Source: Gammaproteobacteria bacterium (GTDB lineage Bacteria; Pseudomonadota; Gammaproteobacteria; CAJXQU01). Taken from it: a DNA stretch of 64,000 bases. Location of the stretch: assembly GCA_026984775.1 (NCBI GenBank), contig JALSRM010000037.1:49604-113603 (forward strand), written 5' to 3'. Both the position numbers and the translations under genes were made by a program. Of this stretch, positions 1 through 64,000 are shown in pieces. Under the pieces are notes generated by a model, which saw only the letters and a list, made by a program, of their open reading frames with translations, searched no databases and had not been told where the DNA came from. How positions within the stretch are numbered: the first letter of the stretch is position 1; each line of letters begins with the position of its first letter.

Positions 1-455
1 GGGACGTGGTACATTTCGAGATACTGCATCCGTATCCGCAGTATCATGGGAAAGAGAATAACCGTTCGTGTGTACTTCTTGTCAGAAATCACTCTCATTC
101 ACTGCTTCTGCCGGGTGATATAGAAAAAACCGCAGAGGAGGATCTTGTCAGAAAGATGGGTAAGCGAGTGGATGTGGATGTGCTTGTTGCTCCTCATCAT
201 GGCAGTAAAACGTCCTCTTCGGATCAATTCATCGAAAGCGTCTCACCGGGATATGTTCTTTTCCCGGTAGGTTACCGTAATCGATACAACCATCCAGCGA
301 TCACGGTTATTAAAAAATACCGTAAGCGGGATATCAAATCGTTCGATACTGCCAGAGATGGTGCGATACAACTTTATTTTGGGGAGGATATTTCAATCCC
401 TGTTCTTTACCGTGTGGATCATGGTCATTTCTGGAATCGGGATCATGTAGAATAA
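1..455 (+). CDS. comEC: ComEC/Rec2 DNA-internalization competence protein, C-terminal metallo-beta-lactamase-like part (5' truncated by window edge)
   Basis: Translation contains VAPHHGSKTSSS, typical of the ComEC C-terminus; the ORF is open to the window start; comEC sits next to exbB-exbD-lpxK as in Pseudomonas. Confidence 0.65.
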   Translation, partial: DVVHFEILHPYPQYHGKENNRSCVLLVRNHSHSLLLPGDIEKTAEEDLVRKMGKRVDVDVLVAPHHGSKTSSSDQFIESVSPGYVLFPVGYRNRYNHPAITVIKKYRKRDIKSFDTARDGAIQLYFGEDISIPVLYRVDHGHFWNRDHVE

Positions 456-522
456 AACTTTTACTCAATTGCGGACTCTGATATGGTCTGCAGCCGCAAT
501 AACAGAAAGAGGGGAAGTTTAG

Positions 523-1275
523 GTGTTTGATTTCGTGAAAGCGGGTGGCATTCTGATGGCACCCATCCTGGTTTGTTCAGTGATCGCCCTTGCGATCATC
601 ATCGAACGTTCATTGGCATTAAGAACAAAAAAGATAATTCCGGAAAATCTCGTTGCACAAGTCTGGCAATGGGCCAAGGCCGGGCAGATCGACCCTAGGC
701 GTATTCACAGCCTGCGCACCGGATCTCCGCTAGGGAGAATTCTTGCCGCTGGACTGGTTAACATGCGGCATGATCGAGAGATCATGAAAGAAAGTATTGA
801 AGAAACCGGTCGACATGTGATTCATGATCTTGAACGTTACCTCAATACCCTCGGAACCATCGCTGCCATAACGCCTTTGCTCGGGTTGCTGGGTACGGTC
901 TTTGGCATGATCGAAGTCTTTTCTGCCATTACCAGTAAGGGTGTTGGTGATCCGACCGTGCTGGCAGGAGGCATCTCGAAAGCACTGATCACAACGGCTG
1001 CCGGTTTGTCCATTGCAATCCCATCTTTGATCTTCTACCGTTATTTCAAGGGTAAGATTGACGCACTGGTTGTCGCAATGGAGGAAGAAGCCCTGAAGCT
1101 TGTTGAGGTGATCCATGGTGAGAGAGAAGAAGAAGACAAAACTGCCGAAGGTCAGAGCCTGAAAGAAGATGAGCCGACTCAGGAACTTGAAAAACCAAAA
1201 ATTGTGAGAAAGAAAAAAGCATCTAGCCGTAGAACTGCAAATACCAAAAGCAGAAAGAGCAGGGAGACTGGATGA
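523..1275 (+). CDS. exbB: MotA/TolQ/ExbB proton-channel family protein with acidic/basic C-terminal tail
   Basis: N-terminal TM helices and the GLLGTVxGM motif region typical of ExbB/TolQ; followed by an exbD-like gene with a 4-bp ATGA overlap. Confidence 0.8.
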   Translation: MFDFVKAGGILMAPILVCSVIALAIIIERSLALRTKKIIPENLVAQVWQWAKAGQIDPRRIHSLRTGSPLGRILAAGLVNMRHDREIMKESIEETGRHVIHDLERYLNTLGTIAAITPLLGLLGTVFGMIEVFSAITSKGVGDPTVLAGGISKALITTAAGLSIAIPSLIFYRYFKGKIDALVVAMEEEALKLVEVIHGEREEEDKTAEGQSLKEDEPTQELEKPKIVRKKKASSRRTANTKSRKSRETG

Positions 1276-1700
1276 TGAATTTTCGACCTAAAAATGACAA
1301 TGATGATGTCGATCTGAACCTGACTCCCCTGATCGATGTGGTGTTTCTTCTGTTGATCTTTTTTATGGTTTCGACGACTTTCATCAAGGAATCCGAGCTA
1401 AAGATCGATCTGCCAGAAGCCAGTGCCACGGCAACTCCGGAAGAGAAAAAAGCCATCAAAATCTCTATCGATGCCAAAGGTCGCTATTTCGTTAACGAAA
1501 TACCTTTGGTGAATACACAAATAGAAACACTGGAAAAAGCTATCAAGAAGGCAGCAGGGGATAATCCGGATCCTACGATCATCATCAATGCAGATGCGGA
1601 GACGACTCACCAGTCCGTGATCAATGTACTCGATACTGCACGCCGTCTGAATTATCTACGTATTACCTTTGCAACGGAGCGAAAAAAAGACGATTCATAA
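1272..1700 (+). CDS. exbD: Biopolymer transport protein ExbD/TolR
   Basis: 142 aa with a single N-terminal TM (LTPLIDVVFLLLIFFMV), the ExbD signature; translationally coupled to exbB. Confidence 0.8.
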   Translation: MMNFRPKNDNDDVDLNLTPLIDVVFLLLIFFMVSTTFIKESELKIDLPEASATATPEEKKAIKISIDAKGRYFVNEIPLVNTQIETLEKAIKKAAGDNPDPTIIINADAETTHQSVINVLDTARRLNYLRITFATERKKDDS

Positions 1701-1712
1701 CAAATTCCGATC

Positions 1713-2702
1713 ATGAACAGGCTGGAACAGATCTGGTATCAGGCAAAGTCTCATCCGTTGAGTCTGTTGTTGGCACCTTTTGGCTGGATCTATTGTCTTA
1801 CTTCTGTCTTGCGTCGAAAATTTTATCAAAGTGGCCTCTTGCATTCAGAAAAACTGCCAGTGCCGGTTTTCATTGTTGGAAACATTACCGCAGGTGGGAC
1901 TGGTAAGACGCCCCTGGTCATCTGGTTGATCCAATTCCTGGAGAAACAGGGGCTTAATCCGGGCATCATCAGCCGAGGTTATGGAGGAAAAGCAAAAGAC
2001 TGGCCTCAGGAGGTCAGTGAAGAGAGCGATCCTGTTCTGGTTGGCGATGAGCCAGTGGTCATCGCCAGGAACACTCAAAGCCCCCTCTACGTGGCACCCG
2101 ACAGAGTGGAAGCCGGTAAAAGGCTGCTCCAACAACATAACTGCGATATCATTGTGTGTGACGATGGTCTGCAACATTATTCACTGCATAGGGATTTTGA
2201 AATCTGTGTGATCGACGGGACACGACGCCATGGGAACCAGCGCTGTTTGCCTGCCGGCCCTCTCAGAGAGCCTGTTTCCAGGCTTCATACCGTGGATGCA
2301 ATTGTGTGTAATGGTAGCGGGTTTACCGGGGAATATCGTATGAGGCTTGAGCTACTAGGCATTCGTCAGATTCGGGGAACCGGGACAAAAACATTCGAAG
2401 ATTTCCGGGAGCAGAAAGTCCATGTTGTTGCAGGGATCGGCAATCCTAAACGTTTTTTCGATTCTTTGCGTGGAAAAGGGCTTGATATCATTGAACATCC
2501 GTTTCCCGATCATGCCGCTTACCGTGCAGAAGATTTTAATTTCAGCGATCATTACCCCATCATCATGACAGAAAAAGATGCGGTAAAATGTGTTCAATTC
2601 GCTGAGGATCATTTTTGGTATGTCGCCGTCGAAGCGGTCTTGCCTGAAACATTTGAATTCCGACTTTCCAAGAAATTAAAAGAACTTAAAGCGCATGGAT
2701 AA
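1713..2702 (+). CDS. lpxK: Tetraacyldisaccharide 4'-kinase
   Basis: P-loop [12 protein letters not shown] and overall LpxK-like sequence; exbBD-lpxK-ycaR-kdsB synteny. Confidence 0.9.
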
Positions 2703-2892
2703 AAAATTACTGGAAATCCTCGTTTGCCCTGTGACCAAGGGACCGTTGATCTACGACAAAAAGAAACAGGAGCTGATATCGCTCTCGGCCAGACTCGCCT
2801 ATCCAATAAGAGATGATATCCCTGTCATGTTAGAGGATGAAGCCCGTATTCTCAGCAATGAAGAGGTTGAGGCCTGGCGTCGTAAAAAATAG
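2695..2892 (+). CDS. Trm112/YcaR family small protein (UPF0434)
   Basis: 65 aa with [18 protein letters not shown], the conserved YcaR N-terminus; overlaps the lpxK stop and lies between lpxK and kdsB as in many gammaproteobacteria. Confidence 0.8.
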
Positions 2893-2894
2893 CC

Positions 2895-3653
2895 GTGTCT
2901 TATCGAATCATCATCCCCGCACGTTATCAGTCCAGTCGATTGCCTGGAAAGCCTTTGCTCGATATTCATGGCAAGCCATTGATTCAGCATGTCTATGAAT
3001 GTGCATGCAAAAGTACCGCCAAGGATGTGATCATTGCTACCGATGATCAAAGAATCGAAGAAGCAGTAAAGCGATTCGATGCTAAGTGTTGCATGACGGG
3101 ACGTGAACATCCTTCAGGCACCGATCGGCTTGCGGAAGTTGTAGAGTTGTTTGGAATAGCTGACACTGAGATCATTGTCAACCTACAGGGAGACGAACCA
3201 ATGATGCCTGCAGGGTTACTTGATCAAGTGGCGATGTCACTGGAAAACACTCCTGATGCTGCAATGTCAACACTCTGCGAGGTTATTCAGACGCCGGACG
3301 AAGTCTTTGATCCGGATATTGTAAAGGTGATTTTTGATCAATCCGGTTCTGCACTCTATTTCAGTCGAGCTCCAATTCCTTGGGCAAGGGGAGCCTACGA
3401 CGAGCAAAATCGGAGCCGGATATCTGTAAACAATAGCTTTCGTCACATCGGTCTCTATGCCTATCGTGCCGGGTTTTTAAGGAGGTACCCACAATTGCCC
3501 GCCTGCCAGCTCGAACAGCAAGAAGCACTTGAACAATTACGGGCGCTCTACCATGGTTTTAGGATTCAGGTCGAAATTGCAGCTGAACCAGCAGGGGTTG
3601 GCGTGGATACACCAGCAGATTTGGACAAGGTACGAGAAATGTTGAAAGCATGA
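2895..3653 (+). CDS. kdsB: 3-deoxy-manno-octulosonate cytidylyltransferase (CMP-KDO synthetase)
   Basis: N-terminal IIPARYQSSRLPGKPL, a nucleotidyltransferase motif typical of KdsB; about 250 aa. Confidence 0.9.
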   Translation: MSYRIIIPARYQSSRLPGKPLLDIHGKPLIQHVYECACKSTAKDVIIATDDQRIEEAVKRFDAKCCMTGREHPSGTDRLAEVVELFGIADTEIIVNLQGDEPMMPAGLLDQVAMSLENTPDAAMSTLCEVIQTPDEVFDPDIVKVIFDQSGSALYFSRAPIPWARGAYDEQNRSRISVNNSFRHIGLYAYRAGFLRRYPQLPACQLEQQEALEQLRALYHGFRIQVEIAAEPAGVGVDTPADLDKVREMLKA

Positions 3654-3672
3654 AAACCTTTCAGAGGTTTTT
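3654..3672 (+). terminator. Weak hairpin (AAACCT-ttcag-AGGTTT) followed by a T-rich run, after the kdsB stop
   Basis: Inverted repeat read directly from the sequence; the stem is AT-rich, so the call is weak. Confidence 0.3.
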
Positions 3673-3833
3673 CCGTCTCTTGATAACACTCTGAAGGACC
3701 AGAGGCTCATGAAGCAATTCTGTTAACTACTGCAAATACAGAACTGTTGAACACCAGTTTCCTGTCCGAACAGCGCTATAATGCACTTTATCAGACTAGA
3801 CAAGGATATTGTTAACGGGAGGTAATAAAAAAT

Positions 3834-4115
3834 ATGCTTATCAATCCGGTGGATCAGAATGACCTGACGATGCGGTTTCACCGTGCACCACAAGGAAAAA
3901 TCGCCATAGCCTTTGATTGGTTAGGTGTAATCTCACTGGCTATTTCCGTGTTGGCGTTGATTGGCTATTGGCTTGTCTATTCGCTCGAGCTCGAAGGCCT
4001 CACTCTGAAAATTTGTCTCACAGCATTAAATATTTCTATTATCTCCTTTGTTTCAGCACGACTGGTCGAACTGGCAGACAGGGTGCTCAGAATATCCAAC
4101 CGGGATCACCAGTAA
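3834..4115 (+). CDS. Hypothetical small membrane protein (two predicted TM helices)
   Basis: GGGAGG Shine-Dalgarno about 11 nt upstream; TATAAT at 3777-3782 upstream; hydrophobic segments; no recognisable family. Confidence 0.4.
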   Translation: MLINPVDQNDLTMRFHRAPQGKIAIAFDWLGVISLAISVLALIGYWLVYSLELEGLTLKICLTALNISIISFVSARLVELADRVLRISNRDHQ

Positions 4116-4159
4116 ACGATCAGGATATTCAGAGTGGTACAATTGGTTCGGAAGTCAAA

Positions 4160-4681
4160 TTGCAACGACTAGCGGAAAAAAGGCGAAGGAAACAACGAAT
4201 CCTGACCGTTTGTACTGGGAACATATGTCGATCACCGACAGCACAGGTTGTTCTGCAGAAGAAGTTTGAAGAGGCAGGTCTTGGGGACATGTTTGAGTTT
4301 GATTCTGCGGGAACCCAGGCCATTACAAGAGCAGGAGATCCACCTGATGCAGATGCTATTGCAGCCGCCGCCAGGCGTAACTACCGTCTTGTCGGATTAA
4401 AAGCCAGACAGTTTGAACTGAGTGATTTCCACGATTTTGACTATATCCTGGCAATGGATAAGGAGAACTACCGGCATCTACTCTATATTCGCCCGCAAAA
4501 TGCGAGGGCACAGTTACGTCTGTATCTGAGCTTTATTCCCTCACTGGCGAGTTCAGATGTTCCTGATCCCTATCGTCGCCGAAAAGCTGCGTTTGAAAAG
4601 TCGCTCGATTTGATCGAACTGGGGGCGGGTGCAATTGTTGAGGCGTTACGTGCCAGAGAAGGCCTTGCCGGACGGAGGTAG
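4160..4681 (+). CDS. Low-molecular-weight protein-tyrosine phosphatase (start uncertain, probably non-ATG)
   Basis: CX5R active site ILTVCTGNICRSPTAQ and a DPY motif; no in-frame ATG near the catalytic loop; TTG at 4160 preceded by GGAAG; the 254-aa ATG-started ORF 3917..4681 would overlap the upstream gene. Confidence 0.65.
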   Translation: MQRLAEKRRRKQRILTVCTGNICRSPTAQVVLQKKFEEAGLGDMFEFDSAGTQAITRAGDPPDADAIAAAARRNYRLVGLKARQFELSDFHDFDYILAMDKENYRHLLYIRPQNARAQLRLYLSFIPSLASSDVPDPYRRRKAAFEKSLDLIELGAGAIVEALRAREGLAGRR

Positions 4682-4694
4682 GACAGGCAAACAG

Positions 4695-4707
4695 AGCCAT
4701 ATTGGCT
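4695..4707 (-). terminator. Possible weak hairpin (AGCCA-tat-TGGCT) downstream of infA
   Basis: Short inverted repeat between the convergent ptp and infA genes; followed on the minus strand by CTGTTTG. Confidence 0.2.
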
Positions 4708-4723
4708 AAAACGGCAGCAGAGG

Positions 4724-4942
4724 TTAACGGGCACGATAAGTGATTCTACCCTTGGTCAGATCATAGGGTGTAAGTTCTACAGTGACTTTGTCACCGGTAA
4801 GAATACGAATGTAATGCTTGCGCATTTTCCCTGAAATATGTGCGGTCACAACATGTCCGTTTTCGAGCTCAACCTTGAATGTAGTGTTCGGGAGTGTCTC
4901 GATTACAGTCCCTTCCATCTGAATATTTTCTTCTTTGGCCAT
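4724..4942 (-). CDS. infA: Translation initiation factor IF-1
   Basis: 72-aa protein reading [18 protein letters not shown]...RITYR, near identical to bacterial IF-1. Confidence 0.95.
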
Positions 4943-5008
4943 AGATAATTCCTCATTGGTTAAACGGGTAATTTTGCACTAAAAAATAAATTTGAGCAAA
5001 ATTTGTCG

Positions 5009-5734
5009 TCATTTATCCCAATGTCCACAAGTAAAACGCTGTTGTGGTTTGAATTCACGTTTGTAGCTCATTTTTTTACATTCCTCGATCCAGTAGCCGA
5101 GATAAAGCCAGTTTAGTCCCAAGTGTTTTGCATGTTCGATTTCATAGAGAATTGTATATCGGCCCAGACTGCGATGGGCGAGATCTGGATCGTAGAAGGT
5201 ATAAACTGCAGAGAGACCATCATCCAGCACATCTATGACCGCAACAGCTGCAAGTTGTTCCTCCAATCGGAATTCCAGGAAGTGTGTCTCCGACCAGTCA
5301 CCGATCAGGAATCGTTGATAATTCTCCTTGTTTGGGTTATCCATGCCACCTTTTGCATGGCGGGCTGAAATGTACTTTCGGTAGAGTTCGAAATGTTCCT
5401 GACGAAATTCAGCTGGCAAAACGATCGTTTCTAGGTCCCTGTTTTTCCTCCAGGTTCTACGCTGATTACGGTTAGGTTGGAACAACCTTACCGGTACTCG
5501 AACGGAAACACAGGCATTGCACTGGGCGCATTCGGGTCGATAGATAAATTCGCCGCTACGACGGAAACCATGTCTCGACAGAATACTGTACAGGTGCTTG
5601 TTTTTAGGCATATCAGGATCGACAAAGACCGTTGTCGCTATCCGATCTGGAAGATAACCGCAAGCATGAGATGGAGTTGCAAAAAAATTAATATTGACTG
5701 CGTTCTCTATCGAAGTCATTCTGTAATTTTCCAA
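5009..5734 (-). CDS. bpt: Arginyl-tRNA--protein transferase family protein (bacterial Bpt, aspartate/glutamate leucyltransferase)
   Basis: ATE N- and C-domain-like sequence (CGYLPDR...YRP.C..C..C); aat-bpt-infA order. Confidence 0.8.
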   Translation of the reverse strand: MENYRMTSIENAVNINFFATPSHACGYLPDRIATTVFVDPDMPKNKHLYSILSRHGFRRSGEFIYRPECAQCNACVSVRVPVRLFQPNRNQRRTWRKNRDLETIVLPAEFRQEHFELYRKYISARHAKGGMDNPNKENYQRFLIGDWSETHFLEFRLEEQLAAVAVIDVLDDGLSAVYTFYDPDLAHRSLGRYTILYEIEHAKHLGLNWLYLGYWIEECKKMSYKREFKPQQRFTCGHWDK

Positions 5735-6423
5735 GCCTGGTCTGAAGGATCTTGTGTACAGGCGCGTTCGAGTATGGATTTGAACAAAGCTCTTGGTATC
5801 AATTCAGCTCCCATCCTTCTAAGGTGATCGCTGTCAACCTGACAGTCAATCAATTCATAATCCCATTGTTGAAGCAAACTACACAGCTTGACCAGACAGA
5901 CTTTTGATGCATCAGTGATTCTGCTAAACATGGATTCACCAAAAAATACCCTGCCGATTGCAAGACCGTACAGACCACCAACAAGTTCACTGTCAAACCA
6001 GCACTCGATGGAATGTGCATAACCCATCAAATGCAAATTTGTGTATGCTTCTATCATCTCACCGGTTAGCCAGGTTCCCCGCTGATCCCGCCTCGGACTC
6101 GAGCATTCAGTGATGACCTCATTGAATGCACTGTCCCATGTGATTTTGAAGGTGTTTTTCTTCAAGGTACGTTTCAGGCTGCGGGAAATATGGATCCGAT
6201 CAGGATATAAAATTGCCCGGGGGTTTGGGGACCACCAGAGAATCGGTTGCTGATCGTCATACCAAGGGAAGATCCCATGTTGGTAGGCTTCCAGAAGCCT
6301 TTCCGGGCTGAGATCACCACCTGCTGCCAGTAATCCATTGGGTTCTTCGAGAGCATCGCTGATGTCAGGAAATCCCCTTTTATAGCGATCAGCAACAAAC
6401 CAGTAGAGCGTGGTTTCTTCCAT
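5716..6423 (-). CDS. aat: Leucyl/phenylalanyl-tRNA--protein transferase
   Basis: EPNGLLAAGGDLSPERLLEAYQHGIFPW is a typical Aat sequence; start chosen at MEETTLYW (ATG complement at 6421-6423) because the longer ORF to 6513 would overlap the divergent gene. Confidence 0.8.
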   Translation of the reverse strand: MEETTLYWFVADRYKRGFPDISDALEEPNGLLAAGGDLSPERLLEAYQHGIFPWYDDQQPILWWSPNPRAILYPDRIHISRSLKRTLKKNTFKITWDSAFNEVITECSSPRRDQRGTWLTGEMIEAYTNLHLMGYAHSIECWFDSELVGGLYGLAIGRVFFGESMFSRITDASKVCLVKLCSLLQQWDYELIDCQVDSDHLRRMGAELIPRALFKSILERACTQDPSDQAWKITE

Positions 6424-6443
6424 ACCGAATTGATCGTAGCATA

Positions 6444-7442
6444 GTGTCAATGAAACGCAGACACTTTCTCGATTTGTCAATGAAAAGTGCAGTATTGGCC
6501 GGTTTTGCTGCAAAGCCGTTCAGGCTGCTCGCTGAATCAGAAAAATCTTCAACCGGTCTGGTCTTGGACGATGGTTTCATACATCACCATATATCGCCAG
6601 GTCATCCTGAATCACCCCAACGATATCAAGCGATTAAACAAGAATTTGTGGAACAAGACCTGATTGCCAGAACCTCTGCCATATCCCCAAGAGATGATGT
6701 GGATCAGTGGCTTAGGTTGGTTCATACCAGAAATCATATCGCTTCGATTAAAAAACTGGATAACCACACCCATCATGATGCTTCTCTGGCCACTGCCGGA
6801 ATTCTGGCAGCGGTGGATCAAGTCTGCTCAGGTAGAATCAGGAACGCCTTCTGTGCAACACGGCCTCCTGGTCATCATGCCAGGAATACCGGCCAGGAAG
6901 AAGGGTTCTGTTATTATAACCATGTTGCGATCGCCGCCCGATATGCCCAGAAAAACTATCCTCTGAAAAAAATTCTCATTGTCGATTGGGACTATCATCA
7001 TGGAAACGGGACGGAAGAGACATTCTATGCGGACCCCAGTGTGCTCTTTTTTTCCACACATGATTATAACGCTTATCCTGGTACTGGTAATCCAGCAAAA
7101 AGAGGTGTCGGTAAAGGGGAAGGCTACAATATCAATGTGCATATGGATTGTGGCGCTGGTGACGAAGACTTTATTAAGGTCTTCAATAGGATCCTGCTTC
7201 CTGCAGCAGAGGTTTTTGCACCGGACCTTATTCTGATCTCTGCTGGTTTTGACAGCCGTAAAGAAGATCTTCTTGGTTGTCATGAGGTCACCGATCAGGG
7301 GTTTTCGCATCTTACGCAAATCGTCATGCAGATTGCCGAAAGGCACTGTGATGGGCGTATAGTTTCACTTCTTGAAGGTGGGTACAACATCAGGGGAAAT
7401 GCCAAGGCGGCCGCTGCCCATCTAAATACACTGATGCTGTGA
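6444..7442 (+). CDS. Histone deacetylase-family amidohydrolase (acetylpolyamine/acetoin-utilisation type) with predicted Tat signal peptide
   Basis: DWDYHHGNGT and other HDAC-fold motifs; the N-terminus MSMKRRHFLDLS..AVLAGFAA fits a twin-arginine signal. Confidence 0.7.
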   Translation: MSMKRRHFLDLSMKSAVLAGFAAKPFRLLAESEKSSTGLVLDDGFIHHHISPGHPESPQRYQAIKQEFVEQDLIARTSAISPRDDVDQWLRLVHTRNHIASIKKLDNHTHHDASLATAGILAAVDQVCSGRIRNAFCATRPPGHHARNTGQEEGFCYYNHVAIAARYAQKNYPLKKILIVDWDYHHGNGTEETFYADPSVLFFSTHDYNAYPGTGNPAKRGVGKGEGYNINVHMDCGAGDEDFIKVFNRILLPAAEVFAPDLILISAGFDSRKEDLLGCHEVTDQGFSHLTQIVMQIAERHCDGRIVSLLEGGYNIRGNAKAAAAHLNTLML

Positions 7443-7449
7443 TTGGTTG

Positions 7450-8268
7450 CTATTTTTGTCGTGTCGGTGACATTTCGTGAATGATCCGTGCGGCGATTTC
7501 TTCTATCGATTGTTTGGTTGTATCAAGATATGGGATCCGTTCTATTTGGTACATCTCTTCCGCACTTTTGACTTCCTTCCTGCACTGGTTAATGGATGCA
7601 TACTTGCTTCCTGGACGTCTTTGCTCTCTGATACGTTGAAGTCGTTCCGGTTTGATCGTCAGACCAATGATATTGTGACGGAAAGGGCGTAATAGGTCCG
7701 GAAGGCGAGATGTTTCAAGATCTTCTTCTGTCAGTGGATAGTTGGCTGCCTTGATTGAATATTGCATCGCTAGATAGATACAGGTTGGTGTTTTACCGCT
7801 ACGCGAAACACCAATAATGATGATATCTGCCAGCTGCAGGTTATTTATATGGGTTCCGTCGTCATGATGGAGTGTAAAATTGATCGCATCAATCCGTTTT
7901 TCATAAGCTGAATGGTTGGTCAATCCGTGTGATTTTCCCGTGAGATAGGAAGACTGTATACCAAGTTCCGCCTCCAATGGTTTGATATAAGTAGAAAATA
8001 GATCAAATACCCTGGCTTTGGCATTTTCTATCAGTTGTTGGGCAAATTCCGGATTTGACATGGTGGCAAAGACGATTGGACGGCTGCCAGTGTCATCATG
8101 GATCTGGTTGATTTTGTCAATTACTTTTGCCAGCCTATCGGATGTATTTGCAAAAGGTATGGAGATTCGTTCGAATTCGAAAGACTCGAACTGTGTTAGG
8201 AGTGCATGGCCGACAGTTTCTGCGGTGATTCCAGTACCGTCTGACACGAAGAAAACAGTTCGTTTCAT
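7450..8268 (-). CDS. ppsR: Phosphoenolpyruvate synthase regulatory protein (PSRP, DUF299 kinase/phosphotransferase)
   Basis: P-loop GVSRSGKTPTCIYLA; 272 aa; divergent from ppsA as in enterics and pseudomonads. Confidence 0.85.
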   Translation of the reverse strand: MKRTVFFVSDGTGITAETVGHALLTQFESFEFERISIPFANTSDRLAKVIDKINQIHDDTGSRPIVFATMSNPEFAQQLIENAKARVFDLFSTYIKPLEAELGIQSSYLTGKSHGLTNHSAYEKRIDAINFTLHHDDGTHINNLQLADIIIIGVSRSGKTPTCIYLAMQYSIKAANYPLTEEDLETSRLPDLLRPFRHNIIGLTIKPERLQRIREQRRPGSKYASINQCRKEVKSAEEMYQIERIPYLDTTKQSIEEIAARIIHEMSPTRQK

Positions 8269-8310
8269 CTGCCACCTGCCATAAAGGATTCCTGAAAAGG
8301 AGCATTATAT

Positions 8311-10677
8311 ATGAACAAATACGTGATCGAATTAGAAAAACTTTCCATGAAGGACATAGGCCAAGTTGGCGGTAAGAATGCCTCTCTCGGGGAAATGATT
8401 TCAACCTTATCAAACGCAGGCGTCCTTGTCCCGGGTGGGTTTGCAACAACTGCAGATGCATACTGGGAATTTCTGCAATATGAAGGCCTTGAAGAACGTA
8501 TAAACAATGTCCTTTCAGAACTTGATGTAGACGATGTTAAACGGCTTGCGGAAACTGGAGAGATGATCCGGCAGTGGGTGCTTGAGGCCCCATTTCCTGA
8601 CGGGCTTGAACAATCATTACGCGCAGCCTATGCCGAACTTGAGAACAGAGCCGGGGAAAACGTTGCAGTCGCTGTACGCTCATCCGCCACGGCGGAAGAT
8701 CTGCCTGATGCCTCCTTTGCCGGTCAGCAAGAGACCTTCCTGAATATTCGAGGAATTGAGAATGTACTGGAGCGCGTCAAGAAAGTTTTTGCCTCACTCT
8801 ACAATGATCGCGCCATTGCCTACAGAGTACATAAAGGTTTTGAACATGCTGATGTTGCCCTGTCTGCTGGAATCCAGCGTATGGTACGCAGTGATCTCGC
8901 CGCAAGCGGTGTCATGTTCACCCTGGATACGGAGTCTGGTTTCGAAGAGGCGGTTTTTATTACATCGTCGTACGGGCTGGGAGAAATGATCGTCCAGGGG
9001 ACTGTCAACCCGGATGAATTTTATACCTACAAACCTAACCTCTGTTCGGAAAGGCCGGCCATCCTGCGCCGCCACAAGGGCGAAAAAGCAATTAAAATGG
9101 TCTTGAATGATGATCAGAGACAGCCAACACAGGTTGTGGATGTACCAGAAGAGGAACGTATTCGCTTTTCACTGACTGATGAAGAGGTGGAATCATTGGG
9201 CCGTATTGGGATCACGATCGAGAAACACTACGGAAGGCCAATGGATATCGAATGGGGCAAGGATGGCGTGGATGGCCAACTTTATATACTCCAGGCCCGG
9301 CCAGAAACAGTAAAGAGCAATCGTAAAAAGCATGTGATTGAACGTTATATGCTGAAAGAGCATTCAGAGGTGCTCGTGACCGGACGGAGCATTGGTCAGA
9401 AGATCGGCAGTGGCAAGGTTCGCATCATCAAACAGATTGCCGATATGGATGAGTTGATTGAAGGTGAGATCTTGGTAACAGATATGACCGATCCTGACTG
9501 GGAACCAGTAATGAAGCGGGCTTCGGCTATCGTCACTAACCGCGGCGGTCGTACCTGCCATGCTGCGATCATTGCCAGAGAGTTGGGGATCCCAGCGGTG
9601 GTAGGAACCAATGATGCCACAGAGAAGCTCACAACGGGGCAAGAGGTGACAGTTTCTTGTGCTGAAGGTGACACGGGTTATGTTTATGACGGACTGTTGG
9701 ATTATGAGATCAAGGAGATTTCACTCGGTAACATGCCTGAGATTCCGGTCAGGATTATGCTCAATGTCGGAAATCCAGAACGGGCATTTGACTTTTCATC
9801 GTATCCGAATCATGGGATTGGACTTGCACGCCTGGAGTTCATTATCAGCCAGATGATCGGTATCCATCCGCGTGCACTGATCGAATACGCAACAATGCCA
9901 CCTGAGTTACAAAAAACCATCGAAAAACGTATCACAGGTTATGCGGATCCGGTGACTTTCTATGAAGAAAAACTGGTTGAGGGAATTTCGACACTGGCCG
10001 CTGCATTTGCACCAAAACCGGTCATCGTCAGACTTTCTGATTTCAAATCCAATGAGTATTCCAACTTGCTCGGAGGCAAGCATTTCGAACCCCGTGAGGA
10101 GAATCCAATGTTGGGGTTCAGGGGAGCAGCACGATATATCTCGGAGCAGTTTAAGGAATGTTTCAAACTCGAGTGCAGGGCATTACATAGAGTTAGGCAA
10201 GAAATGGGCTTCACCCATGTCAAGATTATGGTGCCCTTCGTCAGGACTGTAGAGCAGGCTTCGGCTGTGGTAGATTTGCTTGCCGAAAATGGCCTGAAGC
10301 GAGGTGACGAAGGGCTCGAGATCATGATGATGTGTGAAATCCCGTCTAATGTATTGCTGGCGGAAGAGTTTCTGCAACTGTTTGATGGATTTTCAGTTGG
10401 TTCGAACGATCTGACGCAACTGACACTGGGTATCGATCGGGATTCCAGCTTGGTGGCGGATAGTTTTGATGAACGCAATCCTGCGGTCAAAAAACTTCTG
10501 GGTATGGCAATTGAGAAATGTAATCTGCTAAACAAATATATTGGGATTTGCGGTCAAGGGCCTTCGGATCATCCCGATTTGGCGGAATGGTTACTGGAGC
10601 AAAACATCACCAGTATTTCACTGAATCCGGATTCGGTACTCGAAACCTGGTTTCGGCTGGCAGGTGAGAAGTTTTGA
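8311..10677 (+). CDS. ppsA: Phosphoenolpyruvate synthase (pyruvate, water dikinase)
   Basis: 788 aa; an ATP-grasp N-terminus, phosphohistidine region ([17 protein letters not shown]) and PEP-utilising C-terminus; AAAAGGAG RBS. Confidence 0.95.
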
Positions 10678-10691
10678 TGGTTGAATCAGGT

Positions 10692-12119
10692 TCAATAGAA
10701 CTCCTGAACCCATTGCGCCAGCTGCTCAAGAATCCTTTGATCACGTTGACTGAGTGCTTGTAGTGCGAGATCTTCCATACGTGACTCGAATTCAAACTTT
10801 GTCAGGGTACAGCCATATTTTCCTTCGACAATCCGTTCTTGGCAGAAGGCTGCCCAGTCCTGCTGTTCTCCTTCGGAGAGCGTTTCCGGCCAGTTACGCG
10901 CACGATAACGAAAGTAGAGTGTTTTCAGGCGTGGATCATTAAAAGGTGGCTGCCAGTTGGCAAGATCTTCTGGCTTAGATCGGAGCACCTGTTCACAGAT
11001 CAGCCGATCATCGTTGCTGATGAAGCCATCATAGAGTGCTGCATCGGCATCTACTTGTTCGCGTTTTTGTCTGTTGAGGTGCATCTGCTGCAAACGTTGT
11101 TTCAGTGTGCCATCCGAAAGCAGTTTTTCACGGTTTTTTTTCACCTGATCCCAGTGGATGTTCCAGCGCTCGGCCAGTTCAGGCGACAGGGTATTAACCG
11201 GCGCTAGAGCAGGGCATTTGTTGAGGTGAACACTCTTCAGAGCAACTCGCTGTTCATCCTTTGGGCGCTCGTCATTAGGTGTGAACAGGTTGATCGCGAT
11301 TTCATCCGGAGTCAGTGTGAGAAGATGCTCAGGATCATGCCGACAATCATAGACGATGATCTCATTTTTGTTGACTGGATGTTGGAGGATGGGGATCACT
11401 GGAGCTATACAGCCTTCTTCGACCTTGTACATACCTGAAACATGCAGTACGATCTCCTGTGTCTGGAGGTTAAGCATTCTGGCGGCATTCCCCTTTTGGC
11501 GCAGATCATAATAGAAATCGAACAGGCGTGGTTTCAGTTTTTTGATCAGGCGGGCGATGGCTAGAGTTGCCATGACATCTACAAGCGCATCGTGGGCACC
11601 TTCCTGCTCGATACCATTCGCATCTGTCAATAACTCTAGGCGAAAGCTGACTTTTCCCTCATCGTTTACAGGCCAAGAGAAATCTTCGGGCCGGAGTGCA
11701 TAAGTCATGCGAACAAGGTCTAGAATATCCCAGCGACTGTTACCTTCCTTCCATTCTCGTGCATAGGGGTCATAAAAGTTTCGGTATAGCCCGAACCGGG
11801 TCACTTCGTCATCAAAGCGGATACTGTTGTACCCAACACCGCAAGTGTGAGGTCTGGAAAGTTCTTTGTGGATGATCTCGAAAAAGGAGGCTTCATTCAT
11901 GCCTTTGTCATAGGCTAGTTGAGGTGTGATACCCGTTATCAGTGCAGCATCTGGAGACGGCAGAAAATCGGGGGCTGGGCGACAATAGATCATTATAGGC
12001 TCATCGATCAGTTCCAGTTCGAGAGTTGTTCTAACACCGGCAAACTGTACCGGTCGATCTCTCCGGGGATCGATACCCCAGGTTTCATAGTCATGCCAGA
12101 AAAATGTGGGTTCAGACAA
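10692..12119 (-). CDS. sbcB: Exodeoxyribonuclease I
   Basis: N-terminus FFWHDYETWGIDPRRDRPVQFAGVRT, the SbcB/XonA exonuclease domain; 475 aa. Confidence 0.9.
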   Translation of the reverse strand: MSEPTFFWHDYETWGIDPRRDRPVQFAGVRTTLELELIDEPIMIYCRPAPDFLPSPDAALITGITPQLAYDKGMNEASFFEIIHKELSRPHTCGVGYNSIRFDDEVTRFGLYRNFYDPYAREWKEGNSRWDILDLVRMTYALRPEDFSWPVNDEGKVSFRLELLTDANGIEQEGAHDALVDVMATLAIARLIKKLKPRLFDFYYDLRQKGNAARMLNLQTQEIVLHVSGMYKVEEGCIAPVIPILQHPVNKNEIIVYDCRHDPEHLLTLTPDEIAINLFTPNDERPKDEQRVALKSVHLNKCPALAPVNTLSPELAERWNIHWDQVKKNREKLLSDGTLKQRLQQMHLNRQKREQVDADAALYDGFISNDDRLICEQVLRSKPEDLANWQPPFNDPRLKTLYFRYRARNWPETLSEGEQQDWAAFCQERIVEGKYGCTLTKFEFESRMEDLALQALSQRDQRILEQLAQWVQEFY

Positions 12120-12299
12120 AATTTATACCTTGATATAGGAAAAAACAAAGCATATATGATGCTTTGAGATTGTGGTAGATGAAAAATTCAAATGCGAACT
12201 TTTGTAAGTTATCTTTTCATTTTATACCCGTTAAATTTCATATCAGGTACCCTGCAGTCATATGGCAAGTAAGATTGAGACAGGGATGGTCGTGAGACA

Positions 12300-13334
12300 A
12301 TGAGATTTAACATACTCGATTTGATACGGTTTAGCGCCGCTCTCGGTGTCGTTTTTTATCACTATACTTCAGGTGAATCTGGAGCTCCTTTTGGTGTTCT
12401 TGCTGAGTTTACAAAATTTGGTTATCTGGGAGTTCCTTTGTTCTTCATGATCAGCGGGTTTGTGATCAGCGCATCTGCACTCAATCGTACCCCATCCGAG
12501 TTTGTTATTTCACGTTTAACCCGTTTGTATCCAACCATCTTCGTTTGTCTCACGCTAACTACACTGGTCATTCTGACTCTTGGAAAGGACAATATCTCTC
12601 TGTTCCAGTATTTGACCAACCTGACGGTGCTCAATCTCTATGCTGGGCAACCTTTTATTGATGGTGTGTACTGGACACTGCTCGCTGAATTGAAGTTCTA
12701 TTTTTGTGTGTTCTTGCTGTTGACAGCGGGATGGTTCCATAAATTCAAAATCTGGTTATCCATTTGGATGGTGATGACAATCACCTTCCTTTTGTTCAAA
12801 CAGCCTTTTTTCATGGGGTGGTTCATTAGCCCTGAGTATTCTGCATTTTTTATCGCAGGTGTTGCTTTTTTCATGGTTACAAGGCAGGGCTACGACAAAT
12901 ATTATTCCGGCTTGCTGCTGCTTGCCTTGATCGTTGGTCTTGTTAGGGCATATGAACAAGCAGGCAGTTTTTTACACGACACGACCGAAGCCGATCGTAT
13001 GATCGCTGTTATACTCACCGGGGGATTCTTCTTGCTGTTCTATCTTATCTCGATAGAGCGTGTCAAAATTAGGGGCAACTCAATGATTCTGCTGCTGGGA
13101 GGGATGACCTATCCTCTCTATTTGCTCCATAGCAAAGTGGGGAGTATCCTCGAAGCGCAACTCAGGGAATACCTGAATCCTCATATAACGGTGGTTTTCT
13201 TGGTGATCCTGATGTTATTTTTATCTGCCATGATTCATATTTATGTGGAAAGGCGCTATGCAAATCCGATCAAGATCTGGCTCATCGATCGTGCCAATAG
13301 CCTCAAAGGAGAGCACATAAAGGTTTCTTCTTGA
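12300..13334 (+). CDS. Acyltransferase family 3 (OafA/YrhL-like) integral membrane protein
   Basis: N-terminus MRFNILDLIRFSAALGVVFYHY and about 10 hydrophobic helices. Confidence 0.7.
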   Translation: MRFNILDLIRFSAALGVVFYHYTSGESGAPFGVLAEFTKFGYLGVPLFFMISGFVISASALNRTPSEFVISRLTRLYPTIFVCLTLTTLVILTLGKDNISLFQYLTNLTVLNLYAGQPFIDGVYWTLLAELKFYFCVFLLLTAGWFHKFKIWLSIWMVMTITFLLFKQPFFMGWFISPEYSAFFIAGVAFFMVTRQGYDKYYSGLLLLALIVGLVRAYEQAGSFLHDTTEADRMIAVILTGGFFLLFYLISIERVKIRGNSMILLLGGMTYPLYLLHSKVGSILEAQLREYLNPHITVVFLVILMLFLSAMIHIYVERRYANPIKIWLIDRANSLKGEHIKVSS

Positions 13335-13348
13335 GTAGATGAGGAAGT

Positions 13349-13391
13349 ATGAATTGTAGCCATATTCTGAATGAATATGACTACAATTCAT
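13349..13391. terminator. Perfect 11-bp inverted repeat (ATGAATTGTAG...CTACAATTCAT) with 21-nt loop between convergent genes
   Basis: Read directly from the sequence; lies between the acyltransferase stop (13334) and the glcG-like stop (13401); no clear T-tract. Confidence 0.4.
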
Positions 13392-13400
13392 GATCAGGTC

Positions 13401-13796
13401 TTACAGGGCATCAACGCCAGCCTGGGCGATTTGTCCATCCTGGAAAGATTGGACACCACTGACACCGATGGCACCCACAATTTCATCATTGTGGACCAGC
13501 GGCAAACCTCCTTCGATCGGTAACATACCTTTCAGAGCCAGATAGCCCTGCCGTCCGTCTGCGACCGTCTGTTCCCAGAACTTGGTCGGACGACGGAACA
13601 TCAGAGCGGTTTTTGCCTTGGTAATGGCAACGTCGATACTTCCCAGCTGTACCTTTTCACGTTGGAGGTACATTAGGTGCCCTCCATCATCAACGATAGC
13701 GATCACGACATTCCAGTTATTACGTTTTGCCTCCGCTTCCGCAGCAGCGGCAACTCGTTTGACGTCATCTAGACTCAAGATTTCTTTACTGTACAA
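13401..13796 (-). CDS. GlcG/HbpS-like (DUF336) haem-binding protein family
   Basis: 131 aa with the GAIGVSGV motif; immediately downstream of malate synthase G, as glcG follows glcB. Confidence 0.7.
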   Translation of the reverse strand: MYSKEILSLDDVKRVAAAAEAEAKRNNWNVVIAIVDDGGHLMYLQREKVQLGSIDVAITKAKTALMFRRPTKFWEQTVADGRQGYLALKGMLPIEGGLPLVHNDEIVGAIGVSGVQSFQDGQIAQAGVDAL

Positions 13797-13810
13797 GATA
13801 CTCTCCTTTC

Positions 13811-15985
13811 TTACTGGTTTAACAATTTCTTTATCTGTCGCCGGTGGGCATGCAGTACAGGCTCAGTATACCCATTTGGTTGGTCACATCCAGTGAAGAC
13901 CAGATCAAGCGCTGCCTGGAATGCGATATTGTTGTCATAATCTGGAGCCATGTTATGGTAGTTTGGGTCGTTTTCATTCTGAATATCAACAATTACAGCC
14001 ATTTTCTTAAACACTTCTATCACTTGATCGCGTGTTACCAGGCCGTGATGCAACCAGTTACTGATATGTTGGCTCGAAATGCGCAGTGTCGCACGATCTT
14101 CCATCAGAGCAATATTATGAATATCAGGGACCTTGGAGCAACCGATACCCTGATCGATCCATCGCACGACGTAGCCGAGGATCCCTTGGGCATTGTTTTC
14201 AAGTTCGGAACGGATCTCTGCATCGGTGAGTTCGCGTCTCATGAGTGGAATCGTGAGAATATCATTGAGACTGGCACGGGGTACGCTGGCGAGTTCCTGC
14301 TGACGGGTATGTACATTGACCCGGTGATAATGCATGACATGAAGAGTTGCCGCGGTGGGAGAGGGCACCCAGGCCGTATTTGCACCAGCACGAGGATGGT
14401 TGATCTTGGTTTCCATCATGGCTGCCATGTTGTCTGGTTCTGCCCACATACCCTTTCCGATCTGGGCGTGGCCAGGGAGGCCAGTTTCGAGACCAATATC
14501 CACATTCCAGTCTTCATAAGCCAGTAGCCAGGTCGCTTTTTTGAGATCATGCTTGGGCAGAACCGGACCTGCCTTCATACTGGTGTGGATTTCATCACCT
14601 GTACGATCGAGGAAGCCAGTGTTGATAAAGATGACACGATCTTTTGCCACCCTGATACATTCCTTGAGGTTGACAGTCGTACGGCGTTCCTCATCCATAA
14701 TACCAATTTTGACTGTATTCCTTTCCAGGCAAAGAGCATCTTCAACCCGTTCAAACAGTTGGATCGTGGCTGCAACTTCTTCAGGACCATGCTGTTTGGG
14801 TTTGACGATATAGATACTGCCGGTCCTGCTGTTACGAAACTGCCCGTTCCCTAATAGATCATGTTTGGCGATAAGGATCGTCATCATGGCATCAAGGAAA
14901 CCTTCTGGAATCTCTTTTCCATCGGTGGTGAGTACGGCATCGGTATACATGTGGATACCCACATTACGACACAGCATCAGACTGCGGCCCTGCAAAGAGA
15001 ACTTCGATCCGTCGGGAGCAGTGAATTCCTGGTCTTCAATGAGTGTTCTTTCAATGGATTCATTATCTTTGACAACAGTCCGTTTGAGGTCACCTTTCAT
15101 CAGCCCTAGCCAGTTCCGATAGACGCGCGTCTTGTCTTCTGCGTCAACGGCAGAAACAGAATCTTCACAGTCCATGATGGTACTTATGGCTGATTCAAGT
15201 CTGATGTCATAGACACTTGCCAAATCGCCACGGCCGATGTAGTAGCCTTCACCGATACAAATTTCGATATGAAGATGATTCTGCTTGAGCAGAATACTGT
15301 CGGGAGATTCTGGATCGCCGGTATAGCCGGCAAAACGTTCACGTTTACCGAGTCCAGTTTCAGTACCGTCGCCCATAACACCAATGAGTTTGCCACTTTT
15401 GACCATATATTTGACCACATAGTGGTGACTACCAATTGCCATGGGTACGGTATTGTCGAGAAAGTCCCGAGCGTACTTGATTACCTGGGCACCACGAACA
15501 GGGTTATACTTTTTCGTTCGTTTGCACCCTTGGGTTTCAGGGATAACATCAGTTCCATAGAGTGCGTCATAGAGGCTGCCCCAGCGTGCATTGGCGGCAT
15601 TCAAAGCGTAACGTGAATTATCGACGGGTACGACTAACTGTGGCCCGGCAATTGTTGTGATCTCTTCATCCACATTGGTTGTCGTGACTTTGAAATCGCC
15701 TCCTTCCGGGAGCAAGTAACCAATCTGCTGCAGGAAGTCACGATATTCATCGATATTAATAGGCTGACCTTTGTGTACAAGATGCCAGTTATCGATCTGG
15801 TTCTGAAGATGGTCTCTTTTTTCCAGTAGCTTCTGGTTCACTGGCCCCAGATCATCGAAAATACGTGCGAGTTCAGACCAGAAATGATCCGGACCGATGC
15901 CTGTTCCAGGTGCGATTTCATTTTTCAGCAACCTGTAAAGGGGTTCGGCAATTCTGAGACCCTGTGATTCAATATACGGTGTCAT
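13811..15985 (-). CDS. glcB: Malate synthase G
   Basis: 724 aa; N-terminus [17 protein letters not shown]; size and sequence typical of malate synthase G. Confidence 0.95.
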
Positions 15986-16042
15986 GATAATGTCTTTTGT
16001 TCCTTCAACAATATAATTTTACCAGTTCCGAACAGTTTACAG

Positions 16043-16076
16043 GCAAAAAAAAGCCCCGATCAAAGTGTCGGGGCTT
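16043..16076 (-). terminator. Rho-independent terminator (AAGCCCCGA-loop-TCGGGGCTT followed by a T-run on the minus strand)
   Basis: 9-bp GC-rich stem with a run of 9 A on the plus strand (T on the minus strand), just downstream of the phasin stop. Confidence 0.75.
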
Positions 16077-16096
16077 GTAAACTCGAAATGCTTGAA

Positions 16097-16459
16097 TCAA
16101 GCAGCTTTTTTAGAAGTCTTTTTGGGTGTTGAGCTTACAGCTTCAATGCTTTCAGCGATGATTTTCTGAACTTCTTCGTTGTAAGCTTTGGCTTCTTCGA
16201 GAGCGGCTTTGCTTTCTTCGACAGTTTTCTTGACAGTTTCTTGTGCGATTTCATTCTGTCGTTTAAGGAAAGCAGTGAAACTTTCGATGTCTTTGACCTC
16301 AGCCAATGCTTTTGAACGCTGTTCAGTCAGGCTGATCAGTTCTTTGGCAGCTTCGGTCTGCTTTTCTATAGCTGCTTCGAACTTGGCAATATTCAGTTCT
16401 GTCAGTTTTTCAATCGGTTTTGTAAATGCGGTAAAGTCGAAGGGAAACTCTTTCATCAT
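16097..16459 (-). CDS. Phasin (PHA-granule associated) family protein
   Basis: 120-aa alpha-helical Ala/Glu/Lys-rich protein with the FDFTAFTKP...ELNIAKFEAAIEKQ pattern of PhaP-type phasins. Confidence 0.55.
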   Translation of the reverse strand: MMKEFPFDFTAFTKPIEKLTELNIAKFEAAIEKQTEAAKELISLTEQRSKALAEVKDIESFTAFLKRQNEIAQETVKKTVEESKAALEEAKAYNEEVQKIIAESIEAVSSTPKKTSKKAA

Positions 16460-16598
16460 GGTAATTCTCCTGTTAAATACTATCTAAACGTTAATACACT
16501 GGTAATTATAGATCATAAATTGCTGCAATGCAACATTTCTGAGGCGTATATGGTGACTCATGGCAAGATTTCAAGGGCCGGCGCAATTCTAGGAAGAA

Positions 16599-19500
16599 TC
16601 AACTGTCGGCTTCATCATATCCAAGATTTGGTGCGAGCCAACGTTCGATAGTGGAAATATCCATGCCCTTGCGTCTGGCGTAATCCTGGATTTGATCACG
16701 ATTGAGCTTGCCCACACCGAAGTAACGTGATTCAGGGTGTGAAAAATACCAGCCACTGACAGCCGCTGTTGGTACCATGGCATAGTGCTCGGTCAGGGTA
16801 ATCCCTGTATTTTTCTCAACATCCAGCAATTCCCAGAGCAGGGGTTTTTCGGTGTGATCAGGACAGGCCGGATAACCAGGCGCTGGTCTTATGCCCTGGT
16901 ATTGTTCGGCTATCAAAGCGTTATTGTCGAGGTGCTCATCCGGAGCGTAGCCCCAGAATTCTGTACGCACTCGCTGATGCATCCTTTCGGCAAAGGCTTC
17001 GGCCAGCCGATCAGCCAGTGCTTTGAGCATGATAGCACTATAATCATCGTGATCCGTTTCGAATTCAGCGAGTTTGTTTTCCATCCCAAAACCGGTGGCA
17101 ACGGCAAAGGCACCAATATAGTCCTCTACGTGCTTTTCCTGAGGGCCAATGAAATCGGCCAGTGCATAGTTGGGCTGACCCGGCGGCTTGCGTGTCTGCT
17201 GACGTAGAGAATGGATGACCATGAGTTCACCATCACGATTCTCACTGCTATAGATCTCGATATCGTCATCACCTATGGTGTTTGCGGGGAAGAGGCCTAT
17301 CACTCCTCTTGCAGTGAACCATTTTTCTTCAATGATCCGATCGAGCATGTGCTGGGCATCCTGATAGAGTTTGGTTGCTTCTTCTCCCACCGATTTATCT
17401 TGCAGAATACGCGGAAATTTCCCGGCCAGTTCCCATGCTATGAAGAAGGGTGTCCAGTCGATATATTCTCGTAACTCGGCAAGGGAGTAATCTTCGAATA
17501 CATGGATACCCGGTTGTTTCGGAACAGGAGGTGTATAACTGGACCAGTCGATGGGTGTTTTGTTTTCGCGTGCCTGATCCAGTGTCAGCCATTCGGTTTT
17601 TGACTGTCTGCCCTTATGACGTTCACGCACCATGTCATATTCCTTTTTAAGTTCCTGGACTAACTCTTCCTTCATCTCCACATTCAGAAGCCGGGTAGAG
17701 ATACCTACAGCGCGTGAAGCATCCTTTACATGAACAACCGGATGGTCGTAGTTCGGGTCGATCTTAACGGCCGTATGAGCTCTTGAGGTCGTAGCACCGC
17801 CTATCATCAGTGGCAAAGTGAATTCCTGCCGTTGCATTTCCTTGGCAACATGAACCATCTCATCAAGGGAAGGGGTGATAAGCCCACTGAGGCCAATCAG
17901 ATCGGCATTCAATTCCCGGGCCTTGTCGAGGATGGTTTGTGCAGGCACCATGACTCCAAGATCAATGACTTCAAAATTGTTGCACTGAAGAACGACACCG
18001 ACGATATTTTTTCCAATATCGTGCACATCCCCCTTGACGGTTGCCATGATAATCTTACCGTTTGTCTGGGTCTCGCCTGCTACCTTTTCCGCTTCGATAT
18101 AGGGCAACAGATAGGCAACTGCCTTCTTCATGACCCTTGCACTCTTGACGACCTGGGGCAGAAACATCTTCCCTGCACCAAACAGATCACCCACGACATT
18201 CATTCCCTCCATCAGAGGGCCCTCAATGACATCCAAAGGCTTTTCTGCCTTTTGACGGGCTTCTTCAGTATCTTCCTCGATAAATTCCGCGATACCTTTG
18301 ACCAGAGCATGTGTGATCCGCTCCTGAACAGTACCTTTTCGCCACTCCAGATCTGCTTTTCTTTCTTTTGTTCCACCACTTTCAGCCTTGAATCTTTCGG
18401 CGAACTCGACCAATCGATCGGTGGCATCAGGTCGACGATTCAGAAGCACATCTTCAATCCGTTCCAACAGATCATCCGGGATTTCATCGTAGATGCCGAG
18501 CTGACCAGCATTGACAATAGCCATATCCAGTCCTGCCTGGATGGCGTGGTAAAGGAAAACCGCATGCATAGCCTCTCGCACAGGAGTGTTACCACGAAAT
18601 GAAAAGGAGACGTTACTTAACCCCCCGCTTACCAGTGCGTAGGGTAAATGCTCCTTGATGAGTCGTGTGGCCTCAAAGAAGGAAACCGCATAGTTGTTGT
18701 GCTCTTCCATACCCGTTGCCACGGTGAGCACATTGGGATCAAAGATAATATCCTCAGGTGGGAACCCGACCTGGTTAACCAGCAGGTTGTAGGATCGCTT
18801 GCAAACCTCGAAGCGGCGTTCAGTGGTGTCAGCTTGTCCTTTTTCATCGAAAGCCATTACCACCACGGCAGCGCCGTAACGTCGAACCAGTTTGGCTCGT
18901 TCCAGAAACTTTTCCTCACCTTCCTTTAGGCTGATCGAGTTGACAATTGGCTTTCCTTGTACACAACGCAGGCCTGCTTCAATGACAGACCATTTTGAGG
19001 AATCAATCATGACCGGAACACGACTGATATCCGGTTCTGAGGCAATGAGGTTGAGAAAATCCTGCATCAGTTGCGCGGAATCGAGCATGCCCTCATCCAT
19101 ACAAATATCAATGATTTGAGCACCATTTTCCACTTGTTGACGGGCAACTTCCAAAGCAGCATCTAAATCCTGTTCTTCCTTGATTAAGCGCAGAAATTTG
19201 GGGGAGCCGGCAACATTGGTCCGCTCTCCTACATTTACAAAATTGACATCAGGTGTGATATTGAAAGGTTCGAGACCGGAGAGGCGCTGTACAATCGGCA
19301 GATCCGGTATTTTCCTGGGGGATATGCCCTCAATGGCTTCTGCCATAGCGCGGATATGATCCGGTGTTGTGCCACAACAGCCACCAACGATATTGAGCAG
19401 ACCGGCTTCAGCCCATTCGTGGATATGCTTGGACATTTCCGGCGCTTCCAGATCATACTCACCGAATTCGTTGGGAAGTCCGGCATTAGGATGGGCACTA

Positions 19501-20312
19501 ACAAAGGTTTCCGAGAACGAAGCCAGTTCTTCAACATACTGGCGCAAATCTGCCGGGCCTAGGGCGCAGTTTAAGCCAATGGATAAGGGTTTCGCATGAC
19601 GCAGTGAGTTATAAAAGGCCTCGACGGTTTGACCGGTCAATGTCCGGCCGGATGCATCTGTGATAGTGCCAGAGATCATAATGGGTAAGCATATGTTCTG
19701 CTTTTCGAAATACTGATCAATAGCAAAAAGGGCGGCTTTGGCATTCAAGGTATCGAAAATGGTTTCGACCATCAGGATATCGACACCTCCTTCAACCAGG
19801 CCCCTGACTGCATCTGTATAGGCCTCGACCAGTTCCATGAAAGTGATGTTCCGGTAGCCCGGGTTATTGACATCAGGAGAAATGGAACAAGTTCTGTTGG
19901 TTGGTCCGAGTACACCGGCGACATACCGGGGTTTAGATGGATCAGAAAACGTGAACTCATCCGCGACCTCTCGGGCCAGCATGGCTCCTGCCAGATTCAG
20001 TTCATAGGCCAGTTTTTCCTGTTGATAATCAGCCAGGGCGATGGAAGTGGAGTTGAAACTATTTGTCTCAACGATATCCGCACCAGCCTCAAAATAGGCA
20101 CGATGGATCGATTTGATAATCTCTGGTTGAGTCAATGACAGCAGATCATTGTTGCCTTTTACATCACAGGGATGGTCAGCGAAACGCTCCCCACGGTAAT
20201 CGGCTTCTTCCAGGTTATAAGACTGGATCATCGTCCCCATTGCGCCATCCAGCAGCAGGATTCGTTCCCTCAGGGAGCAGTGAAGATGAGCCAGTCTTTT
20301 TTCGCGATTCAT
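16599..20312 (-). CDS. metH: Cobalamin-dependent methionine synthase
   Basis: Hcy-binding, pterin-binding, B12-binding (DxHxxG region) and AdoMet activation domains all recognisable; start set at [10 protein letters not shown]...[15 protein letters not shown], which aligns with the E. coli MetH N-terminus; the ORF track start at 20423 is rejected. Confidence 0.95.
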
Positions 20313-20430
20313 AGAGTTTTTGGATCGGTGATTGTTTATCAAAACGCTCAATTTTACATTGATTTGATGTATATGACTAAAATTAACTGTAATTTCACAC
20401 TTGATAGACAGAATCTTATCCAATAATTAG

Positions 20431-20494
20431 CCATTACTAATATTACTAATTTATAATATATGTTGCATAAAAAATTAGTGAATGCTAATATTAG
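20431..20494. promoter_or_regulatory. Divergent metH/arsR promoter region with direct repeat ATTACTAAT x2, a TATAAT box (20452-20457) and the palindrome CTAATATTAG (20485-20494)
   Basis: Repeats and palindrome read directly from the sequence; the palindrome is the expected ArsR/SmtB-type operator geometry. Confidence 0.4.
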
Positions 20495-20505
20495 AGAAGA
20501 CGAAT

Positions 20506-20802
20506 ATGAACGTTAATGAAATGGAAAAAAATGCAAAGGAGGCCTCAAATCTGCTGAAGTCTCTGGCCAACCCTAACCGGTTAATGGTGCTCTGTCACCT
20601 CAGCAAAAACGAATGCACAGTTGGAGAGCTGGAAAAACTTGTTGGATTAAGCCAGTCGGCATTATCCCAGCATCTGGCCAGACTGAGAGAAGAAGAGATT
20701 GTCGAATGCAGAAGGGAAGCCCAAAGCATGCATTATTCCGTCAGGGATGAAAAGACAAAGAAATTACTAGAATCGTTGTATGAACTGTATTGTAACACCT
20801 GA
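20506..20802 (+). CDS. ArsR/SmtB-family transcriptional regulator, possibly SqrR/BigR-like (Cys in helix alpha2 and near the C-terminus)
   Basis: wHTH region ...VGELEKLVGLSQSALSQHLARLREEEIV...; Cys in VLCHL and in C-terminal ELYCNT; start taken at the second ATG (20506) because the first (20482) sits inside the palindrome and lacks an SD. Confidence 0.7.
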   Translation: MNVNEMEKNAKEASNLLKSLANPNRLMVLCHLSKNECTVGELEKLVGLSQSALSQHLARLREEEIVECRREAQSMHYSVRDEKTKKLLESLYELYCNT

Positions 20803-20850
20803 AAACTTATACAAAAGCAGTTACAGAACCCATTAACAAGGAGTAAAGAG

Positions 20851-21057
20851 ATGAACATCGATCGCATGGTTTTTGCAATTGCTGGTACTTTTATACTAGT
20901 CAGTTTAGCCCTTTCACAGCTTCATTCGATCTATTGGTTGTGGTTTACAGCCTTCGTCGGGGCAAACATGTTGCAGGCAGCTTTTACAGGTTTCTGCCCG
21001 CTCGCAAAGATACTGGCTAAGTTGGGTATAAAGTCAGGCTGTGCCTTCCAAGAGTAA
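20851..21057 (+). CDS. DUF2892 (YgaP-like) small inner-membrane protein
   Basis: 68 aa with two TM helices and a conserved C-terminal Cys ([13 protein letters not shown]); this family commonly follows ArsR/BigR-type regulators. Confidence 0.6.
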
Positions 21058-21067
21058 ACGAACATAG

Positions 21068-21628
21068 ATGAAACAAGCAGGACTTGTCTTTACCTTTCTA
21101 CTTTCACTGGCTGTTCAGGCGGAACCTGTGGTGAACTATGAGAAGGAAGCCGAAGCAGTGGCTGGCCAATTGCTCAAAGAATTGGGTTCTGCCTTAAAAA
21201 AACAGATTCAGGAAGGCGGGCCTGAACAGGCAGTAAAGGTATGTTCGGAACTGGCGCCCGAGATTGTAAACCGCCTTTCAATAGAGAAGGGTTGGAGAAT
21301 CACACGAGTAGGGACGCGTGTAAGAAACCCGCTACTTGGAACCCCCGACCGCTGGGAACAAGAAGCTCTTGCCTATTTTGAGCGACGCGCAGCCGGCGGA
21401 AACGATCTGAAAGATATGAGTTACTCAGAGATTGTCGAAGAGCCTGCTGGTCGCTATTTTCGGTACATGAAGCCTTTGGTGATCAAACCCTTGTGCATGA
21501 TTTGTCATGGTGAGGCTTCCCAGATTCCTGACACCATAAAGAAGACCTATCCTCATGACAGAGCAACTGGTTATCATGTCGGAGATTTGAGAGGTGGAAT
21601 TGTTATTAAACGACCATTGTCTGAATGA
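21068..21628 (+). CDS. Periplasmic DUF3365 (Tll0287-like) protein with c-type haem motif
   Basis: Signal peptide MKQAGLVFTFLLSLAVQA; a single CxxCH (CMICHG); size and pattern of DUF3365 haem sensor-like proteins. Confidence 0.55.
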   Translation: MKQAGLVFTFLLSLAVQAEPVVNYEKEAEAVAGQLLKELGSALKKQIQEGGPEQAVKVCSELAPEIVNRLSIEKGWRITRVGTRVRNPLLGTPDRWEQEALAYFERRAAGGNDLKDMSYSEIVEEPAGRYFRYMKPLVIKPLCMICHGEASQIPDTIKKTYPHDRATGYHVGDLRGGIVIKRPLSE

Positions 21629-21660
21629 CCTCCTTATGGATTTCATGTTGTCAGACACGT

Positions 21661-21684
21661 GGCCCCATATGGGGCCTTTTTTAT
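21661..21684 (+). terminator. Rho-independent terminator GGCCCCATATGGGGCC + TTTTTTAT
   Basis: GC-rich hairpin plus T-tract immediately after the DUF3365 stop. Confidence 0.8.
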
Positions 21685-21753
21685 GTAATGTTGGATGTTA
21701 TGATTTAGCCTGTATAGGAGTATGCGCTCGAAATTTAGTCTCTTTAAGAGGAT

Positions 21754-21779
21754 TCTATAGATCACATTTTTTCTATAGA
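21754..21779. promoter_or_regulatory. Two copies of the palindrome TCTATAGA spaced 18 bp centre-to-centre, about 90-115 bp upstream of the 21869 gene
   Basis: Read directly from the sequence: TCTATAGAtcacatttttTCTATAGA. Confidence 0.3.
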
Positions 21780-21868
21780 ATAATACTCTGAATAACAAGT
21801 AGATAAATTTATTAGTTGTAGTAAACTCTCATACGATTAAACAACGATAGCAAGGAAATCCTGAACGC

Positions 21869-22996
21869 ATGACCAATCCTGACGGGAAAAGGACGGTTCT
21901 TGTAAACCTGATCGGAATCGATCAACGCAACCGGAATGTTATCGAAATGGTCTTCGAACGGGAATTCGACAACTCTTTTTCCCTTGGGAATACAGGTTCA
22001 GCAGATCTGAGTATCGTCGATCTGGACAAATATGGTGCTGAAGAGGAATGGTCAGCACTGCAACAGGCAAAGTCTGATCAGCTTGCGGTTCTCATGTCGA
22101 TAGATGAAAAACACAGGTCGCCAAATCATCTTTTTATCAAAAAACCTGTAACGATTGCTGATCTGGTTACTGCACTCAACAAGGCAAGGAATAAACTCGT
22201 TACAGGGACTTTTACACCGGAAAAAAAACAATACTCTTGGCGAAATATTTTTACTCCTCGTCTCTCAATAAAGAAAAAGAGAAGTACAGGTTCTGAACAC
22301 AAGAAAGAATCAACGAAATCTGATGCCATCAGATACCTTAGTGAGAAAGGTTATCTGATTGATGAAGTCAAAAAAGCCGTATTACTAGCAAATACGGAAG
22401 GCCATGGTATCAAGCTGCAAATTAACAATCAGGGAAGTATTTTTATTGATCCGACTGAACATTGGATCAATACCGATTTAACCCCTGAAGGTTTGAAGGA
22501 CCTGTGCGAGAGACCGATCGAACGCTCAGATTTTATGAAGCGTGTTTTCAGTGATCGGGAGTTTTCGAAGTATCTCGAGGAGTGGCGAGATACTCGTCTG
22601 AAACCAATAGATATAGATGCCTTTCTCTGGGATCTGGCATTGTGGACATATGATGGTGCATTACCTGCGGGTACTGACCTGAAAAAGAAAATCGTTCTCA
22701 GCTACTGGCCTGATCTGCCCCGGTTTACGCCTGTTCCGAATGCCATGCGGATTGCTGCACTTTGGGTTTCATGCCCCATGACCTTGCTTGAGACCAGCGA
22801 GGTACTCAAGATTTCTATGGAAGATGTCATCCGTTTTTACACGGCTGTGTCAAGTCTGGGATTGATCAAGGACGGAAGTCAGAACGAGAATCCCGGTAAT
22901 CAGCCTGAACTGAGTAGAACAACCGTTAGATCAGAGAAAAACAAAAGAGAACTCTATCTCCGTATAATCAAATATCTCAAAGGGCAAAATTCCTGA
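21869..22996 (+). CDS. Hypothetical protein: N-terminal receiver (REC)-like domain plus C-terminal domain of unknown function with an HTH-like end (DUF742-like?)
   Basis: N-terminus resembles CheY-like receivers (hydrophobic strand TVLVNLIG, candidate acceptor Asp in LSIVDLDKYG, conserved K-P in LFIKKPVT); the C-terminus ...TLLETSEVLKISMEDVIRFYTAVSSLGLIKDG resembles a small wHTH; no confident family assignment. Confidence 0.5.
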   Translation: MTNPDGKRTVLVNLIGIDQRNRNVIEMVFEREFDNSFSLGNTGSADLSIVDLDKYGAEEEWSALQQAKSDQLAVLMSIDEKHRSPNHLFIKKPVTIADLVTALNKARNKLVTGTFTPEKKQYSWRNIFTPRLSIKKKRSTGSEHKKESTKSDAIRYLSEKGYLIDEVKKAVLLANTEGHGIKLQINNQGSIFIDPTEHWINTDLTPEGLKDLCERPIERSDFMKRVFSDREFSKYLEEWRDTRLKPIDIDAFLWDLALWTYDGALPAGTDLKKKIVLSYWPDLPRFTPVPNAMRIAALWVSCPMTLLETSEVLKISMEDVIRFYTAVSSLGLIKDGSQNENPGNQPELSRTTVRSEKNKRELYLRIIKYLKGQNS

Positions 22997-22998
22997 TA

Positions 22999-23958
22999 AT
23001 GGAAATAACAAAACAAAAATCGTTGCCCACTGATTCTCATCTCGATGATTACAGAATCCAGAAATGCATTTCAGTTTCAGACGAATTTGTTACCTATCTG
23101 GCCATTGATCAACAGCTGGAATTGCAACTAATTATTACGGAGTACTTTCCTAGTGAAATCGTCTATAGAATGGATAACGGTACTGTTCATGTGAAAGAGC
23201 CGAGGCGAATTGCTGAATTTTTGGATAAGCTCAATGAGCTTCATAAACGAGTTAAAGCGAGGGTGTCTCGAAATGACAAGGGAGTCGACAATGTTATTCG
23301 TTTTCTTTTTTTCAATGGAACTGCTTATGTTGTCTCAAAATACAGTACCCGAACGGATTTGGATCGTTATCTCTCGGAAATGAACCTGACGATCCAAGGT
23401 AGTGAGTTATCGGGGTGTACAGGTAAAGACTCATTATGTCAGAAGGTAACGATCGAAAACAGTATCGTCTTTACTGGTTTTGCACGAGCAGGCAAGTCAA
23501 CAGCGATCAGGTTACTGAGTGACGGTGACATGATCGATAAAGAATCAGGTCTGGCTTATGGGAAACTGGGGACCGGTAGTCTTGAGATCTATTTGTTGGA
23601 ACTGTCCGCTGATCATTTTGAAAACTGTTTGAAAGCTGAACCAATGGGTTACGTCTTGCTGATCGATAACAGCAGAAAGGATCCTTTTAATCACCTTGAT
23701 TATTTTCTTGACAAAATGGACGAACATCGACTGGAAAATGTCGTGATCGGCATCACACATACTGATCAATCCAGGATTCCATCGATCCCTGATTATCATC
23801 TTCATCTTGAAAACAGATCTATCAATTCACGCAGAATATGCCCTATCTTCTCTGTTGATCCACGGAACAGGTCCGATGTGACCATGCTCATCAAGGCACT
23901 TATTTACTCTCATGATCCACTTCTGTCAGACATTTTTTTTGAAGACACGATCCTTTGA
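22999..23958 (+). CDS. Hypothetical P-loop NTPase, small-GTPase-like C-terminal domain with N-terminal domain of unknown function
   Basis: Walker A GFARAGKST; then a hhhhD box (VLLIDNSR) and GITHTD resembling the [N/H/T]KxD G4 motif of MglA/Rag-type GTPases; the start is coupled 3 bp after the upstream stop. Confidence 0.5.
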   Translation: MEITKQKSLPTDSHLDDYRIQKCISVSDEFVTYLAIDQQLELQLIITEYFPSEIVYRMDNGTVHVKEPRRIAEFLDKLNELHKRVKARVSRNDKGVDNVIRFLFFNGTAYVVSKYSTRTDLDRYLSEMNLTIQGSELSGCTGKDSLCQKVTIENSIVFTGFARAGKSTAIRLLSDGDMIDKESGLAYGKLGTGSLEIYLLELSADHFENCLKAEPMGYVLLIDNSRKDPFNHLDYFLDKMDEHRLENVVIGITHTDQSRIPSIPDYHLHLENRSINSRRICPIFSVDPRNRSDVTMLIKALIYSHDPLLSDIFFEDTIL

Positions 23959-24058
23959 AAAATATTTTTCTTCAAAGAGTTAATTCCCGCTGATTGAAGT
24001 AATTTGTTTACCGGCCGATACAGGTTGCGATATGGATTGATTCCGGGGTTTTATTTCC

Positions 24059-24421
24059 ATGCGTGAAGACATGCTTGTTTCGATATTGAATGAATTGAAT
24101 GGATCGACTGTCGACATCCAGGGATCGGCCGTTATTTCTATTGACGGATTATTGATCGCCAGTGCATTACCGACGAGTTTTGACGAAGAAATGGTAAGCG
24201 CAATGACAGCGGCAATGTTGATGCTTGGGGAGAGGACCGCCAGAGAACTACAGCGTGGTGAACTTGAGCAGGTGATTGTCAAGGGCCGTCTGGGTTATGT
24301 GATCATGGTCCGATCTGGTCCGGAATCTGTTCTTTGTGTACTTGCCCGTCCTGATGCCAAATTGGGGCTCGTACTGCTGGATGCAGCACGAGCCGCCGAA
24401 GATATTCCAAAGGTATTATGA
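24059..24421 (+). CDS. Roadblock/LC7 (MglB-like) domain protein
   Basis: 120 aa; IQGSAVISIDGLLIAS...EEMVSAMTAAMLMLGERTA...GYVIMVRSGPESVLCVLARPDAKLGLVLLD fits the Roadblock/LC7 fold pattern closely. Confidence 0.7.
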   Translation: MREDMLVSILNELNGSTVDIQGSAVISIDGLLIASALPTSFDEEMVSAMTAAMLMLGERTARELQRGELEQVIVKGRLGYVIMVRSGPESVLCVLARPDAKLGLVLLDAARAAEDIPKVL

Positions 24422-24437
24422 TCCGTCAGATGGAGGA

Positions 24438-25712
24438 CTAACCACAGTCCAGTTTTGTTATCCCCAACAATTTCAGGAACTGCCGCTCATAGTAGGGATC
24501 TGTCTTCCCGGTTTTTACCTTCCGCAGATGATATTTCTCAAACATCACTTTTGCTGCATGAACCCATTTTCCCTGTTTTGCCCAGGTTACGTTTCGTGGA
24601 GGGATCTGTGGCATGGCGACAAAGGCAATACCTGAATCCCCCATATCTGCAAGGCAGATGGCGTTCCATGTTGCTGTGTGTGAAGGTTGTTTGCCATTTA
24701 GAAGTTCTGCAATATTTCCAACGGTTGCACACACCATGGATTCGATCATATACCCGGTTTTGGGCACACCCGTAGGCACAGGTGTTGTCTCGGGCGGGGC
24801 AATAGCAATGCAGACACCTGCAGCAAAAATATTGTCATACGTTGGATTCCGCTGGTATTCATCGACGATAATAAAACCTCTAGGATTGACCAGGCCTTCG
24901 ATACCCATGACTGCATCAATTCCGGTAAAGGCGGGCAGAATCATGGAATAGTTGAAAGGGAGTTCATGTTTTTTCTTTGTTTCACCATTGTCATCGACTT
25001 CGGTGATAAACATGGTATTTTCTTCAATTTTGTCGATTTTTGCGTTGGTAATCCAGTTGATATGTCGATCCCGGAGAACGCCTTCCAGTAAATCCTTTGA
25101 ATTGCCGACACCACCCAGTCCCAGATGGCCGATATAAGGCTCCGAGGTGACGAATGTCATCGGTACCTTGTGTCGTATTTTTTTCTTTCGTAATTCAGTA
25201 TCGGCAATGAAGGCATACTCATAAGCGGGGCCAAAGCAGGATGCAAGTTGGGCTGCTCCAACAATCATCGGCCCGGGGTTCTCAACAAATTTATCCCACT
25301 CTTTGGCTGCTTCTACTGCATGATCAACGTGGCAGATTGATTTCGTAAATCCGTCAGGCCCTAATCCTGGAATTTCATCGAAGGCCAGGCGTGGACCTGT
25401 TGTGATCGCGAGGTAGTCATAGGTGACCTCGGTGCCATCTTCCAGTTCTATACGGTTTTCATCTGGATGCAGGCGTTTCGCAGCTTTGGGGATGAAGTCA
25501 ATATTTTTCCTTTCGAGGTAGGGCTTTAATTCAACCTTGATGTTATCAGGTGTTCTCCAGTTAACGGCAACCCAAGGATTGGAAGGTACGAAGTGGAACG
25601 TAGGACTGTCTGAAATCAATGTCACCTGATCATTCGGTCCTGCCTTTTCACGCATTTCATAAGCGAGTGTTGTACCAGCGATTCCGCCCCCGAGAACGAT
25701 TATTTTTGCCAT
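24438..25712 (-). CDS. sqr: Sulfide:quinone oxidoreductase (FAD-dependent pyridine nucleotide-disulfide oxidoreductase family)
   Basis: N-terminal FAD fold IVLGGGIAGTT; about 425 aa; SQR-typical segments (VPSNPWV, the Cys-containing loop GVCIAIAPPETTPVPTGVPKTGYMIESM). Confidence 0.8.
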   Translation of the reverse strand: MAKIIVLGGGIAGTTLAYEMREKAGPNDQVTLISDSPTFHFVPSNPWVAVNWRTPDNIKVELKPYLERKNIDFIPKAAKRLHPDENRIELEDGTEVTYDYLAITTGPRLAFDEIPGLGPDGFTKSICHVDHAVEAAKEWDKFVENPGPMIVGAAQLASCFGPAYEYAFIADTELRKKKIRHKVPMTFVTSEPYIGHLGLGGVGNSKDLLEGVLRDRHINWITNAKIDKIEENTMFITEVDDNGETKKKHELPFNYSMILPAFTGIDAVMGIEGLVNPRGFIIVDEYQRNPTYDNIFAAGVCIAIAPPETTPVPTGVPKTGYMIESMVCATVGNIAELLNGKQPSHTATWNAICLADMGDSGIAFVAMPQIPPRNVTWAKQGKWVHAAKVMFEKYHLRKVKTGKTDPYYERQFLKLLGITKLDCG

Positions 25713-25792
25713 CTTCTGACCTCCAGGATTCCCATTTTTTAATGTAGTATTGTAGTGTAAATAAATTTGTTTGCATTCAATATAAGATAGTG

Positions 25793-25818
25793 CTAATATA
25801 AGAAAGATCTTATATTAG
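25793..25818. promoter_or_regulatory. 10-bp perfect inverted repeat CTAATATAAG-n6-CTTATATTAG in the sqr/MMPL divergent intergenic region
   Basis: Read directly from the sequence; shares the half-site TGCTAATAT with the palindrome at the arsR-family gene (20485-20494). Confidence 0.45.
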
Positions 25819-25832
25819 GAAAGGGTAACAGA

Positions 25833-28493
25833 ATGTCATCTAAAAAATCAAGCTGGTTAATCGATTGGGCTGTAGCGAGACCAAGATTTTTTACCTGGTT
25901 GATGGTGTTTTCCACATTTTTACTGATTATACTCGCAGCAGTGCCCAGTATCTGGCCGGAAAAGGTGCCTGCCTTACATAGCATCGAGGTTGATACCGAC
26001 CCGGAAAACATGCTCCCTGCAGATGAACCGGTCCGTCTCTTTCACAATGCTGCAAAGAAAGAATTTTCGCTCAATGACATTGTTGTGGTGGGAATTGTCA
26101 ACGATAAGCATCCAGAAGGTGTTTTCAATCCAGAATCATTACAACGGGTTTATGACCTGACTGAATTCGCAAAAACACTCCAGTGGTCTGATAAAGAAGG
26201 TAAACATGGTGTAGTCGAGATCGATATTATTGCGCCTTCCACGGTGGACAACATTGAGCAGGGAGGCATGGGTGTGGTCAATTTCAGTTGGTTGATGCCT
26301 CGACCACCCAAGACTCAGGAGGAAGCGCTTTCTATCCGTGAAAGAGCCATGAATATTCCTTTTCTGAAGGGAACCATGGTAAGCGAGGATGGCAAGGCAT
26401 TGGCTATCTATTTGCCCTTGGTAAGCAAGCATGATTCCTATGAAGTCCGCAAGGCATTACTGGGTTTTATAAAGGAGTGGGACGGTGATGAGCAGGTACA
26501 TATTACAGGACTACCTGTGGCTGAAGACACCTTCGGTGTCGAAATGTTTACCCAGATGGCAATCTCCGCCCCCCTTGCCATGCTTGTGATTTTTGTACTT
26601 CTGTGGTGGTTCTTCAGAAATTTGACACTGATTGTATCTCCCATGATCGTTGCCATGGTCAGCGCCCTTTCTACCATGGCCTTGCTGGTTATCACGGGTA
26701 ATACGATCCATATCATGAGTTCCATGATACCCATCTTTATCATGCCGATTGCCGTCCTTGACTCAATTCATATTCTCTCGGAGTTTTTTGATCGCTACCC
26801 TCAAATCAGGGATCGCAAGAAGACCATCATTGAGGTCATGAAGCATCTTTTTACACCGATGCTGTTTACCTCCGTGACAACAATGGCGGGTTTTGCGTCA
26901 CTGGCTTTAACTCCGATACCTCCTGTCCAAGTGTTTGGAATATTTGTTGCAATCGGAGTGTTCCTGGCCTGGTTCTGGACCATTGTCTTCATTCCTGCTT
27001 ATGTGATGCTGATGCCGGAGGCAAAGCTTGAAGGGTTTGGTCAATCTGTATCGGATAGTGGAGATACTACAGGCATGGCCAAATTTCTCCATGGACTTGG
27101 AAAATGGACACATGACCATCCTAAAACTGTTCTTGCAGTTACCTTTTTGTGTGTGCTTATTTCTGTCTATGGCATTAGCAGGATCCAGATTAATGATAAT
27201 CCAATCAAGTGGTTTGAGCCGGATCATCCTATCAGAGTCGCAGACAAGATCCTGAACGAACACTTTGGTGGAACCTATATTGCCTATTTGCAATACGAGG
27301 CAGACGATAAAGGACTTTCCGTGGACAGTTACATTACTGAATTGGAGCAACGCCTCGAGCAATGGAAAGCACAGGTATTGGCTGATGAATATGCTCAGGT
27401 GGAGGCTGTCTATACAAAAGCTGTTCAGCTTATGAAAGAAACCCAGGCCGAGTCCATCGAAGATTATCTGTCAAAGCTTCAAGGCAGGGTCAATGATCTC
27501 ATGGATCATGCTTCTGATGAAGAGTACGATACTTGGTCCGAGCTGGCATTATTCTTTGACCGAGAGGATCAAAGAAACGAGGTTTTCAAACAACCCGAGG
27601 TACTTCGATATCTCTCCAGGTTGCAGGACTTTCTTTTGCAGACTGGTGTCGTAGGCAAGGTCAATGCTTTACCCGATATCATCAAAACCGTACATCGTGA
27701 ACTGTTCCTTGGCGATGCTGATCATTTCCGTATTCCGGATAGTGTAAATGGTGTCGCGCAAACTCTGATTACTTATCAAAACAGTCATCGACCTCAGGAT
27801 TTGTGGCATTTCGTCACTCCAGATTACAAGAAAAGTAATCTGATGTTGCAACTCACCAGTGGTGACAACAAGGACATGGAAAAAGTTATTGCGGCAGTAG
27901 CAGATTTCGAAGAACAGAATCCGCCCCCAATGGCCTTGAAATCAAACTGGTTCGGACTTACTTATATCAATGTGATTTGGCAGGATCATATGGTACAAGG
28001 TATGCTGAAATCATTTATGGGCAGTTTCGTCATCGTTCTGTTAATGATGGTGTTCCTGTTCCGTTCAGCCTTGTTTGGTATTCTGTCCATGATCCCTCTG
28101 ACGGTAACGGTTGGCCTTATCTATGGTGTGATTGGCCTGATTGGAAAAGATTACGATATGCCTGTTGCCGTACTCAGCGCATTGAGTCTTGGGCTTGCGA
28201 TCGACTATGCGATTCATTTCCTTGCACGTTCACGGGAGGCTGTACGCGAAACCGGAAATTGGCACAATGCGGTAGATGTTGTCTTTGGTGAACCCGCTCG
28301 TGCGATCACAAGGAATGTGATCATACTTGGAGCTGGTTTTCTGCCATTGCTCGCCGCCCCGCTTGTGCCATATCAGACGGTAGGCTTTTTTATCGCTTCC
28401 ATACTGGTTTGTGCAGGTATTGCAACATTATTGATTTTACCTTCTGCCATGACATTACTTGAGAAGTATCTCTTTAGAGGAGAATTATCATGA
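25833..28493 (+). CDS. MMPL/RND-superfamily transporter (12 TM, two large periplasmic loops; HpnN/MmpL-like exporter)
   Basis: 886 aa with two hydrophobic bundles separated by soluble loops, an architecture typical of RND/MMPL; followed by LolA-like and outer-membrane-barrel genes. Confidence 0.75.
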   Translation: MSSKKSSWLIDWAVARPRFFTWLMVFSTFLLIILAAVPSIWPEKVPALHSIEVDTDPENMLPADEPVRLFHNAAKKEFSLNDIVVVGIVNDKHPEGVFNPESLQRVYDLTEFAKTLQWSDKEGKHGVVEIDIIAPSTVDNIEQGGMGVVNFSWLMPRPPKTQEEALSIRERAMNIPFLKGTMVSEDGKALAIYLPLVSKHDSYEVRKALLGFIKEWDGDEQVHITGLPVAEDTFGVEMFTQMAISAPLAMLVIFVLLWWFFRNLTLIVSPMIVAMVSALSTMALLVITGNTIHIMSSMIPIFIMPIAVLDSIHILSEFFDRYPQIRDRKKTIIEVMKHLFTPMLFTSVTTMAGFASLALTPIPPVQVFGIFVAIGVFLAWFWTIVFIPAYVMLMPEAKLEGFGQSVSDSGDTTGMAKFLHGLGKWTHDHPKTVLAVTFLCVLISVYGISRIQINDNPIKWFEPDHPIRVADKILNEHFGGTYIAYLQYEADDKGLSVDSYITELEQRLEQWKAQVLADEYAQVEAVYTKAVQLMKETQAESIEDYLSKLQGRVNDLMDHASDEEYDTWSELALFFDREDQRNEVFKQPEVLRYLSRLQDFLLQTGVVGKVNALPDIIKTVHRELFLGDADHFRIPDSVNGVAQTLITYQNSHRPQDLWHFVTPDYKKSNLMLQLTSGDNKDMEKVIAAVADFEEQNPPPMALKSNWFGLTYINVIWQDHMVQGMLKSFMGSFVIVLLMMVFLFRSALFGILSMIPLTVTVGLIYGVIGLIGKDYDMPVAVLSALSLGLAIDYAIHFLARSREAVRETGNWHNAVDVVFGEPARAITRNVIILGAGFLPLLAAPLVPYQTVGFFIASILVCAGIATLLILPSAMTLLEKYLFRGELS

Positions 28494-29299
28494 AACGATT
28501 AACAGTACTTTTGATATCACTGTTTTTGGCTGCCTCTGCCATTGCTGCAGATCCCACGATCGAAGAGATCGTGAACAGGGCAAATCTTGCAACTTACTAT
28601 CAAGGAAAGGATGGACGTGCGCATGTGAAAATGACTATTACGGATAGCCAGGGACGAAAACGTATGCGCAAGCTCACCATTCTGCGTTGGGATCAGCCCG
28701 ATACGGATGAGCTTGAAAATGGCGCTTATCGTGGAAAGCAGAAATTCTATGTCTACTTCTCGCGTCCTGCAGATGTCAACAAAATGGTATTCCTCGTTTG
28801 GAAGAATCTAGACAAGGATGACGATCGCTGGTTATATCTCCCAGCGCTTGATCTTGTTAAGCGAATAGCCGCTTCTGACAAACGAACGAGTTTTGTAGGG
28901 TCTGACTTCTTCTATGAAGATGTTTCCGGCCGTGATATTGATGAAGATGAGCATGAGCTGTTGAAGACAACGGATAAATATTTCGTTATCAAGAATACGC
29001 CAAAAGATCCATCTTCCGTTGAGTTTGCCTATTACATGATGTATATCCACAAAAAAACGTTCCTCCCGATCCAGGTGGAATACTACGATGCGCAGGATAA
29101 GAAATATCGTGTCGCTAAGGCATTGAAGGTGGAAAATATCCAAGGTCATCCAACCGTAACCAAGGCAAGTATGGAAAGCCTCAATCAAGGTAGCAAGACT
29201 GTAATGGAATACTCCTCAGTAAAATATGATACAGGGATTCCTGAAGATATTTTTACTGAAAGGTATTTACGAAAACCGCCTAGAAAATATCTTAAATAA
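28490..29299 (+). CDS. Outer-membrane lipoprotein-sorting (LolA-like, DUF1329-type) periplasmic protein
   Basis: Signal peptide MKRLTVLLISLFLAASAIA; 4-bp overlap with the MMPL gene; this family commonly accompanies MMPL transporters. Confidence 0.65.
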   Translation: MKRLTVLLISLFLAASAIAADPTIEEIVNRANLATYYQGKDGRAHVKMTITDSQGRKRMRKLTILRWDQPDTDELENGAYRGKQKFYVYFSRPADVNKMVFLVWKNLDKDDDRWLYLPALDLVKRIAASDKRTSFVGSDFFYEDVSGRDIDEDEHELLKTTDKYFVIKNTPKDPSSVEFAYYMMYIHKKTFLPIQVEYYDAQDKKYRVAKALKVENIQGHPTVTKASMESLNQGSKTVMEYSSVKYDTGIPEDIFTERYLRKPPRKYLK

Positions 29300-29301
29300 C
29301 C

Positions 29302-30798
29302 ATGCGTTTGTTACTTCCTGTTTTACTGATATCTTCTTTTAGCGTTCTGGCCCAGGCCGGAGAGCCAGCCCTCCCTGAAGGTCTTGAAGAGTTTGAGAGT
29401 CCATCTTTGGATGAACCTGCTCTGCCTGAAGGTTTGGCTGACGACTCAGCAGCTTCTGATGAAGCGGAACTGCCAGGAGGTATTGAAAGGGGTAACAAAA
29501 TACCCACTTCAGCTCAAGAACCGGAATTGCCGGAAGGACTTGGCGAAGAGACATTAGTAGAAGAGGGTTTTGAGGCTGGTTCAGATAAGGAGGGTTTTGC
29601 CGATCTCTCCGGATTTTGGGAAGTTCGCCTTGGCACAAGAACTCAGGATGATCGTTTTGAAGACGATCGTTCGATCACAGAAACACGTTTGCAGTTTGAT
29701 CTGGAGCACACTCTGGGCTTATTCAACCTTCACCTGGTGAGTGATCTTGTCTATGATGATCTGGCAGACACTCATGAAATCAAACTGGAAACCGGCCAAG
29801 GCTGGATTGATTTACGTGAGGCTAATCTCTCTTTCACACCAACGAGCTTCATGGATGTGAAGATTGGTCGTCAGATCTTGACCTGGGGCACAGGTGATCT
29901 GCTATTCATCAACGATCTTTTCCCGAAAGACTGGCAGGCTTTTTTCATAGGTCGAGACGTAGAATATCTGAAAGCCCCATCGGATGCCTTTAAACTGGCC
30001 TTTTTCAGTGGTGTGATGAACCTCGACCTTGTCTATACCCCTCGCTTTGATACAGATCGTTTTATCAACGGGAGCAGGATTTCCTATTTCAGTCCACTGG
30101 CAGGTGGTATTGCAGGACAGAATTCGGTGATCGATGCTGTCAATCCTGATAATACATTTACCGATGATGAACTGGCAATTCGTCTGTACAGAAACTTTGG
30201 TGCCATTGAAACAGCTTTTTATGCATACAATGGTTTCTGGAAGAGTCCGGGGGGATTTGATCCACTGACAGGCAAGGCTGTTTTCCCTGATCTGCGTGTC
30301 TATGGTGCGAGTCTGCGGAGTCCTGTAGGGAAGGGTATTGCAAACCTCGAGATAGGATACTATGACTCTAGGATGGACAGGAACGGTACTAATCCATTTA
30401 TAAATAACAGTGAATTTCGACTGTTGATCGGATACGAAAGGGAAATCGCCAAAGAGTTGACCATGGGTCTCCAATATTATCTGGAACGTATCTCCGATTA
30501 CAGTGCCTATGAGGCCAGTCTGCCGTCCGGTTTTCCGACCAGGGATCACAACCGGCACTTGTTTACTTTGCGTCTGACCAAACTGACACATAATCAGAAT
30601 GTGATCTGGTCTGTTTTTGCGTATGCATCTCCATCGGACAAAGATTTCTATCTGCGTCCACACGTGACCTATAAGATCGATGATCATTGGACGATGGAAG
30701 CAGGAGGAAATATTTTTGGTGGTGAACGAGAATATACCTTTTTCGGTCAGTTTCAGGAGAATACCAACCTCTACGCTGCAATACGCTATAGTTTCTGA
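29302..30798 (+). CDS. Outer-membrane beta-barrel protein (DUF1302-like) with N-terminal Pro/Glu-rich ALPEGL repeats
   Basis: Signal peptide; repeats (E)PALPEGL x4; alternating amphipathic beta-strand pattern; C-terminal ...AAIRYSF ending in Phe, the outer-membrane-protein signature. Confidence 0.6.
   Translation: MRLLLPVLLISSFSVLAQAGEPALPEGLEEFESPSLDEPALPEGLADDSAASDEAELPGGIERGNKIPTSAQEPELPEGLGEETLVEEGFEAGSDKEGFADLSGFWEVRLGTRTQDDRFEDDRSITETRLQFDLEHTLGLFNLHLVSDLVYDDLADTHEIKLETGQGWIDLREANLSFTPTSFMDVKIGRQILTWGTGDLLFINDLFPKDWQAFFIGRDVEYLKAPSDAFKLAFFSGVMNLDLVYTPRFDTDRFINGSRISYFSPLAGGIAGQNSVIDAVNPDNTFTDDELAIRLYRNFGAIETAFYAYNGFWKSPGGFDPLTGKAVFPDLRVYGASLRSPVGKGIANLEIGYYDSRMDRNGTNPFINNSEFRLLIGYEREIAKELTMGLQYYLERISDYSAYEASLPSGFPTRDHNRHLFTLRLTKLTHNQNVIWSVFAYASPSDKDFYLRPHVTYKIDDHWTMEAGGNIFGGEREYTFFGQFQENTNLYAAIRYSF
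29355..29560 (+). repeat. Four imperfect tandem copies of a 30-60-nt unit encoding [PE]-[AE]-LPEGL inside the outer-membrane-protein gene
   Basis: gccctccctgaaggtctt / gctctgcctgaaggtttg / gaactgccaggaggtatt / gaattgccggaaggactt seen directly in the sequence. Confidence 0.6.
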
Positions 30799-30860
30799 AT
30801 AACTGTAATCGATCTGTTTTACTGCTAAGCTCTTTCCCAGTTGAATGAGTACACGTGGTT

Positions 30861-31775
30861 ATGAAAATCCAGTGGTACCCCGGCCATATGCACAAGGCCA
30901 GAAGGGAGATAAGCAAATCTCTGTCCAAGATTGATCTTGTCATCGAGATCATTGACGCCCGCATACCATACAGCAGTGAGAACCCGGTACTTGCCGATCT
31001 AAGGAGAGAGAAACCTTGTATCATGGTGATGAACAAGGTGGATCTGGCCGATCCCGAATTGACTGAAAGGTGGCAGGCTTACTTTACACACCATTCAGAA
31101 AGTGTTTCAACATTGACTGTTTCGACTAAAGAACCAGCGAGTGTTAAAAGTTTACCATCGCTGATCAGAAAAAGTTTATCTGCACATCGAGAAACGATTA
31201 ATGCCATGATTGTTGGCATACCCAATGTCGGAAAATCGACCCTGATCAACACACTGGCAGGCCGTAGTATTGCCAAGACGGGTAATGAACCTGCAATTAC
31301 CAAGGCACAACAACGGATCAAACTGGGTGGTGGGATCACTCTTTCCGATACACCAGGTGTGCTCTGGCCCAATGTAGAAAACCGGAATAGCGGTTTTCGT
31401 CTCGCAGCAACCGGTGCGATCAGGGATACCGCCATGGAGTACCCAGAGACAGCTTTGTTTCTTGCGGAATACCTAATGCAGAACTACCCACTTGATCTTA
31501 AATCCCGGTATGGTCTGGATGAGATCCCGGATTCTCAAATGGAGCTTATGGAATTGATCGGGGCCAAGAGAGGTTGTCTGAGATCAGGAGGAATGGTTGA
31601 TTTGGAAAAAGTCTCGCGGTTGTTCTTGATCGATTTTCGATCTGGAGCAATTGGTCAAATCACACTTGAAAGCCCTGAAGATATGATCAGGGAAAAAGCA
31701 GAGCTTGATCGGGAAAGGGAAATGAAAAGAGCTGATAAGCTTGCCCGGAAGGGAAGACGTAAACAGAGGAAATGA
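30861..31775 (+). CDS. rbgA: Ribosome biogenesis GTPase A (YlqF/RbgA, circularly permuted GTPase)
   Basis: MKIQWYPGHMHKARREI N-terminus; NKVDLAD (G4) precedes GIPNVGKSTLIN (G1), the circularly permuted order. Confidence 0.85.
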   Translation: MKIQWYPGHMHKARREISKSLSKIDLVIEIIDARIPYSSENPVLADLRREKPCIMVMNKVDLADPELTERWQAYFTHHSESVSTLTVSTKEPASVKSLPSLIRKSLSAHRETINAMIVGIPNVGKSTLINTLAGRSIAKTGNEPAITKAQQRIKLGGGITLSDTPGVLWPNVENRNSGFRLAATGAIRDTAMEYPETALFLAEYLMQNYPLDLKSRYGLDEIPDSQMELMELIGAKRGCLRSGGMVDLEKVSRLFLIDFRSGAIGQITLESPEDMIREKAELDREREMKRADKLARKGRRKQRK

Positions 31776-31783
31776 CAGCCCGA

Positions 31784-33949
31784 TTAGGACTGATCTTCTT
31801 TCAGTAATTCATTTACACCACGGTAATCAATCTTGCCAGTTCCCAGTACAGGAATGGAATCCACTTTAATTACTTTTCGTGGAACAGCCAGTTCCGCCAC
31901 GCCATCTTTTTTTGCTTGCTCGACAAGATCCTTTCTATCCGCGTCATTATATTCGGTCAGCAGAACGATCTGCTCACCCTTTTTCTTGTCAGGAATGGCA
32001 ACTGCTGCATGTAGCATATCTGGCCAAACGGTATTGGCAAGACTCTCAACACTCGTCAAGGAAACCATTTCTCCACCTACTTTAGCAAAACGTTTTGCGC
32101 GTCCCAGTATAGTGATATATTGCAGATCATCAATGGAGACGATATCTCCGGTATCATACCAGCCTGCACCCCGTTCAGTTAGGGGAGGGATAATCTCGCC
32201 ATCACTGCCATGGAAGAGGTAACCCAACATGATATTCGGGCCTGAAATAAAAAAACGTCCACCTTCATTCAGCCCTTCGATAGGTTCAAGATAATAGTCC
32301 ATACCAGGCAATAATCGGCCGACAGTTCCCGTTTTGTAATAATAGGGTGTATTGACGGACACTACCGGGCTGGCCTCCGTTGTGCCATACCCCTCCATGA
32401 TACGAATACCAAATTTTTCAAACCAGATCCTGCGCGTGTCTGCCTGAAGCTTTTCAGCACCGGCAACCACGAAACGAAGTGTATGAAAGTCCGCCGGATG
32501 TGCATATTTTGCATAACCCGCAAGGAAGGTGTTCGTACCAAACATGACGGTGGCACCCATTTGATAGCACAACTCAGGAATAATGCGGTAATGCAAAGGC
32601 GTTGGATAGAAAAAAATCCTTGCACCTTCCATCAATGGCAGGATGGTTCCTGCTGTGAAACCAAATGAATGGAACATAGGGAGAAAGTTGAAAACCAAAT
32701 CTTTCCTGTTCAGACCGATCAAAGGCCTGACTTGAGCATAGTTTGAAAGGATATTTTTGTGCGAGAGGACCACACCCTTTGGAATTCCTTCAGAACCAGA
32801 AGTAAAGAGAACTACAGCCCGATCATTCGGCTTGATACGATTAGAACGGACGCTGTACGCGATTCGTGGAAATCTGGCTTTGAAGAGGCCGGCAAGCTTC
32901 CTGAAAATGGAAATTTTATCTCTGAAATCTTCTAAAAAGATGACCTTGACAACCTTTTCCAGCGACTCAATTGTGCACTCCAGTTCTCCTTTTTCGATGA
33001 ATGCTCTGGACGTATAGACCACTTTGATGAGCGCAGTTTCACAAGCAGTAACCAACCCCTGTGCACCCGCAGTAAAATTGAGCATGGCCGGAATACGTCC
33101 ATAGCAATGGAGCCCCATTAACGTTACCAGATTGGCATTGGCATTGGGCAAAAGTATCCCGACACACTCACCGGGAGAGGTTTCACTCGCAATTGCCTTG
33201 CCAAGGATAAAGGCGCGGGAAACGAGTTGACGGTAGCTCATGGGCTCACGATTGATATCCTCGGCGATTATTCGTTTACCCCCATGAATTCGCATCGCAT
33301 CAAGTAATGCGGTAAACAGTGTGCGTTCGGAGTCGGTGTTCATAAAGGCGACTTCACGCATGATATCTGCCATTTGCTGTGCAGCATTCACTCTGTGCGA
33401 GGAGTGCGTGTCATCTTCAGGAGAAATAATCCGTACCGGTTGGTGAATTGTCAGGCATATTTTTGGAAACCAGGATTGTTTGAGAATCTCTCTGGTATAT
33501 GCAAACTTCGAAAACTGAGCACCTTCTATACCTATGGGCAGAACCATTGCTCCTGATTTTGCAGCGACCATCCCTGCGCCATCATAGATTTTCATTAATG
33601 TACCCGTTGTGGTGATTCTGCCTTCGGGGAAAATAACCGCCTTGTTGTCTTCTTTTAGAAACTTAATTAATGATTTCAGTGAATGGGGGTTCAGCGGATC
33701 AAGCACAAAAAGATCGACAAACTTCAGGAAAGGTTTGAAATACCACTTTTCATGAATCTGGGTGTTGATGGCAAAGGTAGGGCGGTGGGGTAGAAAGAGG
33801 TAGAGCAGTACACCATCCAGCAGGGAGACATGATTGACTGCGATCAGTACCCGTTCACCTGCAGCATGATAATTTTCCAAACCAACAATTTTAACCCTGA
33901 ACAGAAGTTTGAAAAGCAGGCGCAAAGGAAGCTTGATGAGTTTTATCAT
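31784..33949 (-). CDS. aas: Bifunctional 2-acylglycerophosphoethanolamine acyltransferase / acyl-ACP synthetase
   Basis: 721 aa; N-terminal PlsC-type HxxxxD (NHVSLLDG) and C-terminal AMP-binding adenylation domain (SGSEGIPKGVVLSHKN, GYGTTE). Confidence 0.85.
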   Translation of the reverse strand: MIKLIKLPLRLLFKLLFRVKIVGLENYHAAGERVLIAVNHVSLLDGVLLYLFLPHRPTFAINTQIHEKWYFKPFLKFVDLFVLDPLNPHSLKSLIKFLKEDNKAVIFPEGRITTTGTLMKIYDGAGMVAAKSGAMVLPIGIEGAQFSKFAYTREILKQSWFPKICLTIHQPVRIISPEDDTHSSHRVNAAQQMADIMREVAFMNTDSERTLFTALLDAMRIHGGKRIIAEDINREPMSYRQLVSRAFILGKAIASETSPGECVGILLPNANANLVTLMGLHCYGRIPAMLNFTAGAQGLVTACETALIKVVYTSRAFIEKGELECTIESLEKVVKVIFLEDFRDKISIFRKLAGLFKARFPRIAYSVRSNRIKPNDRAVVLFTSGSEGIPKGVVLSHKNILSNYAQVRPLIGLNRKDLVFNFLPMFHSFGFTAGTILPLMEGARIFFYPTPLHYRIIPELCYQMGATVMFGTNTFLAGYAKYAHPADFHTLRFVVAGAEKLQADTRRIWFEKFGIRIMEGYGTTEASPVVSVNTPYYYKTGTVGRLLPGMDYYLEPIEGLNEGGRFFISGPNIMLGYLFHGSDGEIIPPLTERGAGWYDTGDIVSIDDLQYITILGRAKRFAKVGGEMVSLTSVESLANTVWPDMLHAAVAIPDKKKGEQIVLLTEYNDADRKDLVEQAKKDGVAELAVPRKVIKVDSIPVLGTGKIDYRGVNELLKEDQS

Positions 33950-33961
33950 TGAGTTATTACA

Positions 33962-35395
33962 TCACAGTGCCGCAGCCTCCAGTATCGGCCTGTTGAGGAG
34001 AATTTTCAACTTCAGTCCAGGCTTGAGAGGAGTGTCTCTGCTGATATTGTTCCACTCGATGATCTGGCGAACATGTATATCAAAGCGCCTGGCAATCAGC
34101 CACAGTGAATCGCCATTTTGAACTCGATAGACACCATTTTCTATATCTCGGATTTCCTTTTTCTCGCCCCGTGAGGCAATACTCGGTCCGCCTGGGATGA
34201 GTAGGCTTTTACCGGAACGCAGTTTGTCAGAGCTGAGCTTGTTCGCGCGCTTAAGGAGATCGATGCTGATCCCGTACTTTCGTGCTATTGTCCAGAGTGA
34301 CTCACCTGGTCTTATCTTATGGTGCTGCCAGGTAACGCGTTCAGTTTCAGGTAAATGGGCGATGGCAACCTCTAGTCTGTCTGCAGATTCAATGGGTATG
34401 AGTAATTGATGCGGGCCATCGGGATCGGTCGCCCATCGCTTGAACCCGGGATTCAGCCGTTTTAATTCACCAAGGCTGATATTCGCCAAGTCGGCAACTT
34501 TCTGTAACTGGATTTGTCCTCCTGTATTAACCTGTTTGACGACTGGTTTGGTTGGAATGTGTGGTAATTTGATTGAGAATTGGTCAGGTGATCTGACAAC
34601 TCTCTGCAATGCAACGAGTTTCGGCACGTACAAGCGTGTTTCGGCTGGTAATTCCAATGACCAGTAGTCTTGAGGTCGGCCTTCGCGGATATTTTTCTTG
34701 ATCGCCCTGTGAACGGTGGCACTGCCGCTGTTATAGGCAGCCAAGGCGAGCTTCCAGTCTCCAAACTCTTCATACAGTTGTTGCAGGTAGTCCAGTGCTG
34801 CTGCCGTTGATGCAAGAATATCAAGGCGACCGTCATACCACCAGTTCTGTTTAAGCCCAAAGTGTTCGGCCGTGCTTGGTGTAAACTGCCATAAGCCGGC
34901 TGCGCTGGATGAGGAGATCACGTCAGTTTTATAGCCGCTTTCTATCACAGGAAGCAGGGCGAGGAAGAGAGGCATTTTCCGTTTCTCGATTTCAGAAGCG
35001 ATCTGATAGATGAAGGTTTTTGCCCTTTTACTGATGAGGTCGAAATAGAACTGATTACCTTTCAGTTTTTCGAGCTGGGTCGTGATGGCTTGATTTTCAC
35101 CCTTTTCGAGAGGTTCTGATGTACGAACAAATTCCCAGATATCTTCTACCGATGATTTTTGCAGAATTGCTGGGCTATCCTGATCAACTGTGCTGACCGG
35201 TTCTTTTTCCTCATCATGATGGGCAATATAGCGGGTTCGTTTGATCGATGGCGCTTCAGCTTCTTTCTTTGTAAAAGACTCATGAACAGGAAAAGTCTGC
35301 ATGCAGCCACATAATGACAACAGGAACATGAGGACCATGATCCCGAGGATTCTTCTTTTTATTTTCCAGAATAAGGAACCGGTTCCCAAAAACAT
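33962..35395 (-). CDS. mltD: Membrane-bound lytic murein transglycosylase D (SLT domain + 2 LysM)
   Basis: SLT catalytic region (ESGYK..DVISSSSAAGLWQF) and two C-terminal LysM repeats; mltD-methyltransferase-rnhA-dnaQ synteny as in E. coli. Confidence 0.85.
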   Translation of the reverse strand: MFLGTGSLFWKIKRRILGIMVLMFLLSLCGCMQTFPVHESFTKKEAEAPSIKRTRYIAHHDEEKEPVSTVDQDSPAILQKSSVEDIWEFVRTSEPLEKGENQAITTQLEKLKGNQFYFDLISKRAKTFIYQIASEIEKRKMPLFLALLPVIESGYKTDVISSSSAAGLWQFTPSTAEHFGLKQNWWYDGRLDILASTAAALDYLQQLYEEFGDWKLALAAYNSGSATVHRAIKKNIREGRPQDYWSLELPAETRLYVPKLVALQRVVRSPDQFSIKLPHIPTKPVVKQVNTGGQIQLQKVADLANISLGELKRLNPGFKRWATDPDGPHQLLIPIESADRLEVAIAHLPETERVTWQHHKIRPGESLWTIARKYGISIDLLKRANKLSSDKLRSGKSLLIPGGPSIASRGEKKEIRDIENGVYRVQNGDSLWLIARRFDIHVRQIIEWNNISRDTPLKPGLKLKILLNRPILEAAAL

Positions 35396-35498
35396 GGCGC
35401 GATCCTAAGGATAAGTCGTGATGGCGTCAAGCATTAACCAAATTTAACTGTACTGCCAGGATTCCCTGTCTTGATTCATTTTAAGGTAAGATTTCACT

Positions 35499-36335
35499 AT
35501 GAACACGAGTCAGCCGGAGTTACAACACCAGGAGAAAAAACCACCCGTTAGGTGTCGTTTGAAGCAATGGTTCAATGGTGTTTCGGGGAGCACCCTGTAC
35601 AGTCTTGAAAGAAACCTCATTGAAGAAGAGCTTCCTGATCTTTTTGGCTATCATATTTTGCAACTGGGTCTGATTGAATCTCATGGTCTCCTCGGTTCAA
35701 GCCGGATTTCCCATCAAATCCTTGTTGAAATTGCACCCCAGGATACACAACATCCAGAGCACTTGTTGTGCCGATCGTCACAATTACCCATTGCTGCAAA
35801 CAGTGTGGATGTTGTTCTTATTCAGCATGTATTGGAATTTGAAAACGATCCCCATGAGGTATTGAGAGAAGTAGAACGAATTTTGATTGGTGAAGGCCAT
35901 CTTCTGATCATCGGATTCAATCCTTGGAGTCTGATGGGTATTTGGCGTGCCTTGCTGGCATGGCGAGATGAACCTCCTTGGTGTGGCCATTTCTACCGTG
36001 CAGGTCGTATCAGAGATTGGCTGGCTTTGCTGGGGTTTGATGTGATCAAGACACGATATATGTTCTTCAGTCCCCCTATAGGGTCTCGGTGGTTAATGAA
36101 ACGATTCACATTTTTTGAAAAATTGGGAAATTATCTTTGTCCATGGTTGGGTGGCGGATATTTGGTTATTGGAAAAAAACGCCTGATCCCATTGACCCCG
36201 ACACGAACAGAATGGAGGATTCGCCGCAGCCTGATCGCTGCAGGAGTGGCTGAACCATCTGCACGGATAAAAGCCGAATTGTTGCAGGATGCACTGGAAG
36301 TTAGCAAGAGTAAGGAGTTTGGTGATCATGGTTGA
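35499..36335 (+). CDS. Class I SAM-dependent methyltransferase (YafS-like)
   Basis: Methyltransferase fold pattern ([22 protein letters not shown]); sits between mltD and rnhA, where E. coli has yafS. Confidence 0.65.
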
Positions 36336-36783
36336 TATGGTGGAACTTTTCACAGATGGTGCCTGTCGGGGCAATCCCGGACCAGGGGGTTGGGGAGTCC
36401 TCATGCGATACGGCAAGCATGAAAAGCGACTCCACGGCGCAGAACCATATACAACCAATAACCGTATGGAACTGATGGCCGCAATAATGGGGCTCGAAAA
36501 CCTGAAACGTCAGTGCAAGGTCAGAATAACAACGGATTCGGAATATGTGAAAAACGGGATCACAAAGTGGCTGGAAGGGTGGAAGCAGCGTGGTTGGAAA
36601 ACTGCTAAAAAGAAACCTGTGAAAAACCAGGATCTGTGGCAGCGGTTGGATGAAGCTGTGGCAAGACATGATGTCGAGTGGCACTGGGTGAAGGGACATT
36701 CCGGCCATATGGAAAACGAGATTGCCGATGAACTTGCCAATCTTGGGATAGATGAAATGTTACAGCAACAGGCCATAAAATGA
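36328..36783 (+). CDS. rnhA: Ribonuclease HI
   Basis: [25 protein letters not shown]...[12 protein letters not shown] is near-canonical RNase H; AAGGAG RBS 10 nt upstream of ATG 36328. Confidence 0.9.
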
Positions 36784-37502
36784 GACAAATCGTACTGGAT
36801 ACAGAAACAACAGGGCTTTCCACTGCGGAAGGTCATCGAATCATTGAAATTGGTTGTGTCGAAATGATCAACCGCAAAATGACAGGGAAGTATTATCACC
36901 AATATATCTGCCCTGATCGGGAGGTGGACGAAGGTGCACTTGAAGTCCACGGGATAACCAATGAATTTCTCAGTAATAAGCCACGATTCGGTGAGATCGT
37001 CGAGGATTTCATTGAGTTTGTTCAAGGTGCCGAGTTGATTATCCATAATGCACCATTTGATATTGGCTTCCTTGATTATGAGCTTTCTCTACTGAGTCTT
37101 GACAGGAAAATAGAGGATCTTTGTAGCATTCTAGATACTTTGGCTCTCGCACGAGAACTCCATCCGGGACAAAAAAATAGTCTTGACGCGCTGTGTAAAC
37201 GCTACGATGTCAATAATGCTCAAAGGGAATTGCATGGTGCCTTGCTCGATGCAGAGATATTGGCCGATGTCTATTTGAGAATGACAGGGGGCCAGGCCGA
37301 TCTGCTATTTGTTAGTCATGAGCCTACGGAGTCCATAAACCAGAAAAAAGCAACGCACGAAACGAAGCAACGACCTCCACTCAAAGTGGTCAAACCCCAT
37401 GATCATGAACTCGCCTTACATCAGAAACAGCTTGAACTTCTGGACAAAGTTTCTGGGAGTGAGTGTCTCTGGAAGAAACTGGAGAGTGAAATCAGGGAAT
37501 GA
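36780..37502 (+). CDS. dnaQ: DNA polymerase III epsilon subunit (3'-5' exonuclease)
   Basis: Exo I motif VLDTETTGL and Exo [17 protein letters not shown]; ATGA overlap with rnhA. Confidence 0.9.
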
Positions 37503-37842
37503 TTTCTTGATATTTTGATTCGTCAAAACCAACCAGAAGCTGGCCTTCACCCACCAGTACCGGTCGTTTGATCAATGCCGGGTAAGTGAGCATCAGGATT
37601 CTGGCTTTGGCTTCATCGAGATCGGCGCGTTCAGTTTTAGGTAATTTCCGCCAGGTTGTTCCCCGCCTATTTAATAACAGTGTCCAACCCACTTTGGCGA
37701 TCCATGATTCTAGCGTTTTTTCGTCCAATCCTTGTTTGTGAAAATCATGGAAGGTGTAGTCGATAGAATGTCCGGAAAGCCATTTTCGGGCTTTCCGGAC
37801 AGTATCGCAATTACTTATCCCGTAAAGCTTCAGATCAGACAT
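37492..37842 (-). CDS. ArsC-family reductase (YffB/Spx-like)
   Basis: [22 protein letters not shown]...[10 protein letters not shown] aligns closely with E. coli YffB. Confidence 0.75.
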
Positions 37843-38656
37843 CCCGCAACAACTCATTGATCCCGACCTTACCTAAGGTTTTCTCATCAACCTGCTTAAC
37901 GATAACTGCGCAGTAAAGACTGTATGCACCGTCGTTTGAGGGAAGGTTGCCTGAAACGACGACGGAACCAGGTGGAATATATCCATACGTAATTTCACCG
38001 GTTTCACGGTTATATATACGTGTACTCTGGCCAATATAGACCCCCATGGATATGACAGAGCCACGTCCTACGATGACACCCTCGACCACCTCGGATCGGG
38101 CGCCGATGAAACAGTTGTCTTCAATAATGGTGGGCCCGGCCTGAATCGGTTCCAGCACTCCTCCAATTCCAACACCACCCGACAAGTGGACGTTTTTACC
38201 AATCTGTGCGCAGGAACCAACGGTTACCCACGTATCTACCATGGTTCCACTGTCCACGTAAGCACCGATATTAACGTAGCTGGGCATCAGTACAGTGTTT
38301 GGTGCGATATAACTCCCTCGGCGGGCGGTGGCAGCAGGAACAACACGAACGCCACTGGCCTTGAAGTCTTCCTCGCTATAGTCCGAAAATTTTGACGGCA
38401 CTTTGTCATAGAACTTTGTATAGCCACCTTCAATGACTTCGTTTTCCCGAACACGGAAAGAAAGCAGAACCGCTTTTTTCAGCCATTGATTTGTGTACCA
38501 TTCATCACCTTTTTTTTCTGCAACCCGGTAAGTACCTGCATCGAGTCCAGCGATGCATTCTTCAATTGCGTCTTTTAGTTCTTGAGTGGCTGATGCCGGT
38601 GTGATTTCGGAGATGTGTTCGAAATTTTCTTCAATTATTTTTTCTAGTTGTTCCAT
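37835..38656 (-). CDS. dapD: 2,3,4,5-tetrahydropyridine-2,6-dicarboxylate N-succinyltransferase
   Basis: 273 aa with a left-handed beta-helix hexapeptide repeat region and a DapD-like N-terminus. Confidence 0.9.
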
Positions 38657-38667
38657 TTTTTCGTCTC

Positions 38668-39879
38668 TTAGATAGTTTCAATAAATTCTTTGATCCGGTG
38701 TGCCGATTCTACAGCCTCATCCAACGTCGAGACCAGTGCAATTCTGACTCTATTTTGTCCTGGATTATCCCCATCATTAAGTCCTTCTCGACTTCTGGCA
38801 AGAAAACTGCCTGGCAGTACGGTAACATTTTGCGTCTTCAATAGATCGGTTGCAAACTTTACGTCATCTATGGGGACTTCCGGCCAGAGATAGAAGCCGG
38901 CCGCAGGTTTATCCACGTGCAATACTGGTTGAAGGATCTCTAGCACTGACTCAAATTTTTCGTGGTATTGCCGGCGGTTTGAAACAACGTGCAGTTCATC
39001 TTTCCATGCTGCAACACTGGCAGATTGCGTTGGCAATGGCATGGCGCAGCCATGGTAGGTCCGGTAGAGCAGGAACTGACGGATCACCTCTTTGTCGCCA
39101 GCAACGAATCCAGAACGCAGACCAGGGACATTAGAGCGTTTAGACAGGCTATGAAAGACCAGACAGTTGCGATAATCAACTCTGCCTGAACTTGCAGCTG
39201 CCTGTAAAAGGCTAGGCGGAGGATTTCCTTCATCCAAGTAGATCTCTGAATAGCATTCGTCTGAGGCGATGACAAAATCATACTTATCAGATAGCTTCAG
39301 CAGTTTGACAAGCTCCTTTTGACCAAGAACGGCACCAGTAGGATTACCTGGAGAACAGATATAGATCAGTTGACATCTTTCCCAGATTTCTGCAGGAACT
39401 TCATCAAAATCAGGAAGATAACCGTTTTTTTTCGTGCAGTTCAGATAAAAAGGCTTTGCACCGGCAAGCAGTGCGGCACCTTCATAGATCTGGTAGAAGG
39501 GGTTTGGTGAAATGACCACAGGATCAGGTTTACTCTGATCAACCACGCATTGTGCGATCGCAAAAAGTGCTTCGCGCGTACCGTTAACCGGTAAGACGTT
39601 GTCTTCAGCAGTGATCGTATCATCTGGCAATCCAAAACGTTGGCATAACCATCCACGTATAGCTGTTCTCAATCCATCGGTTCCTCGGGTTGAGGGATAG
39701 GCTGCAATACTATCGAGCTGATCGACCAGTTTATTTTTTATGAAGGAGGGCGTTGGATGCCGTGGTTCGCCTATGGAGAGATCGATAGCCTTCTTGTTTT
39801 TGGCTGGCGTTACCGATTGTCTGATGGCAGCCAGTCGTTCAAAGGGATAGGGTTGTAAACGTGAGAGGTAAGGGGTCAT
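38668..39879 (-). CDS. dapC: Succinyldiaminopimelate aminotransferase (class I/II aminotransferase)
   Basis: PLP aminotransferase fold with a lysine-containing [14 protein letters not shown]; immediately upstream of dapD. Confidence 0.75.
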
Positions 39880-39966
39880 TCAACATCCTGATCTAAAAAA
39901 CGCGCATTATAGGCGATCAGGATGTTCTAACCAATCAGAATCCATCGCTGTTGGAAGCGAACATGT

Positions 39967-40665
39967 TCATTTTTGCTCGATTAGCTTGAAATAGGCGGGT
40001 TCATCATCACTGATCATCCGGATTGTGCCGGTAAAGGAGTGGCTTTCACCGGGTTCTAGCGAGATGAGTTCTATATTGTTTCCAGAATAGTCCTGGCTGA
40101 TGGCAATATAACTTCTACCTACTTCGACGCCAAATTTATTGAACAGGATTAGCAGGCTCGAGGGTTTGATGACTTCGTTTGTATTATTATGGACAACCGC
40201 CAGATATTCATAAAGGTTTTTATTATTATAAGATGTTCGTGTGAAAATGATGCTTTTTAGCACCTGATTTTCCATTTTGTAGGGCTCATCGTATTTCAGT
40301 GGTGTGAGGCCAGGAATACGCCCCTGAACCAGACTGTCATTGTCTGCTTTGACTTTTTGTAAATCACTATGCAATTTCCCAATTTGAAAATTTGCCAGTT
40401 CCAGATCATGGGTCAGCATCTTGTTCTCAGTAGAGACACGTTTCAATGAGGCAATGGAAAGTCCTGCACCTGTGAGAAGCAGAAGGAGCATTAGGCCGGC
40501 AATAGTTCTCGTACGCCTATACTTTTTCTCAAGTTTACGGTACGCGCGTGTCCTTTTTGCACGGTTTTTGTTAAAAGGAGTGATATTCCCTAAATCCTGT
40601 TTTTCGCCCTCAATTTCCAGGCGCCCATTCTCTATGGCGGCTAAGTTTTTGCTCTCATCGGTCAT
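39967..40665 (-). CDS. Hypothetical membrane-anchored protein (basic N-terminus, one TM, coiled coil, C-terminal beta-rich domain)
   Basis: TM segment IAGLMLLLLLTGAGLSIA; no recognisable family. Confidence 0.45.
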   Translation of the reverse strand: MTDESKNLAAIENGRLEIEGEKQDLGNITPFNKNRAKRTRAYRKLEKKYRRTRTIAGLMLLLLLTGAGLSIASLKRVSTENKMLTHDLELANFQIGKLHSDLQKVKADNDSLVQGRIPGLTPLKYDEPYKMENQVLKSIIFTRTSYNNKNLYEYLAVVHNNTNEVIKPSSLLILFNKFGVEVGRSYIAISQDYSGNNIELISLEPGESHSFTGTIRMISDDEPAYFKLIEQK

Positions 40666-40821
40666 GTTATTGGGAATAGATTTTGATTTGGATAGTTTTA
40701 TATTACCCTATTATCAAGGCCACATCGAAGCTAAATAACCTTGATTTATCCAAGTTTACATTTGGTTATGAATGGATCGTGTGAGATCGGTCAATAAGAC
40801 CTGTTGATAATCGTTACGAAT

Positions 40822-40959
40822 TTTCAAAGGGTTCGAAAGATCGAGTCGGTCTGGTTGTATGGATTTGTTTGACCAAAATCAACAGTCATTGCTTGAGCTC
40901 TTCCTGCAATAATGAATGCGCTTAAAATTAGAATTCCTCCAATCCATTTTGAAATTGCC
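40822..40959 (-). CDS. Unannotated 45-aa secreted peptide candidate (MAISKWIGGILILSAFIIAGRAQA|MTVDFGQTNPYNQTDSIFRTL)
   Basis: Strong SD AAGGAGG 6 nt upstream of ATG; signal-peptide-like N-terminus ending AQA; absent from the ORF track (<60 aa); lies downstream of the GGDEF-EAL gene on the same strand. Confidence 0.35.
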
Positions 40960-41007
40960 ATTCTTTCCTCCTTAAAATTGACTAGATAGTGTTTGCAACA
41001 CTACATC

Positions 41008-43515
41008 TTATATCGCCAGATGTGGCTGTTCCTTTAAGACTTTCTTTTTTTTCAGTAATTCCGTGACGTCCTTGGCCGGAAGTGGTTGACTGATTAGGAA
41101 CCCTTGGATCAGACCACATCCTCTATCTTTGAGGAAATCGATCTGAGCCTGAAGTTCCACACCTTCTGCTGTTACAGGCAATTCCAGGCTCGTTGCCATG
41201 GCAAGAATGGCAGAGATAATGGGTGCACTCGTGGTTTCAGGTGTAATATCCTGGACAAAACTTCGATCGACCTTGATTTTGTCGATGGGCAGTTTGCTGA
41301 GATAACTGAGGGAAGAGTAGCCAGTTCCAAAATCATCCATGGCAATCCGTACACCAAGCTCTTTGATTGCCGTCAAGGTTTCAGTTACAAGCTCTTCCGA
41401 ACTACTGATTGCGGTTTCGGTCAACTCTATTTCGAGCGCATGCGCAGGTAGAACATTTGATAAGAGGGCGTCCTGGATCACTTCTTTCAGATCATGCCGA
41501 TGCAATTGTGCGGCCGATGCATTGACCGAAACACAGAGTTCGGTGAAGCCTTCATCGTGCCATGCCTTAATTTGCCGGCAGGCTTCCATCAGTACCCATT
41601 CGCCAATGGAGACGATCAGTTCAGACTGTTCTGCAATGGGTATGAAACGGTCAGGACTGATTAGGCCTTTTTCGGGATGGTTCCAACGGATTAGGGCCTC
41701 CACGCTGACGATCTTTCCACTTTTGAGATCAAGCTGCGGTTGGTAGTGAAGCACGAACTCATTTCGGATCAGTGCCTGGCGCATCTCATTTTGCAGATTT
41801 AACCGTTCGAAAGCTGCAATGTTCATGGATTCTTGATAATAGCTGTAGGCATTTTTCCCCTTTTCTTTGGCATGGTACATGGCCATATCTGCATTTCTGA
41901 TCAGAGTTTCTGCATCGAGACCATCCTTTGGGTAGGTCGTGATACCGATACTGGCGCTGACATGTAAGTCATGGTTATCCACATGGAAAGGGATTGATAA
42001 TGCCTCAAGTACTCTGTTTGCCACTGTCGCTGCTTCGTAGGGACTATTGATATTCGGCAGGAAAATGATGAATTCGTCACCGCCAAGCCTGGCCACCGTT
42101 TCCGTTTCTGAACGTGACGTAGAAGGACGGCTAAGATAATCATCAGCCCGTAGACACTGTGCAAGTCTTTCCGATAACTCTCTCAGAACTGTGTCGCCTG
42201 CATGGTGGCCGAGTGTGTCATTGATCACCTTAAAATCATCCAAGTCCAGGTACATCAGTGCCAGTGACTGTTTGTGCCGTCTTGCATGAGCCAGTGCATG
42301 ATTGAGATATTCGCCGAACATAAGCCGGTTGGGTAGTTTTGTCAGACTGTCATGATATGCAAAATACCGGATTTGCTCATTTGACTGGCGGAGGTTTCGG
42401 CTCATTTCCTTGAGTGAGGCTGCGAGTTCACCAAGTTCGTCACGTTTGTTGATATCGATATTGAAACCCAGATTACCCTTGCCAATTTCCTGGGCTGCGT
42501 TTCCAAGTTGCTGCAATGGCTTGACCAAGACATATTTAATGATTAGAAATCCCAATGCGGCAAACAGAAATATAGTGATGCCAACCACGCCACTCATGCG
42601 ATAAAAATAGTCACGGCTACTCTCCATGATCAGCTTCGACGGGAGCATGCTGAACATGTAAAGGTTGTCAGAGATTTTTTGCTTGTGGAGTGTGGCCTTG
42701 GTGCCATGATACTGAATTTCTTTAGGTGATTTTTTGATATTGTCCTTGATCATTTCTTCTACTTTAGGGAGATCGAGTTCTTCTCCCAGCCCAAGATCAC
42801 TCGCATCTCTCAGCACATTACCAAGTTTGTCGGTAAAAAAGATAATCCCAAACTTTTCAGTCAATGCCTTTTCAATGGCTGTATCAATCACATCAATTGA
42901 AGAGATAATATCAAGATAGCCAAAAAGTGATTTATTGATTCCAGAGGAGAGGTCACCGTAGTAAATTTTTCTGGTATGAATAAAAAGTGGGTGCTTGTCA
43001 TCAGGATAGAAAAAAGAAGTCGTATCTCTATGCAAGGAGGTCGTGTCAATTTTGATCTGTTTTGACGCAGACTCATTTTCAGTGGGTATGATCATGATAT
43101 CGGATCCTGAAGTGTTCCGTATCCTGATCAAGATGATTTCGGGATAGACCTGTCGGTAATGCTCAAAAATTTCGGCCAGGTTGGGCATCAGGACATTATA
43201 TTTTTCATAGATATTGTTGCTCTCGGTAAACTTGCGTAATATTTTCGAGTTGACCAGCATTTGGGCAACATTTTCGGTTTCTTCAATCCGTAATTTGAGA
43301 TTTTTGGCTTCTTCACTCGAGAGTACATCCAGTGCCTGTAGGGCGTATTCACGTGTCTTTGACGCAATCTCGGAATAAGTGACCCAGCCCATTAGCAGTA
43401 TCGGGATCACTGCAATTGGTGCGAGAATCAGTAGAATCTTTGCCTGTAATTTCAATGGCTTGCCTTTGGGTAGTTTTAATTTCTCACTCTGCACCATGGG
43501 ATGATGCATTTTCAA
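41008..43515 (-). CDS. Sensor diguanylate cyclase/phosphodiesterase (periplasmic sensor domain-TM-HAMP-GGDEF-EAL)
   Basis: RLGGDEF, EALIRW and DDFGTGYSS motifs intact; an N-terminal periplasmic region of about 270 aa between two TM segments; HAMP-like linker. Confidence 0.85.
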   Translation of the reverse strand: MKMHHPMVQSEKLKLPKGKPLKLQAKILLILAPIAVIPILLMGWVTYSEIASKTREYALQALDVLSSEEAKNLKLRIEETENVAQMLVNSKILRKFTESNNIYEKYNVLMPNLAEIFEHYRQVYPEIILIRIRNTSGSDIMIIPTENESASKQIKIDTTSLHRDTTSFFYPDDKHPLFIHTRKIYYGDLSSGINKSLFGYLDIISSIDVIDTAIEKALTEKFGIIFFTDKLGNVLRDASDLGLGEELDLPKVEEMIKDNIKKSPKEIQYHGTKATLHKQKISDNLYMFSMLPSKLIMESSRDYFYRMSGVVGITIFLFAALGFLIIKYVLVKPLQQLGNAAQEIGKGNLGFNIDINKRDELGELAASLKEMSRNLRQSNEQIRYFAYHDSLTKLPNRLMFGEYLNHALAHARRHKQSLALMYLDLDDFKVINDTLGHHAGDTVLRELSERLAQCLRADDYLSRPSTSRSETETVARLGGDEFIIFLPNINSPYEAATVANRVLEALSIPFHVDNHDLHVSASIGITTYPKDGLDAETLIRNADMAMYHAKEKGKNAYSYYQESMNIAAFERLNLQNEMRQALIRNEFVLHYQPQLDLKSGKIVSVEALIRWNHPEKGLISPDRFIPIAEQSELIVSIGEWVLMEACRQIKAWHDEGFTELCVSVNASAAQLHRHDLKEVIQDALLSNVLPAHALEIELTETAISSSEELVTETLTAIKELGVRIAMDDFGTGYSSLSYLSKLPIDKIKVDRSFVQDITPETTSAPIISAILAMATSLELPVTAEGVELQAQIDFLKDRGCGLIQGFLISQPLPAKDVTELLKKKKVLKEQPHLAI

Positions 43516-43741
43516 GTCATTTTGAGTGTTAAATAATGCAATATTCAGGCCATTACTTTATGGAAAAACAGGTTGTATGGACATGATCCGTGGAAGGTTT
43601 GATGCTGATCTTCCCGGCGACTGGTATCTCTAACTCTAGAAAATCGAGTGTTTGATCACAAGCAGATAAGTAGGAAAAATGAGCGCTTTGACGATTGTTT
43701 TCAGCAATGACAAGTTGAAAATCACAAGGTTACGGATCCAC

Positions 43742-46700
43742 CTAGGAGTTACTGTGCAAGGCATTTCTTATCCGCCAGTCGTCACCCGGTGAAGGCTTCA
43801 AAAGCAGTCTGGTTTTATTACCCTCTCTAAAGGCAACAGGTAACCCGTCTCTGAAGACAATCCGGTTCGTTTTAAGGGAAGGGCAGCGTGGCCCGGGTAA
43901 CAGGATCCCCGTGAGATTCAATGGATCAGCGGCACAGATGGAATAAAGTTGGCCATTGAGTCTTGTTTTTCTTGTCACACGCAGCATTTCCAGTGCATCT
44001 GGTAGTGCAAACTGTTCGCCACTGACAAGGCTGACAAACCTTCCACCACGGATCCTACCCTGAGCTTCCATGCGGCGGTAGCAGCTCAGGAGTTCTCGCC
44101 AGGGAGGCAGATTGTGTTCGCGTTCGAGTAATCTTCGAAAAACAACTCCATAACGTTTAAGCAGTATCATGCAACAAGTTTCTACCCAATTATCCGTTTC
44201 AGTTGCGTGCCTTATCCGTGACCACCGGCCTGCATTGCTTTGACCTAATACAGTTTGCGAAACATGTCTTCTTACCCTCAGAAGGTGTCGGGATTGTCGA
44301 CGGCTTTGTTTGAGATACTTTCTGATGCCAGCAAAACTGTCTGCGGTGATTAGGCCATTTGCGATCAGTTCGGCAAGTGCAGACTCAAATTGGCTGGCCA
44401 GTCCTCCAATGGCACTGAATATTTCATCTTGGAAACAAGCACCGTGTTGAGTGAAATAGTCAAGAATCTGTCGGGCGGTACCGGACAAGGCTGTTTCTTC
44501 CTGTTCATGATGTGTGGATGACGTTGAAAACCGGGTTCGATCAAGAAAAGTTAATGGGAGTGTTTTCAGGCTCGGATTTTTCTGGACACGTTGCTTGTTC
44601 TCCCGATCCTTGCCTCGAAGCCAGATGAAGCGTCCAGAAAGGCAGCACTGATCCAGCCATTCAGGTTGATAATCACGAATACGATCAGGAAGAATCGAGC
44701 TTTCCCATGACTGTGCAGGTGCAACAAAGCCTTCCAGTTGTTCGAGTATGGCGTATACAGAAGCGCTGCCTTCAAGTTTAGATTCTGGTAAAAGGTGCTG
44801 CCATTTAAAGAGGAATTGCATGAACTCTGTTATAGAAACAGGTTTAATTTCATTTCGTAACCTTTTGACTGTATAGTGGTGGATTCTGGCAAGAAGACGG
44901 CGTTCGCACCATTCTGTCTGTTGACTACCAGGAGTGAAACTTCCTTGTAATACAAACCCTTCATTTTCCAGAGCCAGCAGAGCACCCGTGATCAGCTGCT
45001 TCGGAATTTTAAGAGATCTTGCCAGTTCTGATTCAGTTACCGGCCCCAGTCCCTGCAATCGGCAGCGAATGATCTCCAACAAAGCTTTTTCTTTACCTCC
45101 CTGATTTCCGTAAAGATCTGCAAACCACCTCGAGCGTTCTTTGGCAATCCATATTTGCTGATTCTTCAGATAACAGACCCTGCCTTCGGCATGTAATTGG
45201 TACAGGAGACCTCGCCAGTTTCCTGCACCAGATAATTGAGCTTGCTCTTTGACTGAAGAGTATTTTGGCCCCTTGTGTATCTCGTCATCAGTCAGAAAAC
45301 CCAGGATCAACAAGGAATCATGGAGTTCATCAGGGGTTTGCGCATCGGGCCAGGATTCTGTTCGGACCCTCTCAATGGCATCCAGATCGAGTTTGCCGAT
45401 TTCGGAGGCCTCTCGTGGGTCGATCCAGCGACGACTGATGACTGCCTGTGTACGACGTTCCTCAGCAGGGGCCGGATCCAGAAAGGCATAGGGATTGGCT
45501 GAAAGGATAGCCTGTGCCATCGGTGAAGGTTCGGTAAGATCGCTTGCGATCAGCCTTTTCTGGCCAGCTTCGATCGCTTTGAGAATGCTGATCAGGGTGT
45601 CGATATCCATCGCCTCGGTAAGGCAGTCTTCGATGGTCTGTTTGACCAGTGGATGATCAGGGATCTCCCGATCACCAGCAATGTTTTCTAGGCAGGCGAG
45701 CTGCTCAGGAAAGATCACTGAAACCAGGTCTTCAGCATTCATGCGCAGGAGCCTCGCTGGCACTTTCTTCCCGTTTCTGAAACGCGGAATGGCAAAGGCG
45801 CACGTGGCCACCCAGCGCCAACGCGTGGTGAACATGGGTGCATCCAACAGGGCTTGAATAAGGATCTGACGGACGGTTGCACTGTTCAGGAACTTCCAGA
45901 CATCATCGAGAGGGAAACTATGGGTTTCGCCGAGGGAAAGGACAATGGCATCCTCTGTAGCCGCTGCTTGCAGTTCAAAATTGAAGGAACGGCAGAAACG
46001 CTTTCTGAGTGCCAGTCCCCACGCACGATTGACACGACTCCCGAAGGGAGAATGCAACACCAGTTGCATACCGCCTGACTCGTCAAAGAAACGCTCCACG
46101 ATCAGGGTATCCATGGTAGGCATGGCACCAAGCGCATTCCGGCTGGCATGCAGGTAGTCCACTAGCTGATCCACAATCTCAGGTTTTAACTGTAGCTCAT
46201 TGATCAGCCAGTTTTTTGGATCTCCTTTTTCAAGTTGTTCCTCTATTTCTGATCGCAGTCGAGATACCGCATGAGAAAATTCATGACTGCGGGCAGGAGC
46301 TTCACCGAACCAGAACGGGATCGTCGGCGGCTGGCCTTTGGCATCCTGTACCCGTACCACACCCGAATCTACGCGCAGGATCCGCCACGAGGTATTGCCT
46401 AACTGGAAGATATCACCTGCCAGGCTTTCAATTGCAAAGTCCTCATCGAGTGTACCAACGAAGGTATTATCCGGTTCCAGCCGAACCTCGTAATCGGCAG
46501 TATCAGGAATTGTCCCACCATTGGTTATCGCTACCAGCTTCGCACCGCGGCGGGCTCTCAGACGTCTGTTGAGACGGTCATGATAGATCCATGCTCCATG
46601 GCGGCCACGTCGAGTGGTGAAGCCTTCTGCGAGCATTCCGATGACATCGTTGAATGTCTCACGGGAGAGGTTTCTGTATGGCCATGCGCGGATGACACAG

Positions 46701-47977
46701 GCGTAGAGTTCATCTTCGTACCATTCTTCACAGGCGACCATCGCGACGATTTGTTGCGCGAGAACGTCAAGAGGCTGATTTGGAATGGTGATTCTGTCGA
46801 GTTCACCTCGCCGTATAGCATCCATCAATGCAACTGCTTCGACCAGTTCATCTCTGTTTAATGGGAAAAGCCTTGCTTTGGGCAGGCCGCCAACGGCATG
46901 GTTAGCACGTCCTGCTCTCTGCAGAAATGTCGCTATGGAACGAGTGGACCCGAGCTGACAGACCAAATCGACATTGCCGATGTCGATACCCAGCTCCATG
47001 GAAGCCGTAGCGACCAATGCCTTGAGTTCACCGGATTTCAGGCGCTGTTCTGCATTCAGCCGTTGTTTGCGTGAAAGGCTGCCATGATGAGAAGTTATGT
47101 TGTCCTCACCCAGATGTTCAGTCAGGTGCCGTGCAACGCGTTCAGCCATCCGGCGTGTGTTGACAAAAACCAGGGTTGTCCTGTGTTGTTCGATTAGGTG
47201 GATGACCTTTTGATAAACCTCAGTCCAGACCTCACCGGACATTATGGTCTCAAGTGGCGAGTCGGGAACCTCGATTGCCAGATCGCGATCCTGTTGGTAC
47301 CCGGTATCGATGATCTGGCATTGATCGGCTTTGCCTGAAGTGAGGTAGTTAGCGACCTCTCTGATAGGGTTCTGGGTGGCTGAAAGTCCGATACGGACCG
47401 GTGAGTTACCGGTGAGAGTGGACAACCGCTCCAGACTCAGTGCCAGATGTGAACCTCGTTTACTGTTGACGATGGCATGAACCTCATCCACGATGACCGT
47501 CTTTACCGTACGGAGCATCTCACGACCACTGTCACTCGTGAGCAGGATATAAAGCGATTCAGGTGTTGTTACCAGGATATGTGGTGGCAGGCGGCGCATA
47601 CTGGAACGAACGGACTGTGGAGTATCGCCGGTGCGCACCATGGAACGAATCCCGAGCTTATGGCCACCCAGTTGATTTTCGATTCCCTCCAGAGGTACTC
47701 GCAGGTTCTTTTGAATATCGTTGCTCAGTGCCTTGAGCGGTGAGACATAGAGCACACGGGTTTCATCGGGTAGCCCGCTGGCAAGGTCGTCGCGAACAAG
47801 ATCATCGATCGCAGTCAGAAAAGCAGCCAATGTTTTGCCAGAACCTGTCGGCGCAGCGATTAACGTGTCAGAATGTGACTTGATCGCGGGCCATGCCTGT
47901 AACTGACAGGTGGTTGGCTCGTCAAAAGCATATTTGAACCAGTCACTGACTGCTGGATGGAAGAGTTCTAATGACAC
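43742..47977 (-). CDS. lhr: Lhr-family ATP-dependent DNA helicase (large helicase-related protein) with long C-terminal extension
   Basis: 1411 aa; N-terminus FHPAVSDWFKYAFDEPTTCQLQAWPAI; Walker A APTGSGKT, DEVH box (VIVDEVH), RecA2 motifs, then Lhr-specific WH/domain 4 and a C-terminal region. Confidence 0.9.
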   Translation of the reverse strand: MSLELFHPAVSDWFKYAFDEPTTCQLQAWPAIKSHSDTLIAAPTGSGKTLAAFLTAIDDLVRDDLASGLPDETRVLYVSPLKALSNDIQKNLRVPLEGIENQLGGHKLGIRSMVRTGDTPQSVRSSMRRLPPHILVTTPESLYILLTSDSGREMLRTVKTVIVDEVHAIVNSKRGSHLALSLERLSTLTGNSPVRIGLSATQNPIREVANYLTSGKADQCQIIDTGYQQDRDLAIEVPDSPLETIMSGEVWTEVYQKVIHLIEQHRTTLVFVNTRRMAERVARHLTEHLGEDNITSHHGSLSRKQRLNAEQRLKSGELKALVATASMELGIDIGNVDLVCQLGSTRSIATFLQRAGRANHAVGGLPKARLFPLNRDELVEAVALMDAIRRGELDRITIPNQPLDVLAQQIVAMVACEEWYEDELYACVIRAWPYRNLSRETFNDVIGMLAEGFTTRRGRHGAWIYHDRLNRRLRARRGAKLVAITNGGTIPDTADYEVRLEPDNTFVGTLDEDFAIESLAGDIFQLGNTSWRILRVDSGVVRVQDAKGQPPTIPFWFGEAPARSHEFSHAVSRLRSEIEEQLEKGDPKNWLINELQLKPEIVDQLVDYLHASRNALGAMPTMDTLIVERFFDESGGMQLVLHSPFGSRVNRAWGLALRKRFCRSFNFELQAAATEDAIVLSLGETHSFPLDDVWKFLNSATVRQILIQALLDAPMFTTRWRWVATCAFAIPRFRNGKKVPARLLRMNAEDLVSVIFPEQLACLENIAGDREIPDHPLVKQTIEDCLTEAMDIDTLISILKAIEAGQKRLIASDLTEPSPMAQAILSANPYAFLDPAPAEERRTQAVISRRWIDPREASEIGKLDLDAIERVRTESWPDAQTPDELHDSLLILGFLTDDEIHKGPKYSSVKEQAQLSGAGNWRGLLYQLHAEGRVCYLKNQQIWIAKERSRWFADLYGNQGGKEKALLEIIRCRLQGLGPVTESELARSLKIPKQLITGALLALENEGFVLQGSFTPGSQQTEWCERRLLARIHHYTVKRLRNEIKPVSITEFMQFLFKWQHLLPESKLEGSASVYAILEQLEGFVAPAQSWESSILPDRIRDYQPEWLDQCCLSGRFIWLRGKDRENKQRVQKNPSLKTLPLTFLDRTRFSTSSTHHEQEETALSGTARQILDYFTQHGACFQDEIFSAIGGLASQFESALAELIANGLITADSFAGIRKYLKQSRRQSRHLLRVRRHVSQTVLGQSNAGRWSRIRHATETDNWVETCCMILLKRYGVVFRRLLEREHNLPPWRELLSCYRRMEAQGRIRGGRFVSLVSGEQFALPDALEMLRVTRKTRLNGQLYSICAADPLNLTGILLPGPRCPSLKTNRIVFRDGLPVAFREGNKTRLLLKPSPGDDWRIRNALHSNS

Positions 47978-48012
47978 AGTACAATGATAACATTTTCACT
48001 CGTGAAATAACG

Positions 48013-48450
48013 ATGCGTCCCATTGGCTATGTGAAAACCGAGATACCGGATAAAGATGTTTCTAAAAGGCGGGCTGAGATGGTCTCAGAAATCGTCATCG
48101 CTGATCAATGGCAGGACGCGCTTACCGATATTGAGGCGTATTCACACCTTTTTGTTCTTTTCTGGATGCATAAGAAATCGGATAATGTCATCGAACAGCG
48201 TGTCCATCCAAGAGGCGATAAAAATCTGCCATTAACGGGGGTGTTTGCGACACGTTCAGGCAATCGCCCGAATCCGATCGGTCTAGCCGTTGTGGAATTG
48301 CTGCAACGGAAGGGTACTCATATCACTGTCCGGCGGCTGGATGCATATGACGGGACACCCATTCTGGATCTAAAACCCTATGATGATTATGATGTTTTTC
48401 AATCGATTCGTGTTCCTGAGTGGTGGGCCATGCGATGCAGAAAAAAATAA
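48013..48450 (+). CDS. tsaA: tRNA (t6A37) methyltransferase TsaA/TrmO (YaeB family)
   Basis: MRPIGYVKTE...FATRSGNRPNPIGLAVVELL...GTPILDLKPY are the TsaA signature segments; the ATG at 47971 would make the gene overlap the lhr start on the opposite strand. Confidence 0.75.
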   Translation: MRPIGYVKTEIPDKDVSKRRAEMVSEIVIADQWQDALTDIEAYSHLFVLFWMHKKSDNVIEQRVHPRGDKNLPLTGVFATRSGNRPNPIGLAVVELLQRKGTHITVRRLDAYDGTPILDLKPYDDYDVFQSIRVPEWWAMRCRKK

Positions 48451-48929
48451 CCATTACTGCTGTACTCTTGGTTTCGTCAGCACTGGTACTTGCAAAGCCA
48501 GTTGATGGAAAGTCTTTTGATGACTGGACCGTACGCTGTGAGAAACATCATGGGCAAAAAAGCTGTTTCATCTATCAGAATCTCGTCCTGCAGGGTGCCG
48601 GTAGCCGACTTCTGCATATAGCCGTGGGGTATCTTCCCGGGGAAAAGCAGGTGCCTGTAATCCTGGTTTCTATGCCGCTGGGAATATCCCTACCCCCCGG
48701 TGCCAGCATTCGTATTGATGATAATGAACCCATACGTTTTCAGATCGAACGCTGTGAACCTCAAGGTTGTCGTGGTGGTTTTAAGCTCAGTAAGGAGATG
48801 CTTAAGATGTTTAACCAGGGCAAAACGGCCACGGTAATCTTTCATGACGGTAGACGGAAAGCGATTGAAGTGCCACTCTCTCTGAAAGGTTTTTCCGAAG
48901 GGTTGAAATCCCTGCGAAACCAGACTTAG
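48435..48929 (+). CDS. Invasion-associated locus B (IalB)-like periplasmic protein
   Basis: Signal peptide MQKKITITAVLLVSSALVLA; WTVRCEKHHGQKSCFIYQ and CEPQGCRGGF, the IalB-family conserved Cys pattern. Confidence 0.55.
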   Translation: MQKKITITAVLLVSSALVLAKPVDGKSFDDWTVRCEKHHGQKSCFIYQNLVLQGAGSRLLHIAVGYLPGEKQVPVILVSMPLGISLPPGASIRIDDNEPIRFQIERCEPQGCRGGFKLSKEMLKMFNQGKTATVIFHDGRRKAIEVPLSLKGFSEGLKSLRNQT

Positions 48930-48956
48930 AGGTAGACGTTCGCTGTTTACAAGATA

Positions 48957-49460
48957 ATGAAAAACAATTCAGTCCCGCCTATATCACTTGCCTTATTGAA
49001 AGATCCGTTTCATTGCCTTGCCTTTGGATTTGGCACAGGTTTTGCACAAATAGCACCAGGTACGTTCGGTACGCTTGTCGGACTCCCTTTGTATCTGGCC
49101 ATGCAACCATTGCCGCTTTTACCGTACTGTGTGATGACGGCCATATTATTTATTGTCGGCATTTGGATCTGTGACCGCGCAGCCAGGGAATTGAGGGTCC
49201 ATGATCATCCTGGTATCGTCTGGGATGAGGTGGTCGGATATCTTGTAACAATGACTCTGAGCCCCCCTGAGTGGGGCTGGATGGTATTGGGTTTTATCCT
49301 GTTTCGTATATTTGATATTTTCAAACCTTGGCCGATAAAGAAGATTGATCAGAGGATCTCAGGTGGCTTTGGCATCATGCTGGATGATCTGATCGCTGGT
49401 GGCTTTGCATTGGCATGTATGCAGTTACTCATTCATGTCGGCAGCATGAACATTTTTTGA
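48957..49460 (+). CDS. pgpA: Phosphatidylglycerophosphatase A
   Basis: FGFGTGFAQIAPGTFGTLVGLPLY is the PgpA signature; 167 aa. Confidence 0.85.
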   Translation: MKNNSVPPISLALLKDPFHCLAFGFGTGFAQIAPGTFGTLVGLPLYLAMQPLPLLPYCVMTAILFIVGIWICDRAARELRVHDHPGIVWDEVVGYLVTMTLSPPEWGWMVLGFILFRIFDIFKPWPIKKIDQRISGGFGIMLDDLIAGGFALACMQLLIHVGSMNIF

Positions 49461-49488
49461 AAATAGCAAGGAAAGAGGATTCGGAAAC

Positions 49489-50118
49489 ATGGAAAATGAA
49501 CAGAGCAGATACTGGGACAGGTTCTCGGTCCGTCTAATGGCTTTTTCCATCTTTTTATTAATGATGTCAACCTCGGTATTCGCCGATGTATATAAATACG
49601 TTGACAAGAACGGTCATGTTTATCTTACAGATCGGCCCGATCATAAAGGCTATAAACTTTTGGTAAGGACCTGGAAGGGCTGGCAGGAGAAGAAAACGAA
49701 TTATGTTGATTTAAAAAAACGGCGAAAGAAATACGAGAAGATCATCAAGACTGCTGCAAGAAAAAATAAACTTCCAGATGCCCTTGTTCACGCTGTGATT
49801 ACGGCTGAGTCAGCCTATAACCCCAAGGCCAAATCACGTGCTGGGGCCGTCGGCATGATGCAGCTGATGCCTGCAACAGCTGAGCGTTATGGAGTGAATA
49901 ATCGCAAGGATCCTGAACAAAATATTGCAGCTGGAACACGGTATCTACGTGATTTGCTGGAGATGTTCGATAATGATTTGAAACTGGCGTTGGCGGCTTA
50001 TAATGCTGGAGAAGGTGCGGTCATGAAATATGGCAATAAAATCCCACCCTACAAGGAAACACAACATTATGTAAAAAAAGTTCTGAAATATTACAAGAAA
50101 TACAGTTCAACACTATAA
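49489..50118 (+). CDS. Lytic transglycosylase (SLT domain) with N-terminal DUF4124-like segment
   Basis: SLT catalytic motif ESAYNPKAKSRAGAVGMMQLMPATA; N-terminus VYKYVDKNGHVYLTDRP. Confidence 0.75.
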   Translation: MENEQSRYWDRFSVRLMAFSIFLLMMSTSVFADVYKYVDKNGHVYLTDRPDHKGYKLLVRTWKGWQEKKTNYVDLKKRRKKYEKIIKTAARKNKLPDALVHAVITAESAYNPKAKSRAGAVGMMQLMPATAERYGVNNRKDPEQNIAAGTRYLRDLLEMFDNDLKLALAAYNAGEGAVMKYGNKIPPYKETQHYVKKVLKYYKKYSSTL

Positions 50119-50156
50119 AAGCAAGGCAATGGTTCTTTAAGTTTGTCGGCCCTGGT

Positions 50157-50651
50157 TCAGGTTTTGCGGCCCCGATAGATGAGGTTGGAACGTTTCTTTC
50201 TTCCGCTCTTTTTATTCAAGGTGGATGCAGTGGATACTTTTTGTCCCCGATAGGTCAGATCGGGCGATGCAGGCGCTTGGTATTCGTCTGTTGGTTTGTC
50301 CTCTAGTTTCAGCATTTTCATCGCCAGATTGGTGACCAACTTTAGAGAGACGAAGTTGACCCCCGCATCGCCCAGTACAGCGAGAATGAAATCCATATCT
50401 TCCTTGCGGTGACTTTTTCTGAAATAGAGGTTTTTTTTGTCAAATTTGAGAATGAAGTCCGAACAATTTTGAAAGTTGTCTGCGATGACATCGTACATCA
50501 TCAGAATACGCTGAGGGAGTTTCTGTAGCATGGCTTGATCCGTGTATTGTGGCATCTGTTCAAAATAGACCTCGCCTTCGAGATCAAAGACCAATAGGCC
50601 TTCTACTTTGGGCGTATCAAGGATGGCATCAATGGTTTTTTGAAAGCTCAT
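50157..50651 (-). CDS. Roadblock/LC7-like domain protein with Lys/Arg-rich C-terminal tail
   Basis: VEGLLVFDLEGEVY...DFILAVLGDAGVNFVSLKLV fits the Roadblock-like pattern; 4-bp overlap with the upstream gene; tail KKSGRKKRSNLIYRGRKT. Confidence 0.45.
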   Translation of the reverse strand: MSFQKTIDAILDTPKVEGLLVFDLEGEVYFEQMPQYTDQAMLQKLPQRILMMYDVIADNFQNCSDFILKFDKKNLYFRKSHRKEDMDFILAVLGDAGVNFVSLKLVTNLAMKMLKLEDKPTDEYQAPASPDLTYRGQKVSTASTLNKKSGRKKRSNLIYRGRKT

Positions 50652-51019
50652 GATTTCGCCGTTTTATACTTGGCCAGGAATTCGTTAGGGTTAGTGTCTT
50701 TATCGAAAAGGATGCCTACGGTTTCCTTTCTCCCGGGCATACAGACTGCGGTCAGCTCGTCACAGACGATGTGGATCTCATCCAGTTTCTCCAGGCCAAA
50801 AGTCTCTCCGATCAGTTCGGTGATTTGGTTGAAGTAGATGAGGACTTCACCAAACCGTTCAGCAATTTCGTCCGAGGCGACGTTTTGCGTGCCGTCATTA
50901 CGGATTGCGACCCAGCCCTGAATCGCAGGGTGGGAAAGTAACTGACTTTTGGTCTCATTTTTATTGATATTTTGAACTTTACTCATGCTGTCAGCATAAA
51001 CCTTATTCGTCTGTGACAC
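50648..51019 (-). CDS. Roadblock/LC7-like domain protein
   Basis: [19 protein letters not shown]...[40 protein letters not shown] fits the Roadblock/LC7 pattern; 17-bp overlap with the ilvD 3' end. Confidence 0.5.
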
Positions 51020-52679
51020 AGCCCTCAGAGGCGGTTTTTACGGTTTTTATAAATTTATACAGAGTGCCACGGGTAACCTTGTAGGGTGGTTGGACCCACG
51101 CTTTTCTTCTTTTATCCATTTCCTCATCGGAAATTTCAAGATCAATGCGGTTTGTTTCTGCATTTATGGTAATCAAATCGCCATTTTCAACCAGTGCAAT
51201 GGGCCCACCTTCCTGCGCTTCAGGGACGATATGGCCAACGATGAAACCGTGTGACCCTCCCGAAAAGCGGCCGTCAGTCAGTAACGCAACATCGGCACCG
51301 AGTCCTGCGCCCATAATGGCCGACGTGGGGGTCAGCATTTCAGGCATTCCAGGTCCACCTTTTGGTCCTTCATAGCGAATGATGACGACATCACCTTTTT
51401 CGATGGCCTTGTTTTCCAGAGCAGCCAACATCTCTTCCTCTGAGTCATAAACCTTCGCTGGGCCACGAAACATCAGTCCTTCCTTGCCAGTGATCTTGGC
51501 CACAGAGCCGCCGGGAGCCAAGGAGCCCTTCAAGATACGAAGATGTCCGGTTGGTTTAATCGGGTTATCCAAGGGTCTGATGATTTCCTGGTTTTCCTTC
51601 AGCCCCGGAAGTTCCGCCAGATTCTCGGCTATGGTTTTACCGGTAACGGTCAAGCAGTCTCCGTTGATCATGCCTTCTTCAAGCAGGAATTTCATCACCG
51701 CGGGTGTTCCGCCAATCCGATGTACATCTTCCATCACGTATTTGCCACTTGGCTTGAGATCCGCAAGAAAGGGTGTGCGATCACTGACCGCCTGAAAGTC
51801 ATCGATGGTGAGCTCAACATCAACGGAGCGGGCCATGGCGATCAGGTGCAGCACTGCATTGGTGGAGCCTCCCAGGACAGTCAACAAGACCATCGCATTT
51901 TCAAAGGCTTCCCGGGTCATGATGTCACGTGGCCGGATATCTTTCTCCAGCAACAGGCTGATGGCTTCACCTGCGAGGCGGCATTCATCCAGCTTTGCCG
52001 GGTCTTCGGCTGGGGTTGAAGAGCTGTAGGGCAGGGCCATCCCCATGGCTTCGATGGCTGAGGCCATGGTATTTGCAGTGTACATGCCTCCGCATGCACC
52101 CGCACCTGGACAGGCATTTCTGACGATTTTCTGTCGGGTCTCCTCGTCGATGTGCCCGCTGATGTATTCGCCGTAGCTTTGGAATGCAGAAACGATATCT
52201 AATGTTTTGCTGTTGCAGTGTCCAGGTTTGATTGTGCCACCATAGACCATCAAGGAGGGGCGGTTCAGGCGACCCATGGCGATCATCACGCCGGGCATGT
52301 TTTTATCGCAGCCAGGGATCGAAATATTGGCATCGTACCACTGAGCAGACATGACGGTCTCGATGGAGTCTGCGATGAGATCACGGGACTGCAGCGAATA
52401 GCTCATACCTTCGGTACCCATGGAGATTCCGTCACTGACACCGATTGTATTGAAACGCATACCCACCAGCCCAGCAGCGACGACACCCTCCTTGACCTTT
52501 GCCGAGAGATCGAGCAGATGCATATTGCAGGGGTTGCCTTCGTACCAGACACTTGCTATACCCACCTCGGGTTTGTTCATATCTTCTTCGGAAAGGCCGG
52601 TTGCGTAGAGCATGGCCTGGGAGGCACCTTGTGATTTGGGTTGGGTAATTCGTGAACTGAATTTGTTCTTCTGAGTCAT
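51003..52679 (-). CDS. ilvD: Dihydroxy-acid dehydratase
   Basis: 558 aa; the Fe-S Cys ligands (CNMHL, CDKNMPG, CPGAGAC) and overall IlvD/EDD family sequence. Confidence 0.95.
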
Positions 52680-52684
52680 AGTTT

Positions 52685-52697
52685 CAACTTGTCAAGT
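52685..52697. promoter_or_regulatory. 13-bp palindrome AACTTGTCAAGTT in the ilvD/arsS divergent intergenic region
   Basis: Read directly from the sequence. Confidence 0.25.
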
Positions 52698-52770
52698 TTC
52701 ATTATTGTGAAAACCGGCAGGATACTATAAGCCTGTTGAAATTTCAGTTTTTCGAATACACTGTGCAACC

Positions 52771-53724
52771 ATGCATGATACTCTGCCTTTTTTGAAAACT
52801 ACCGACTTCCCTACCATCCGCCGCGGGATGCTCGAGTCCTTGCAGGTCAATCTGGGCTATCGCTGTAACCAGACTTGCCTACACTGTCACGTCAACGCAG
52901 GCCCAAGAAGGACGGAAATGATGTCCCGCAAAACGGTCGATGCGATCATCGATTTTTTGCGACGTGGAAGGATCCAAACCCTGGACCTGACAGGGGGGGC
53001 TCCTGAAATGAACCGGTATTTCCGTGATCTTGTAACTGCAGCAAGGGAAATGGACATCACCATTATCGACCGCTGCAATCTGACCATCCTCCTGGAACCG
53101 GGGTATGAGTCCCTCGCCGTGTTTCTGGCGGAAAATGGTGTTGAGATCAATGCCTCCTTGCCCTGTTACCTGGAAGAAAATGTGGATCGGCAAAGGGGAG
53201 ATGGTGTTTTTACCACAAGTATTCGGGCGATCAGAAGGCTCAACGAACTGGGGTATGGCCATCCTGGAACGGATCTCAGGTTGAATCTTGTCTACAACCC
53301 CCAAGGCCCGACCTTGCCGCCATCCCAGAACTCACTCGAGACAGCTTATCGACAACACCTGCTTGATAACTACGGTATTCATTTCAATCAATTACTCGTT
53401 ATCACCAATATGCCCATCCAGCGCTTCGGTAGTACCCTGATCAGCAAAGGTCAGTTCGAATCCTACATGCAACTGTTGCGAGAAAACCACAAAGAGGAAA
53501 ATTTACAGTCTGTGATGTGTCGCAGCCTGTTGAGTGTGGACTGGCAGGGCTACGTCTATGATTGTGACTTCAACCAAATGCTGAAGATCCCGATGCCGCA
53601 CGGGAAACGTCATATCAGTGAAATCAAGGTCGAAGAGACAGAAGGTATGCCAATCACAGTCCTTGATCACTGCTATGCCTGCACGGCCGGACAGGGCAGC
53701 AGCTGTGGAGGTGCCCTGGATTAG
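52771..53724 (+). CDS. arsS: Arsenosugar biosynthesis radical SAM protein (TIGR04167 radical SAM/Cys-rich domain)
   Basis: CxxxCxxC (CNQTCLHC) radical SAM motif near the N-terminus; C-terminal Cys-rich tail (CDFNQ..., HCYACTAGQGSSCGG); followed by arsM and the two signature glycosyltransferases. Confidence 0.8.
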   Translation: MHDTLPFLKTTDFPTIRRGMLESLQVNLGYRCNQTCLHCHVNAGPRRTEMMSRKTVDAIIDFLRRGRIQTLDLTGGAPEMNRYFRDLVTAAREMDITIIDRCNLTILLEPGYESLAVFLAENGVEINASLPCYLEENVDRQRGDGVFTTSIRAIRRLNELGYGHPGTDLRLNLVYNPQGPTLPPSQNSLETAYRQHLLDNYGIHFNQLLVITNMPIQRFGSTLISKGQFESYMQLLRENHKEENLQSVMCRSLLSVDWQGYVYDCDFNQMLKIPMPHGKRHISEIKVEETEGMPITVLDHCYACTAGQGSSCGGALD

Positions 53725-53736
53725 AAAAAGGAAAAA

Positions 53737-54867
53737 GTGATAAATATGAATAAAGAAGCAAGTGTACTTGAGCGTTATTCCGAGGGTGCGCAGGAACAGC
53801 AACCGGAACTTTGTTGCCCGGTGGATTATGACCGATCGTTGTTAGCTCTCCTGCCGCAAGAGATCATTGAAAAGGATTATGGCTGCGGAGATCCCTCCCG
53901 CTATGTGAAAGAAGGGGACGTGGTGCTCGATCTAGGCTCAGGATCGGGCAAGATCTGCTATATGGCGGCTCAACTCACCGGTGAGGCCGGACGAGTCATC
54001 GGCGTCGATATGAATGATGACATGCTTGACCTGGCACGCAAGTACAAACCGGAAATGGCAAAGAAGCTGGGATCTGATCGGGTTGAGTTCCTCAAAGGAC
54101 AGATCCAGGATCTGGCACTGGACTTGACCGCGACAGAGGCGTACCTGGCTAATCATCCGGTGACCGATTTCCGCAGTCTTAGCGAGTTTAAAGCCTGGCA
54201 GGAGAAACAGAGAAGAGAAAAACCATTGATCCCATCGGATTCTATCGATCTTGTGGTTTCCAACTGTGTGCTCAACTTGGTGGATGATCAAGAGAAACAG
54301 CAGATGATCGAGGAAATTTTCAGGGTGACAAAACCAGGTGGCCGAATCGCCATCTCAGACATCGTCAGCGACGAACCCAGCCCGGAGAGCATGAAAACTG
54401 ATCCCGAACTTTGGAGTGGCTGTATTTCCGGAGCCATGACCGAGCAGGCGTTTTTGCAGGCCTTTATCGATGCCGGTTTCGCTGCCGTCAAACTGGATAA
54501 GTGGGGTAATGAACCTTGGCGGACGGTTGAGGGCATCGAATTCCGTGCGGTAACGGTGACGGCTTGCAAGCCAGAAAACAGCAAATGCCTGGACTATGGC
54601 CATGCCGTGGTCTACCGTGGACCCTTCCGTGAGGTGCATGATGACGAAGGGCATGTCTTCCCTCGTGGTGAACGCATTGCCGTCTGTGAACGAAGTTACC
54701 GGCTGTTGATGGGTGGTTTCTATGCGGATCAGTTCATTGGTATCGCCCCTAGAAAGCAATCTTCACCACGCGCCTGGTGTCATCCTTCAGGCACACGTCG
54801 ATCACCTGCAGAAACAAAGGGTGGTCGTCATGAAGGTAGTACCAGTGATGCATCATGTTGTTGAGCC
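53737..54867 (+). CDS. arsM: Arsenite S-adenosylmethionine methyltransferase
   Basis: SAM motif VLDLGSGSGK; conserved Cys pairs (ELCCPVDYD, YGCGDP, SGC); the C-terminal 40 aa look unusual (possible length variation). Confidence 0.75.
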
Positions 54868-54878
54868 TGGTCTGAAAC

Positions 54879-55580
54879 ATGCTAATCGAGGGTCCTGAAC
54901 TTTCCATCATTCTCCCGGTATGGAATGAAGAACCGTTGATCGGAGCGTGCCTGTTCAGACTGCAATCGCTCCGCAAACGGGGCGTGGAGATCGTTGTTGC
55001 CGACGGGGGCAGCAGCGACAGAACGGTCTCTCTCGCCGAGCCGCTCTGTGATCATCTGGTTTGCTCGACGAAGGGACGCGCCACACAGATGAATACCGGG
55101 GCAAGGGTGGCAACCGGCCGTATTCTGCTTTTTCTGCATGTGGATACGGAACTCCCTGCCAATGCCTATGAGGAGATCCTTTCTGCCATGGAGTTACCGC
55201 ATCTTTGGGGGCGGTTTGATGTGAAGCTCACCGGTTCGCATTTCATGTTCCGGTTCATTGAACACATGATGAATCTGCGATCCGGTCTGACTGGGATCGC
55301 GACGGGTGATCAGGCCATTTTTGTCACCAGGGCCGCCTTTGAGCAGGTGGGTGGATTCCCTGATCAGCCATTGATGGAAGATATTGAGATAAGCCGAAGG
55401 TTGAAAAAATTGGCGTTCCCGGTCAGTCTCAAATCGCGAGTGATCACCTCCAGTCGCCGTTGGGAAGAGAATGGCATCTATACAACTGTTCTGTTGATGT
55501 GGTGGTTGCGTTTTCTCTATTTCATAGGGGCACACCCGCGGGTGCTGCATAAGATGTACGAAAAAAAGGCTCAGGCTTGA
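54879..55580 (+). CDS. Family-2 glycosyltransferase of the rSAM/ArsS-associated type (TIGR04283-like)
   Basis: GT-A fold N-terminus LSIILPVWNEE...VVADGGSSDRT; DxD-like VDTE; position in the arsS cluster. Confidence 0.7.
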   Translation: MLIEGPELSIILPVWNEEPLIGACLFRLQSLRKRGVEIVVADGGSSDRTVSLAEPLCDHLVCSTKGRATQMNTGARVATGRILLFLHVDTELPANAYEEILSAMELPHLWGRFDVKLTGSHFMFRFIEHMMNLRSGLTGIATGDQAIFVTRAAFEQVGGFPDQPLMEDIEISRRLKKLAFPVSLKSRVITSSRRWEENGIYTTVLLMWWLRFLYFIGAHPRVLHKMYEKKAQA

Positions 55581-55593
55581 GAGAGGATTCCCT

Positions 55594-56382
55594 ATGGATA
55601 TGAGCTATCGCCTAGGTGCTTTTCTCGGCATGTTTTTCATTATCGCCCTATGGGAATTCCTCAGCCCACGGCGAGATGAAGATCAGCAACGTAGCCGGCG
55701 CTGGCCGGTGAATCTTGGATTGGTGACCTTGAATTCGATTCTAGTCAGGTTTACGGTCGGCGGGTTGATCTATCAAAGTGCCCTGTTAGCCCAACAAAAT
55801 CATATCGGCCTATTGAACTGGGCTGGAAGCGGCAGTGGCTGGAATTTGGTCATGACTTTGATCATGCTCGATCTCACCATCTATGGCCAGCATGTTGCTT
55901 CTCACAAAATCCCCTTGCTGTGGAAATTGCATCAGGTACACCACACGGATCCTGTTTACGACACGACCACTGGTGTTCGTTTTCACCCACTGGAGATCTT
56001 TTTCTCCTTGGGAGTGAAGGTGGTGGCTGTGTTTTTGATTGGAGCGGATCCATTCGCAGTGATCCTGTTTGAAGTGATTTTGAACACCAGCGCTGTCTTC
56101 AATCATGGCAATATCGCGCTTCCTCTTCATGTGGATCGTTATCTGAGAAAAATCGTCGTGACGCCTGACATGCACCGTGTGCATCACTCGGTCTATCGAG
56201 AGGAGACCGACAGCAATTACGGGTTCGCGCTTTCCGTTTGGGATCGGCTGTTTGGAACATATCGCGATCAGCCCCGTGACGGGCATGAGAAAATGCGTAT
56301 TGGTTTACCTTATGCCAGAGGGAAAGAGGCTATCACCCTGTCAGGTGTCATCACCATGCCCCTGCACTATCCACCCAAATGA
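55594..56382 (+). CDS. Fatty acid hydroxylase / sterol desaturase superfamily membrane protein
   Basis: Histidine boxes HVASHK, HQVHHTD, HRVHHS within TM-rich protein. Confidence 0.75.
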   Translation: MDMSYRLGAFLGMFFIIALWEFLSPRRDEDQQRSRRWPVNLGLVTLNSILVRFTVGGLIYQSALLAQQNHIGLLNWAGSGSGWNLVMTLIMLDLTIYGQHVASHKIPLLWKLHQVHHTDPVYDTTTGVRFHPLEIFFSLGVKVVAVFLIGADPFAVILFEVILNTSAVFNHGNIALPLHVDRYLRKIVVTPDMHRVHHSVYREETDSNYGFALSVWDRLFGTYRDQPRDGHEKMRIGLPYARGKEAITLSGVITMPLHYPPK

Positions 56383-56999
56383 GGTATCCAGACTCACGGA
56401 TACTGATCTTTTGCAAGGCACCGGTTCCCGGCAAGGTCAAAACCCGGCTTTTGGAAACACTCCGCCCGGAACAGGCCACTCGACTGCATGAACACCTTGC
56501 CATAAAAACTATCGAAACCGCCATTGGCAGTGAACTCTGTCCTGTGGAGATCTGGTGTCACCCCAACCCTGATCATCCTTTTTTCCAGAACCTCTCCGGG
56601 GTTTCAGCGTTCTACGCACAAGAAGGGGAAAATCTGGGTGAACGTATGTATGGCGCCTTGGTTTCCGTACTGGAGCGAGCTGATGCGGCAGTTCTCATCG
56701 GTACCGATTCACCTTCATTGACACAAGGGCTTTTGATGCAGGCATTGGCAGCACTCCATGCCGATCATGATCTCGTCATCGCTCCGGCAGAAGATGGTGG
56801 TTATACTCTCATTGGTATGAAGCAACCTGTTCAGTCATTATTTGAAGATCTCCAGTGGGGTACAGCTAAAGTCATGGAACAGACTCGGGAGAGAATCATG
56901 AAGGCTGGTCTCTCATACCTTGTACTCCCATTGCAGTGGGACGTAGATGATCCACATGACCTTCGACGTCTGATTGACCTTGGCGAGTTTTCGATTTAA
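56379..56999 (+). CDS. DUF2064 glycosyltransferase-like protein of the rSAM/ArsS-associated type (TIGR04282-like)
   Basis: ILIFCKAPVPGKVKTRL N-terminus typical of DUF2064; 4-bp overlap with the hydroxylase gene. Confidence 0.7.
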   Translation: MRYPDSRILIFCKAPVPGKVKTRLLETLRPEQATRLHEHLAIKTIETAIGSELCPVEIWCHPNPDHPFFQNLSGVSAFYAQEGENLGERMYGALVSVLERADAAVLIGTDSPSLTQGLLMQALAALHADHDLVIAPAEDGGYTLIGMKQPVQSLFEDLQWGTAKVMEQTRERIMKAGLSYLVLPLQWDVDDPHDLRRLIDLGEFSI

Positions 57000-57347
57000 C
57001 TTTTTTCGTTATGATAAAACACTGTATGAGATAAATAATTTATCAAGCCTGTGAGCTGTGGCTCAGCCACTATTTGCCATGATCCGTTATTCTAGTCAGA
57101 AATCTGAATCCAGTCAGGGATAACAAGGTGGCCATTCTACAATTACTCTTCTAGGGTATCCCATAACAACATATGGAAGGCAATGGGTTTTTAGAAATTG
57201 ATAACCGGTAAAAGATGAGTTCGATTGTGCCTGGGTCGGAAAACGGTTTGGATAAAGACCATTTGTGGTCATCATAATCATGGAGAATACTAATTTCTGG
57301 TAGTAGTTATCGTGTAGGAAGAGAGCAAGGCATGACAATGCCGGAGC

Positions 57348-58546
57348 GTGGTATGTGAATTGATCAGCATCAAAACTGGCCCATTGAGCTATGTCCATGG
57401 AAAATTAACAATAAGATGTCAGGATATCAAAGATATTGAATCATCATGGCGATTGCTGGAGGACCAGGAGGGTATCTCTGTCTATCAGTTTTGGGACTGG
57501 TATCTTGCTTGGTATCAGGACCTTGCTGTTCCAAGGATAGCGCAAGGAATTTTTCACCGGTTTTAATAACAGTCTTTGATGCAGAACAAACGGTTGCTGT
57601 TTTCCCTTTCTGCCTTCGGATTTGTAAAGGAATACGTATGCTTTCTTGGATGGCAGATAATCATTTAATTATATAGAACCTTTACTTGAATCGAGAAAGA
57701 TTTCTCTTACTTTGGAATAAAATCGAACAATTGATACCCGAGTATCATGTACTCTGGTTACAGAATCAGCGGACAGAGATCTTTGGACTGACCACACCAT
57801 TTCAATGAATTGGGAATCTACCATCAGCTAACTCAAGTCACTTACTTGTATTTGAGGAACATAACTGGGATGAGTTGCTAAAGTCTTTGCGCAGAAAATC
57901 GACACGAAAAAGGATGCGAAATGAAGAAAATCGTCTCAAAAGGCAAGGGAATTTGATGTGGAGATTTATTGATCAACCAGACGAGCTTACCCATAATCTC
58001 AATATACTTTTCACTCAAAGAGAGGAACGATTCAAGGGTCTCGGGATAAATGTTGAAAAAGAGATCAGGCAATACAGAAGATTTTACGAAGGCTTGCTTA
58101 GAAAATCGATTGATGAAAAAAAACAATACTTTATCCCTCATGGTGATTGAACTGGATAACGTGGTATTGGCGACATTGTTGATTGGAGAAAAGAATGGTG
58201 TTATTTATCCGTTGATCAATTCCATGATGAGTTCTGTGACCATCGTTGGTCAGCTGGCGATTATCTTCTGCGTTTATTGATCCAGGAGGCGTGCCGACGG
58301 AAAATAAAGCATATCGACTTTGTTCTGAGTGAAGACCATAATTACAAGACTGCGTGGTGTAACAGTCGGATCGATATTTTTGAAACAATTCACGCCAATG
58401 GCTTGATTGGGAAGTTGGCGGTCTTTCTGATCAAAAATAAAATCAGACTAAAAAGAAAAATCAAACAGTCACCTAAGATGTGGAAAGCCTACGCTATACT
58501 CAGAGCCAGATTATCAAGCTGGAATAACATGAATGCAAAAAGATAG
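57348..58546 (+). pseudogene. Frameshifted/fragmented CelD/BioF2-like GNAT acetyltransferase (Acetyltransf_6 family) pseudogene
   Basis: Pieces in three frames: SWRLLEDQEGISVYQFWDWYLAWYQDL (N-terminus), ITVFDAEQTVAVFPF, RKRMRNEENRLKRQGNLMWRFIDQPDEL...FYEGL, LDNVVLATLLIGEKNGVIYPL, and IQEACRRKIKHIDFVLSEDHNYKTAWCNSRIDIF; these match consecutive conserved blocks of the family but are interrupted by stops and frameshifts and a gap at 57677-57874. Confidence 0.5.
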
Positions 58547-58796
58547 AGTGTTCAAAAACTGGACGTATAAATATACATCAGACTTTCTCCATGGACTTAT
58601 GGTAGCCGGGCATAATCTCTGTTCACTCGATATCTTTTCCGATCAAAAACTTGAGAAACTTATTGAATTACATCCAGATTCCTTGTCCATGGTTTATGCC
58701 ATGCCTGACAAAGTGAGTACTTAGGATAGTTTCCGTGAGGGTGACTTAAGGAGGACACAAGGCAAGGATTTAATTACAGCCGTTGGGGAAGGGCGG

Positions 58797-59478
58797 TTGT
58801 GGGTACAACTACTGAAACTCAATTCGATTCATCCCGAGTTCAAAGAGCTCAAAAAACAGATCGTCTCTGAACTCAAGACAAATATCCCTGGGCTGAAAAT
58901 TTTCGGTTGCCGTCTTTCATTATTAATTTCATCGCCACAGATCCATGTTGGATATCATGCTGATATTCCTCGTAATGCACTGTGGCAGATCAGGGGGTGA
59001 TAAGAGAGTTTATGTCTAGCCTGTTGAAGAGAAGTATATCTCGACAATAGATCTCGGAGGTGTCTATCTAGGAGAAACCCAGGATGTTATCCAATACAGT
59101 CCCGAACTTGATCAAGATGCAACCGAGATCCATCTCAGGACAGGAATGATGGTGACGTGGCCAATCAATGCACCCCACCGTGTTGAGAATACAAGTGAGA
59201 TCAGTATTTCATTGGTGATGGAATATTTTGAACCTGTCGCCTGGTATCGCTATGCTGTTTATTACACCAACGGAATCATGCGACGCCGATTTAGTTTGGC
59301 ACTTAAATCGATAAGGACATCAGGTCCTGTGTTGTGGATGAAAGCGATCTCAAGTGTGAGCTTTAAATTATCCAAAATACAGAAAAAACATCAACACAGA
59401 CGATATCTAACTTTCCGAATCGATCCTCAATCCGAATTTGGCTATTCGGATATCCCAAAGACTGTCAAGGATTACTGA
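58797..59478 (+). pseudogene. Fragmented aspartyl/asparaginyl beta-hydroxylase-like (cupin/2OG oxygenase) gene remnant
   Basis: Two ORF fragments (58797..59000 with HVGYHADIP; 59146..59478 with MVTWPINAPHRVENTSEISISLVMEY) resemble the HxD...H and C-terminal blocks of Asp beta-hydroxylase-family proteins but are separated by stops. Confidence 0.35.
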
Positions 59479-60209
59479 TTAGTCAAAAATTTTTGAACAG
59501 GGACCAACTTTTGTTCATTTTCATTACAGACAAGAATATTTTCATTCTGGTACCAGTCTCCAAGAACGATCCGAGTGGTAGGTTGTCCATCCAGTTCGAA
59601 GTGGTGTATGGCTGGCCTGTGGGTGTGACCATGAATCAGGCGATGGACGTGATGTGTACGCATGAATTGCTCGACTGTTTCCTGTTCCACATCCATGATG
59701 ACAGGTATTTTATCTTTCATCGCTTCCTTACTCGCAGCACGTAGCTGCTTTGCCATGGCAATTCGTTCTTGGAGTGGTTTCTCCAGGAATAGTTTCTGCC
59801 ATTCAGGATCGCGAACGATATAGCGAAATTTCATGTATTCCGTATCATTGGTACAGAGTAGATCGCCGTGCATGAGAAGCGTCTTTTCACCATAAAGCAA
59901 GACGACACTTGGATCTGGCAACAGGGTTGCACCGGTTGCCTCCTCGAATTTATCGCCCATCAGAAAATCCCGATTGCCATGCATGACGAACACCCGAGCT
60001 CCTGCTTCGGAAAGTGATCTCAGAAGTGAAAGTATTTCAGGGTTGGGTGGAGTACTGTCATCATCACCGACCCAATATTCGAAAAGATCGCCAAGGATAT
60101 AAAGTTTGTCTGCATCTTTGGCTGGGCCCGAGATAAACTGTCTGAACAGTTCCAGTTTCTCGGGCCTGTCAGTGCTCAGATGCAGATCAGAGATAAATAG
60201 CGTTGTCAT
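59472..60209 (-). CDS. lpxH: UDP-2,3-diacylglucosamine diphosphatase
   Basis: MTTLFISDLHLS...GDLFEYW..GNRDF, the calcineurin-like metallophosphoesterase motifs of LpxH; lpxH-ppiB-cysS synteny. Confidence 0.9.
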   Translation of the reverse strand: MTTLFISDLHLSTDRPEKLELFRQFISGPAKDADKLYILGDLFEYWVGDDDSTPPNPEILSLLRSLSEAGARVFVMHGNRDFLMGDKFEEATGATLLPDPSVVLLYGEKTLLMHGDLLCTNDTEYMKFRYIVRDPEWQKLFLEKPLQERIAMAKQLRAASKEAMKDKIPVIMDVEQETVEQFMRTHHVHRLIHGHTHRPAIHHFELDGQPTTRIVLGDWYQNENILVCNENEQKLVPVQKFLTNQ

Positions 60210-60231
60210 GTTATTTACGTCTCTGAAAAGA

Positions 60232-60732
60232 TTATTCCTCGACCACTTCTGCTTTTGTGATCACGATGTCTTCTTCTGGGACGTCCTGCATACCGTGCTT
60301 GACTGTGGTTTTGACACCTTTCATTTCGTTTACCACATCCATACCCTCGATCACTTCCCCGAAAACACAATACCCCCAGCCATTGGGCGTCTCACTGGTA
60401 AAGTTGAGAAAATCGTTATCAGCGACGTTGATAAAAAATTGGGCGGAGGCCGAGTGTGGATCCATGGTTCTGGCCATGGCTATGGTTCCAGTTTTGTTGG
60501 GCAACCCGTTATTGGCTTCATTTTTGACAGTGTTCGGTGCCGGTTTTTGCGTCATATCGGGAAGATGACCACCTCCCTGGACCATGAAGTTATCGATGAT
60601 TCTGTGAAAAATGGTGCCATCATAATGGCCAGATTTCACATAAGAAACAAAATTCTTCACTGTCTCCGGTGCTTTTTCTTCATCCAGTTCGAGCAAAATA
60701 TCACCCAGGGTGGTTTCCAGTTTAACTTTCAT
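60232..60732 (-). CDS. ppiB: Peptidyl-prolyl cis-trans isomerase B (cytoplasmic cyclophilin)
   Basis: Cyclophilin motifs ([30 protein letters not shown]); start taken at [12 protein letters not shown] to match the E. coli PpiB N-terminus. Confidence 0.9.
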
Positions 60733-61336
60733 TGCTTCTTTCCTTTGTTTTTTCAATGAGATAGGCTTTTTCTATGAGGCCGCTGGTTTGAGGTACATCG
60801 GTACCGAATGGACCTTTGACTCCTGTGGGTACCGAACTGATCTTGTCAGCCACATCCATGCCTTCGACGACCCGACCGAAAACGGTGTGCCCCCAGGCAC
60901 GCGGGCTGGGTTCTGAATGGTCCAGAAAAGGGTTGTCCACGGTATTGATAAAGAACTGGACCGTCGCAGAATGAGAGTCACTTGTCCGTGCCATGGCAAG
61001 GGTCCCGCGGAGATTGGAAAGACCATTGTCAGCTTCGTTCTTGATGGGCGGATGGGTTCTTTTCTGCTTGAGTATTTTATTAAACCCATCGCCCTGGATC
61101 ATGAAACCTTCTTCAACATAACGAAGAAAGTTTTTCATCGTAACCGGGGGTTTTTCGGCATTGACCTCCAGTTCGATAGTGCCAAGCGTGATCTGGCATG
61201 CGACACTGGGACTCTCCTCCGCTTGTGCAGTTAAACACAGACAGGTGAAAAGACCGAAGATCCAGCTGAGAAAAATATTTTTTATCAAGGTTCCTGCTCC
61301 AATATGGTTTATGGAATAGGCGGAATAATGTAACAT
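60722..61336 (-). CDS. ppiA: Peptidyl-prolyl cis-trans isomerase A (periplasmic cyclophilin with signal peptide)
   Basis: Signal peptide ...[14 protein letters not shown] followed by a cyclophilin domain ([24 protein letters not shown]). Confidence 0.85.
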
Positions 61337-61372
61337 GCGCTGCCTGTGTGACGCTATGAGAACGAGCAAGAA

Positions 61373-62755
61373 GTGCTACAAATCTACAATACTCTGACCA
61401 GAAAAAAAGAGCCGCTTAGAACCATAGAACCAGGCAAGGTAAAGATCTATGTCTGTGGTATGACGGTGTACGATTTTTGTCATATCGGTCACGCTCGGGT
61501 GATGGTGGTGTTCGACGTGGTCGTCCGCTATCTACGCTACCGTGGATACGAAGTCACTTACGTGCGTAACATTACCGATATTGATGACAAAATCATCACC
61601 CGAGCCAATGAAAACGGTGAGAGCATTACAGAACTAACCCGCCGTTTTATTCATTTCATGAATGAAGATACCGAGGCACTAGGTGTCCTTCGGCCCGATC
61701 ACGAACCCAGGGCAACAGAACACATTGGTGAAATCATCGCCATGATCCAAAAGCTGATCGAGAAAGAGAAAGCGTACCGAGCAGAGAATGGCGATGTCTA
61801 TTATGATGTCAGTTCCTTTGAGGGCTATGGCAAACTCTCCGGTAAGAATATTGAGGATCTGCGTGCGGGAGAACGGGTAGCAGTAGATGAGGCAAAAGAC
61901 GATCCGTTGGATTTTGTGCTCTGGAAAGCGGCCAAGCCGGGAGAACCGAGCTGGGACTCACCATGGGGACCCGGGCGCCCAGGCTGGCATATTGAATGTT
62001 CCGCCATGTCCACCAGCCACCTTGGGGCTAACTTCGATATCCATGGCGGAGGACAAGATCTGCAATTTCCGCATCATGAAAATGAAATTGCCCAGTCAGA
62101 GGCTGCCACCGGCTGCCATTTTGCCAACATCTGGATGCATAATGGATTCGTTCGTGTCGATGATGAAAAGATGTCCAAATCTCTGGGTAATTTCTTCACC
62201 ATCCGTGACGTTCTGGCGCGCTATCCTGCCGAAGTCGTGCGTTATTTCATCCTTACCAGTCATTATCGGAGTCCGCTCAATTATTCTGACGAGCACCTAG
62301 ATCAGGCAAAGGGAGCGCTCACTCGGCTTTATACCGCTTTGCGCGGGATCACACCAAAAGAGGTTGCAGATGGAGGCGTATATGAAAAGCGTTTTCAGGA
62401 AGCAATGGATGACGATTTCAATACACCGGCGGCACTCTCTATCCTGTTTGATTTGGCAAGGGATATCAATTCCAACAGAGATACTCCTGAAAAGGCCGCT
62501 GAGCTGGCAGGAATCTTGAAAAGACTGAGTGGTGTATTGGGCCTTCTGCAGAATGACCCTGAGCATTTCCTGCGTGGTGGTTTCAGCGCGAAAGCATCCC
62601 TGGATGAAATGGAGATTGAGGAATTAATCGAACAGCGCCTAAAGGCCAGAGAGCGAAAAGACTGGAACGAGTCCGATCGGATCCGTGATCTGCTTGCTGA
62701 AAAGGGGATCCTCCTTGAGGATACGCCCCAAGGAACAACTTGGCGCAGAAAGTGA
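61373..62755 (+). CDS. cysS: Cysteinyl-tRNA synthetase
   Basis: [14 protein letters not shown]-terminus, HIGH (CHIGHAR) and KMSKS motifs; 460 aa. Confidence 0.95.
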
Positions 62756-62809
62756 TTTTTGTATTGACGGGCGCAACGTCCGTGCGTATCATTCCCAACC
62801 TTCGTCAGG

Positions 62810-62886
62810 CGGGGCATAGCGCAGTCTGGTAGCGCATCTGCTTTGGGAGCAGAGGGTCGGGGGTTCGAATCCCTCTGCCCCGACCA
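62810..62886 (+). tRNA. tRNA-Pro (anticodon TGG)
   Basis: Cloverleaf: acceptor CGGGGCA/TGCCCCG, anticodon loop TTTGGGA, T-arm GGTTCGAATCC, 3' CCA encoded. Confidence 0.85.
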
Positions 62887-62915
62887 ATACGAAAATTCCT
62901 GACTGGAAATACAGT

Positions 62916-62992
62916 GCGCCTGTAGCTCAACCGGATAGAGCACCGGCCTTCTAAGCCGGGGGTTGCAGGTTCGAGTCCTGCCGGGCGCGCCA
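62916..62992 (+). tRNA. tRNA-Arg (anticodon TCT)
   Basis: Acceptor GCGCCTG/CGGGCGC, anticodon loop CTTCTAA, T-arm GGTTCGAGTCC, CCA encoded. Confidence 0.85.
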
Positions 62993-63052
62993 GCCGTCCA
63001 GGCCGAGTGACTTGTCCCGGTTTTGGAGTCATACTAAAATTGCTACTACAAT

Positions 63053-63129
63053 GGTGAACGTAGCTCAGTTGGTAGAGCCCTGGGTTGTGATCCCGGTGGT
63101 CGTGGGTTCGAGTCCCATCGTTCACCCCA
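63053..63129 (+). tRNA. tRNA-His (anticodon GTG) with extra 5' G(-1)
   Basis: GGTGAACGTAGCTCAGTTGGTAGAGC...TTGTGAT...GGTTCGAGTCC...TTCACCCCA; closely resembles E. coli tRNA-His. Confidence 0.85.
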
Positions 63130-63151
63130 TTTTCCTTTGACTAGAATCGAT

Positions 63152-63227
63152 GGGTCATTAGCTCAACTGGTAGAGCACCGGACTCTTAATCCGTTGGTTC
63201 GGGGTTCGAGTCCCCGATGACCCACCA
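63152..63227 (+). tRNA. tRNA-Lys (anticodon CTT)
   Basis: GGGTCATTAGCTCAACTGGTAGAGC...anticodon loop CTCTTAA...GGTTCGAGTCC...GACCCACCA; resembles E. coli tRNA-Lys except for the CTT anticodon. Confidence 0.8.
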
Positions 63228-63493
63228 TTTCTGTTTTTGCCGTATTTCATGCCGTCCCAAGGAATTCACATGGCGGTATTTCCCTGATTGCAATCACGCT
63301 TGTGTAACCAGGGGAGAAAATTCAACGGCCTTACCCGTAAGGAATTCTGCTTCTATTGGGACTCTGATCACAGTAGGTACAGAGGAATGACCTCAATGGA
63401 CGCTGGGCAAAGACAGATCGGCGGTGGCCTATCGATGACGCCATCCAGAATAGGAGATGCATAGTTAGGAATTTCTTCTGACTAGAGAAGGAG

Positions 63494-64000
63494 TTACGAG
63501 AGGTTATCTTTTATCCAATCTGCAACGCTTGCCAAAGCCGTTTCAAGCCCGGCTGGATTATCCCCCCCAGCCTGGGCCATGTCAGGCCGGCCGCCACCTT
63601 TGCCACCTACTTGCTGAGCGACGAAATTGACCAGCTTCCCGGCGTGGATCCGGTCGGTGGTATCTTTGGTTACACCTGAGACCAGTCTGACCTTTCCACC
63701 ATGGACACTGGCCAGTACGATTGCGGCCGTTTTGAGTTTATTCTTCAATTGATCCATTGTCTCACGCAGCGTATCAACGTCGGCACCTTCAAGTCGGGCA
63801 GCAACAACTTTTATCCCATCAACGTCAATTGCATTCTCGATCAGATCAGAACCGGAAAGACTGGCCAATTTACCTTTGAGCGATTGCAGTTCTTTGTCGA
63901 GTTGACGACTCTTCTGCATCAGCTGTTCGATCCTGGATTTCAGTTTGTCAGGGGATGTTTTCAACAGCGAAGCCAAGTTCAGCAGGGTTTGCTCTGTTTT
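63494..64000 (-). CDS. alaS: Alanyl-tRNA synthetase, C-terminal (DHHA1) part; gene continues beyond window end
   Basis: ...VNFVAQQVGGKGGGRPDMAQAGG... is the conserved AlaS C-terminal motif; the ORF is open at the window edge. Confidence 0.8.
   Translation of the reverse strand, partial: KTEQTLLNLASLLKTSPDKLKSRIEQLMQKSRQLDKELQSLKGKLASLSGSDLIENAIDVDGIKVVAARLEGADVDTLRETMDQLKNKLKTAAIVLASVHGGKVRLVSGVTKDTTDRIHAGKLVNFVAQQVGGKGGGRPDMAQAGGDNPAGLETALASVADWIKDNLS

Follow-up and report, generated by a model that had tools for sequence, protein, structure and literature searches.

SqrR, BigR, YgaV, and HlyU make up the persulfide-sensing clade of ArsR-family regulators (SSN cluster 4, PMC10509353). In HlyU, persulfide-specific bridging is accompanied by loss of DNA binding (PMC10509353), and the protein represses its own gene (PMC6018088). 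Persulfide bridging also costs YgaV its DNA binding; the E. coli YgaV–YgaP system is derepressed by sulfide, with formation of a YgaV tetrasulfide, and the YgaV footprint is at the ygaV promoter, near the transcription start 28 bp 5' of the ATG (PMC9774250). BigR represses its own sulfur-detoxification operon, binding at the -10 region (PMC5823870, PMC7315123). As to target sequences, a box ATTC-N8-GAAT has been deduced for SqrR (quoted in PMC9774250), and an operator of hlyA is bound by HlyU (PMC10509353).

The locus described here comes from an uncultured gammaproteobacterium and adds, with comparative support, one clean case to the known ArsR regulons of the persulfide type. PpsA gives a loose placement of the window, its best named match being from a Thiotrichaceae MAG at 69%. 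We analyzed a stretch of 64,000 nucleotides, referred to below as the window, whose relevant features are collected in Table 1. An earlier note, made from the letters alone, had proposed a sulfide/persulfide-responsive operon of three ORFs. All three are present and match the families named for them (HTH_5, 7.4e-15; YgaP-like_TM/DUF2892, 3.6e-13; Tll0287-like/DUF3365, 2.2e-27). A search of the 64-kb window with Rfam returned four tRNAs only and nothing within the regions of interest.

Table 1. Positions of genes and predicted control elements in the window
Feature	Position	Strand	Basis or remark
Operator unit O1 ATTAGCCATTACTAAT (predicted), exact ATTAG-N6-CTAAT, over -35 hexamer and spacer	20426..20441	.	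Matrix score 20.5
Putative promoter of regulator operon, TAGCCA-18-TATAAT	20428..20457	+	10/12 consensus matches only
Weak operator-like unit, abuts O1 in 16-bp register	20442..20457	.	Matrix score 14.6 for 20439-20460
Operator unit O2 ATTAGTGAATGCTAAT (predicted), exact	20474..20489	.	Matrix score 23.0, best in window
Weak unit O2' ATTAGAGAAGACGAAT, 1 mismatch, abuts O2, ends at start codon	20490..20505	.	Matrix score 12.7
ArsR-family regulator, 98 aa, HlyU/YgaV/BigR/SqrR clade	20506..20802	+	Pfam HTH_5, PDB matches
Stand-alone YgaP-like_TM (DUF2892) membrane protein, 68 aa	20851..21057	+	Pfam, alignment
Secreted Tll0287-like/DUF3365 (sCache_haem) c-haem protein, 186 aa	21068..21628	+	Pfam, PDB 5b82
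Intrinsic-terminator-like hairpin GGCCCCATATGGGGCC then T-run, closes three-gene unit	21661..21686	+	
Type I sulfide:quinone oxidoreductase gene (sqr), divergent from MMPL operon	24438..25712	-	PDB matches
Operator unit A ATAAGATAGTGCTAAT (predicted), 1 mismatch, sqr/MMPL intergenic	25782..25797	.	Matrix score 22.7, second in window
Operator unit B ATAAGAAAGATCTTAT (predicted), 2 mismatches, itself palindromic	25798..25813	.	Matrix score 17.3
Degenerate third unit ATTAGGAAAGGGTAAC, over MMPL ribosome-binding region	25814..25829	.	Matrix score 6.7, seventh in window; weak alone
MMPL/HAE3-type RND transporter	25833-28493	+	Pfam, NCBIfam
LolA_like/DUF1329	28490-29299	+	Pfam, NCBIfam
DUF1302-like protein, 498 aa	29302-30798	+	Pfam, NCBIfam

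Gene callers and all of the 35 aligned homologues place the start of the regulator at the ATG at 20506, giving a protein of 98 aa; the ATG at 20482 is probably not the true start. The 10-bp palindrome CTAATATTAG at 20485-20494 therefore falls in the promoter or leader of the gene. It had been described as overlapping the first ATG; the palindrome is there, but it abuts the ATG at 20482 without overlap. Reading from promoter-like site to terminator-like hairpin, the regulator, DUF2892, and haem genes form one predicted unit, and in aligned loci of relatives the place of the putative promoter is taken by TTAGCA-17-TAAAAT. Among close relatives, which were gathered through exact-protein look-ups, the order regulator/DUF2892/haem is kept in L090, L091, L092, and L094, with haem proteins just 64-67% identical. 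The latter two genes are absent near the regulator in L003, L005, and L007, whose regulators are 74-82% identical, and the content of the operon is thus accessory.

The regulator scores 55 bits against the Pfam HTH_5 model (PF01022, cut-off 22) and 85.8 bits against the NCBIfam model HTH_metalloreg (cut-off 55). Its phmmer matches in the PDB are led by HlyU (3e-25), followed by SqrR (6e-22), BigR (1.5e-21), YgaV (2e-20), and NolR (6e-20); the best metal sensor is SmtB at 2e-10, with CzrA, NmtR, and CadC at 2e-10 or worse. There are four cysteines in all, and only C30 and C96 are invariant across 36 sequences (homologues 55-100% identical). In PDB alignments this pair stands at positions equivalent to SqrR C41/C107, as the earlier note had anticipated, and is aligned with the HlyU pair. 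The regulator is 41% identical to E. coli YgaV, and both cysteines are aligned there with C31/C98 (residue numbers from PMC9774250). In the numbering of the long ORF, C30 and C96 are C38 and C104. The first cysteine does lie in the segment VLCHL, in helix alpha2; the second, in LYCNT of alpha5, is the third residue from the C terminus and not, as had been written, the fourth.

A resemblance to SqrR and BigR had also been proposed, and this is right as to the two-Cys clade. The closest solved relative, however, is HlyU, and the regulator reaches 102.4 bits against the BigR equivalog model (NCBIfam NF040642), whose cut-off is 155, and is thus a relative rather than an orthologue of BigR proper. 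As for metal ligands, the protein has no CXC in helix 3. When the alpha5 ligands of SmtB are projected onto it from an ungapped alignment (20-96 versus SmtB 35-111), H106 becomes Lys and only D104 is kept; H117 and E120, which the alignment does not reach, correspond by projection to Leu and Asn. By its placement and its cysteine alignment, then, the regulator is a member of the two-Cys persulfide-sensing clade of HlyU, YgaV, BigR, and SqrR.

The predicted operators of this regulator are units of 16 bp. Exact copies of ATTAG-N6-CTAAT number two in 64 kb versus 0.06 expected, a count that 0 of 100 shuffles reach, and both sit 5' of the regulator gene. CTAATATTAG consists of the right half of O2 and the next ATTAG; with one mismatch or fewer it has four matches versus 1.09 expected, all in two intergenic regions. 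The second palindrome previously pointed out, CTAATATAAGA-N4-TCTTATATTAG at 25793-25818, is likewise present with perfect 11-nt arms and has unit B at its center, and the repeats of the sqr/MMPL intergenic region are spaced 16 bp. Both palindromes had been singled out as candidate binding sites. They are real, but they are the junctions or centers of abutting ATTAG-N6-CTAAT units. The half-sites of O1 are conserved around a variable spacer in L003, L005, L089, L090, L091, and L092, and O2 is conserved in L003, L090, L091, and L092. With two exact and two weak units at the promoter of the regulator itself (20426-20505) and a motif that relatives conserve, the autoregulation suggested earlier is upheld as a prediction.

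Two further candidates were discarded. The first was metH as a target, whose promoter-like site (20379-20351) is outside the operator array. The second was TTGCAT-17-TAATAT (20463-20491, and 25770-25800 before MMPL), considered as the promoters that O2 and unit A would overlap; the sigma-70 match is 7/12 only. The matching TTGCAT of E. coli is too near the mapped start (PMC9774250).

A weight matrix was trained solely on sites 5' of homologous regulators in other genomes. Its top seven scores in the 64-kb window are 23.0, 22.7, 20.5, 17.3, 14.6, 12.7, and 6.7, and all seven matches lie at the regulator promoter or in the sqr/MMPL intergenic region; elsewhere in the window no match exceeds 6.3, and Markov simulations have a mean maximum of 11.1. 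Because a matrix of foreign origin places its top sites in these two regions, autoregulation and a shared regulon are well supported. The foreign loci came from a profile search of genome contigs with the regulator alignment and are 46-59% identical among the matches listed. Across 80 unrelated genomes, the motif with at most one mismatch is found 30 times in the 24.5 kb that make up the 300 bp 5' of homologous regulators versus 13 times in 803 kb elsewhere, an enrichment of ~75-fold.

The matrix also finds sites in systems that have been studied experimentally. In a 7-kb stretch of E. coli, its two best matches are at the ygaV promoter, abutting and 16 bp apart, and the 29-bp V. cholerae hlyA operator TAAATTAATTCAGACTAAATTA scores 12.4. 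A printed consensus for the BigR box was not found in the literature searched. The resulting 22-bp operator model, TATATTAG-N6-CTAATATA, often in a 16-bp tandem register, is common to homologues from many Proteobacteria. The model also detects the sites at the ygaV promoter and in the hlyA operator, and it can serve to predict regulons of the clade from sequence.

The second array lies between two candidate targets. It ends 4 nt before the MMPL ATG and is 70-117 bp from the sqr start codon; the MMPL–LolA_like–DUF1302-like operon (25833..30798, + strand) follows immediately 3' of it. In L090 and L091, the position orthologous to unit A is an exact site and an equivalent of unit B is present, with half-sites conserved and spacers variable across the intergenic region. 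The sqr gene, 3.6 kb from the regulator gene, encodes a type I enzyme (3.7e-150 over residues 2-421 versus A. ferrooxidans SQR, PDB 3sz0; 7e-109 versus Aquifex SQR, 3hyv), and a 57-64% identical SQR is found within ~4 kb of the regulator in 8 of the 80 foreign loci, mostly adjoining it or in the same operon. In L026, a gene for a 63%-identical MMPL protein and the regulator gene are transcribed divergently from an interval that contains two sites. In L003, where sqr is present and MMPL absent, the sqr gene is without any operator site scoring above 9. The array thus travels with the MMPL operon and not with sqr, and these comparative data point to the MMPL–LolA_like–DUF1302-like operon as the main second target; control of sqr is possible but the weaker inference. 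The suggestion that the regulator controls the nearby sqr accordingly keeps its basis in the shared motif and loses ground in the tracking of the array with MMPL and in the siteless sqr of L003.

Of the two genes that accompany the regulator, the first encodes a protein whose sole Pfam match is YgaP-like_TM (49.9 bits, cut-off 25.3). In an alignment with 14 regulator-adjacent homologues and the C terminus of E. coli YgaP, F48 and C49 never vary and G47 hardly does, defining a GFC(P) motif. The ORF is just 68 aa long, and the genes annotated between 20506 and 30798 include no recognizable rhodanese. By tblastn, DUF2892 adjoins the regulator in 16 of 80 foreign loci; together with its presence as the membrane domain of E. 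coli YgaP, this bears out the earlier view of DUF2892 as a recurrent partner of the clade. Pfam found only 5 of these cases versus the 16 by tblastn, since ORF calling missed small genes, and Pfam-based neighbor counts are therefore lower bounds. Blh-type DUF442 and TauE are also among the neighbors of the clade in foreign loci. RND pumps and unrelated genes are likewise common in the 80 homologous loci, so that the association with sulfur genes is not universal.

The second gene encodes the c-haem protein, which scores 96.7 bits against PF11845 (cut-off 24.1), has a signal-peptide-like N terminus, and carries the CxxCH previously noticed, as CMICH at residues 143-147. Its C59, C143, C146, and H147 are invariant in 38 sequences. 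In the match to Tll0287 (PDB 5b82; 1.4e-10), C59 is opposite a cysteine, and we propose that it is the axial ligand. A stand-alone sCache_haem protein of P. putida has Cys/His ligation, with an axial cysteine also numbered C59, and binds NO and O2 weakly; the same study reports no physiological role or regulator for stand-alone members (bioRxiv 10.64898/2026.02.01.703092). Rather than beside sulfur genes, most Tll0287-like homologues are encoded beside genes for ZIP transporters, cytochromes c, globins, or metal resistance. In L083, L131, L145, L160, and L173, such a gene is directly behind a predicted operator of the HlyU/BigR type, as here. That genes for sCache_haem proteins, putatively of the Cys/His type, recur as predicted targets of HlyU/BigR-type regulators is a new detail, and it offers a starting point for experiments on a family in which stand-alone members have no known role.

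The explanation that we consider probable is that of a dimeric persulfide-type repressor with two operator sets and derepression by sulfane sulfur. The 98-aa protein, from the HlyU/YgaV/BigR/SqrR clade of ArsR regulators, would be a winged-helix repressor that acts as a dimer, and its reduced form would bind 16-bp ATTAG-N6-CTAAT units, single or abutting in tandem. The set at 20426-20505, over and just 3' of its own promoter, would keep the regulator/DUF2892/sCache_haem operon low, and a second set (25782-25829) would act directly before the MMPL–LolA_like–DUF1302-like operon. Sulfane sulfur (persulfide or polysulfide, for example derived from sulfide by the type I SQR) would then bridge Cys30 and Cys96, and the bridged regulator would leave the DNA, derepressing its targets. 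We infer sulfane sulfur as the inducer by analogy with the relatives, and repression as the direction of control. The DUF2892 protein, the periplasmic c-haem protein, and the RND system would most likely help to process or export reactive sulfur or take part in the response of the envelope to it.

Several other explanations must be weighed. First, the same regulator and operators could answer to haem binding or to a general oxidation of thiols, as under peroxide or disulfide stress. Signals of this kind were once proposed for BigR and HlyU and have been discussed for SqrR and YgaV. The oxidant is indistinguishable from sequence, and the operon encodes a haem protein. Moreover, the site-bearing Tll0287-like genes in L145, L160, and L173 have a Crp/FNR gene and a truncated globin as partners, an O2/NO-type context, and two reports on YgaV and SqrR describe haem binding through the first conserved cysteine (PMC9774250; PMC12344995). 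Against these points, HlyU reacted with persulfide and not with H2O2, its DNA binding being abolished by persulfide only (PMC10509353), and sulfide leads to a tetrasulfide in YgaV (PMC9774250). SQR, DUF2892, DUF442, and TauE also recur as neighbors in the clade, and a signal other than sulfane sulfur seems unlikely.

Second, the regulator could activate or anti-silence its targets in the manner of Vibrio HlyU, driving a nucleoid protein off AT-rich DNA, so that MMPL and/or sqr would need it for their expression. HlyU is chiefly known for activating (anti-silencing) toxin genes rather than for repressing sulfur metabolism. Among PDB entries it is the best match, and the LSQSALSQHLA segment is common to both proteins; the hlyA operator fits the matrix, and the target regions are very AT-rich. 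But the sites overlap the -35 hexamer and spacer or fall between promoter-like site and start codon, and the run from unit A through the third unit reaches almost to the MMPL ATG. This is a repressor layout, as at ygaVP and at hlyU itself (PMC9774250, PMC6018088), and activation is more doubtful still.

Third, the palindromes could be structural elements of RNA or DNA, for example a leader hairpin acting on the stability or translation of the MMPL mRNA, that share a motif through AT-rich composition. The segment 25793-25818, 15 nt 5' of the MMPL start codon, does fold well as RNA (-10.9 kcal/mol, z = -5.5). The regulator-side fold is weak, however (-3.1 kcal/mol), and across genomes it is the 5-nt half-sites that are conserved, with spacers that vary regardless of pairing. 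Moreover, the foreign-trained matrix is highly specific for the two regions, and DNA experimentally bound by YgaV and HlyU has the same motif, which leaves this explanation with very little probability. Finally, a classical ArsR/SmtB metal or metalloid sensor, with an efflux pump and a metal-related haem protein under its control, would be in keeping with the generic metalloregulator score, with the ZIP and Metal_resist genes common beside Tll0287-like genes, and with the RND pumps beside the regulator clade, but the lack of a CXC and of all projected SmtB ligands except D104, and PDB matches to metal sensors ~12 orders of magnitude worse than those to the persulfide clade, make it the least credible of all.

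A bolder proposal can be made as well. Stand-alone sCache_haem proteins, putatively Cys/His-ligated and here paired with the one-Cys DUF2892 membrane protein, may form an envelope module, under the direct control of persulfide sensors of the HlyU/BigR type, that senses or detoxifies sulfane sulfur. We offer this tentatively and hold it to be doubtful. Were it true, the large stand-alone half of the haem-Cache family would have its first physiological role, and an HAE3-type RND/LolA_like/DUF1302 system would be tied to sulfide stress. The regulator and operator findings do not overturn current understanding; they do link this type of regulator to RND/MMPL envelope systems.

Set beside the known systems, the locus combines features of several. 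HlyU of V. cholerae and V. vulnificus (PDB 4k2e, 3jth) is the best solved match, full length, of the same 98-aa class and with aligned cysteines, and in both species LSQSALSQHLA is identical to the regulator's. HlyU, however, is a lone gene, whereas the regulator gene here is the first of an operon that also encodes DUF2892 and a c-haem protein, and HlyU is known to activate toxin genes, whereas the sites predicted here are in repressor positions beside a transporter operon and sqr. BigR (Xylella/Agrobacterium, Acinetobacter; PDB 3pqj) is a two-Cys relative whose operons contain Blh (DUF442-ETHE1) and TauE, or YeeE/YedE and PDO2, none of which is in the operon here. SqrR of Rhodobacter capsulatus (PDB 6o8k and related entries) matches over its full length, its C41/C107 equivalents aligned, and regulates sqr. 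Its box and ATTA(G)-N6-(C)TAAT agree in geometry, both being 16 bp long and built 4-8-4, but the fourth base of the half-site differs, as does the recognition helix (STRQAAVSQQLA versus LSQSALSQHLA); for the regulator here, two target regions are visible within the 64-kb window. E. coli YgaV–YgaP (PDB 3cuo) has the arrangement seen here, a regulator followed directly by a DUF2892-domain protein, but YgaP has an N-terminal rhodanese domain, whereas the DUF2892 protein here has no such partner domain and is joined by a haem protein, and the ygaV half-sites (TTTAG...CTTAA) are more degenerate. The haem protein itself shares with Tll0287/sCache_haem (PDB 5b82) the Pfam match, the CXXCH, and an aligned cysteine, and, like the sCache_haem protein of P. 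putida, it is stand-alone and secreted.

The best-supported reading of this locus is a persulfide-responsive ArsR-family repressor, and the earlier note is right in outline, though it needs correcting on four points: where the regulator starts, what the operator unit is, which relative is closest and what the second target is likely to be. As that note had described, the regulator heads a three-gene operon. Three same-strand ORFs lie between the metH start and a terminator-like hairpin (ORF search), and their Pfam families are those it named: an ArsR-family protein (HTH_5, 7.4e-15), a 68-aa YgaP-like_TM/DUF2892 protein (3.6e-13) and a 186-aa Tll0287-like/DUF3365 haem protein that contains CMICH (2.2e-27). 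It had also placed a 10-bp palindrome, CTAATATTAG, over the first ATG of the regulator, which does not hold. An ATG at 20482 would give an ORF of 106 aa, but we take the start to be 20506 (98 aa) because gene callers used it on two public contigs with identical sequence and the same Met is the start in 35 of 35 aligned homologues. The palindrome therefore falls in the promoter or leader, outside the coding sequence.

Features of the locus, with the seven best matches in the window to a matrix built from foreign sites
Feature	Position	Remark	Matrix score (start)
metH (-)	16599-20312	gene-called start near 20312; divergent from regulator gene	
metH promoter-like site	20379-20351		
Repeat copies	20422-20445, 20470-20493	repeat search	
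Unit O1	20426-20441		20.5 (20423)
Promoter-like TAGCCA-18-TATAAT	20428-20457	consensus scan match only	
Further match			14.6 (20439)
Unit O2	20474-20489		23.0 (20471)
10-bp palindrome	20485-20494		
Unit O2'	20490-20505	1 mismatch	12.7 (20487)
Regulator gene (+)	20506-20802		
DUF2892 gene	20851-21057		
Haem-protein gene	21068-21628		
Terminator-like hairpin	21661-21686	3' boundary of three-ORF unit	
Perfect inverted repeat ATTCTATAGA-N10-TCTATAGAAT	21752-21781	5' of 375-aa gene; unrelated to ATTAG-N6-CTAAT, possibly a site for another regulator	
Three-gene cluster	21869-24421		
sqr (-)	24438-25712		
Unit A	25782-25797	1 mismatch	22.7 (25779)
26-bp palindrome	25793-25818		
Unit B	25798-25813		17.3 (25795)
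Degenerate third unit	25814-25829		6.7 (25811)
MMPL/HAE3-type RND gene	25833-28493	Pfam/NCBIfam	
MMPL operon	25833-30798		
MMR_HSR1 GTPase gene	30855-31775		
Four-tRNA cluster	62810-63224	only Rfam matches in window	

The 10-bp and 26-bp palindromes that the note had singled out are both real and related, but the operator unit is a different one. Besides the long repeat copies, alignment of the upstream regions of related loci revealed a conserved 16-bp unit, ATTAG-N6-CTAAT, with constant half-sites and a variable spacer. The window has two exact copies, both 5' of the regulator gene (0.06 expected; two reached in 0 of 100 shuffles). Two units stand 45-48 bp apart 5' of this gene in the window and in the close relatives L003, L090, L091 and L092, and a single unit in L005 and L089. 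The 10-bp palindrome consists of the right half of O2 and the left half of the abutting, weaker O2', and the 26-bp palindrome of the right half of unit A, the whole of unit B and the left half of the degenerate third unit; they are thus junctions or centres of abutting units. Units A, B and the third follow one another at 16-bp intervals and account for the direct repeat of that length in the repeat search, and the sqr/MMPL intergenic region of L090 and L091 carries three units, the middle one exact.

Across 80 listed loci from other genomes, mostly Alpha- and Gammaproteobacteria with regulators 46-59% identical, the regions up to 300 bp 5' of the regulator genes (24.5 kb in total) contain 30 copies of the motif, one mismatch allowed, and the other 803 kb contain 13 (~75-fold difference in density). 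Several of the latter stand just 3' of the regulator gene or ahead of a divergent sqr. A 22-bp matrix (consensus TATATTAG-N6-CTAATATA) was then derived from 28 foreign sites only, the in-region matches of the first 28 loci listed. Its seven best matches in the window all fall in the regulator promoter and the sqr-side region; the eighth-best scores 6.3, and the mean maximum in fifty Markov simulations was 11.1. Applied to 7 kb of E. coli K-12 DNA, the matrix has its two best matches immediately 5' of ygaV, 16 bp from each other; a YgaV footprint has been reported in this upstream region, near a transcription start 28 bp 5' of the ATG (PMC9774250). The matrix scores 12.4 on the 29-bp hlyA operator, the DNA used for HlyU binding (PMC10509353). 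The SqrR box, ATTC-N8-GAAT (quoted in PMC9774250), has the same 16-bp geometry, and five foreign loci (L024, L026, L040, L047 and L078) have abutting pairs with a spacing of exactly 16 bp. Together, the foreign-site matrix, ygaV, hlyA, SqrR-box and spacing results argue that ATTAG-N6-CTAAT is the operator of the regulator's clade and that the window holds two arrays of it. This clade-wide operator model is reusable.

At the regulator promoter, O1 overlaps the -35 hexamer and the spacer of the promoter-like site, for which relatives have TTAGCA-17-TAAAAT at the equivalent position (upstream alignment), and O2 and O2' lie between that site and the start codon. On this predicted promoter, the placement would be a repressor layout, as reported for ygaVP (PMC9774250) and hlyU (PMC6018088). 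Wherever a recovered relative extends far enough upstream (L001-L008 and L089-L091), the B12-dependent metH points away from the regulator gene (MetH 74-100% identical). Its promoter-like site lies outside the array, so no regulatory link is evident.

The second array ends 4 nt 5' of the MMPL ATG. A LolA_like/DUF1329 gene and then a 498-aa weakly DUF1302-like gene follow the MMPL gene, with ends that overlap or abut. The divergent sqr, whose ATG is 70 bp from unit A, encodes a type I SQR (A. ferrooxidans SQR at 3.7e-150). The note had thought control of sqr plausible, and part of this stands: the array is in the sqr/MMPL region, and a 57-64% identical SQR occurs within ~4 kb of the regulator gene in 8 of the 80 listed loci, mostly beside it or in its operon and frequently in the order regulator-DUF2892-SQR. 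In L090 and L091, moreover, the first unit is just 35 bp from the sqr ATG. The comparative data nevertheless point to the MMPL operon as the main target. L003 and L004 have sqr, followed by the MMR_HSR1 GTPase gene, and lack the MMPL operon (with no matrix match above 9 near sqr in L003); L090 and L091 have both MMPL and the array; and in L026, a Porticoccaceae MAG, the regulator gene itself diverges from an MMPL gene (63% identical) and two sites lie in between. The array perhaps controls sqr too.

Relative to L003 (10316-11485) and L004, the MMPL-LolA_like-DUF1302-like operon and its array form an insertion. L026 encodes, between the regulator gene and DUF2892, a 30-aa stretch (6422-6511) that shares 57% identity with the C-terminal part of SQR from the window and resembles what is left of an sqr lost from a regulator-sqr-DUF2892 operon. 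AcrB-type RND pumps and HlyD-type adaptors stand directly 3' of homologous regulators in L013, L040, L047, L066 and L078, that is, in at least about 5 of the 80 listed loci, a lower bound because gene calling missed small genes. Besides sulfur genes, the clade therefore has efflux systems as a second class of recurrent neighbours.

DUF2892, the membrane domain of E. coli YgaP (ygaP directly follows ygaV), adjoins the regulator gene in 16 of the 80 listed foreign loci, and F48 and C49 of its GFC(P) motif are invariant among aligned homologues. The haem protein has a signal-peptide-like N-terminus, and its C59, which aligns with a Cys of Tll0287 (PDB 5b82), is invariant in 38 homologues, as is C143-x-x-C146-H147. 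A 2026 preprint (10.64898/2026.02.01.703092) reclassifies the Tll0287-like/DUF3365 family as haem-containing Cache domains; in it, the stand-alone Cys/His members are described as weak binders of NO and O2 that are likely to have redox functions, with neither physiological role nor regulator reported. Both genes are accessory in this lineage: L090, L091, L092 and L094 have both, L089 lacks DUF2892 only, and L003, L005 and L007 (regulators 74-82% identical) lack both and retain metH, the regulator and, downstream, the 375-aa/GTPase/Roadblock cluster. That cluster is found 3' of the regulator gene in every relative, even those without the two genes. It encodes a 375-aa protein with no Pfam or NCBIfam match, a 319-aa protein with a Walker A motif (GFARAGKST), whose C-terminal half has its counterpart at the C-terminus of a 504-aa kinase fusion protein of L005, and a Roadblock/LC7 protein, and it resembles a GTPase module of the conservon/MglAB type. 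The source is an uncultured gammaproteobacterium, and among named PpsA relatives a Thiotrichaceae MAG is the best match (69%).

Of 80 metagenome loci whose haem proteins are 47-57% identical, the regulator is present only in L094, which is of the window's own lineage (haem protein 67% identical); the haem gene mostly neighbours genes for ZIP transporters, cytochromes c, globins and Metal_resist proteins. Four matrix scores reach 13 in ~400 kb of these loci, all ~80-110 bp 5' of the haem-gene match (L145, 25.3; L160, 18.6; L173, 15.2; L131, 13.6), and in L083 (Halomonadaceae) an exact site separates the regulator gene from the haem gene behind it. These sites make Tll0287-like genes probable direct targets of this operator type, repeatedly and in several unrelated settings, and the link of operator type to sCache_haem genes is likewise a reusable product. 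In L145 (1560-1700), L160 (4860-5005) and L173 (200-352), an FNR-type box lies ahead of the Tll0287-like gene and abuts ATTAG-N6-CT(A/T)AT; the box reads TGAT-N6-ATCA and, in L145, the longer TTGAT-N4-ATCAA. L145 and L160 have a Crp/FNR-family gene upstream and a truncated-globin gene downstream. The paired sites suggest dual control of the haem-Cache gene.

In the mechanism that we propose, reduced regulator dimers would sit on the operator arrays; sulfane sulfur would bridge C30 and C96 and release the regulator from DNA, which would derepress both its own and the MMPL operon, and possibly sqr as well. Several alternatives are not favoured. First, a different oxidant or haem, rather than sulfane sulfur, could be the signal. 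Second, the regulator could activate, as HlyU does, instead of repressing; the operators lie over and downstream of the predicted promoter. Third, the 26-bp palindrome could act as an RNA hairpin; it folds at -10.9 kcal/mol (z = -5.5). Finally, a metal sensor is not favoured either: SmtB, the best classical metal sensor among PDB matches, reaches 2e-10, its alpha5 ligand H106 falls on a Lys in an ungapped alignment, H117 and E120, past the end of that alignment, would correspond to Leu and Asn, and helix 3 of the regulator has no CXC.

The persulfide-responsive repressor reading agrees with the regulator's place among known systems. Against all PDB sequences it matches, over nearly its full length, HlyU (3e-25), SqrR (6e-22), BigR (1.5e-21), YgaV (2e-20) and NolR (6e-20). 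The two-Cys arrangement recognised in the note is confirmed by alignment: the Cys of LMVLCHL pairs with that of SqrR LMIMCYL and the Cys of ELYCN with that of EQFCS, at a spacing of 66 residues, equal to that of SqrR C41/C107. Of the four regulator cysteines, only this pair, C30 and C96, is invariant in 36 homologues (55-100% identity), and C31 and C98 of E. coli YgaV (41% identity; numbering of PMC9774250) align with both. The SqrR/BigR-like label thus stands as a clade placement and not as closest kinship. The top NCBIfam match, the BigR equivalog model, scores 102 bits, below its cut-off of 155, and the regulator is therefore a member of the two-Cys clade without being an orthologue of BigR itself. 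Among solved structures HlyU is nearest to it, and both contain the segment LSQSALSQHLA. To the family placement, operator and operon structure established here, the biochemistry of HlyU, YgaV, SqrR and BigR (PMC10509353, PMC9774250, PMC5823870) would add, by analogy, the inducer and the direction of control.

Follow-up and report, generated by a model that had tools for sequence, protein, structure and literature searches.

A probable reduced and catalytically degenerate Group 3 MglA/MglB module in a gammaproteobacterial genome

In this study, we analysed three adjacent genes, here g1, g2 and g3, in a stretch of 64,000 nucleotides (the window) from an uncultured gammaproteobacterium. The trio is probably a Group 3 MglA/MglB system in reduced and catalytically degenerate form, in which the GTPase protein acts as a non-hydrolysing adaptor. 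It is an evolutionary variant and no new class of system. Wuichet & Søgaard-Andersen (2014, PMC4316618) defined the Group 3 MglA system, which occurs in beta- and gamma-proteobacteria. It consists of a partner protein with a REC-like domain, a linker and a wHTH-like domain, an MglA with a Lys-less G4 motif and a DAR-type G5 motif, and one or two MglB proteins (PMC4316618). The mgl locus of Snodgrassella is an example of a Group 3 MglA/MglB locus for which colonisation data exist (PMC11112851).

Results

Organisation of the locus

ORF calling placed g1 at 21869-22996 (375 aa), g2 at 22999-23958 (319 aa) and g3 at 24059-24421 (120 aa), all on the plus strand. The same ORFs were found in three independent assemblies, across which the g2 protein is identical, so the three co-directional genes proposed in an earlier reading of the sequence alone are borne out. 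That reading had given a 3-bp coupling of g1 and g2; the close coupling is real, but the spacer is 2 nt (TGA-TA-ATG). The Robl_LC7 gene g3 starts 100 nt 3' of g2. The upstream terminator noted before is present at 21661..21684 (+) as an intrinsic-terminator-like hairpin with a T-run (GGCCCC-ATAT-GGGGCC at 21661-21676, with six G-C pairs and a loop of 4, then TTTTTT). It closes the upstream BigR-like/YgaP/Tll0287 operon and forms the 5' boundary of the module. Downstream, a flavoprotein gene at 24438-25712 on the minus strand is convergent to the trio, as had been noted, but its label as sqr is weak (108 bits, where the type III SQR model has a cut-off of 525).

Over 21690-24421 the GC content is 0.422, whereas the window mean is 0.467 (z = -1.84; among stretches of equal size, 2.8% have a value this low), and the impression by eye that the region is AT-richer than its neighbours thus corresponds to a slight dip. 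It is driven by g2, which has the lowest value of the three genes (0.408), while g3 reaches 0.49. Horizontal transfer as the cause was considered and rejected, because the dip is limited to g1 and g2, g3 exceeds the mean of the window and synteny at the locus is shared throughout the clade. A search of the whole window found no second intact MglA, no further MglB, including the long type, no TPR gene and no further g1 copy. No histidine kinase is encoded in or adjoining the module.

g2 is a kinase remnant fused to a degenerate G domain

In the g2 product (22999..23958, +), the relic of a kinase N-lobe is fused to an MglA-type G domain that is catalytically degenerate. Residues 5-131 (23011..23391, +) are the remnant of a Hanks-type kinase N-lobe with beta1-beta5 and alphaC, as found by alignment, Foldseek, tblastn and profile search. 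The best Foldseek match of the N-terminal region was the PpkA kinase (E=4.9e-8), the N-lobe of the full-length fusion P0002 matched the locus in tblastn (E=3e-9), and a kinase profile matched at positions 7-133 only (E=1.5e-21). In the alignment with the full-length fusions P0002, P0003, L008 and L009, g2 is without the Gly-rich loop, the VAIK Lys is replaced (LIITEY) and the entire C-lobe is absent. By the features that define a Hanks-type Ser/Thr kinase (Gly-rich loop, VAIK Lys, HRD, DFG), g2 is not one. The N-terminal part, which had been taken for about 150 aa of unknown function, is therefore a relic kinase N-lobe of about 130 residues.

The Ras-like G domain spans residues 150-309 (23446..23925, +), and was recognised by Foldseek, a profile search against the PDB and motif alignment. 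The fold prediction has pLDDT values as high as 97, and the structure prediction proposed earlier as a check returned Foldseek matches to Rab, Arf and Ras proteins with TM 0.55-0.66 and E down to 8e-8. A profile of the g2 family matched Rab in the PDB at E~1e-9. Both motifs that had been read from the sequence, GFARAGKST and GITHTD, are present. The P-loop GFARAGKST (aa 160-168; 23476-23502, +) is intact, compared with the canonical GPVGAGKTT. Switch I has lost about 16 aa, among them the conserved Thr of the canonical TTVAMDYG, and at G3 the canonical TPGQ is replaced by ELSADH (23599-23616, +), so that the PGQ with the catalytic Gln is gone. G4 is THTD (canonical [TS][RK]xD; GITHTD is aa 251-256; 23749-23766, +) and G5 is VDPR (23854-23865, +), that is, DPR for the canonical DAR. 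Consistently, the canonical MglA3 profile aligned with g2 at positions 4-32 and 79-176 only (E=2e-33), leaving 33-78 unaligned. Because switch I and the G3 PGQ with its catalytic Gln are lost, g2 is, judged by its motifs, unlikely to be the working GTPase switch that had been proposed.

Searches of Pfam and NCBIfam gave no significant match for g1 or g2, including no match of g1 to Response_reg, and thus the identities of the g1 receiver domain and the g2 G domain rest on structure prediction and homologues. Matches of g1 and g2 to FIST_N (E=0.0046), SAMP1, NosP and RecX were rejected, as they were below the cut-offs and lay on linker or P-loop segments.

g1 is a receiver-like partner protein and g3 a Roadblock protein

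In the order of its domains, g1 has a receiver-like domain, a linker, a middle domain, a wHTH-like domain and a C-terminal helix (AF2 model pLDDT = 71.6). The CheY-like receiver domain (aa 8-112; 21890..22204, +; D18, D51/D53, S77, K92-P93) shows the (beta/alpha)5 fold of CheY, and in it a conserved T/S follows beta4 and K-P follows beta5. The receiver signature reported previously stands as to the motifs (SIVDLDKYG at aa 48-56 and K92-P93) and as to the REC fold, which structure prediction and homologues indicate, but not as to a Response_reg match. In the model, beta3 ends with D51, which does not vary within the close clade but is replaced by N in some distant members; across the whole family, D53 is almost invariant. 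There is just one acidic residue, D18, after beta1. The linker (aa 113-154; 22205..22330, +) is disordered (pLDDT 23-43), and its length and composition vary in alignments. The middle alpha/beta domain (aa 155-283; 22331..22717, +; pLDDT 74-90) has invariant columns, is kept in distant members and ends in the family signature FLWDLALWTY...WPDLPR.

The HTH-like end suggested for g1 corresponds to a wHTH-like three-helix domain (aa 284-335, PNAMRIAALW...LGLIK; 22718..22873, +) with helices at 292-301, 306-313 and 317-329 and a short strand in the AF2 model, together with weak profile matches. This assignment is provisional, since the sole match of the C-terminal-domain profile among PDB sequences, a small wHTH-type protein, is weak (E=0.18). 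A wHTH-like C-terminus of the Group 3 partner was also a Phyre2 result in PMC4316618. Among 31 family members scanned against Pfam, no match was above the cut-off and DUF742 was not found; HTH_20 matches below threshold occurred in two of them. The g1 family comprises 1362 representatives at 50% clustering, and a profile built from its distant members only matched g1 over the full length (E=8.9e-87).

The 120-aa g3 product (24059..24421, +) is an MglB-type Roadblock/LC7 protein, as had been recognised, and the best conserved of the module. It scored 58.4 bits against the Pfam Robl_LC7 cut-off of 23 (E=6e-16) and matched the profile of Roadblock proteins from canonical modules at E=4e-52. Its mean pairwise identity within the clade is 79%.

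The trio corresponds to a canonical five-gene module

The canonical module consists of five genes, which encode a small TPR protein, the g1-family partner, an MglA-type GTPase of about 180 aa, a long divergent MglB and a short MglB of 120 aa. A gene-order census covered 38 metagenomic loci with sufficient flanking sequence. In all 38, a g1-family gene stands ahead of the GTPase, and a short Roadblock gene is present in every locus (within 2.5 kb downstream of the GTPase in 35, elsewhere in the locus in the remaining three). This census bears on the co-occurrence of the trio across genomes, which had been named as a check. Of the 38 loci, 35 carry the long MglB and 34 the TPR gene. L004, L017 (Thiopseudomonas alkaliphila) and L018 (Cocleimonas) likewise show the canonical arrangement, and canonical relatives occur in Thiopseudomonas, Cocleimonas, Nitrosococcus and Thiodiazotropha.

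The trio had been said to match no described layout; it fits the Group 3 MglA system (PMC4316618). It has an adjacent partner protein whose architecture is without a Pfam match, a Lys-less G4 (THTD) with a DAR-type G5 (VDPR), a coupled Roadblock gene as its one MglB, and the gene order partner, GTPase, MglB. All close relatives are 'Gammaproteobacteria bacterium' MAGs, within the host range of Group 3. The Group 3 assignment is set by the published description and named gammaproteobacterial relatives rather than by a joint phylogeny with the original Neisseria, Xanthomonas and Stenotrophomonas sequences. The window copy differs from other Group 3 modules in that it has a single MglB, lacks both the long second copy and the small TPR gene, and its GTPase carries the N-terminal Hanks kinase relic and has lost switch I and G3, so that it is probably no hydrolysing switch.

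Stepwise reduction of g2 under purifying selection

On the tree of g1 and g3, the g2 homologues fall into a decay series. Basal lineages have full pseudokinase-GTPase forms of 503-507 aa, followed by lengths of 343 and 319 aa and then 190-196 aa, and in L015 just a remnant, a pseudogene, is left. In the sister lineages L007 and L013 the P-loop Lys is lost and in L015 the whole g2 gene is lost, whereas g1 and g3 are kept in all three. The g2 ORF is intact in the window and in 8/9 lineages at divergences down to 30-40% identity. It is the fastest-evolving and least conserved of the three genes, and yet conserved blocks persist (LLIDNxRKDP, VIGITHxD and the C-terminal helix). For the L007/L013 pair, dN/dS was 0.17 for g2 (N-lobe 0.21, G domain 0.13), 0.09 for g1 and 0.02 for g3; the reduced g2 forms gave 0.17-0.24 and g3 gave 0.01-0.02, all of these values coming from relatives, as dS of the window copy to its nearest relatives is saturated. 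As judged from these ratios, the reduced g2 forms are under purifying selection (dN/dS 0.17).

Discussion

In one gammaproteobacterial branch, the GTPase has probably acquired a Hanks-type Ser/Thr kinase by fusion at its N-terminus. In the clade of the window, this fusion would first have become a pseudokinase with a Gln-less G3, and next the kinase C-lobe would have been lost, with the TPR and long-MglB genes absent. The window g2 retains the N-lobe stump and a G domain that has an intact P-loop, no switch I and no G3. Such a protein would have lost the ability to switch by cycles of hydrolysis, and is probably a nucleotide-bound or nucleotide-independent adaptor that joins the Roadblock dimer of g3 and the receiver/wHTH protein g1. 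A signal, if any, would enter via the receiver-like domain of g1, and the output would be transcription via its wHTH-like domain or protein-protein contacts. The physical complex of the three proteins, the adaptor role of g2, phosphorylation of g1 and DNA binding are all what we infer.

The earlier model, in which g2 is a working GTPase switch with g3 as its GAP/GEF and g1 as the entry of a two-component phosphorylation signal, seems improbable to us. The intact P-loop, the G4- and G5-like motifs, the well predicted Ras-like fold, the highly conserved Roadblock partner and the receiver signature residues kept in g1 are consistent with it, and some GTPases obtain catalytic residues in trans, which was raised for the Rup GTPases (PMC4316618). 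Some residual nucleotide-dependent switching of this kind may persist in g2, given its intact P-loop and G4/G5-like motifs. Against the model stand the losses in switch I and G3, the disappearance of the P-loop Lys in L007/L013 and of the gene in L015 while g1 and g3 are kept, the fast evolution of g2 and the lack of a histidine kinase in or beside the module. These losses could also mean that g2 is a functionless relic nearing loss and that g1 and the Roadblock protein alone are the working unit. The shrinkage down to the L015 pseudogene, the low GC content and conservation of g2 and the loss of all catalytic machinery point that way, and because L015 has dispensed with g2 altogether, the gene may be dispensable in the window organism too. 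The chance that g2 is functionless is nevertheless small in our estimation, since the ORF has stayed open over large divergence, dN/dS is low even in the N-lobe stump, the G-domain blocks are strongly conserved and the close spacing to g1 is kept. A further form of the adaptor reading, which we hold possible but speculative, is that g2 is a pseudokinase-pseudoGTPase serving as a nucleotide-independent scaffold, and that the intact fusions of the P0002/P0003 type are an undescribed kinase-GTPase device with ROCO/LRRK2-like logic. If this is true, the receiver-like partner would be a substrate of the P0002/P0003-type kinase, or the kinase would be gated by the GTPase, inside canonical five-gene modules, and the clade would be a natural series in which the device was dismantled and the Roadblock-receiver core was kept.

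The position of the trio between a BigR-like operon and an SQR-like gene had suggested a dedicated regulator of the sulfide or redox response. The order metH - ArsR/BigR-like - YgaP - Tll0287 - trio - flavoprotein - MMPL is common to L005 and L008, and an ArsR-type gene lies directly 5' of the trio in L009, L015 and L016 too. However, all syntenic genomes are from one small uncultured gammaproteobacterial clade, so that shared ancestry explains the synteny. The neighbours differ in L007 and L013, the canonical modules of L004, L017 and L018 stand in unrelated contexts, the strong terminator lies between the upstream operon and the trio, and the sqr label is weak. We regard such a role as doubtful and the sulfide link as unsupported. 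Homology to the actinobacterial conservons (CvnA-D/Mfp), with g1 in place of the DUF742 protein CvnC and the kinase relic in place of the CvnA kinase, is very improbable and already largely refuted. The logic is shared, as the conservon CvnA-D/MfpA-E operons (Group 2 MglA) also have a Roadblock protein, an MglA-family GTPase with a non-canonical G4 and a DAR-type G5, a helical or wHTH-like accessory protein and a kinase. However, the conservons are confined to Actinobacteria and have G4 of the NxFD type (PMC4316618), their GTPase is catalytically active and their CvnA is histidine-kinase-like, whereas the kinase here is Hanks-type. Neither DUF742 nor HATPase is detectable in g1 or the 31 family members, nor a CvnA-like kinase at the locus, and gene order and partner protein fit Group 3.

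The MglA/MglB/RomR system of Myxococcus xanthus also combines a Ras-like GTPase, a Roadblock protein and a receiver-domain protein. Its MglA belongs to another group (Group 1), however, with the PGQ intact and a canonical NKxD, both of which the window g2 is without. RomR is encoded away from mglA and the output is cell polarity and motility, whereas nothing linking the trio to motility genes was found at the locus. Even there, it is disputed whether RomRX acts as a GEF (PMC13408092). Eukaryotic ROCO proteins (LRRK2-type kinase and Roc GTPase) resemble full-length P0002 and P0003 in that a kinase and a Ras-like G domain share one polypeptide. The bacterial fusions differ in the order of kinase then GTPase, in having no COR domain and in their independent bacterial origin, and the window copy appears by its motifs to have neither activity. 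In losing catalytic motifs while the fold is retained under purifying selection, g2 resembles known pseudoGTPases and pseudokinases.

Group 3 MglA/MglB modules occur widely among beta- and gamma-proteobacteria, and their hosts include pathogens and symbionts. In the literature searched, the only functional data on them were those on Snodgrassella colonisation, and no biochemical characterisation was found. No kinase-MglA fusion or named g1 family was found there either, which is absence of evidence only, as the coverage was incomplete; the text of the STK atlas preprint contains no 'GTPase', 'Ras', 'Roc' or 'Roadblock'. To these modules the locus adds a Hanks-type kinase-MglA fusion in one branch, an architecture that we did not find described, and a graded natural series of active-looking fusion, pseudokinase-GTPase, N-lobe stump, bare degenerate G domain and pseudogene. 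The Roadblock and receiver-like genes are strongly constrained throughout this series, which points to the Roadblock-receiver pair as the indispensable core. The clade thus offers natural 'mutants' for probing the contribution of the GTPase.

Results

The trio consists of g1 (21869-22996, 375 aa), g2 (22999-23958, 319 aa) and g3 (24059-24421, 120 aa), all on the forward strand and at exactly the positions given by the sequence-only reading. That reading was right about the tight g1-g2 spacing but not about its 3-bp figure, the spacer being 2 nt (TGA-TA-ATG). Three independent public assemblies carry the same gene calls, and g2 is identical at the protein level in all of them, so the unusual g2 is not an assembly artefact. 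The upstream terminator was found as a G+C-rich hairpin with a T-run (21661-21676), and the downstream gene, encoding a Pyr_redox_2 flavoprotein (24438-25712, reverse strand), is convergent as described. The region, judged AT-rich by eye, has a computed G+C content of 0.422, the window averaging 0.467 (z = -1.8). The low value stems from g2 (0.408) and g1 (0.433) and not from g3 (0.49). A search across the 64-kb window found no second copy of MglA, MglB or g1.

The terminator ends a three-gene operon (20482-21628). Its products are a BigR-like ArsR/SmtB repressor, which at 102 bits falls short of the equivalog threshold of 155, a membrane protein resembling YgaP, and a Tll0287-like protein. 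Most members of the window's clade have an ArsR-type gene upstream of the trio. Against the NCBIfam model for type III SQR (selenoprotein subtype), which has a cut-off of 525, the flavoprotein previously called sqr scores 108 bits, so calling it an SQR is plausible but tentative. From 25833-29299 and onward lie genes for an 886-aa MMPL/RND-type transporter, a TP_0789/DUF1329-like (LolA-like) protein, translationally coupled to it, and a 498-aa protein with no Pfam match on record. This order is syntenic in L001, a locus with identical g2, and in L005 and L008 as far as those loci reach. The mechanical metH ORF (16599-20423, reverse strand) begins at TTG and encodes 1274 aa; on the L001-L003 contigs, whose g2 is identical, the called gene encodes 1237 aa, so translation probably starts about 37 codons further downstream.

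Searches of Pfam and NCBIfam recognised g3 alone (Pfam Robl_LC7, E=6e-16), an ordinary 120-aa Roadblock protein of the MglB type as the sequence-only reading had stated; g1 and g2 had no significant match in either. A search with whole g2 retrieved few relatives, among them the 496-500-aa proteins P0002 and P0003, which have Pkinase and Roc/Ras/ATP_bind_1 domains. In the alignment, g2 residues 1-135 correspond to the kinase N-lobe of such proteins, the whole C-lobe with HRD, DFG and activation segment is gone, and residues 150-319 form the G domain. A kinase profile covers only positions 7-133 (E=1.5e-21). In the AlphaFold2 model (pLDDT 80), an alpha/beta domain comes after a sheet of five strands that has an alphaC-like helix; the top Foldseek match is PpkA, a Hanks kinase, and dozens of Rab/Arf/Ras structures come next (TM 0.55-0.66). 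The Ras-like domain is present, and the N-terminal domain, formerly assigned no function, matches a kinase N-lobe. The canonical GTPase profile aligns to g2 only over model positions 4-32 and 79-176. G1 is kept (canonical GPVGAGKTT, GFARAGKST in g2), about 16 residues are deleted at switch I (canonical TTVAMDYG), G3 reads ELSADH for TPGQERF, G4 THTD for [TS][RK]xD, and G5 DPR for DAR.

The AlphaFold2 model of g1, built from 14 homologues (pLDDT 71.6), starts with an alpha/beta domain (aa 8-112) and continues through a disordered linker (aa 113-154) and a middle domain (aa 155-283) to a three-helix bundle (aa 284-335) followed by a terminal helix. In the profile alignment with E. coli CheY, S77 aligns with T87 and K92-P93 with K109-P110. 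Acidic residues are found after beta1 (D18) and beta3 (D51 and D53). Because D53, not D51, is the near-invariant Asp of the family (1362 representatives at 50% clustering) and a single acidic residue follows beta1, we regard phospho-acceptor competence of g1 as plausible. The C-terminal block PNAMRIAALW...LGLIK has a winged-helix-like helix pattern and weakly matches a small wHTH-type protein (E=0.18).

The G-domain profile retrieved hundreds of gammaproteobacterial ~180-aa 'ATP/GTP-binding proteins' (PF03029, Roc/Ras) from Thiodiazotropha, Cocleimonas, Nitrosococcus, Sedimenticola, Thiopseudomonas and other hosts. L017, L018 and L004, the P0002 locus, share one layout: genes for a small TPR protein, a g1-like protein and the GTPase are followed by one for a 183-213-aa product in which the Roadblock signal is weak and one for a Roadblock protein of 120 aa. 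In 80 sampled metagenomic loci that encode the canonical GTPase, neighbouring genes were scored by purpose-built profiles. Flanks were long enough in 38 loci; there, a g1-family gene lay directly upstream of the GTPase in all 38, a short Roadblock gene within 2.5 kb downstream in 35 (and at another place in the locus in the remaining 3), a long MglB-like gene in 35 and a small TPR gene in 34. A kinase domain was found in 0 of the 80. The TPR gene, located upstream of the g1-like gene (e.g. L020, L024, L026), is missing from the window's clade; its product recalls SgmX, the TPR effector of M. xanthus MglA (PMC7519303). In L082 (4771-8407), a duplicated or rearranged form of the module, two g1-family genes flank MglA and long MglB, and the short Roadblock gene is on the opposite strand.

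In P0002 (L004:8001-9503) and P0003, a Hanks kinase is fused at full length to MglA, and GxGxxG, VAIK, HRD and DFG all appear intact; P0002 has canonical G1-G5, and P0003 has APGK at G3 and THTS at G4. The P0002 gene occupies the GTPase position of a canonical five-gene module, between a g1-like gene (454 aa) preceded by TPR and the long MglB and Roadblock genes.

The comparison within the window's clade covered nine distinct loci, all from uncultured gammaproteobacteria. g1 and the 120-aa Roadblock gene are present in 9/9, and g2 is variable. It occurs as 503-507 aa with a G3 that lacks Gln and a full kinase domain in which Lys has become Arg and both HRD and DFG are changed, as in pseudokinases; as 343 aa with the N-lobe only (L007:7145-8176, L013:6127-7158), where the P-loop Lys is also gone (GSAASDNT / GSAANDNT) and the VAIK-like Lys is kept in the stump (VIIKEF); as the 319-aa window copy; and as 190-196 aa without any kinase part. 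In L015, g1 and g3 are intact and separated by a 420-bp non-coding gap (6137-6558) in which tblastn still detects the C-terminal portion of the G domain of g2 orthologues (E=1e-10), marking the gap as a pseudogene remnant of g2. The neighbour-joining tree of g1+g3 places full-length g2 forms at the base and groups the shortened ones in a single derived subclade. Mean pairwise identity in the clade is 79% for g3, 52% for g1 and 41% for the g2 G domain. For L007/L013, the one pair with unsaturated dS (~0.8), dN/dS is 0.17 for g2 (N-lobe stump 0.21, G domain 0.13), 0.09 for g1 and 0.02 for g3. The reduced g2 forms are under purifying selection, not neutral drift, and the Roadblock gene is under very strong constraint.

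Discussion

Group 3 MglA systems, as named by Wuichet & Søgaard-Andersen in 2014, are almost exclusive to beta- and gamma-proteobacteria; their G4 has no Lys and their G5 reads 'DAR', and the GTPase is accompanied by MglB, encoded by one or two coupled genes, and by a conserved unknown protein that is receiver-like at its N-terminus and wHTH-like at its C-terminus, with a variable linker in between (PMC4316618). The window trio and its relatives belong to this type of module. The sequence-only reading held that the domain combination matched no described layout; this is wrong because Group 3 was already described with the same partner, G4 and G5. That the trio is instead a conservon homologue is very improbable. 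The experimental work on Group 3 in the literature found is limited to Snodgrassella gut colonisation. The kinase-MglA fusion is unmentioned in the Group 3 survey (PMC4316618), and the 2025 bacterial STK atlas has zero occurrences of 'GTPase', 'Ras', 'Roc' or 'Roadblock'. We found no description of this architecture in the literature searched; its apparently intact form, P0002/P0003, lies outside the window.

In canonical modules, the GTPase would cycle with MglB as its GAP, by homology with MglA/MglB and MfpB/MfpD, and the receiver/wHTH protein would be its input or output partner. The window's g2 has lost the kinase catalytic core, switch I and G3, and retains the P-loop; that it still works as a switch is improbable. 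Its most likely role is that of a non-hydrolysing adaptor, perhaps fixed in one nucleotide state or nucleotide-free, that would bridge the Roadblock dimer and g1, and regulation would then run via the receiver-like domain of g1. We are highly confident of the classification and degeneracy of the trio, and the chances of the adaptor role are roughly even; the overall statement, a degenerate Group 3-type module with g2 as adaptor, seems likely. The purifying selection on reduced g2 forms in L007/L013 argues against g2 being a functionless relic, which we think unlikely.

The position of the trio had suggested a sulfide/redox role, and a dedicated sulfide regulator could coexist with the other readings. 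The neighbour synteny in its favour is, however, common to close relatives only, canonical modules adjoin unrelated genes, and the terminator sets the trio apart from the BigR-like operon; we consider such a role unlikely.

The window copy of g2, as part of a degenerate module, represents the degenerate end of the kinase-MglA series. Of specialist interest are the kinase-MglA fusion and the way in which both enzymatic domains were dismantled step by step while the Roadblock-receiver core was conserved.

Follow-up and report, generated by a model that had tools for sequence, protein, structure and literature searches.

The closest described counterparts of the locus analyzed here are dithiol persulfide sensors of the ArsR family. 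SqrR of Rhodobacter capsulatus, with its cysteines in helix alpha2 and at the C-terminus, represses sqr and other targets, and its operator is a 16-bp palindromic span containing the box ATTC-N8-GAAT. BigR of Xylella and Agrobacterium is likewise a repressor; it acts on a sulfide-detoxification operon through an AT-rich palindromic box overlapping the -10 region there. For SqrR, YgaV, and HlyU, persulfide or polysulfide has been reported to produce an intramolecular polysulfide bridge and to abolish DNA binding. The site of Escherichia coli YgaV, for which a DNase footprint on the ygaV promoter is available (PMC9774250), has been described in terms of an SqrR-like ATTC-N8-GAAT box. In Vibrio cholerae, where HlyU and BigR coexist, HlyU acts from an upstream site to activate a virulence gene; it binds a 29-mer from hlyO in vitro, and this binding is abolished by persulfide. 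NolR of Sinorhizobium (DNA complexes 4OMZ and 4ON0) belongs to the same ArsR subgroup but has no cysteines, responds to an unknown signal, and recognizes an asymmetric consensus, (A/T)TTAG-N9-A(T/A). Finally, on the side of the putative target genes, the AmeABCD-type system of Castellaniella defragrans exports apolar compounds and combines an HAE3 pump with a LolA-superfamily periplasmic protein and a DUF1302-like outer-membrane protein.

In the 64-kb stretch of gammaproteobacterial DNA analyzed here (the window), positions 20506 to 20802 of the plus strand encode a 98-aa ArsR-family regulator of the YgaV/HlyU/SqrR/BigR type. Its winged helix-turn-helix is recognized by HTH_5 (3.7e-15, residues 22 to 67) and by NF033788 (85.8 bits; cut-off, 55). 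The best NCBIfam match is BigR (NF040642), with 102.4 bits against an equivalog cut-off of 155; judged by its sequence, the protein is BigR-like and not assignable to the BigR equivalog. Among proteins of known structure, HlyU (2.8e-24) is the closest homologue, followed by SqrR (7.5e-22), BigR (1.1e-21), YgaV (1.7e-20), and NolR (5.7e-20). Cys30 (LMVLCHL, in helix alpha2) and Cys96 (ELYC, at the C-terminus) align with the cysteine pairs of HlyU, SqrR, and YgaV, and both are kept in nearly all of 80 metagenome homologues. The protein is 41% identical to E. coli YgaV, and its recognition helix alpha4 (QSALSQHLA) is identical in alignments to that of HlyU from both V. cholerae and Vibrio vulnificus; the SqrR helix differs (QAAVSQQLA).

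As in E. coli ygaVP, the operon opens with the regulator gene and a gene for a YgaP-type transmembrane protein (20851 to 21057, plus strand), although E. coli YgaP also carries a rhodanese domain and the window encodes the transmembrane part only. A gene for a Tll0287-like periplasmic protein with a CMICH heme motif follows (21068 to 21628, plus strand), and the operon ends at a terminator-like hairpin with a T-run (21661 to 21686, plus strand). The blh gene (persulfide dioxygenase-rhodanese fusion) of the BigR target operon is absent from the window. Neither sqr nor an RND operon adjoins ygaVP in E. coli, whereas the window contains both. The minus-strand gene at 24438 to 25712 encodes a 424-aa flavoprotein (Pyr_redox_2) resembling sulfide:quinone oxidoreductase (SQR), a function that its sequence makes probable: 580 relatives were found, the 80 of them that were kept being 64 to 89% identical, and the nearest come from two gammaproteobacterial metagenome-assembled genomes (L001 and L002; 87 to 89%). 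Divergent from sqr lies a plus-strand exporter operon (25833 to 30798), the first gene of which encodes an MMPL/HAE3 RND pump (25833 to 28493).

The region between sqr and the pump gene had drawn attention in the sequence-only reading through a perfect inverted repeat at 25793 to 25818. That repeat, CTAATATAAG-AAAGAT-CTTATATTAG, is present as described, except that a repeat search extends the perfect arms to 11 nt (25793 to 25803 and 25808 to 25818) with 4 nt between them, making it 11-4-11 rather than 10-n6-10. Perfect inverted repeats of such size number about four in the window and are not rare per se; what exceeds chance is the sharing of a motif, not the inverted repeat as such. TGCTAATAT occurs only twice in the 64 kb, at 20483 and 25791 (0.42 expected; at least two occurrences in 6 of 100 shuffles), and TGCTAATATTAG is located at 20483 to 20494, directly 5' of the ArsR-family gene (ATG at 20506). 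All five CTAATAT heptamers of the window fall within the arsR and sqr/MMPL promoter regions, which, compared in register, are identical at 31 of 48 positions, a level reached by approximately 3e-5 of pairs of AT-rich 48-mers from the window. The proposal that the palindrome shares its half-site with the arsR promoter holds in part: TGCTAATAT is indeed common to both loci but belongs to a stronger, neighboring unit rather than to the unit of the palindrome itself.

Comparison of the two promoters and their relatives points to a 14-bp core, TWAG-N6-CTWA (extended consensus, ATATTAG-N6-CTAATAT), as the predicted binding unit, and all units were scored with a position weight matrix (PWM). At sqr/MMPL, the stronger unit, M1 (25783 to 25796; TAAG-ATAGTG-CTAA), scores 20.7 bits, the second-highest value in the window, and has TGCTAATAT as its right half. 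The second, M2 (core at 25799 to 25812; TAAG-AAAGAT-CTTA), ranks fourth with 15.2 bits and matches only the degenerate form of the core; the palindrome is M2 plus the flanking CTAATAT and ATATTAG junctions. A weak third unit in the same 16-bp register (25815 to 25828; TTAG-GAAAGG-GTAA; 7.5 bits, within the chance range) overlaps the MMPL ribosome-binding site, is not kept in the relatives L001 to L003, and is probably nonfunctional. At arsR, the top-scoring site of the window, A4 (20475 to 20488; TTAG-TGAATG-CTAA; 21.3 bits), matches TTAG-N6-CTAA exactly and also has TGCTAATAT as its right half. It is followed in a 16-bp register by A5 (20491 to 20504; TTAG-AGAAGA-CGAA; 14.8 bits), which is situated downstream of the -10 box and ahead of the arsR start codon, and two distal units, A1 (20427 to 20440; TTAG-CCATTA-CTAA; 16.5 bits, an exact match) and A2 (20443 to 20456; TTAC-TAATTT-ATAA; 14.7 bits), are located upstream. 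Since the units follow each other head to tail every 16 bp, the CTAA-TA-TTAG junctions between them resemble small palindromes. CTAATATTAG, previously taken for a half-site or a palindrome in its own right, is such a junction between two adjacent units, and the 10-n6-10 palindrome gives way to the 14-bp core in 16-bp tandem arrays as the likely recognition unit. A 26-bp recognition unit was ruled out because the stronger, invariant unit is the neighboring one at 25783 to 25796; relatives keep 14-bp TWAG-N6-CTWA units in the 16-bp register.

These sites are confined to the two promoters almost without exception. Exact TTAG-N6-CTAA occurs twice in the window, both times at the arsR promoter, and four of the five TWAG-N6-CTWA matches lie in the two promoters, the fifth (48791) being absent from the top 25 PWM sites. 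The PWM was trained on regions 5' of ArsR homologues from metagenomes, with training sites chosen by the TTAG-N6-CTAA pattern and the window left out, and its six best window sites (in order, 20475, 25783, 20427, 25799, 20491, and 20443) all fall in the two promoters. Simulation predicted 0.067 sites of at least 14 bits per 64 kb or, with a model trained on the two AT-rich regions themselves, 0.058 such sites in 202 nt. A search for additional regulon members within the scanned 64 kb was unproductive, as the next PWM match (13069, 10.3 bits) falls within a coding sequence and has a score in the chance range. Outside the window, the 130 nt around the starts of 79 metagenome ArsR homologues are 281-fold enriched in exact TTAG-N6-CTAA (15 in 10.2 kb near these starts versus 3 in 574 kb elsewhere), and the motif accompanies homologues with the same recognition helix at 28 of the 79 loci. 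Since the homologues were retrieved by a peptide pattern including SQSALSQH, all 80 of them share this helix and covariation between protein and operator is uninformative in this set.

The motif recurs 5' of an sqr, arsR, or MMPL gene in dozens of unrelated genomes. At the position of M1, the window and the relatives L001, L002, and L003 share AGTGCTAATAT without change, and in these three relatives the site is a perfect palindrome, TTAGCA-AG-TGCTAA. At sqr/MMPL, the window has TAAG/CTTA variants of the unit, and the left half of M1 has three mismatches to that palindrome, so affinity may be lower. M2 corresponds to TTAG-TCAAGT-CTTA in L001 and L002 and to TTAT-AAACGT-CTAA in L003, while A4 is kept in L002 as TTAG-CAACTA-CTAA, together with a distal site at the equivalent place. 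Exact TTAGCA-NN-TGCTAA is found 5' of sqr in five to six genomes, including L001, L002, L003, Methylococcus capsulatus (L005), and L008, and in L006, L007, L029, L064, and L066 a site or a tandem pair stands ahead of sqr or arsR-sqr. Among eight loci picked by MMPL homology alone, six (L162, L163, L164, L167, L168, and L169) have sites of 16 to 25 bits directly 5' of the MMPL gene, and in L064, L162, L163, and L164 an arsR-sqr-ygaP_TM operon diverges from the MMPL operon. The motif is also present in L005, L167, L168, and L169, where the stretch analyzed contains no ArsR gene; regulator and target therefore need not adjoin.

The core also appears in DNA on which related regulators act. In the E. 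coli ygaV promoter, two TTAG-N6-CTTA units in tandem at a 16-bp distance (L161:1175, 14.7 bits, and L161:1191, 22.7 bits) lie around the mapped transcription start, a reading that differs from the published ATTC-N8-GAAT description, and the hlyO 29-mer contains TTAA-N6-CTAA-AT-TTAG. The outer ATT and AAT triplets of the SqrR operator coincide with ATTAG-N6-CTAAT, but the SqrR box is unlike the core found here. As a candidate for the window, an SqrR-type box was ruled out: with at most one mismatch, ATTC-N8-GAAT has 41 matches in the window versus 48.6 expected, and in the two intergenic regions only one-mismatch matches occur (20490 to 20505, which is unit A5, and 25728 to 25743). The NolR consensus is present on both strands at 20426 to 20441 and 20474 to 20489, on one strand at 20490 to 20505, and on the minus strand at 25782 to 25797; as a statistic, however, this loose pattern was rejected as too degenerate (22 matches in the window versus 31.7 expected), and it serves as a compatibility check only.

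The predicted units interlock with candidate sigma-70 promoters. The candidate MMPL promoter (25771 to 25799, plus strand) has a -35 hexamer TTGCAT (25771 to 25776), a 17-nt spacer, and a -10 hexamer TAATAT (25794 to 25799) preceded by TG (25791 to 25792), so that TGCTAATAT also serves as an extended -10 box (TGnTAATAT); neither TTGC nor TGCTAATAT varies among the four genomes compared (the window and L001 to L003). The candidate proximal arsR promoter (20463 to 20491, plus strand; TTGCAT at 20463 to 20468, TAATAT at 20486 to 20491, TG before it) has the same hexamers and the same 17-nt spacing, and L002 has TTGCAA-17-TAATAT at the equivalent position. In both cases the best unit (M1 or A4) lies within the spacer. 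The distal units A1 and A2 (20427 to 20456) overlap a second candidate arsR promoter, TAGCCA-18-TATAAT (20428 to 20457; 10 of 12 in a consensus scan). In relatives, the N6 of a unit often holds the -35 hexamer TTGACT, with the -10 box at the edge of the following unit. For sqr, the minus strand offers ATGACA (25839 to 25834), a 16-nt spacer, and TAATAT (25817 to 25812), a match of 9 of 12 that, if used, would place the sqr start near 25805, inside M2. An alternative, TTTACA-16-AAAAAT (25761 to 25734, minus strand; also 9 of 12), is situated between the sites and sqr; were this the sqr promoter, it would have the sites on its upstream side, and sqr would not be subject to simple occlusion.

Taken with the family features of the regulator, these observations make it quite probable that the ArsR-family protein encoded at 20506 to 20802 acts as a persulfide-sensing repressor on an operator array, one unit of which is the palindrome. 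The suggestion that sqr/MMPL and arsR share an operator marking the regulon of this protein is supported by all comparative tests run, and the top-scoring predicted operators lie on the promoter of the regulator itself and between sqr and the MMPL gene. The regulator would belong with the dithiol persulfide sensors of the SqrR/BigR/YgaV/HlyU group, and each of its dimers would recognize one 14-bp TWAG-N6-CTWA core. At both promoters, the best unit would fill the spacer between -35 and -10, with TG-C-TAATAT, its right half, serving also as the extended -10 box; the next unit would cover the start region, so that the reduced repressor would exclude RNA polymerase. The arsR-ygaP_TM-Tll0287 operon and the MMPL operon would be blocked in this way, and divergent sqr probably as well, until sulfane sulfur, made when sulfide appears, bridges Cys30 and Cys96, releases the protein, and switches on sulfide oxidation and the exporter. 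We infer the binding of this protein, the repression, the persulfide signal, and the transcription starts from the architecture and from the described relatives.

That the shared sequence reflects promoter architecture alone, with similar sigma-70 promoters (TTGCAT-17-TGnTAATAT), symmetry arising from two facing divergent -10 boxes, and no repressor, seems very unlikely. The extended -10 box within TGCTAATAT and the TTGCAT 17 nt upstream at both promoters do fit such a reading, as does the TAATAT in each arm of the palindrome, the minus-strand copy being part of the 9-of-12 sqr promoter match; part of the conservation may therefore reflect promoter function alone. It leaves unexplained, however, why left half-sites TTAG(CA) are conserved in symmetric positions, why distal units exist at 20427 and 20443, why the enrichment is specific to the 5' regions of this ArsR clade, and why the motif occurs in operators bound in vitro by HlyU and YgaV; we regard promoter and operator functions as overlapping rather than mutually exclusive. 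A different binder of genuine operators, either a HlyU/BigR-like ArsR paralogue encoded outside the window or an unrelated protein with affinity for AT-rich DNA, is an unlikely but somewhat more serious candidate: the view of the genome is limited to 64 kb, V. cholerae sets a precedent for two such paralogues, and the motif occurs without an ArsR gene in four of the stretches analyzed. Against it, the strongest sites are on the promoter of the regulator gene itself, an arrangement typical of autoregulation in this family; the motif follows ArsR homologues with the same helix; and in L064 and L162 to L164, arsR is physically linked with sqr and MMPL.

We consider it highly improbable that the regulator is an activator or anti-silencer, as HlyU is in Vibrio. 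While its closest solved homologue is HlyU and the region is AT-rich like the targets of H-NS, the sites, unlike the upstream site of HlyU, coincide with predicted core promoters of sulfide-metabolism genes: both in the window and in relatives, they extend over the spacer between -35 and -10, the -10 box, and the start region of the best candidate promoters. The same layout is reported for YgaV on the ygaVP promoter, and the sites of BigR and SqrR overlap promoters in the same manner. It is scarcely credible, finally, that the palindrome functions as a nucleic acid hairpin (a structure in an RNA 5' untranslated region or a DNA cruciform) rather than as a protein site. The RNA fold of -10.9 kcal/mol (z = -4.2 versus shuffles) speaks for a hairpin, but the stem is almost entirely A-T, the equivalent repeat of L001 pairs at only 7 of 10 positions, and the changes between the window and L001/L002 are noncompensatory (position 8 of the left arm is A in the window and T in L001, with the partner base unchanged), each arm merely staying within TWAG/CTWA. 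Moreover, with either candidate promoter, transcription would start inside the repeat, so neither mRNA would hold both arms.

Under the preferred reading, a repressor array, the exporter operon becomes a predicted target. Its pump scores 179 bits with TIGR00921 (HAE3), below the cut-off of 352, and matches the MMPL, Patched, and sterol-sensing Pfam domains above their thresholds. The second gene (28490 to 29299, plus strand) encodes a LolA_like/TP_0789-like periplasmic protein (LolA_like, 2.7e-59), and the third (29302 to 30798, plus strand) encodes a 498-aa protein that carries a signal peptide and is putatively located in the outer membrane, its similarity to DUF1302 being faint (22.9 bits; cut-off, 23.2). 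The putative parts resemble those of AmeABCD, but the gene order is different, there are three genes instead of four, the periplasmic protein is TP_0789-like and not a full DUF1329 protein, and the linkage is to sqr/ygaP and a predicted persulfide-sensor operator instead of to terpene catabolism.

The same three genes recur in L081 and in L162 to L169. At eight sampled exporter loci (from Porticoccaceae, Marinobacter, Nitrospira/Manganitrophaceae, and metagenome lineages), the trio adjoins ygaP_TM in seven, has an SQR-like Pyr_redox_2 gene next door in five and an ArsR gene in four, and carries the operator directly 5' of the pump gene in six. An operon of an RND pump, a LolA-like protein, and an outer-membrane protein is consistently linked to sqr/ygaP and carries a predicted operator; in the searchable literature, we found no description of a conserved sqr/operator link to an RND exporter. 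A speculative and, on balance, doubtful extension would be that the three genes form a dedicated persulfide-inducible envelope exporter of hydrophobic zero-valent sulfur from SQR (S8, polysulfide, or organic persulfide), controlled by the same YgaV/HlyU-like repressor via TTAG-N6-CTAA operators.

In summary, an array on the regulator's own operon and on divergent targets would be an ordinary kind of switch, the conserved exporter link being the part with no description in the searchable literature. For an uncultured gammaproteobacterium, the locus would provide a readable sulfide-response circuit consisting of sensor, operator, and targets. For the YgaV/HlyU-like branch, it would sharpen the operator definition to TTAG-N6-CTAA in 15/16-bp tandem arrays interlocked with sigma-70 geometry, and, since the reading now used for E. 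coli YgaV is a different one (SqrR-type ATTC-N8-GAAT), prediction of the regulon across many genomes would become possible. The exporter link is the more useful by-product, as it bears on how sulfane sulfur made by SQR is disposed of in non-sulfur bacteria.

The 120-bp gap between the sulfide:quinone reductase homologue (sqr; 24438-25712, minus strand; Pyr_redox_2) and an MMPL/HAE3 RND gene (25833-28493, plus strand) contains, at 25793-25818, the perfect inverted repeat CTAATATAAGAAAGATCTTATATTAG, which the sequence-only reading had taken for an operator common to this region and the gene of an ArsR-family regulator (20506-20802, plus strand). An inverted-repeat search recovered it with arms even longer than described there (11 nt, with 4 nt between). 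The claim of a common motif also held: TGCTAATAT occurs only twice in the 64 kb (0.42 expected), once in each of the two promoter regions; at arsR, 20483-20494 reads TGCTAATATTAG, 12 nt before the ATG. The window's five CTAATAT heptamers all fall in the same two intergenic regions. Since perfect inverted repeats of comparable size are not rare per se (about four in the window), the case rests on motif sharing and conservation rather than on the palindrome alone.

Using the SQR protein as the query, we retrieved 80 loci, the three closest of which (L001 to L003, gammaproteobacterial MAGs) retain the sqr/MMPL arrangement and carry a perfect TTAGCA-NN-TGCTAA where the window has 25783-25796. An exact match to this 14-mer also precedes sqr in Methylococcus capsulatus (L005) and L008, and the 1.35 Mb total holds six exact copies. 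A Methylococcus MAG has an exact TTAGCAAATGCTAA 7.5 kb from sqr (L013:2546-2559), flanked on one side by a MogA/MoaB-like gene and on the other by a TolC-like outer-membrane gene, apparently the first of another efflux operon. Around the start codons of 79 ArsR homologues from metagenomes, exact TTAG-N6-CTAA was found 15 times within 130 nt, versus 3 times in the other 574 kb, and is thus 281-fold enriched near the starts; 28 of the 79 loci have a site if one mismatch is permitted. Units are frequently tandem at a spacing of 15 or 16 bp, joined as CTAA-(A/TA)-TTAG.

A weight matrix trained on the metagenome ArsR-homologue sites, with the window left out, ranked six sites in the window highest, namely, those starting at 20475 (21.3 bits), 25783 (20.7), 20427 (16.5), 25799 (15.2), 20491 (14.8), and 20443 (14.7), all in exact 16-bp register; the seventh match (10.3 bits) falls within a coding region. 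Simulation gave an expectation of 0.067 sites of at least 14 bits per 64 kb, and even when a Markov model was fitted to the two AT-rich regions themselves, only 0.058 sites were expected in their 202 nt. On the basis of the conserved 14-bp units, the matrix matches, and the common register, the palindrome is unit M2 (core 25799-25812, TAAG-AAAGAT-CTTA) plus the junctions on both sides, and the common TGCTAATAT forms the right half of its neighbour, unit M1 (25783-25796). The regulon-operator interpretation was thus supported, and the anatomy first assigned to it was corrected. M1 is the stronger unit, its right half TGCTAATAT being invariant in four related genomes; M2 is kept as a unit, reading TTAG-TCAAGT-CTTA in L001 and L002 and TTAT-AAACGT-CTAA in L003.

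Characterized relatives provide experimental reference points. In the Escherichia coli ygaV promoter (L161:1175-1204), two tandem units 16 bp apart, TTAG-AGTTTA-CTTA-AT-TTAG-AAAATA-CTTA, score 14.7 and 22.7 bits, are the sole sites of at least 11 bits in that 5-kb stretch, and bracket the transcription start mapped 28 nt before the ATG. The YgaV DNase footprint spans the start and the sigma-factor recognition elements, a region read in that publication as SqrR-like ATTC-N8-GAAT (PMC9774250); TTAG-N6-CTWA may describe it better. The SqrR box, not present as such in the window, has the same 16-bp span and the same outer ATT...AAT triplets as ATTAG-N6-CTAAT, of which the NolR consensus, (A/T)TTAG-N9-A(T/A) (PMC8960804), is a loose form. 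The affinity of Vibrio cholerae HlyU for a 29-mer from hlyO is 4e8 per M, and glutathione persulfide dissociates the complex (PMC10509353); that 29-mer contains TTAA-TTCAGA-CTAA-AT-TTAG.

The regulator itself (98 aa, HTH_5) has HlyU, SqrR, BigR, YgaV, and NolR as its closest solved relatives (2.8e-24 to 5.7e-20), and its best NCBIfam model is BigR, at 102 bits under an equivalog cutoff of 155. In alignments, its Cys30 and Cys96 fall on the sensing cysteines of HlyU, SqrR, and YgaV; HlyU has the identical recognition helix, QSALSQHLA, and E. coli YgaV shares 41% identity with the regulator. It is followed by a YgaP-like transmembrane protein (ygaP_TM), a Tll0287-like protein (21068-21628; signal peptide and CMICH heme-c motif), and a terminator-like hairpin. 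Tll0287-like genes recur beside arsR/ygaP_TM or the RND operon (window, L146, L149, L158, and L169), and the product may be a periplasmic heme protein of the same sulfide module. Divergent from and upstream of the regulator lies metH (methionine synthase; 16599-20423), which also adjoins sulfide genes in an unrelated metagenome locus (L167:1-3131); since residue 39 is the first to be covered by the NCBIfam alignment, its ORF probably starts near 20312 and not at the TTG at 20423.

Candidate promoters were found for arsR (TTGCAT 20463-20468, TAATAT 20486-20491) and MMPL (TTGCAT 25771-25776, TAATAT 25794-25799), both with a 17-nt spacer and a TG preceding the -10 box, and 31 of 48 positions are identical when the two stretches are set in register. 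As judged from this arrangement, the best unit at each promoter would fill the spacer and supply, with its right half, the extended -10 box, while the start region would be covered by the unit after it. In relatives (L006, L007, and L164), a -35 TTGACT often lies within the N6 of one unit and TAATAT on the outer edge of the unit that follows, so that two 16-bp units make up a promoter with a 17-nt spacer; tandem pairs with such a promoter occur at L006:9608-9637, L007:9846-9875, L164:5918-5963, and L001:3724-3753, and in divergent regions one tandem array serves both strands. For sqr, two uncertain minus-strand candidates were noted, one at 25839-25812 (ATGACA-16-TAATAT), starting inside M2, and one at 25761-25734, between the operator sites and sqr. 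The TTGACT-18-TAATAT sqr promoter of L001 and L002 overlaps the units, and its -35 hexamer is lost in the window. In ten loci (L099, L109, L110, L122, L129, L132, L136, L137, L149, and L150), the ArsR start codon is only 6 to 8 nt past a -10-like TAAATT, a distance suggestive of mRNAs with little or no leader; at the arsR gene of the window the gap is 14 nt, without a clear Shine-Dalgarno sequence.

The RND operon (25833-30798) consists of the MMPL/HAE3 gene, a LolA_like/TP_0789-like gene, and a gene for a 498-aa putative outer-membrane protein with a signal peptide and faint DUF1302 similarity. MMPL homologues at 60 to 65% identity are widespread, and we examined eight of their loci (L162 to L169), chosen without reference to the motif. 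The pump, LolA_like/TP_0789-like, and ~490-aa outer-membrane genes lie beside ygaP_TM in seven of them, with an SQR-like gene adjoining in five and an ArsR gene in four. In L162 to L164, arsR-sqr-ygaP_TM is divergent from the exporter genes, as are arsR from ygaP_TM plus the exporter genes in L165 (Marinobacter), metH, ygaP_TM, and sqr in L167, and a Tll0287-like gene plus ygaP_TM in L169, where a Pyr_redox_2 gene follows; in L166, two ygaP_TM genes and a CMD gene precede the exporter genes, with a Lactamase_B-rhodanese gene nearby. No sulfur gene lies near them in L168. Two further cases (L064 and L081) were found, and the linkage spans distant taxa. In six of the eight loci, TTAG-N6-CTAA sites of 16 to 25 bits immediately precede the pump gene; among these are L167, L168, and L169, which have no adjacent ArsR gene. 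Given how the loci were chosen, these sites independently confirm, at the level of sequence, the RND operon as a member of the regulon. Its link to sqr, ygaP, or ArsR was not described in the papers that could be searched; among characterized systems built from the same parts, the closest is AmeABCD, with which Castellaniella defragrans handles apolar compounds (PMC6394551). We speculate that the cargo may be the hydrophobic sulfur that SQR produces.

Three genes unrelated to sulfur (21869-24421) separate the arsR operon from sqr. They encode a 375-aa protein without a Pfam match, a 319-aa protein that has the P-loop-like motif GFARAGKST and only a weak FIST match, and a Roadblock/LC7 protein (6e-16). 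Together they resemble a small-GTPase/MglB-like module, which is not present in relatives, where arsR, sqr, and the RND operon adjoin. A second perfect inverted repeat, ATTCTATAGA-n10-TCTATAGAAT (21752-21781), lies upstream of the 375-aa ORF in the AT-rich gap that follows the arsR-operon terminator, and may serve the module as an operator. Elsewhere, a 19-nt inverted repeat (13349-13391; 95% complementary, 5-nt loop) between convergent ORFs (12300-13334, plus; 13401-13796, minus) probably terminates transcription in both directions.

This analysis shows the sites, how exclusive and conserved they are, and the family features of the regulator, and the best-supported reading is a classical autoregulated repressor; we infer binding by the regulator, repression, the signal, and the transcription starts. 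Reduced dimers would sit on units overlapping the arsR and MMPL core promoters, and probably that of sqr; sulfane sulfur would bridge Cys30 and Cys96 and release the regulator, upon which sqr (for sulfide oxidation), the RND operon, and the genes of the YgaP-like and Tll0287-like proteins would be expressed. HlyU-like activation does not fit sites positioned on core promoters. Nor does promoter similarity alone explain the common sequence, as it leaves the symmetric left halves, the distal arsR units (20427 and 20443), and the clade-specific enrichment unaccounted for. That the palindrome functions as a hairpin is unlikely: despite a predicted folding energy of -10.9 kcal/mol (z = -4.2), L001 and L002 carry changes that are not compensatory. 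A different regulator acting on the sites is possible, only 64 kb of the genome being visible.

Taken as an autoregulated repressor, the system is supported as an ArsR-family persulfide sensor with a NolR/HlyU-type operator controlling sqr, and its value lies mainly in the family-wide operator definition and in the conserved tie between an RND export apparatus and sqr, which appears not to have been described before.

Follow-up and report, generated by a model that had tools for sequence, protein, structure and literature searches.

Clusters of four genes coding for DUF1302, DUF1329, BNR (COG4447) and RND (COG1033) proteins, as in AmeABCD of Castellaniella defragrans, Sama_1588-1591 and PP_0765/0766 with PP_2018/2019, are proposed envelope-crossing transporters of hydrophobic material (PMC6394551; bioRxiv 072470; bioRxiv 2020.07.04.188060). 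In the ApeL/ApeM/ApeN module for aryl-polyene lipid export, an RND pump and a LolA-like chaperone act toward the outer membrane, where the partner is a LolB-like lipoprotein and not a barrel, and the module lies inside a biosynthetic gene cluster (PMC8253772). HpnN, a hopanoid transporter of the HAE3 type, handles a hydrophobic, membrane-resident cargo; it is located in hopanoid biosynthesis clusters and lacks dedicated carrier and barrel genes. On the regulatory side, the SqrR/BigR/YgaV/HlyU regulons include sqr among their targets, and in E. coli ygaVP the gene of the two-Cys regulator lies beside a YgaP-like transmembrane gene (PMC9774250). No RND/LolA-like/barrel exporter is named as a target in the papers on these regulators that we consulted. 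One study of Azospira suillum described the coupling of sqr to an RND exporter in Dsui_3440-3443, an H2S-induced operon that was also a Bar-seq hit, which the authors read as metal-sulfide efflux and whose deletion left the rate of sulfide oxidation unchanged; a DUF2892 gene of the same organism rose about 10-fold with H2S (PMC5358917).

Here we describe a locus in which elements of these systems meet, within a 64-kb stretch of gammaproteobacterial DNA that was analysed as a whole (the window; Table 1). A pump, a carrier and a barrel (the trio) are encoded in that order in one tight operon, divergent from a type I sqr gene. We tentatively propose, at a probability of about 45%, that the trio is a persulfide-controlled, envelope-spanning exporter of a hydrophobic cargo, most likely zero-valent sulfur from sulfide:quinone reductase (SQR).

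Table 1. Features of the window that bear on the trio (nucleotide positions within the window)
Feature	Position	Strand	Remarks
Four degenerate dyads (1-2 mismatches), two overlapping pairs	20424-20507	.	16-bp offset; just upstream of regulator gene
ArsR-family regulator, HlyU/SqrR/BigR/YgaV persulfide-sensor clade	20482-20802	+	Sequence scores, Cys pair
DUF2892/YgaP-like two-helix membrane protein	20851-21057	+	Cys in G-F-C-P motif; PF11127, 3.6e-13
Tll0287-like periplasmic protein	21068-21628	+	Signal peptide, CMICH haem-c motif; PF11845, 2.2e-27
Type I sulfide:quinone reductase (sqr)	24438-25712	-	Divergent from pump, 120-bp spacer
Two overlapping perfect dyads, ATATAAG-N6-CTAATAT and ATATAAG-N6-CTTATAT	25780-25815	.	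sqr/pump intergenic region
MMPL/HAE3-type RND inner-membrane pump	25833-28493	+	886 aa; ORF scan, Pfam, AF2
Soluble periplasmic LolA-like carrier	28490-29299	+	269 aa; PF17131
Outer-membrane 18-stranded beta-barrel	29302-30798	+	498 aa, ending in Phe; near-threshold DUF1302 score
Disordered acidic N-terminal tail of barrel, repeated EPxLPxGL motifs	29362-29592	+	Residues 28-97, pLDDT <50
arsS/arsM cluster	52771-56999		arsS (radical SAM + DUF3641), ArsM-like methyltransferase, GT2, fatty-acid hydroxylase, DUF2064

The pump stop codon and the carrier start overlap by 4 bp (ATGA), and 2 bp separate the carrier from the barrel; an ORF check placed the genes exactly at the coordinates given in an earlier sequence-only reading of this DNA and bore out their close packing. 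As in the four-gene clusters, an HAE3/MMPL-type RND pump, a LolA-superfamily protein and a large barrel are present without a membrane-fusion protein or TolC. Neither an HlyD-family protein nor a TolC-like outer-membrane factor was detected by Pfam in the operon, which is hence not of the AcrAB-TolC type. The RND exporter of Azospira is of another class (AcrB-type, HAE1/heavy-metal type with a membrane-fusion protein; PMC5358917). The trio differs from the four-gene clusters in having its pump gene first, in having a persulfide sensor, DUF2892 and SQR as neighbours instead of catabolic genes, in its 498-aa barrel with N-terminal EPxLPxGL repeats and a DUF1302 score slightly short of the threshold, and in the absence of a BNR/Ycf48-like protein (COG4447), which ORF and Pfam checks did not find in or beside the operon and which is not among the recurrent neighbours of the trio at 80 loci.

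The pump matches the Pfam MMPL family (PF03176) in two stretches (E 2.2e-33; 116 bits against a cut-off of 20.5), and Patched/sterol-sensing profiles match as well. By NCBIfam it falls in the same RND subfamily as HpnN, with scores far under every cut-off (TIGR00921, 179 against 351.9; TIGR03480, 74 against 751.9; NF052374, 38 against 1100), and is kin of the HAE3 (TIGR00921) and HpnN (TIGR03480/NF052374) models and a member of none. Its AF2 model (pLDDT 83.6) has 12 transmembrane helices, large periplasmic domains following TM1 and TM7 at residues ~41-226 and 449-708, and a five-helix insertion (residues 497-602) in the second of these. A Foldseek comparison ranked MmpL5 and MmpL4, the mycobacterial siderophore exporters that work with MmpS4/5, as the best matches (E 1e-22, TM ~0.65), followed by NPC1, MmpL3 and HpnN. 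MmpL4/5 likewise have helices inserted into their second periplasmic domain, but identity is only 12-14%, the trio has no MmpS partner, and its host, a diderm, has an outer-membrane barrel dedicated to the system. Across 53 homologues D310 and H313 (TM4) and D791, Y792 and H795 (TM10) are invariant; by analogy with MmpL3, these relay-like residues may couple transport to protons. No cysteine of the pump is invariant across homologues.

The carrier covers the whole LolA_like profile (PF17131, positions 1-184 of 184; E 2.7e-59, 200 bits against a cut-off of 30) and matches the solved structures 4z48 and 9tp6 with 108 bits, and also 3bk5 and 3buu. It has a signal peptide (cleaved between SAIA and ADP) and lacks a lipobox and cysteines. 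For the barrel, a signal peptide, a closed barrel and a C-terminal aromatic residue are all present. Comparison of predicted structures indicates a monomeric, 18-strand Occ/AlgE-like fold, not TolC, and the barrel also lacks cysteines. Its N-terminal tail is presumably periplasmic and carries EPxLPxGL repeats, which are present in 2-6 copies in 64 of 66 homologues, always inside the first 118 residues. The family assignments of the sequence-only reading were essentially right for MMPL and for a LolA-like carrier, but the carrier is not the ~450-aa, full-length DUF1329 protein of the four-gene clusters, since PF07044 aligns with it in part only (33 bits; residues 32-146 against profile positions 86-208 of 368). 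The C-terminal Phe ascribed to the barrel is there (RYSF), whereas DUF1302 (PF06980) is borderline, formally just under threshold at 22.9 bits against 23.2; 8 of the 120 closest homologues have a precomputed match to this family, and the barrel would at best be a distant relative.

The regulator scores highest with HlyU (91 bits), then with SqrR (6o8l; 81), BigR (80) and YgaV (76), and retains both sensing cysteines (LMVLC38HL and LYC104); translation probably begins at Met9 (20506). The 68-aa DUF2892 protein has a G-F-C-P cysteine that is invariant across trio loci. A gap of 10 bp suggests that the DUF2892 and Tll0287-like genes are co-transcribed, and the two recur side by side in five other loci. 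The sqr product is, by its sequence, a genuine type I SQR, with 503 bits to the Acidithiobacillus ferrooxidans enzyme (3sz0), 367 to that of Aquifex (3hyv) and all three cysteine motifs (SICHVD, ASCFGP and AICLAD).

A shared operator had been claimed for sqr and the pump, and the tandem dyads between the two genes, located 18-53 bp before the pump start codon, bear this out as real sequence that is kept in related loci. Within the window the exact dyad, ATATWAG-N6-CTWATAT, is restricted to this spacer (0.00 expected). With up to two mismatches allowed there are six matches in 64 kb (0.43 expected), two here and four at the regulator's own promoter, and all six share the 16-bp phasing. Related loci, 1.98 Mb in all, contain 16 exact copies, of which 15 precede the start of a gene of the pump cluster (pump, regulator, DUF2892 or sqr) by no more than 400 bp, also at loci without sqr; the dyad precedes the pump operon in 11 loci. 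The motif differs from the ATTC-N8-GAAT box of R. capsulatus. We infer that the SqrR/BigR-type regulator likely binds the dyads.

More than 5000 barrel and more than 7000 pump homologues exist, nearly all without a name, in agreement with the earlier view of a recurring but functionally unassigned trio. About 65 of 80 loci keep the order pump-carrier-barrel; they come from Gamma-, Beta- and Alphaproteobacteria, Planctomycetota, Nitrospirota, Nitrospinota, Desulfobacterota and Verrucomicrobiota, among other groups, a spread that is somewhat overstated because the MAG labels Anaerolineales, Actinomycetota and Halobacteria are probably binning errors. The trio is thus a widespread, uncharacterised family with an order conserved across many phyla. 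Among 48 dereplicated loci from other genomes, 26 had DUF2892 as a neighbour, 22 an ArsR-family regulator and 9 SQR; 35 had one or more of the three, and in the other 13, mostly from Planctomycetota, no sulfur-related neighbour was seen. DUF2892, the commonest partner, opens a DUF2892-pump-carrier-barrel operon in many loci. The SqrR/BigR-type cysteine pair is found in 18 of 19 aligned ArsR-type neighbours (15 of 16 once three duplicate loci are removed). In a Pfam census, the 145 upstream ORFs contained HTH_5 (16), YgaP-like_TM (13), Pyr_redox_2 (11), DUF302 (4) and rhodanese (2), whereas no family exceeded three occurrences or was enriched in the 134 downstream ORFs. A CoA-disulfide-reductase/rhodanese fusion is also among the neighbours, and the recurrent neighbours are sulfur-related genes only.

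Together, these neighbours and the operator pattern show that the link to sulfide is real, apparently regulatory, and facultative. The proposed tie to sqr itself holds in the comparison of neighbourhoods. Seven or more genera have sqr next to the trio, in two gene orders and with differing flanks, but the trio is present at only 2 of 80 SQR loci (62-89% identity), the two closest, and SQR can therefore do without the trio. The sqr gene is an accessory neighbour, and the general partners are the SqrR/BigR-type regulator and DUF2892.

ArsR-family sensors usually govern the efflux of whatever they sense. In the reading that we favour, the proton-driven pump would load its cargo from the inner membrane or its periplasmic face, the soluble LolA-like protein would shield it while crossing the periplasm, and the barrel would let it out through the outer membrane; the EPxLPxGL repeats and the helical insertion of the pump probably keep the components joined, with neither a membrane-fusion protein nor a TolC-type duct involved. 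The repressor would occupy the tandem AT-rich dyads both upstream of its own gene and between sqr and the pump gene, and leave them when sulfane sulfur builds up. The rise of DUF2892 with H2S in Azospira (PMC5358917) lends such derepression indirect support. By guilt by association, the cargo would most likely be S8 or long polysulfanes, the products of SQR in or at the membrane, and their export would remove what sulfide detoxification yields and reduce the amount of inducer. As the carrier and barrel lack cysteines and the pump has no invariant one, the cargo would be carried non-covalently. A fused MMPL-LolA-like protein of Thalassolituus, TOL_3187, is induced 42-fold on C28 alkane (PMC6304351), which suggests that such a pair handles very hydrophobic cargo. 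Several points count against sulfur, among them the SQR loci that do without the trio and the 13 trio loci in which sulfur-related neighbours were not seen. Regulators of this clade can also answer other thiol-reactive agents; in E. coli, tributyltin relieves the repression of ygaVP (PMC9774250). The relatives that have been characterised handle organic hydrophobes: AmeABCD monoterpenes, HpnN hopanoids and MmpL4/5 siderophores.

It is also conceivable, if somewhat doubtful, that the cargo is not sulfur but an endogenous envelope lipid bound for the outer membrane, a role proposed for HpnN, ApeLMN and the four-gene clusters, and that persulfide control reflects only envelope remodelling under sulfide stress. 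The pumps closest in structure (MmpL3/4/5, NPC1 and HpnN) all have lipids or lipid-like molecules as their cargo, acylated cargo travels on LolA-like carriers (PMC8253772), a cell-wall component was the export suggested by Price et al. for the related four-gene cluster (bioRxiv 072470), and the trio is very widespread, also in organisms that are not noted for sulfur metabolism. However, HpnN and ApeLMN sit in biosynthetic clusters, whereas no lipid-biosynthesis family recurs among the 279 ORFs that neighbour the trio, where the recurrent genes are those of sulfur. An unlikely reading is that of a pump which, like AmeABCD, protects against hydrophobic toxicants from outside (solvents, terpenes, organometals or hydrophobic electrophiles) and is switched on by a thiol-based sensor that responds to such electrophiles as well as to persulfides. 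The response of ygaVP to tributyltin would fit, as would the monoterpene tolerance and Nile Red efflux conferred by AmeABCD (PMC6394551) and the presence of the trio in hydrocarbon-associated Marinobacter, Porticoccus, Oceanicoccus and Methylococcaceae. Yet hydrocarbon catabolic genes do not recur beside the trio in the neighbour census, the sqr, CoA-disulfide-reductase/rhodanese fusion and rhodanese neighbours fit inorganic sulfur and not xenobiotics, and SqrR reportedly reacts with oxidised sulfur species exclusively (bioRxiv 2020.03.22.001966).

Transport in the opposite direction, with external S8 or long-chain alkanes passing from barrel to carrier to inner membrane, seems very unlikely. 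Induction of TOL_3187 during growth on C28 alkane (PMC6304351) would be expected of such a system, and the folds nearest to the barrel are those of substrate-specific uptake channels (the OccD/OprD family, maltoporin and chitoporin). NPC1-type RND proteins, moreover, place sterol into membranes. To our knowledge, however, all bacterial RND/MMPL pumps characterised to date are exporters; a repressor freed by intracellular sulfane sulfur suits disposal better than acquisition, and the trio occurs in nitrifiers and methanotrophs, groups without known use of S8. We reject the earlier suggestion of an arsenolipid (or arsenosugar lipid) cargo from the arsS/arsM cluster, which does share the window but lies 22 kb away beyond unrelated genes, as arsS, arsM and other arsenic families are absent among the trio's neighbours in 80 other genomes, no lipid-biosynthesis family recurs there, and the regulator has the cysteine pair of a persulfide sensor and not an As(III) site.

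With its apparent persulfide control and its sulfur-related neighbours, the trio is a testable candidate for a bacterial route of elemental-sulfur removal.

The pump, carrier and barrel genes (the trio) constitute a new three-component form of a known, poorly understood kind of envelope transporter. An architecture of pump, soluble carrier and outer-membrane barrel, with no membrane-fusion protein (MFP) and no TolC, is well supported. The three open reading frames (ORFs) lie where the sequence-only reading had placed them, and the tight packing that it described holds for the 2-bp gap between carrier and barrel; the "4-bp" spacing between pump and carrier is a 4-bp overlap (ATGA). Among the three genes only the first is preceded by a Shine-Dalgarno sequence of good quality, which fits a translationally coupled operon, and the even base composition throughout the region gives no sign of recent acquisition. 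PpsA similarity places the source among uncultured gammaproteobacteria, with a Thiotrichaceae MAG (69%) as its nearest named relative.

Positions of the trio and of other features in the window
Feature	Position	Strand	Description
ArsR-family regulator (SqrR/BigR type)	20482-20802		
Tll0287-like protein (PF11845)	21068-21628		signal peptide; CMICH haem-c motif
Three genes between regulator operon and sqr	21869-24421		375-aa protein without family match; 319-aa protein with P-loop (GFARAGKST) in C-terminal half, like small MglA/Ras-type GTPases; Roadblock/LC7 protein (PF03259); accompany sqr only in closest relatives (loci L001, L086, L087)
sqr	24438-25712	-	divergent, 120 bp from pump gene
Overlapping operator dyads	25780-25815		ATATAAG-N6-CTAATAT and ATATAAG-N6-CTTATAT
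Pump	25833-28493	+	886 aa
Carrier	28490-29299	+	269 aa
Barrel	29302-30798	+	498 aa
HAMP-GGDEF-EAL protein	41008-43515	-	835 aa; large signalling protein, unrelated to the trio
Arsenic-organic biosynthesis-like cluster	52771-56999		ArsS-type radical SAM with DUF3641; ArsM-like methyltransferase; GT2 glycosyltransferase; fatty-acid hydroxylase; DUF2064

The pump is, as had been proposed, an MMPL-type RND transporter, with a Pfam MMPL match in two repeats and Patched/sterol-sensing domains; HAE3 and HpnN are the nearest NCBIfam models, at scores far under their cut-offs. An AlphaFold model (53 homologues as input, pLDDT 83.6) predicts 12 transmembrane (TM) helices and two periplasmic domains, the second of which holds a five-helix insertion (residues 497-602). 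Invariant residues are found in TM4 (D310/H313) and TM10 (D791/Y792/H795); proton-coupled RND pumps are conserved in this manner, and the residues may have the same role here. In the carrier the signal peptide is of type I and a lipobox is absent. Of its earlier description as a LolA-like protein of the DUF1329 type, the first part is borne out by a full-length match to PF17131 (LolA_like, 200 bits) and by related solved LolA-like structures (4z48, 9tp6, 3bk5 and 3buu); the second is not, the DUF1329 match being only partial. Comparison of the carrier with the barrel found no relationship between them.

The barrel has a signal peptide and the claimed C-terminal Phe (RYSF), and its DUF1302 score falls just below the threshold (22.9 bits versus a cut-off of 23.2). 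When PDB sequences were searched with a barrel-family profile, none matched. The model is 18-stranded, with a pLDDT of 81.5 that exceeds 90 over most of residues 100-498. The most conserved block (residues 189-229, GRQILTWGTGDLLFINDLFPKDW..EYLKAPSDA) lies between strands 5 and 6, in the loop that forms the constriction of porins, and probably lines the passage. The disordered stretch at residues 28-97 contains EPxLPxGL repeats, which are present in 64 of 66 homologues as 2-6 copies, all inside the first 118 residues. The tail presumably lies in the periplasm, where it could act as a tether for carrier or pump. Five loci from other genomes (L021, L033, L045, L064 and L076) contain a barrel homologue (51-54% identity) and no pump or carrier gene detectable by tblastn in the 10 kb of upstream sequence available; in such cases the barrel may work alone or with other partners.

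The trio is recurrent, as the sequence-only reading had held. A word-indexed search found >5200 barrel and >7000 pump homologues, nearly all unnamed, and an exhaustive profile search found 488 clusters at 50% identity (E<=1e-30). The 80 loci fetched by barrel homologues at 48-75% identity, one genome per species, come from many proteobacterial classes, Planctomycetota, Nitrospirota, Nitrospinota, Desulfobacterota, Verrucomicrobiota, Hydrogenedentota and others, a few of these labels probably being binning errors; the order pump-carrier-barrel is almost always retained where the flank is present. Cultured carriers of the trio include Marinobacter flavimaris LMG 23834, M. bryozoorum DSM 15401, Kordiimonas lipolytica and Ca. 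Nitrotoga. All-against-all clustering of flanking ORFs yielded no more than five families that recur as neighbours: a regulator of the ArsR type, a DUF2892 protein of 68 aa, sulfide:quinone reductase (SQR), a Tll0287-like protein and an unrelated HlyD/AcrB pump, the last in some planctomycetes. Among 48 dereplicated loci, each with at least 2 kb of upstream sequence, DUF2892 was present in 26, the regulator in 22 and SQR in 9, with at least one of them in 35. In 13 loci a four-gene operon opens with DUF2892, 16-57 bp before the pump. Among the 145 proteins encoded by the three closest upstream ORFs per locus, an unbiased Pfam scan ranked HTH_5 (16), YgaP-like_TM (13), Pyr_redox_2 (11), DUF302 (4) and rhodanese (2); a downstream scan of 134 ORFs, serving as internal control, found no family exceeding three loci.

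Two further neighbours were observed. DUF302 (PF03625) domains, found in 4 of the 145 upstream and 2 of the 134 downstream neighbours, are encoded by genes that in Marinobacter follow the barrel gene immediately and in a Phycisphaerae MAG precede the pump (L029 11393-11785, L031 11197-11586 and L070 5385-5966). A Hydrogenedentota MAG encodes a CoA-disulfide-reductase/rhodanese fusion upstream of the trio (L074 3715-5394), and two other loci have similar ORFs; we take this architecture to be the one of NADH-dependent persulfide/polysulfide reductases.

The sqr gene of the window encodes a bona fide type I enzyme. Its association with the trio withstood comparison of neighbourhoods, recurring in several genera with different outer flanks and in two arrangements: either sqr itself is directly divergent from the pump, or the divergent unit is DUF2892-sqr-regulator. 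Adjacent sqr genes were found in the lineage of the window (L001, L002/L006, L086 and L087) and in Ca. Nitrotoga, Nitrosomonas, Porticoccus, Oceanicoccus, a Wenzhouxiangellaceae MAG and Methyloprofundus. This adjacency is far beyond chance and implies that linkage was selected for or that the genes were transferred together. Obligate linkage was rejected, as the trio is present at only 2 of 80 metagenomic SQR loci (SQR at 62-89% identity), both of them the closest ones. DUF2892 is directly adjacent to sqr at about 16 of the 80. The common denominator is thus DUF2892, with the trio an optional sulfide-response module. In about one fifth of type I SQR loci from metagenomes the DUF2892 gene directly precedes sqr on the same strand (L089, L098, L104, L106, L109, L110, L112, L113, L120, L124, L128, L130, L131, L135 and L150); the pattern suggests that this small Cys-containing membrane protein pairs functionally with SQR directly, independent of the pump. 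Under H2S, transcripts of a DUF2892 gene rank with the most abundant ones of Azospira suillum PS (~10-fold induced), and its sqr sits inside an H2S-induced operon, also a Bar-seq hit, with an MFP and an RND pump of another class (PMC5358917). Here, independently of the trio, sqr is again coupled to an RND exporter.

The ArsR-family protein of the window is closest to HlyU, SqrR, BigR and YgaV and has both sensing cysteines, as do 18 of 19 aligned ArsR-type proteins from other trio loci (15 of 16 when the duplicate loci L003, L006 and L030 are dropped). Its true start is probably at 20506, because homologues begin at the equivalent of Met9 and operator dyads overlap 20482-20507. DUF2892 (PF11127) follows after 48 bp and the Tll0287-like gene after another 10 bp; the latter might encode a haem-based sensor of sulfide or redox state in the periplasm. 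The same pairing of these two genes was seen in Sedimenticola, Oceanicoccus, Halomonas and Wenzhouxiangellaceae loci (L026, L041 and L081-L083).

The shared operator suggested earlier is present as two overlapping dyads in the sqr/pump spacer. The pattern ATATWAG-N{5,7}-CTWATAT has no match elsewhere in the 64 kb (expected 0.00). When two mismatches are allowed there are 6 matches versus 0.43 expected, the four extra degenerate dyads forming two overlapping pairs with an equal 16-bp offset directly upstream of the regulator gene. The exact dyad (ATATWAG-N6-CTWATAT) occurs 16 times in 1.98 Mb of fetched loci. Fifteen of these copies precede the start of a gene of the pump cluster (pump, regulator, DUF2892 or sqr) by no more than 400 bp, loci without sqr included (L013, L026, L041, L082 and L083). 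Our conclusion is that a single regulon comprises the pump operon, sqr and the operon of the regulator itself. This regulator would bind the dyads and be released by persulfide; the SqrR and BigR literature searched gave no operator resembling this one. Three independent lines support placing the trio in a persulfide regulon: a conserved regulator, a conserved operator and conserved sulfur-related neighbours.

The S8 or polysulfanes produced by SQR are extremely hydrophobic, and sensors of the ArsR family usually govern the removal of the compound that they detect. Because of these two properties, and because the only conserved partners of the trio are sulfur-related and its transporter class handles membrane-resident hydrophobes non-covalently, we favour zero-valent sulfur as the cargo, with a probability of roughly 0.3-0.4. 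PMC5358917 describes the SQR product likewise. In this model, S8 or polysulfane formed by SQR would be drawn out of the inner membrane by the MMPL pump, ferried across the periplasm by the LolA-like protein and released outside the cell by the 18-stranded barrel; DUF2892 may act as a membrane thiol feeding or gauging sulfane sulfur and the SqrR-type sensor would switch the whole system on. Carrier and barrel contain no cysteine and the pump no invariant one, so the cargo is not carried as a covalent persulfide, and covalent carriage via conserved trio cysteines was rejected. A natural MMPL/LolA-like domain fusion in Thalassolituus oleivorans, induced 42-fold on C28 alkane (PMC6304351), supports direct hand-over from pump to carrier and a very hydrophobic cargo. 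The literature searched showed no link of this transporter class to sulfide and nothing relevant on sulfur globules with RND and sqr or on zero-valent sulfur efflux.

An endogenous lipid is a less likely cargo. In its favour, the structural neighbours of the pump model, MmpL5/MmpL4 closest, then NPC1, MmpL3 and HpnN, all move lipid-like cargo; against it, lipid-biosynthesis families, like those of hydrocarbon catabolism and arsenic, are not recurrent beside the trio. Hydrophobic toxicants are unlikely substrates. The nearest described systems are the DUF1302/DUF1329/BNR/RND clusters, namely AmeABCD, which mediates monoterpene tolerance (PMC6394551), and the co-fit clusters of Shewanella and Pseudomonas; the ApeLMN module is likewise related. 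Operation of the trio in uptake is very improbable. The arsenolipid cargo of the sequence-only reading was rejected, the arsenic cluster being 22 kb from the trio and not linked with it in other genomes.

To our knowledge, the exit of insoluble elemental sulfur from the membrane or periplasm and across the outer membrane is not understood; the literature searched contained no paper on such a route and no description of the genomic and regulatory context of the trio. It is a tentative proposal that this family is the first dedicated zero-valent sulfur export machine, with a DUF2892 thiol and an SqrR-type switch. If true, it would be the route by which many Gram-negative bacteria, nitrifiers, methanotrophs and planctomycetes of oxic-sulfidic interfaces among them, dispose of the insoluble product of sulfide detoxification. 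The persulfide-sensor regulon gains a transporter, and the very common orphan DUF2892 gains a genomic context. Even with a lipid cargo, the family would be a large, previously undescribed three-component relative of DUF1302/DUF1329/BNR/RND systems, the barrel of which bears a distinctive putative tethering motif. As a concrete and genetically tractable candidate for sulfur exit, present in cultured strains, the trio turns the exit of elemental sulfur from Gram-negative cells into a matter of simple experiments in such strains.
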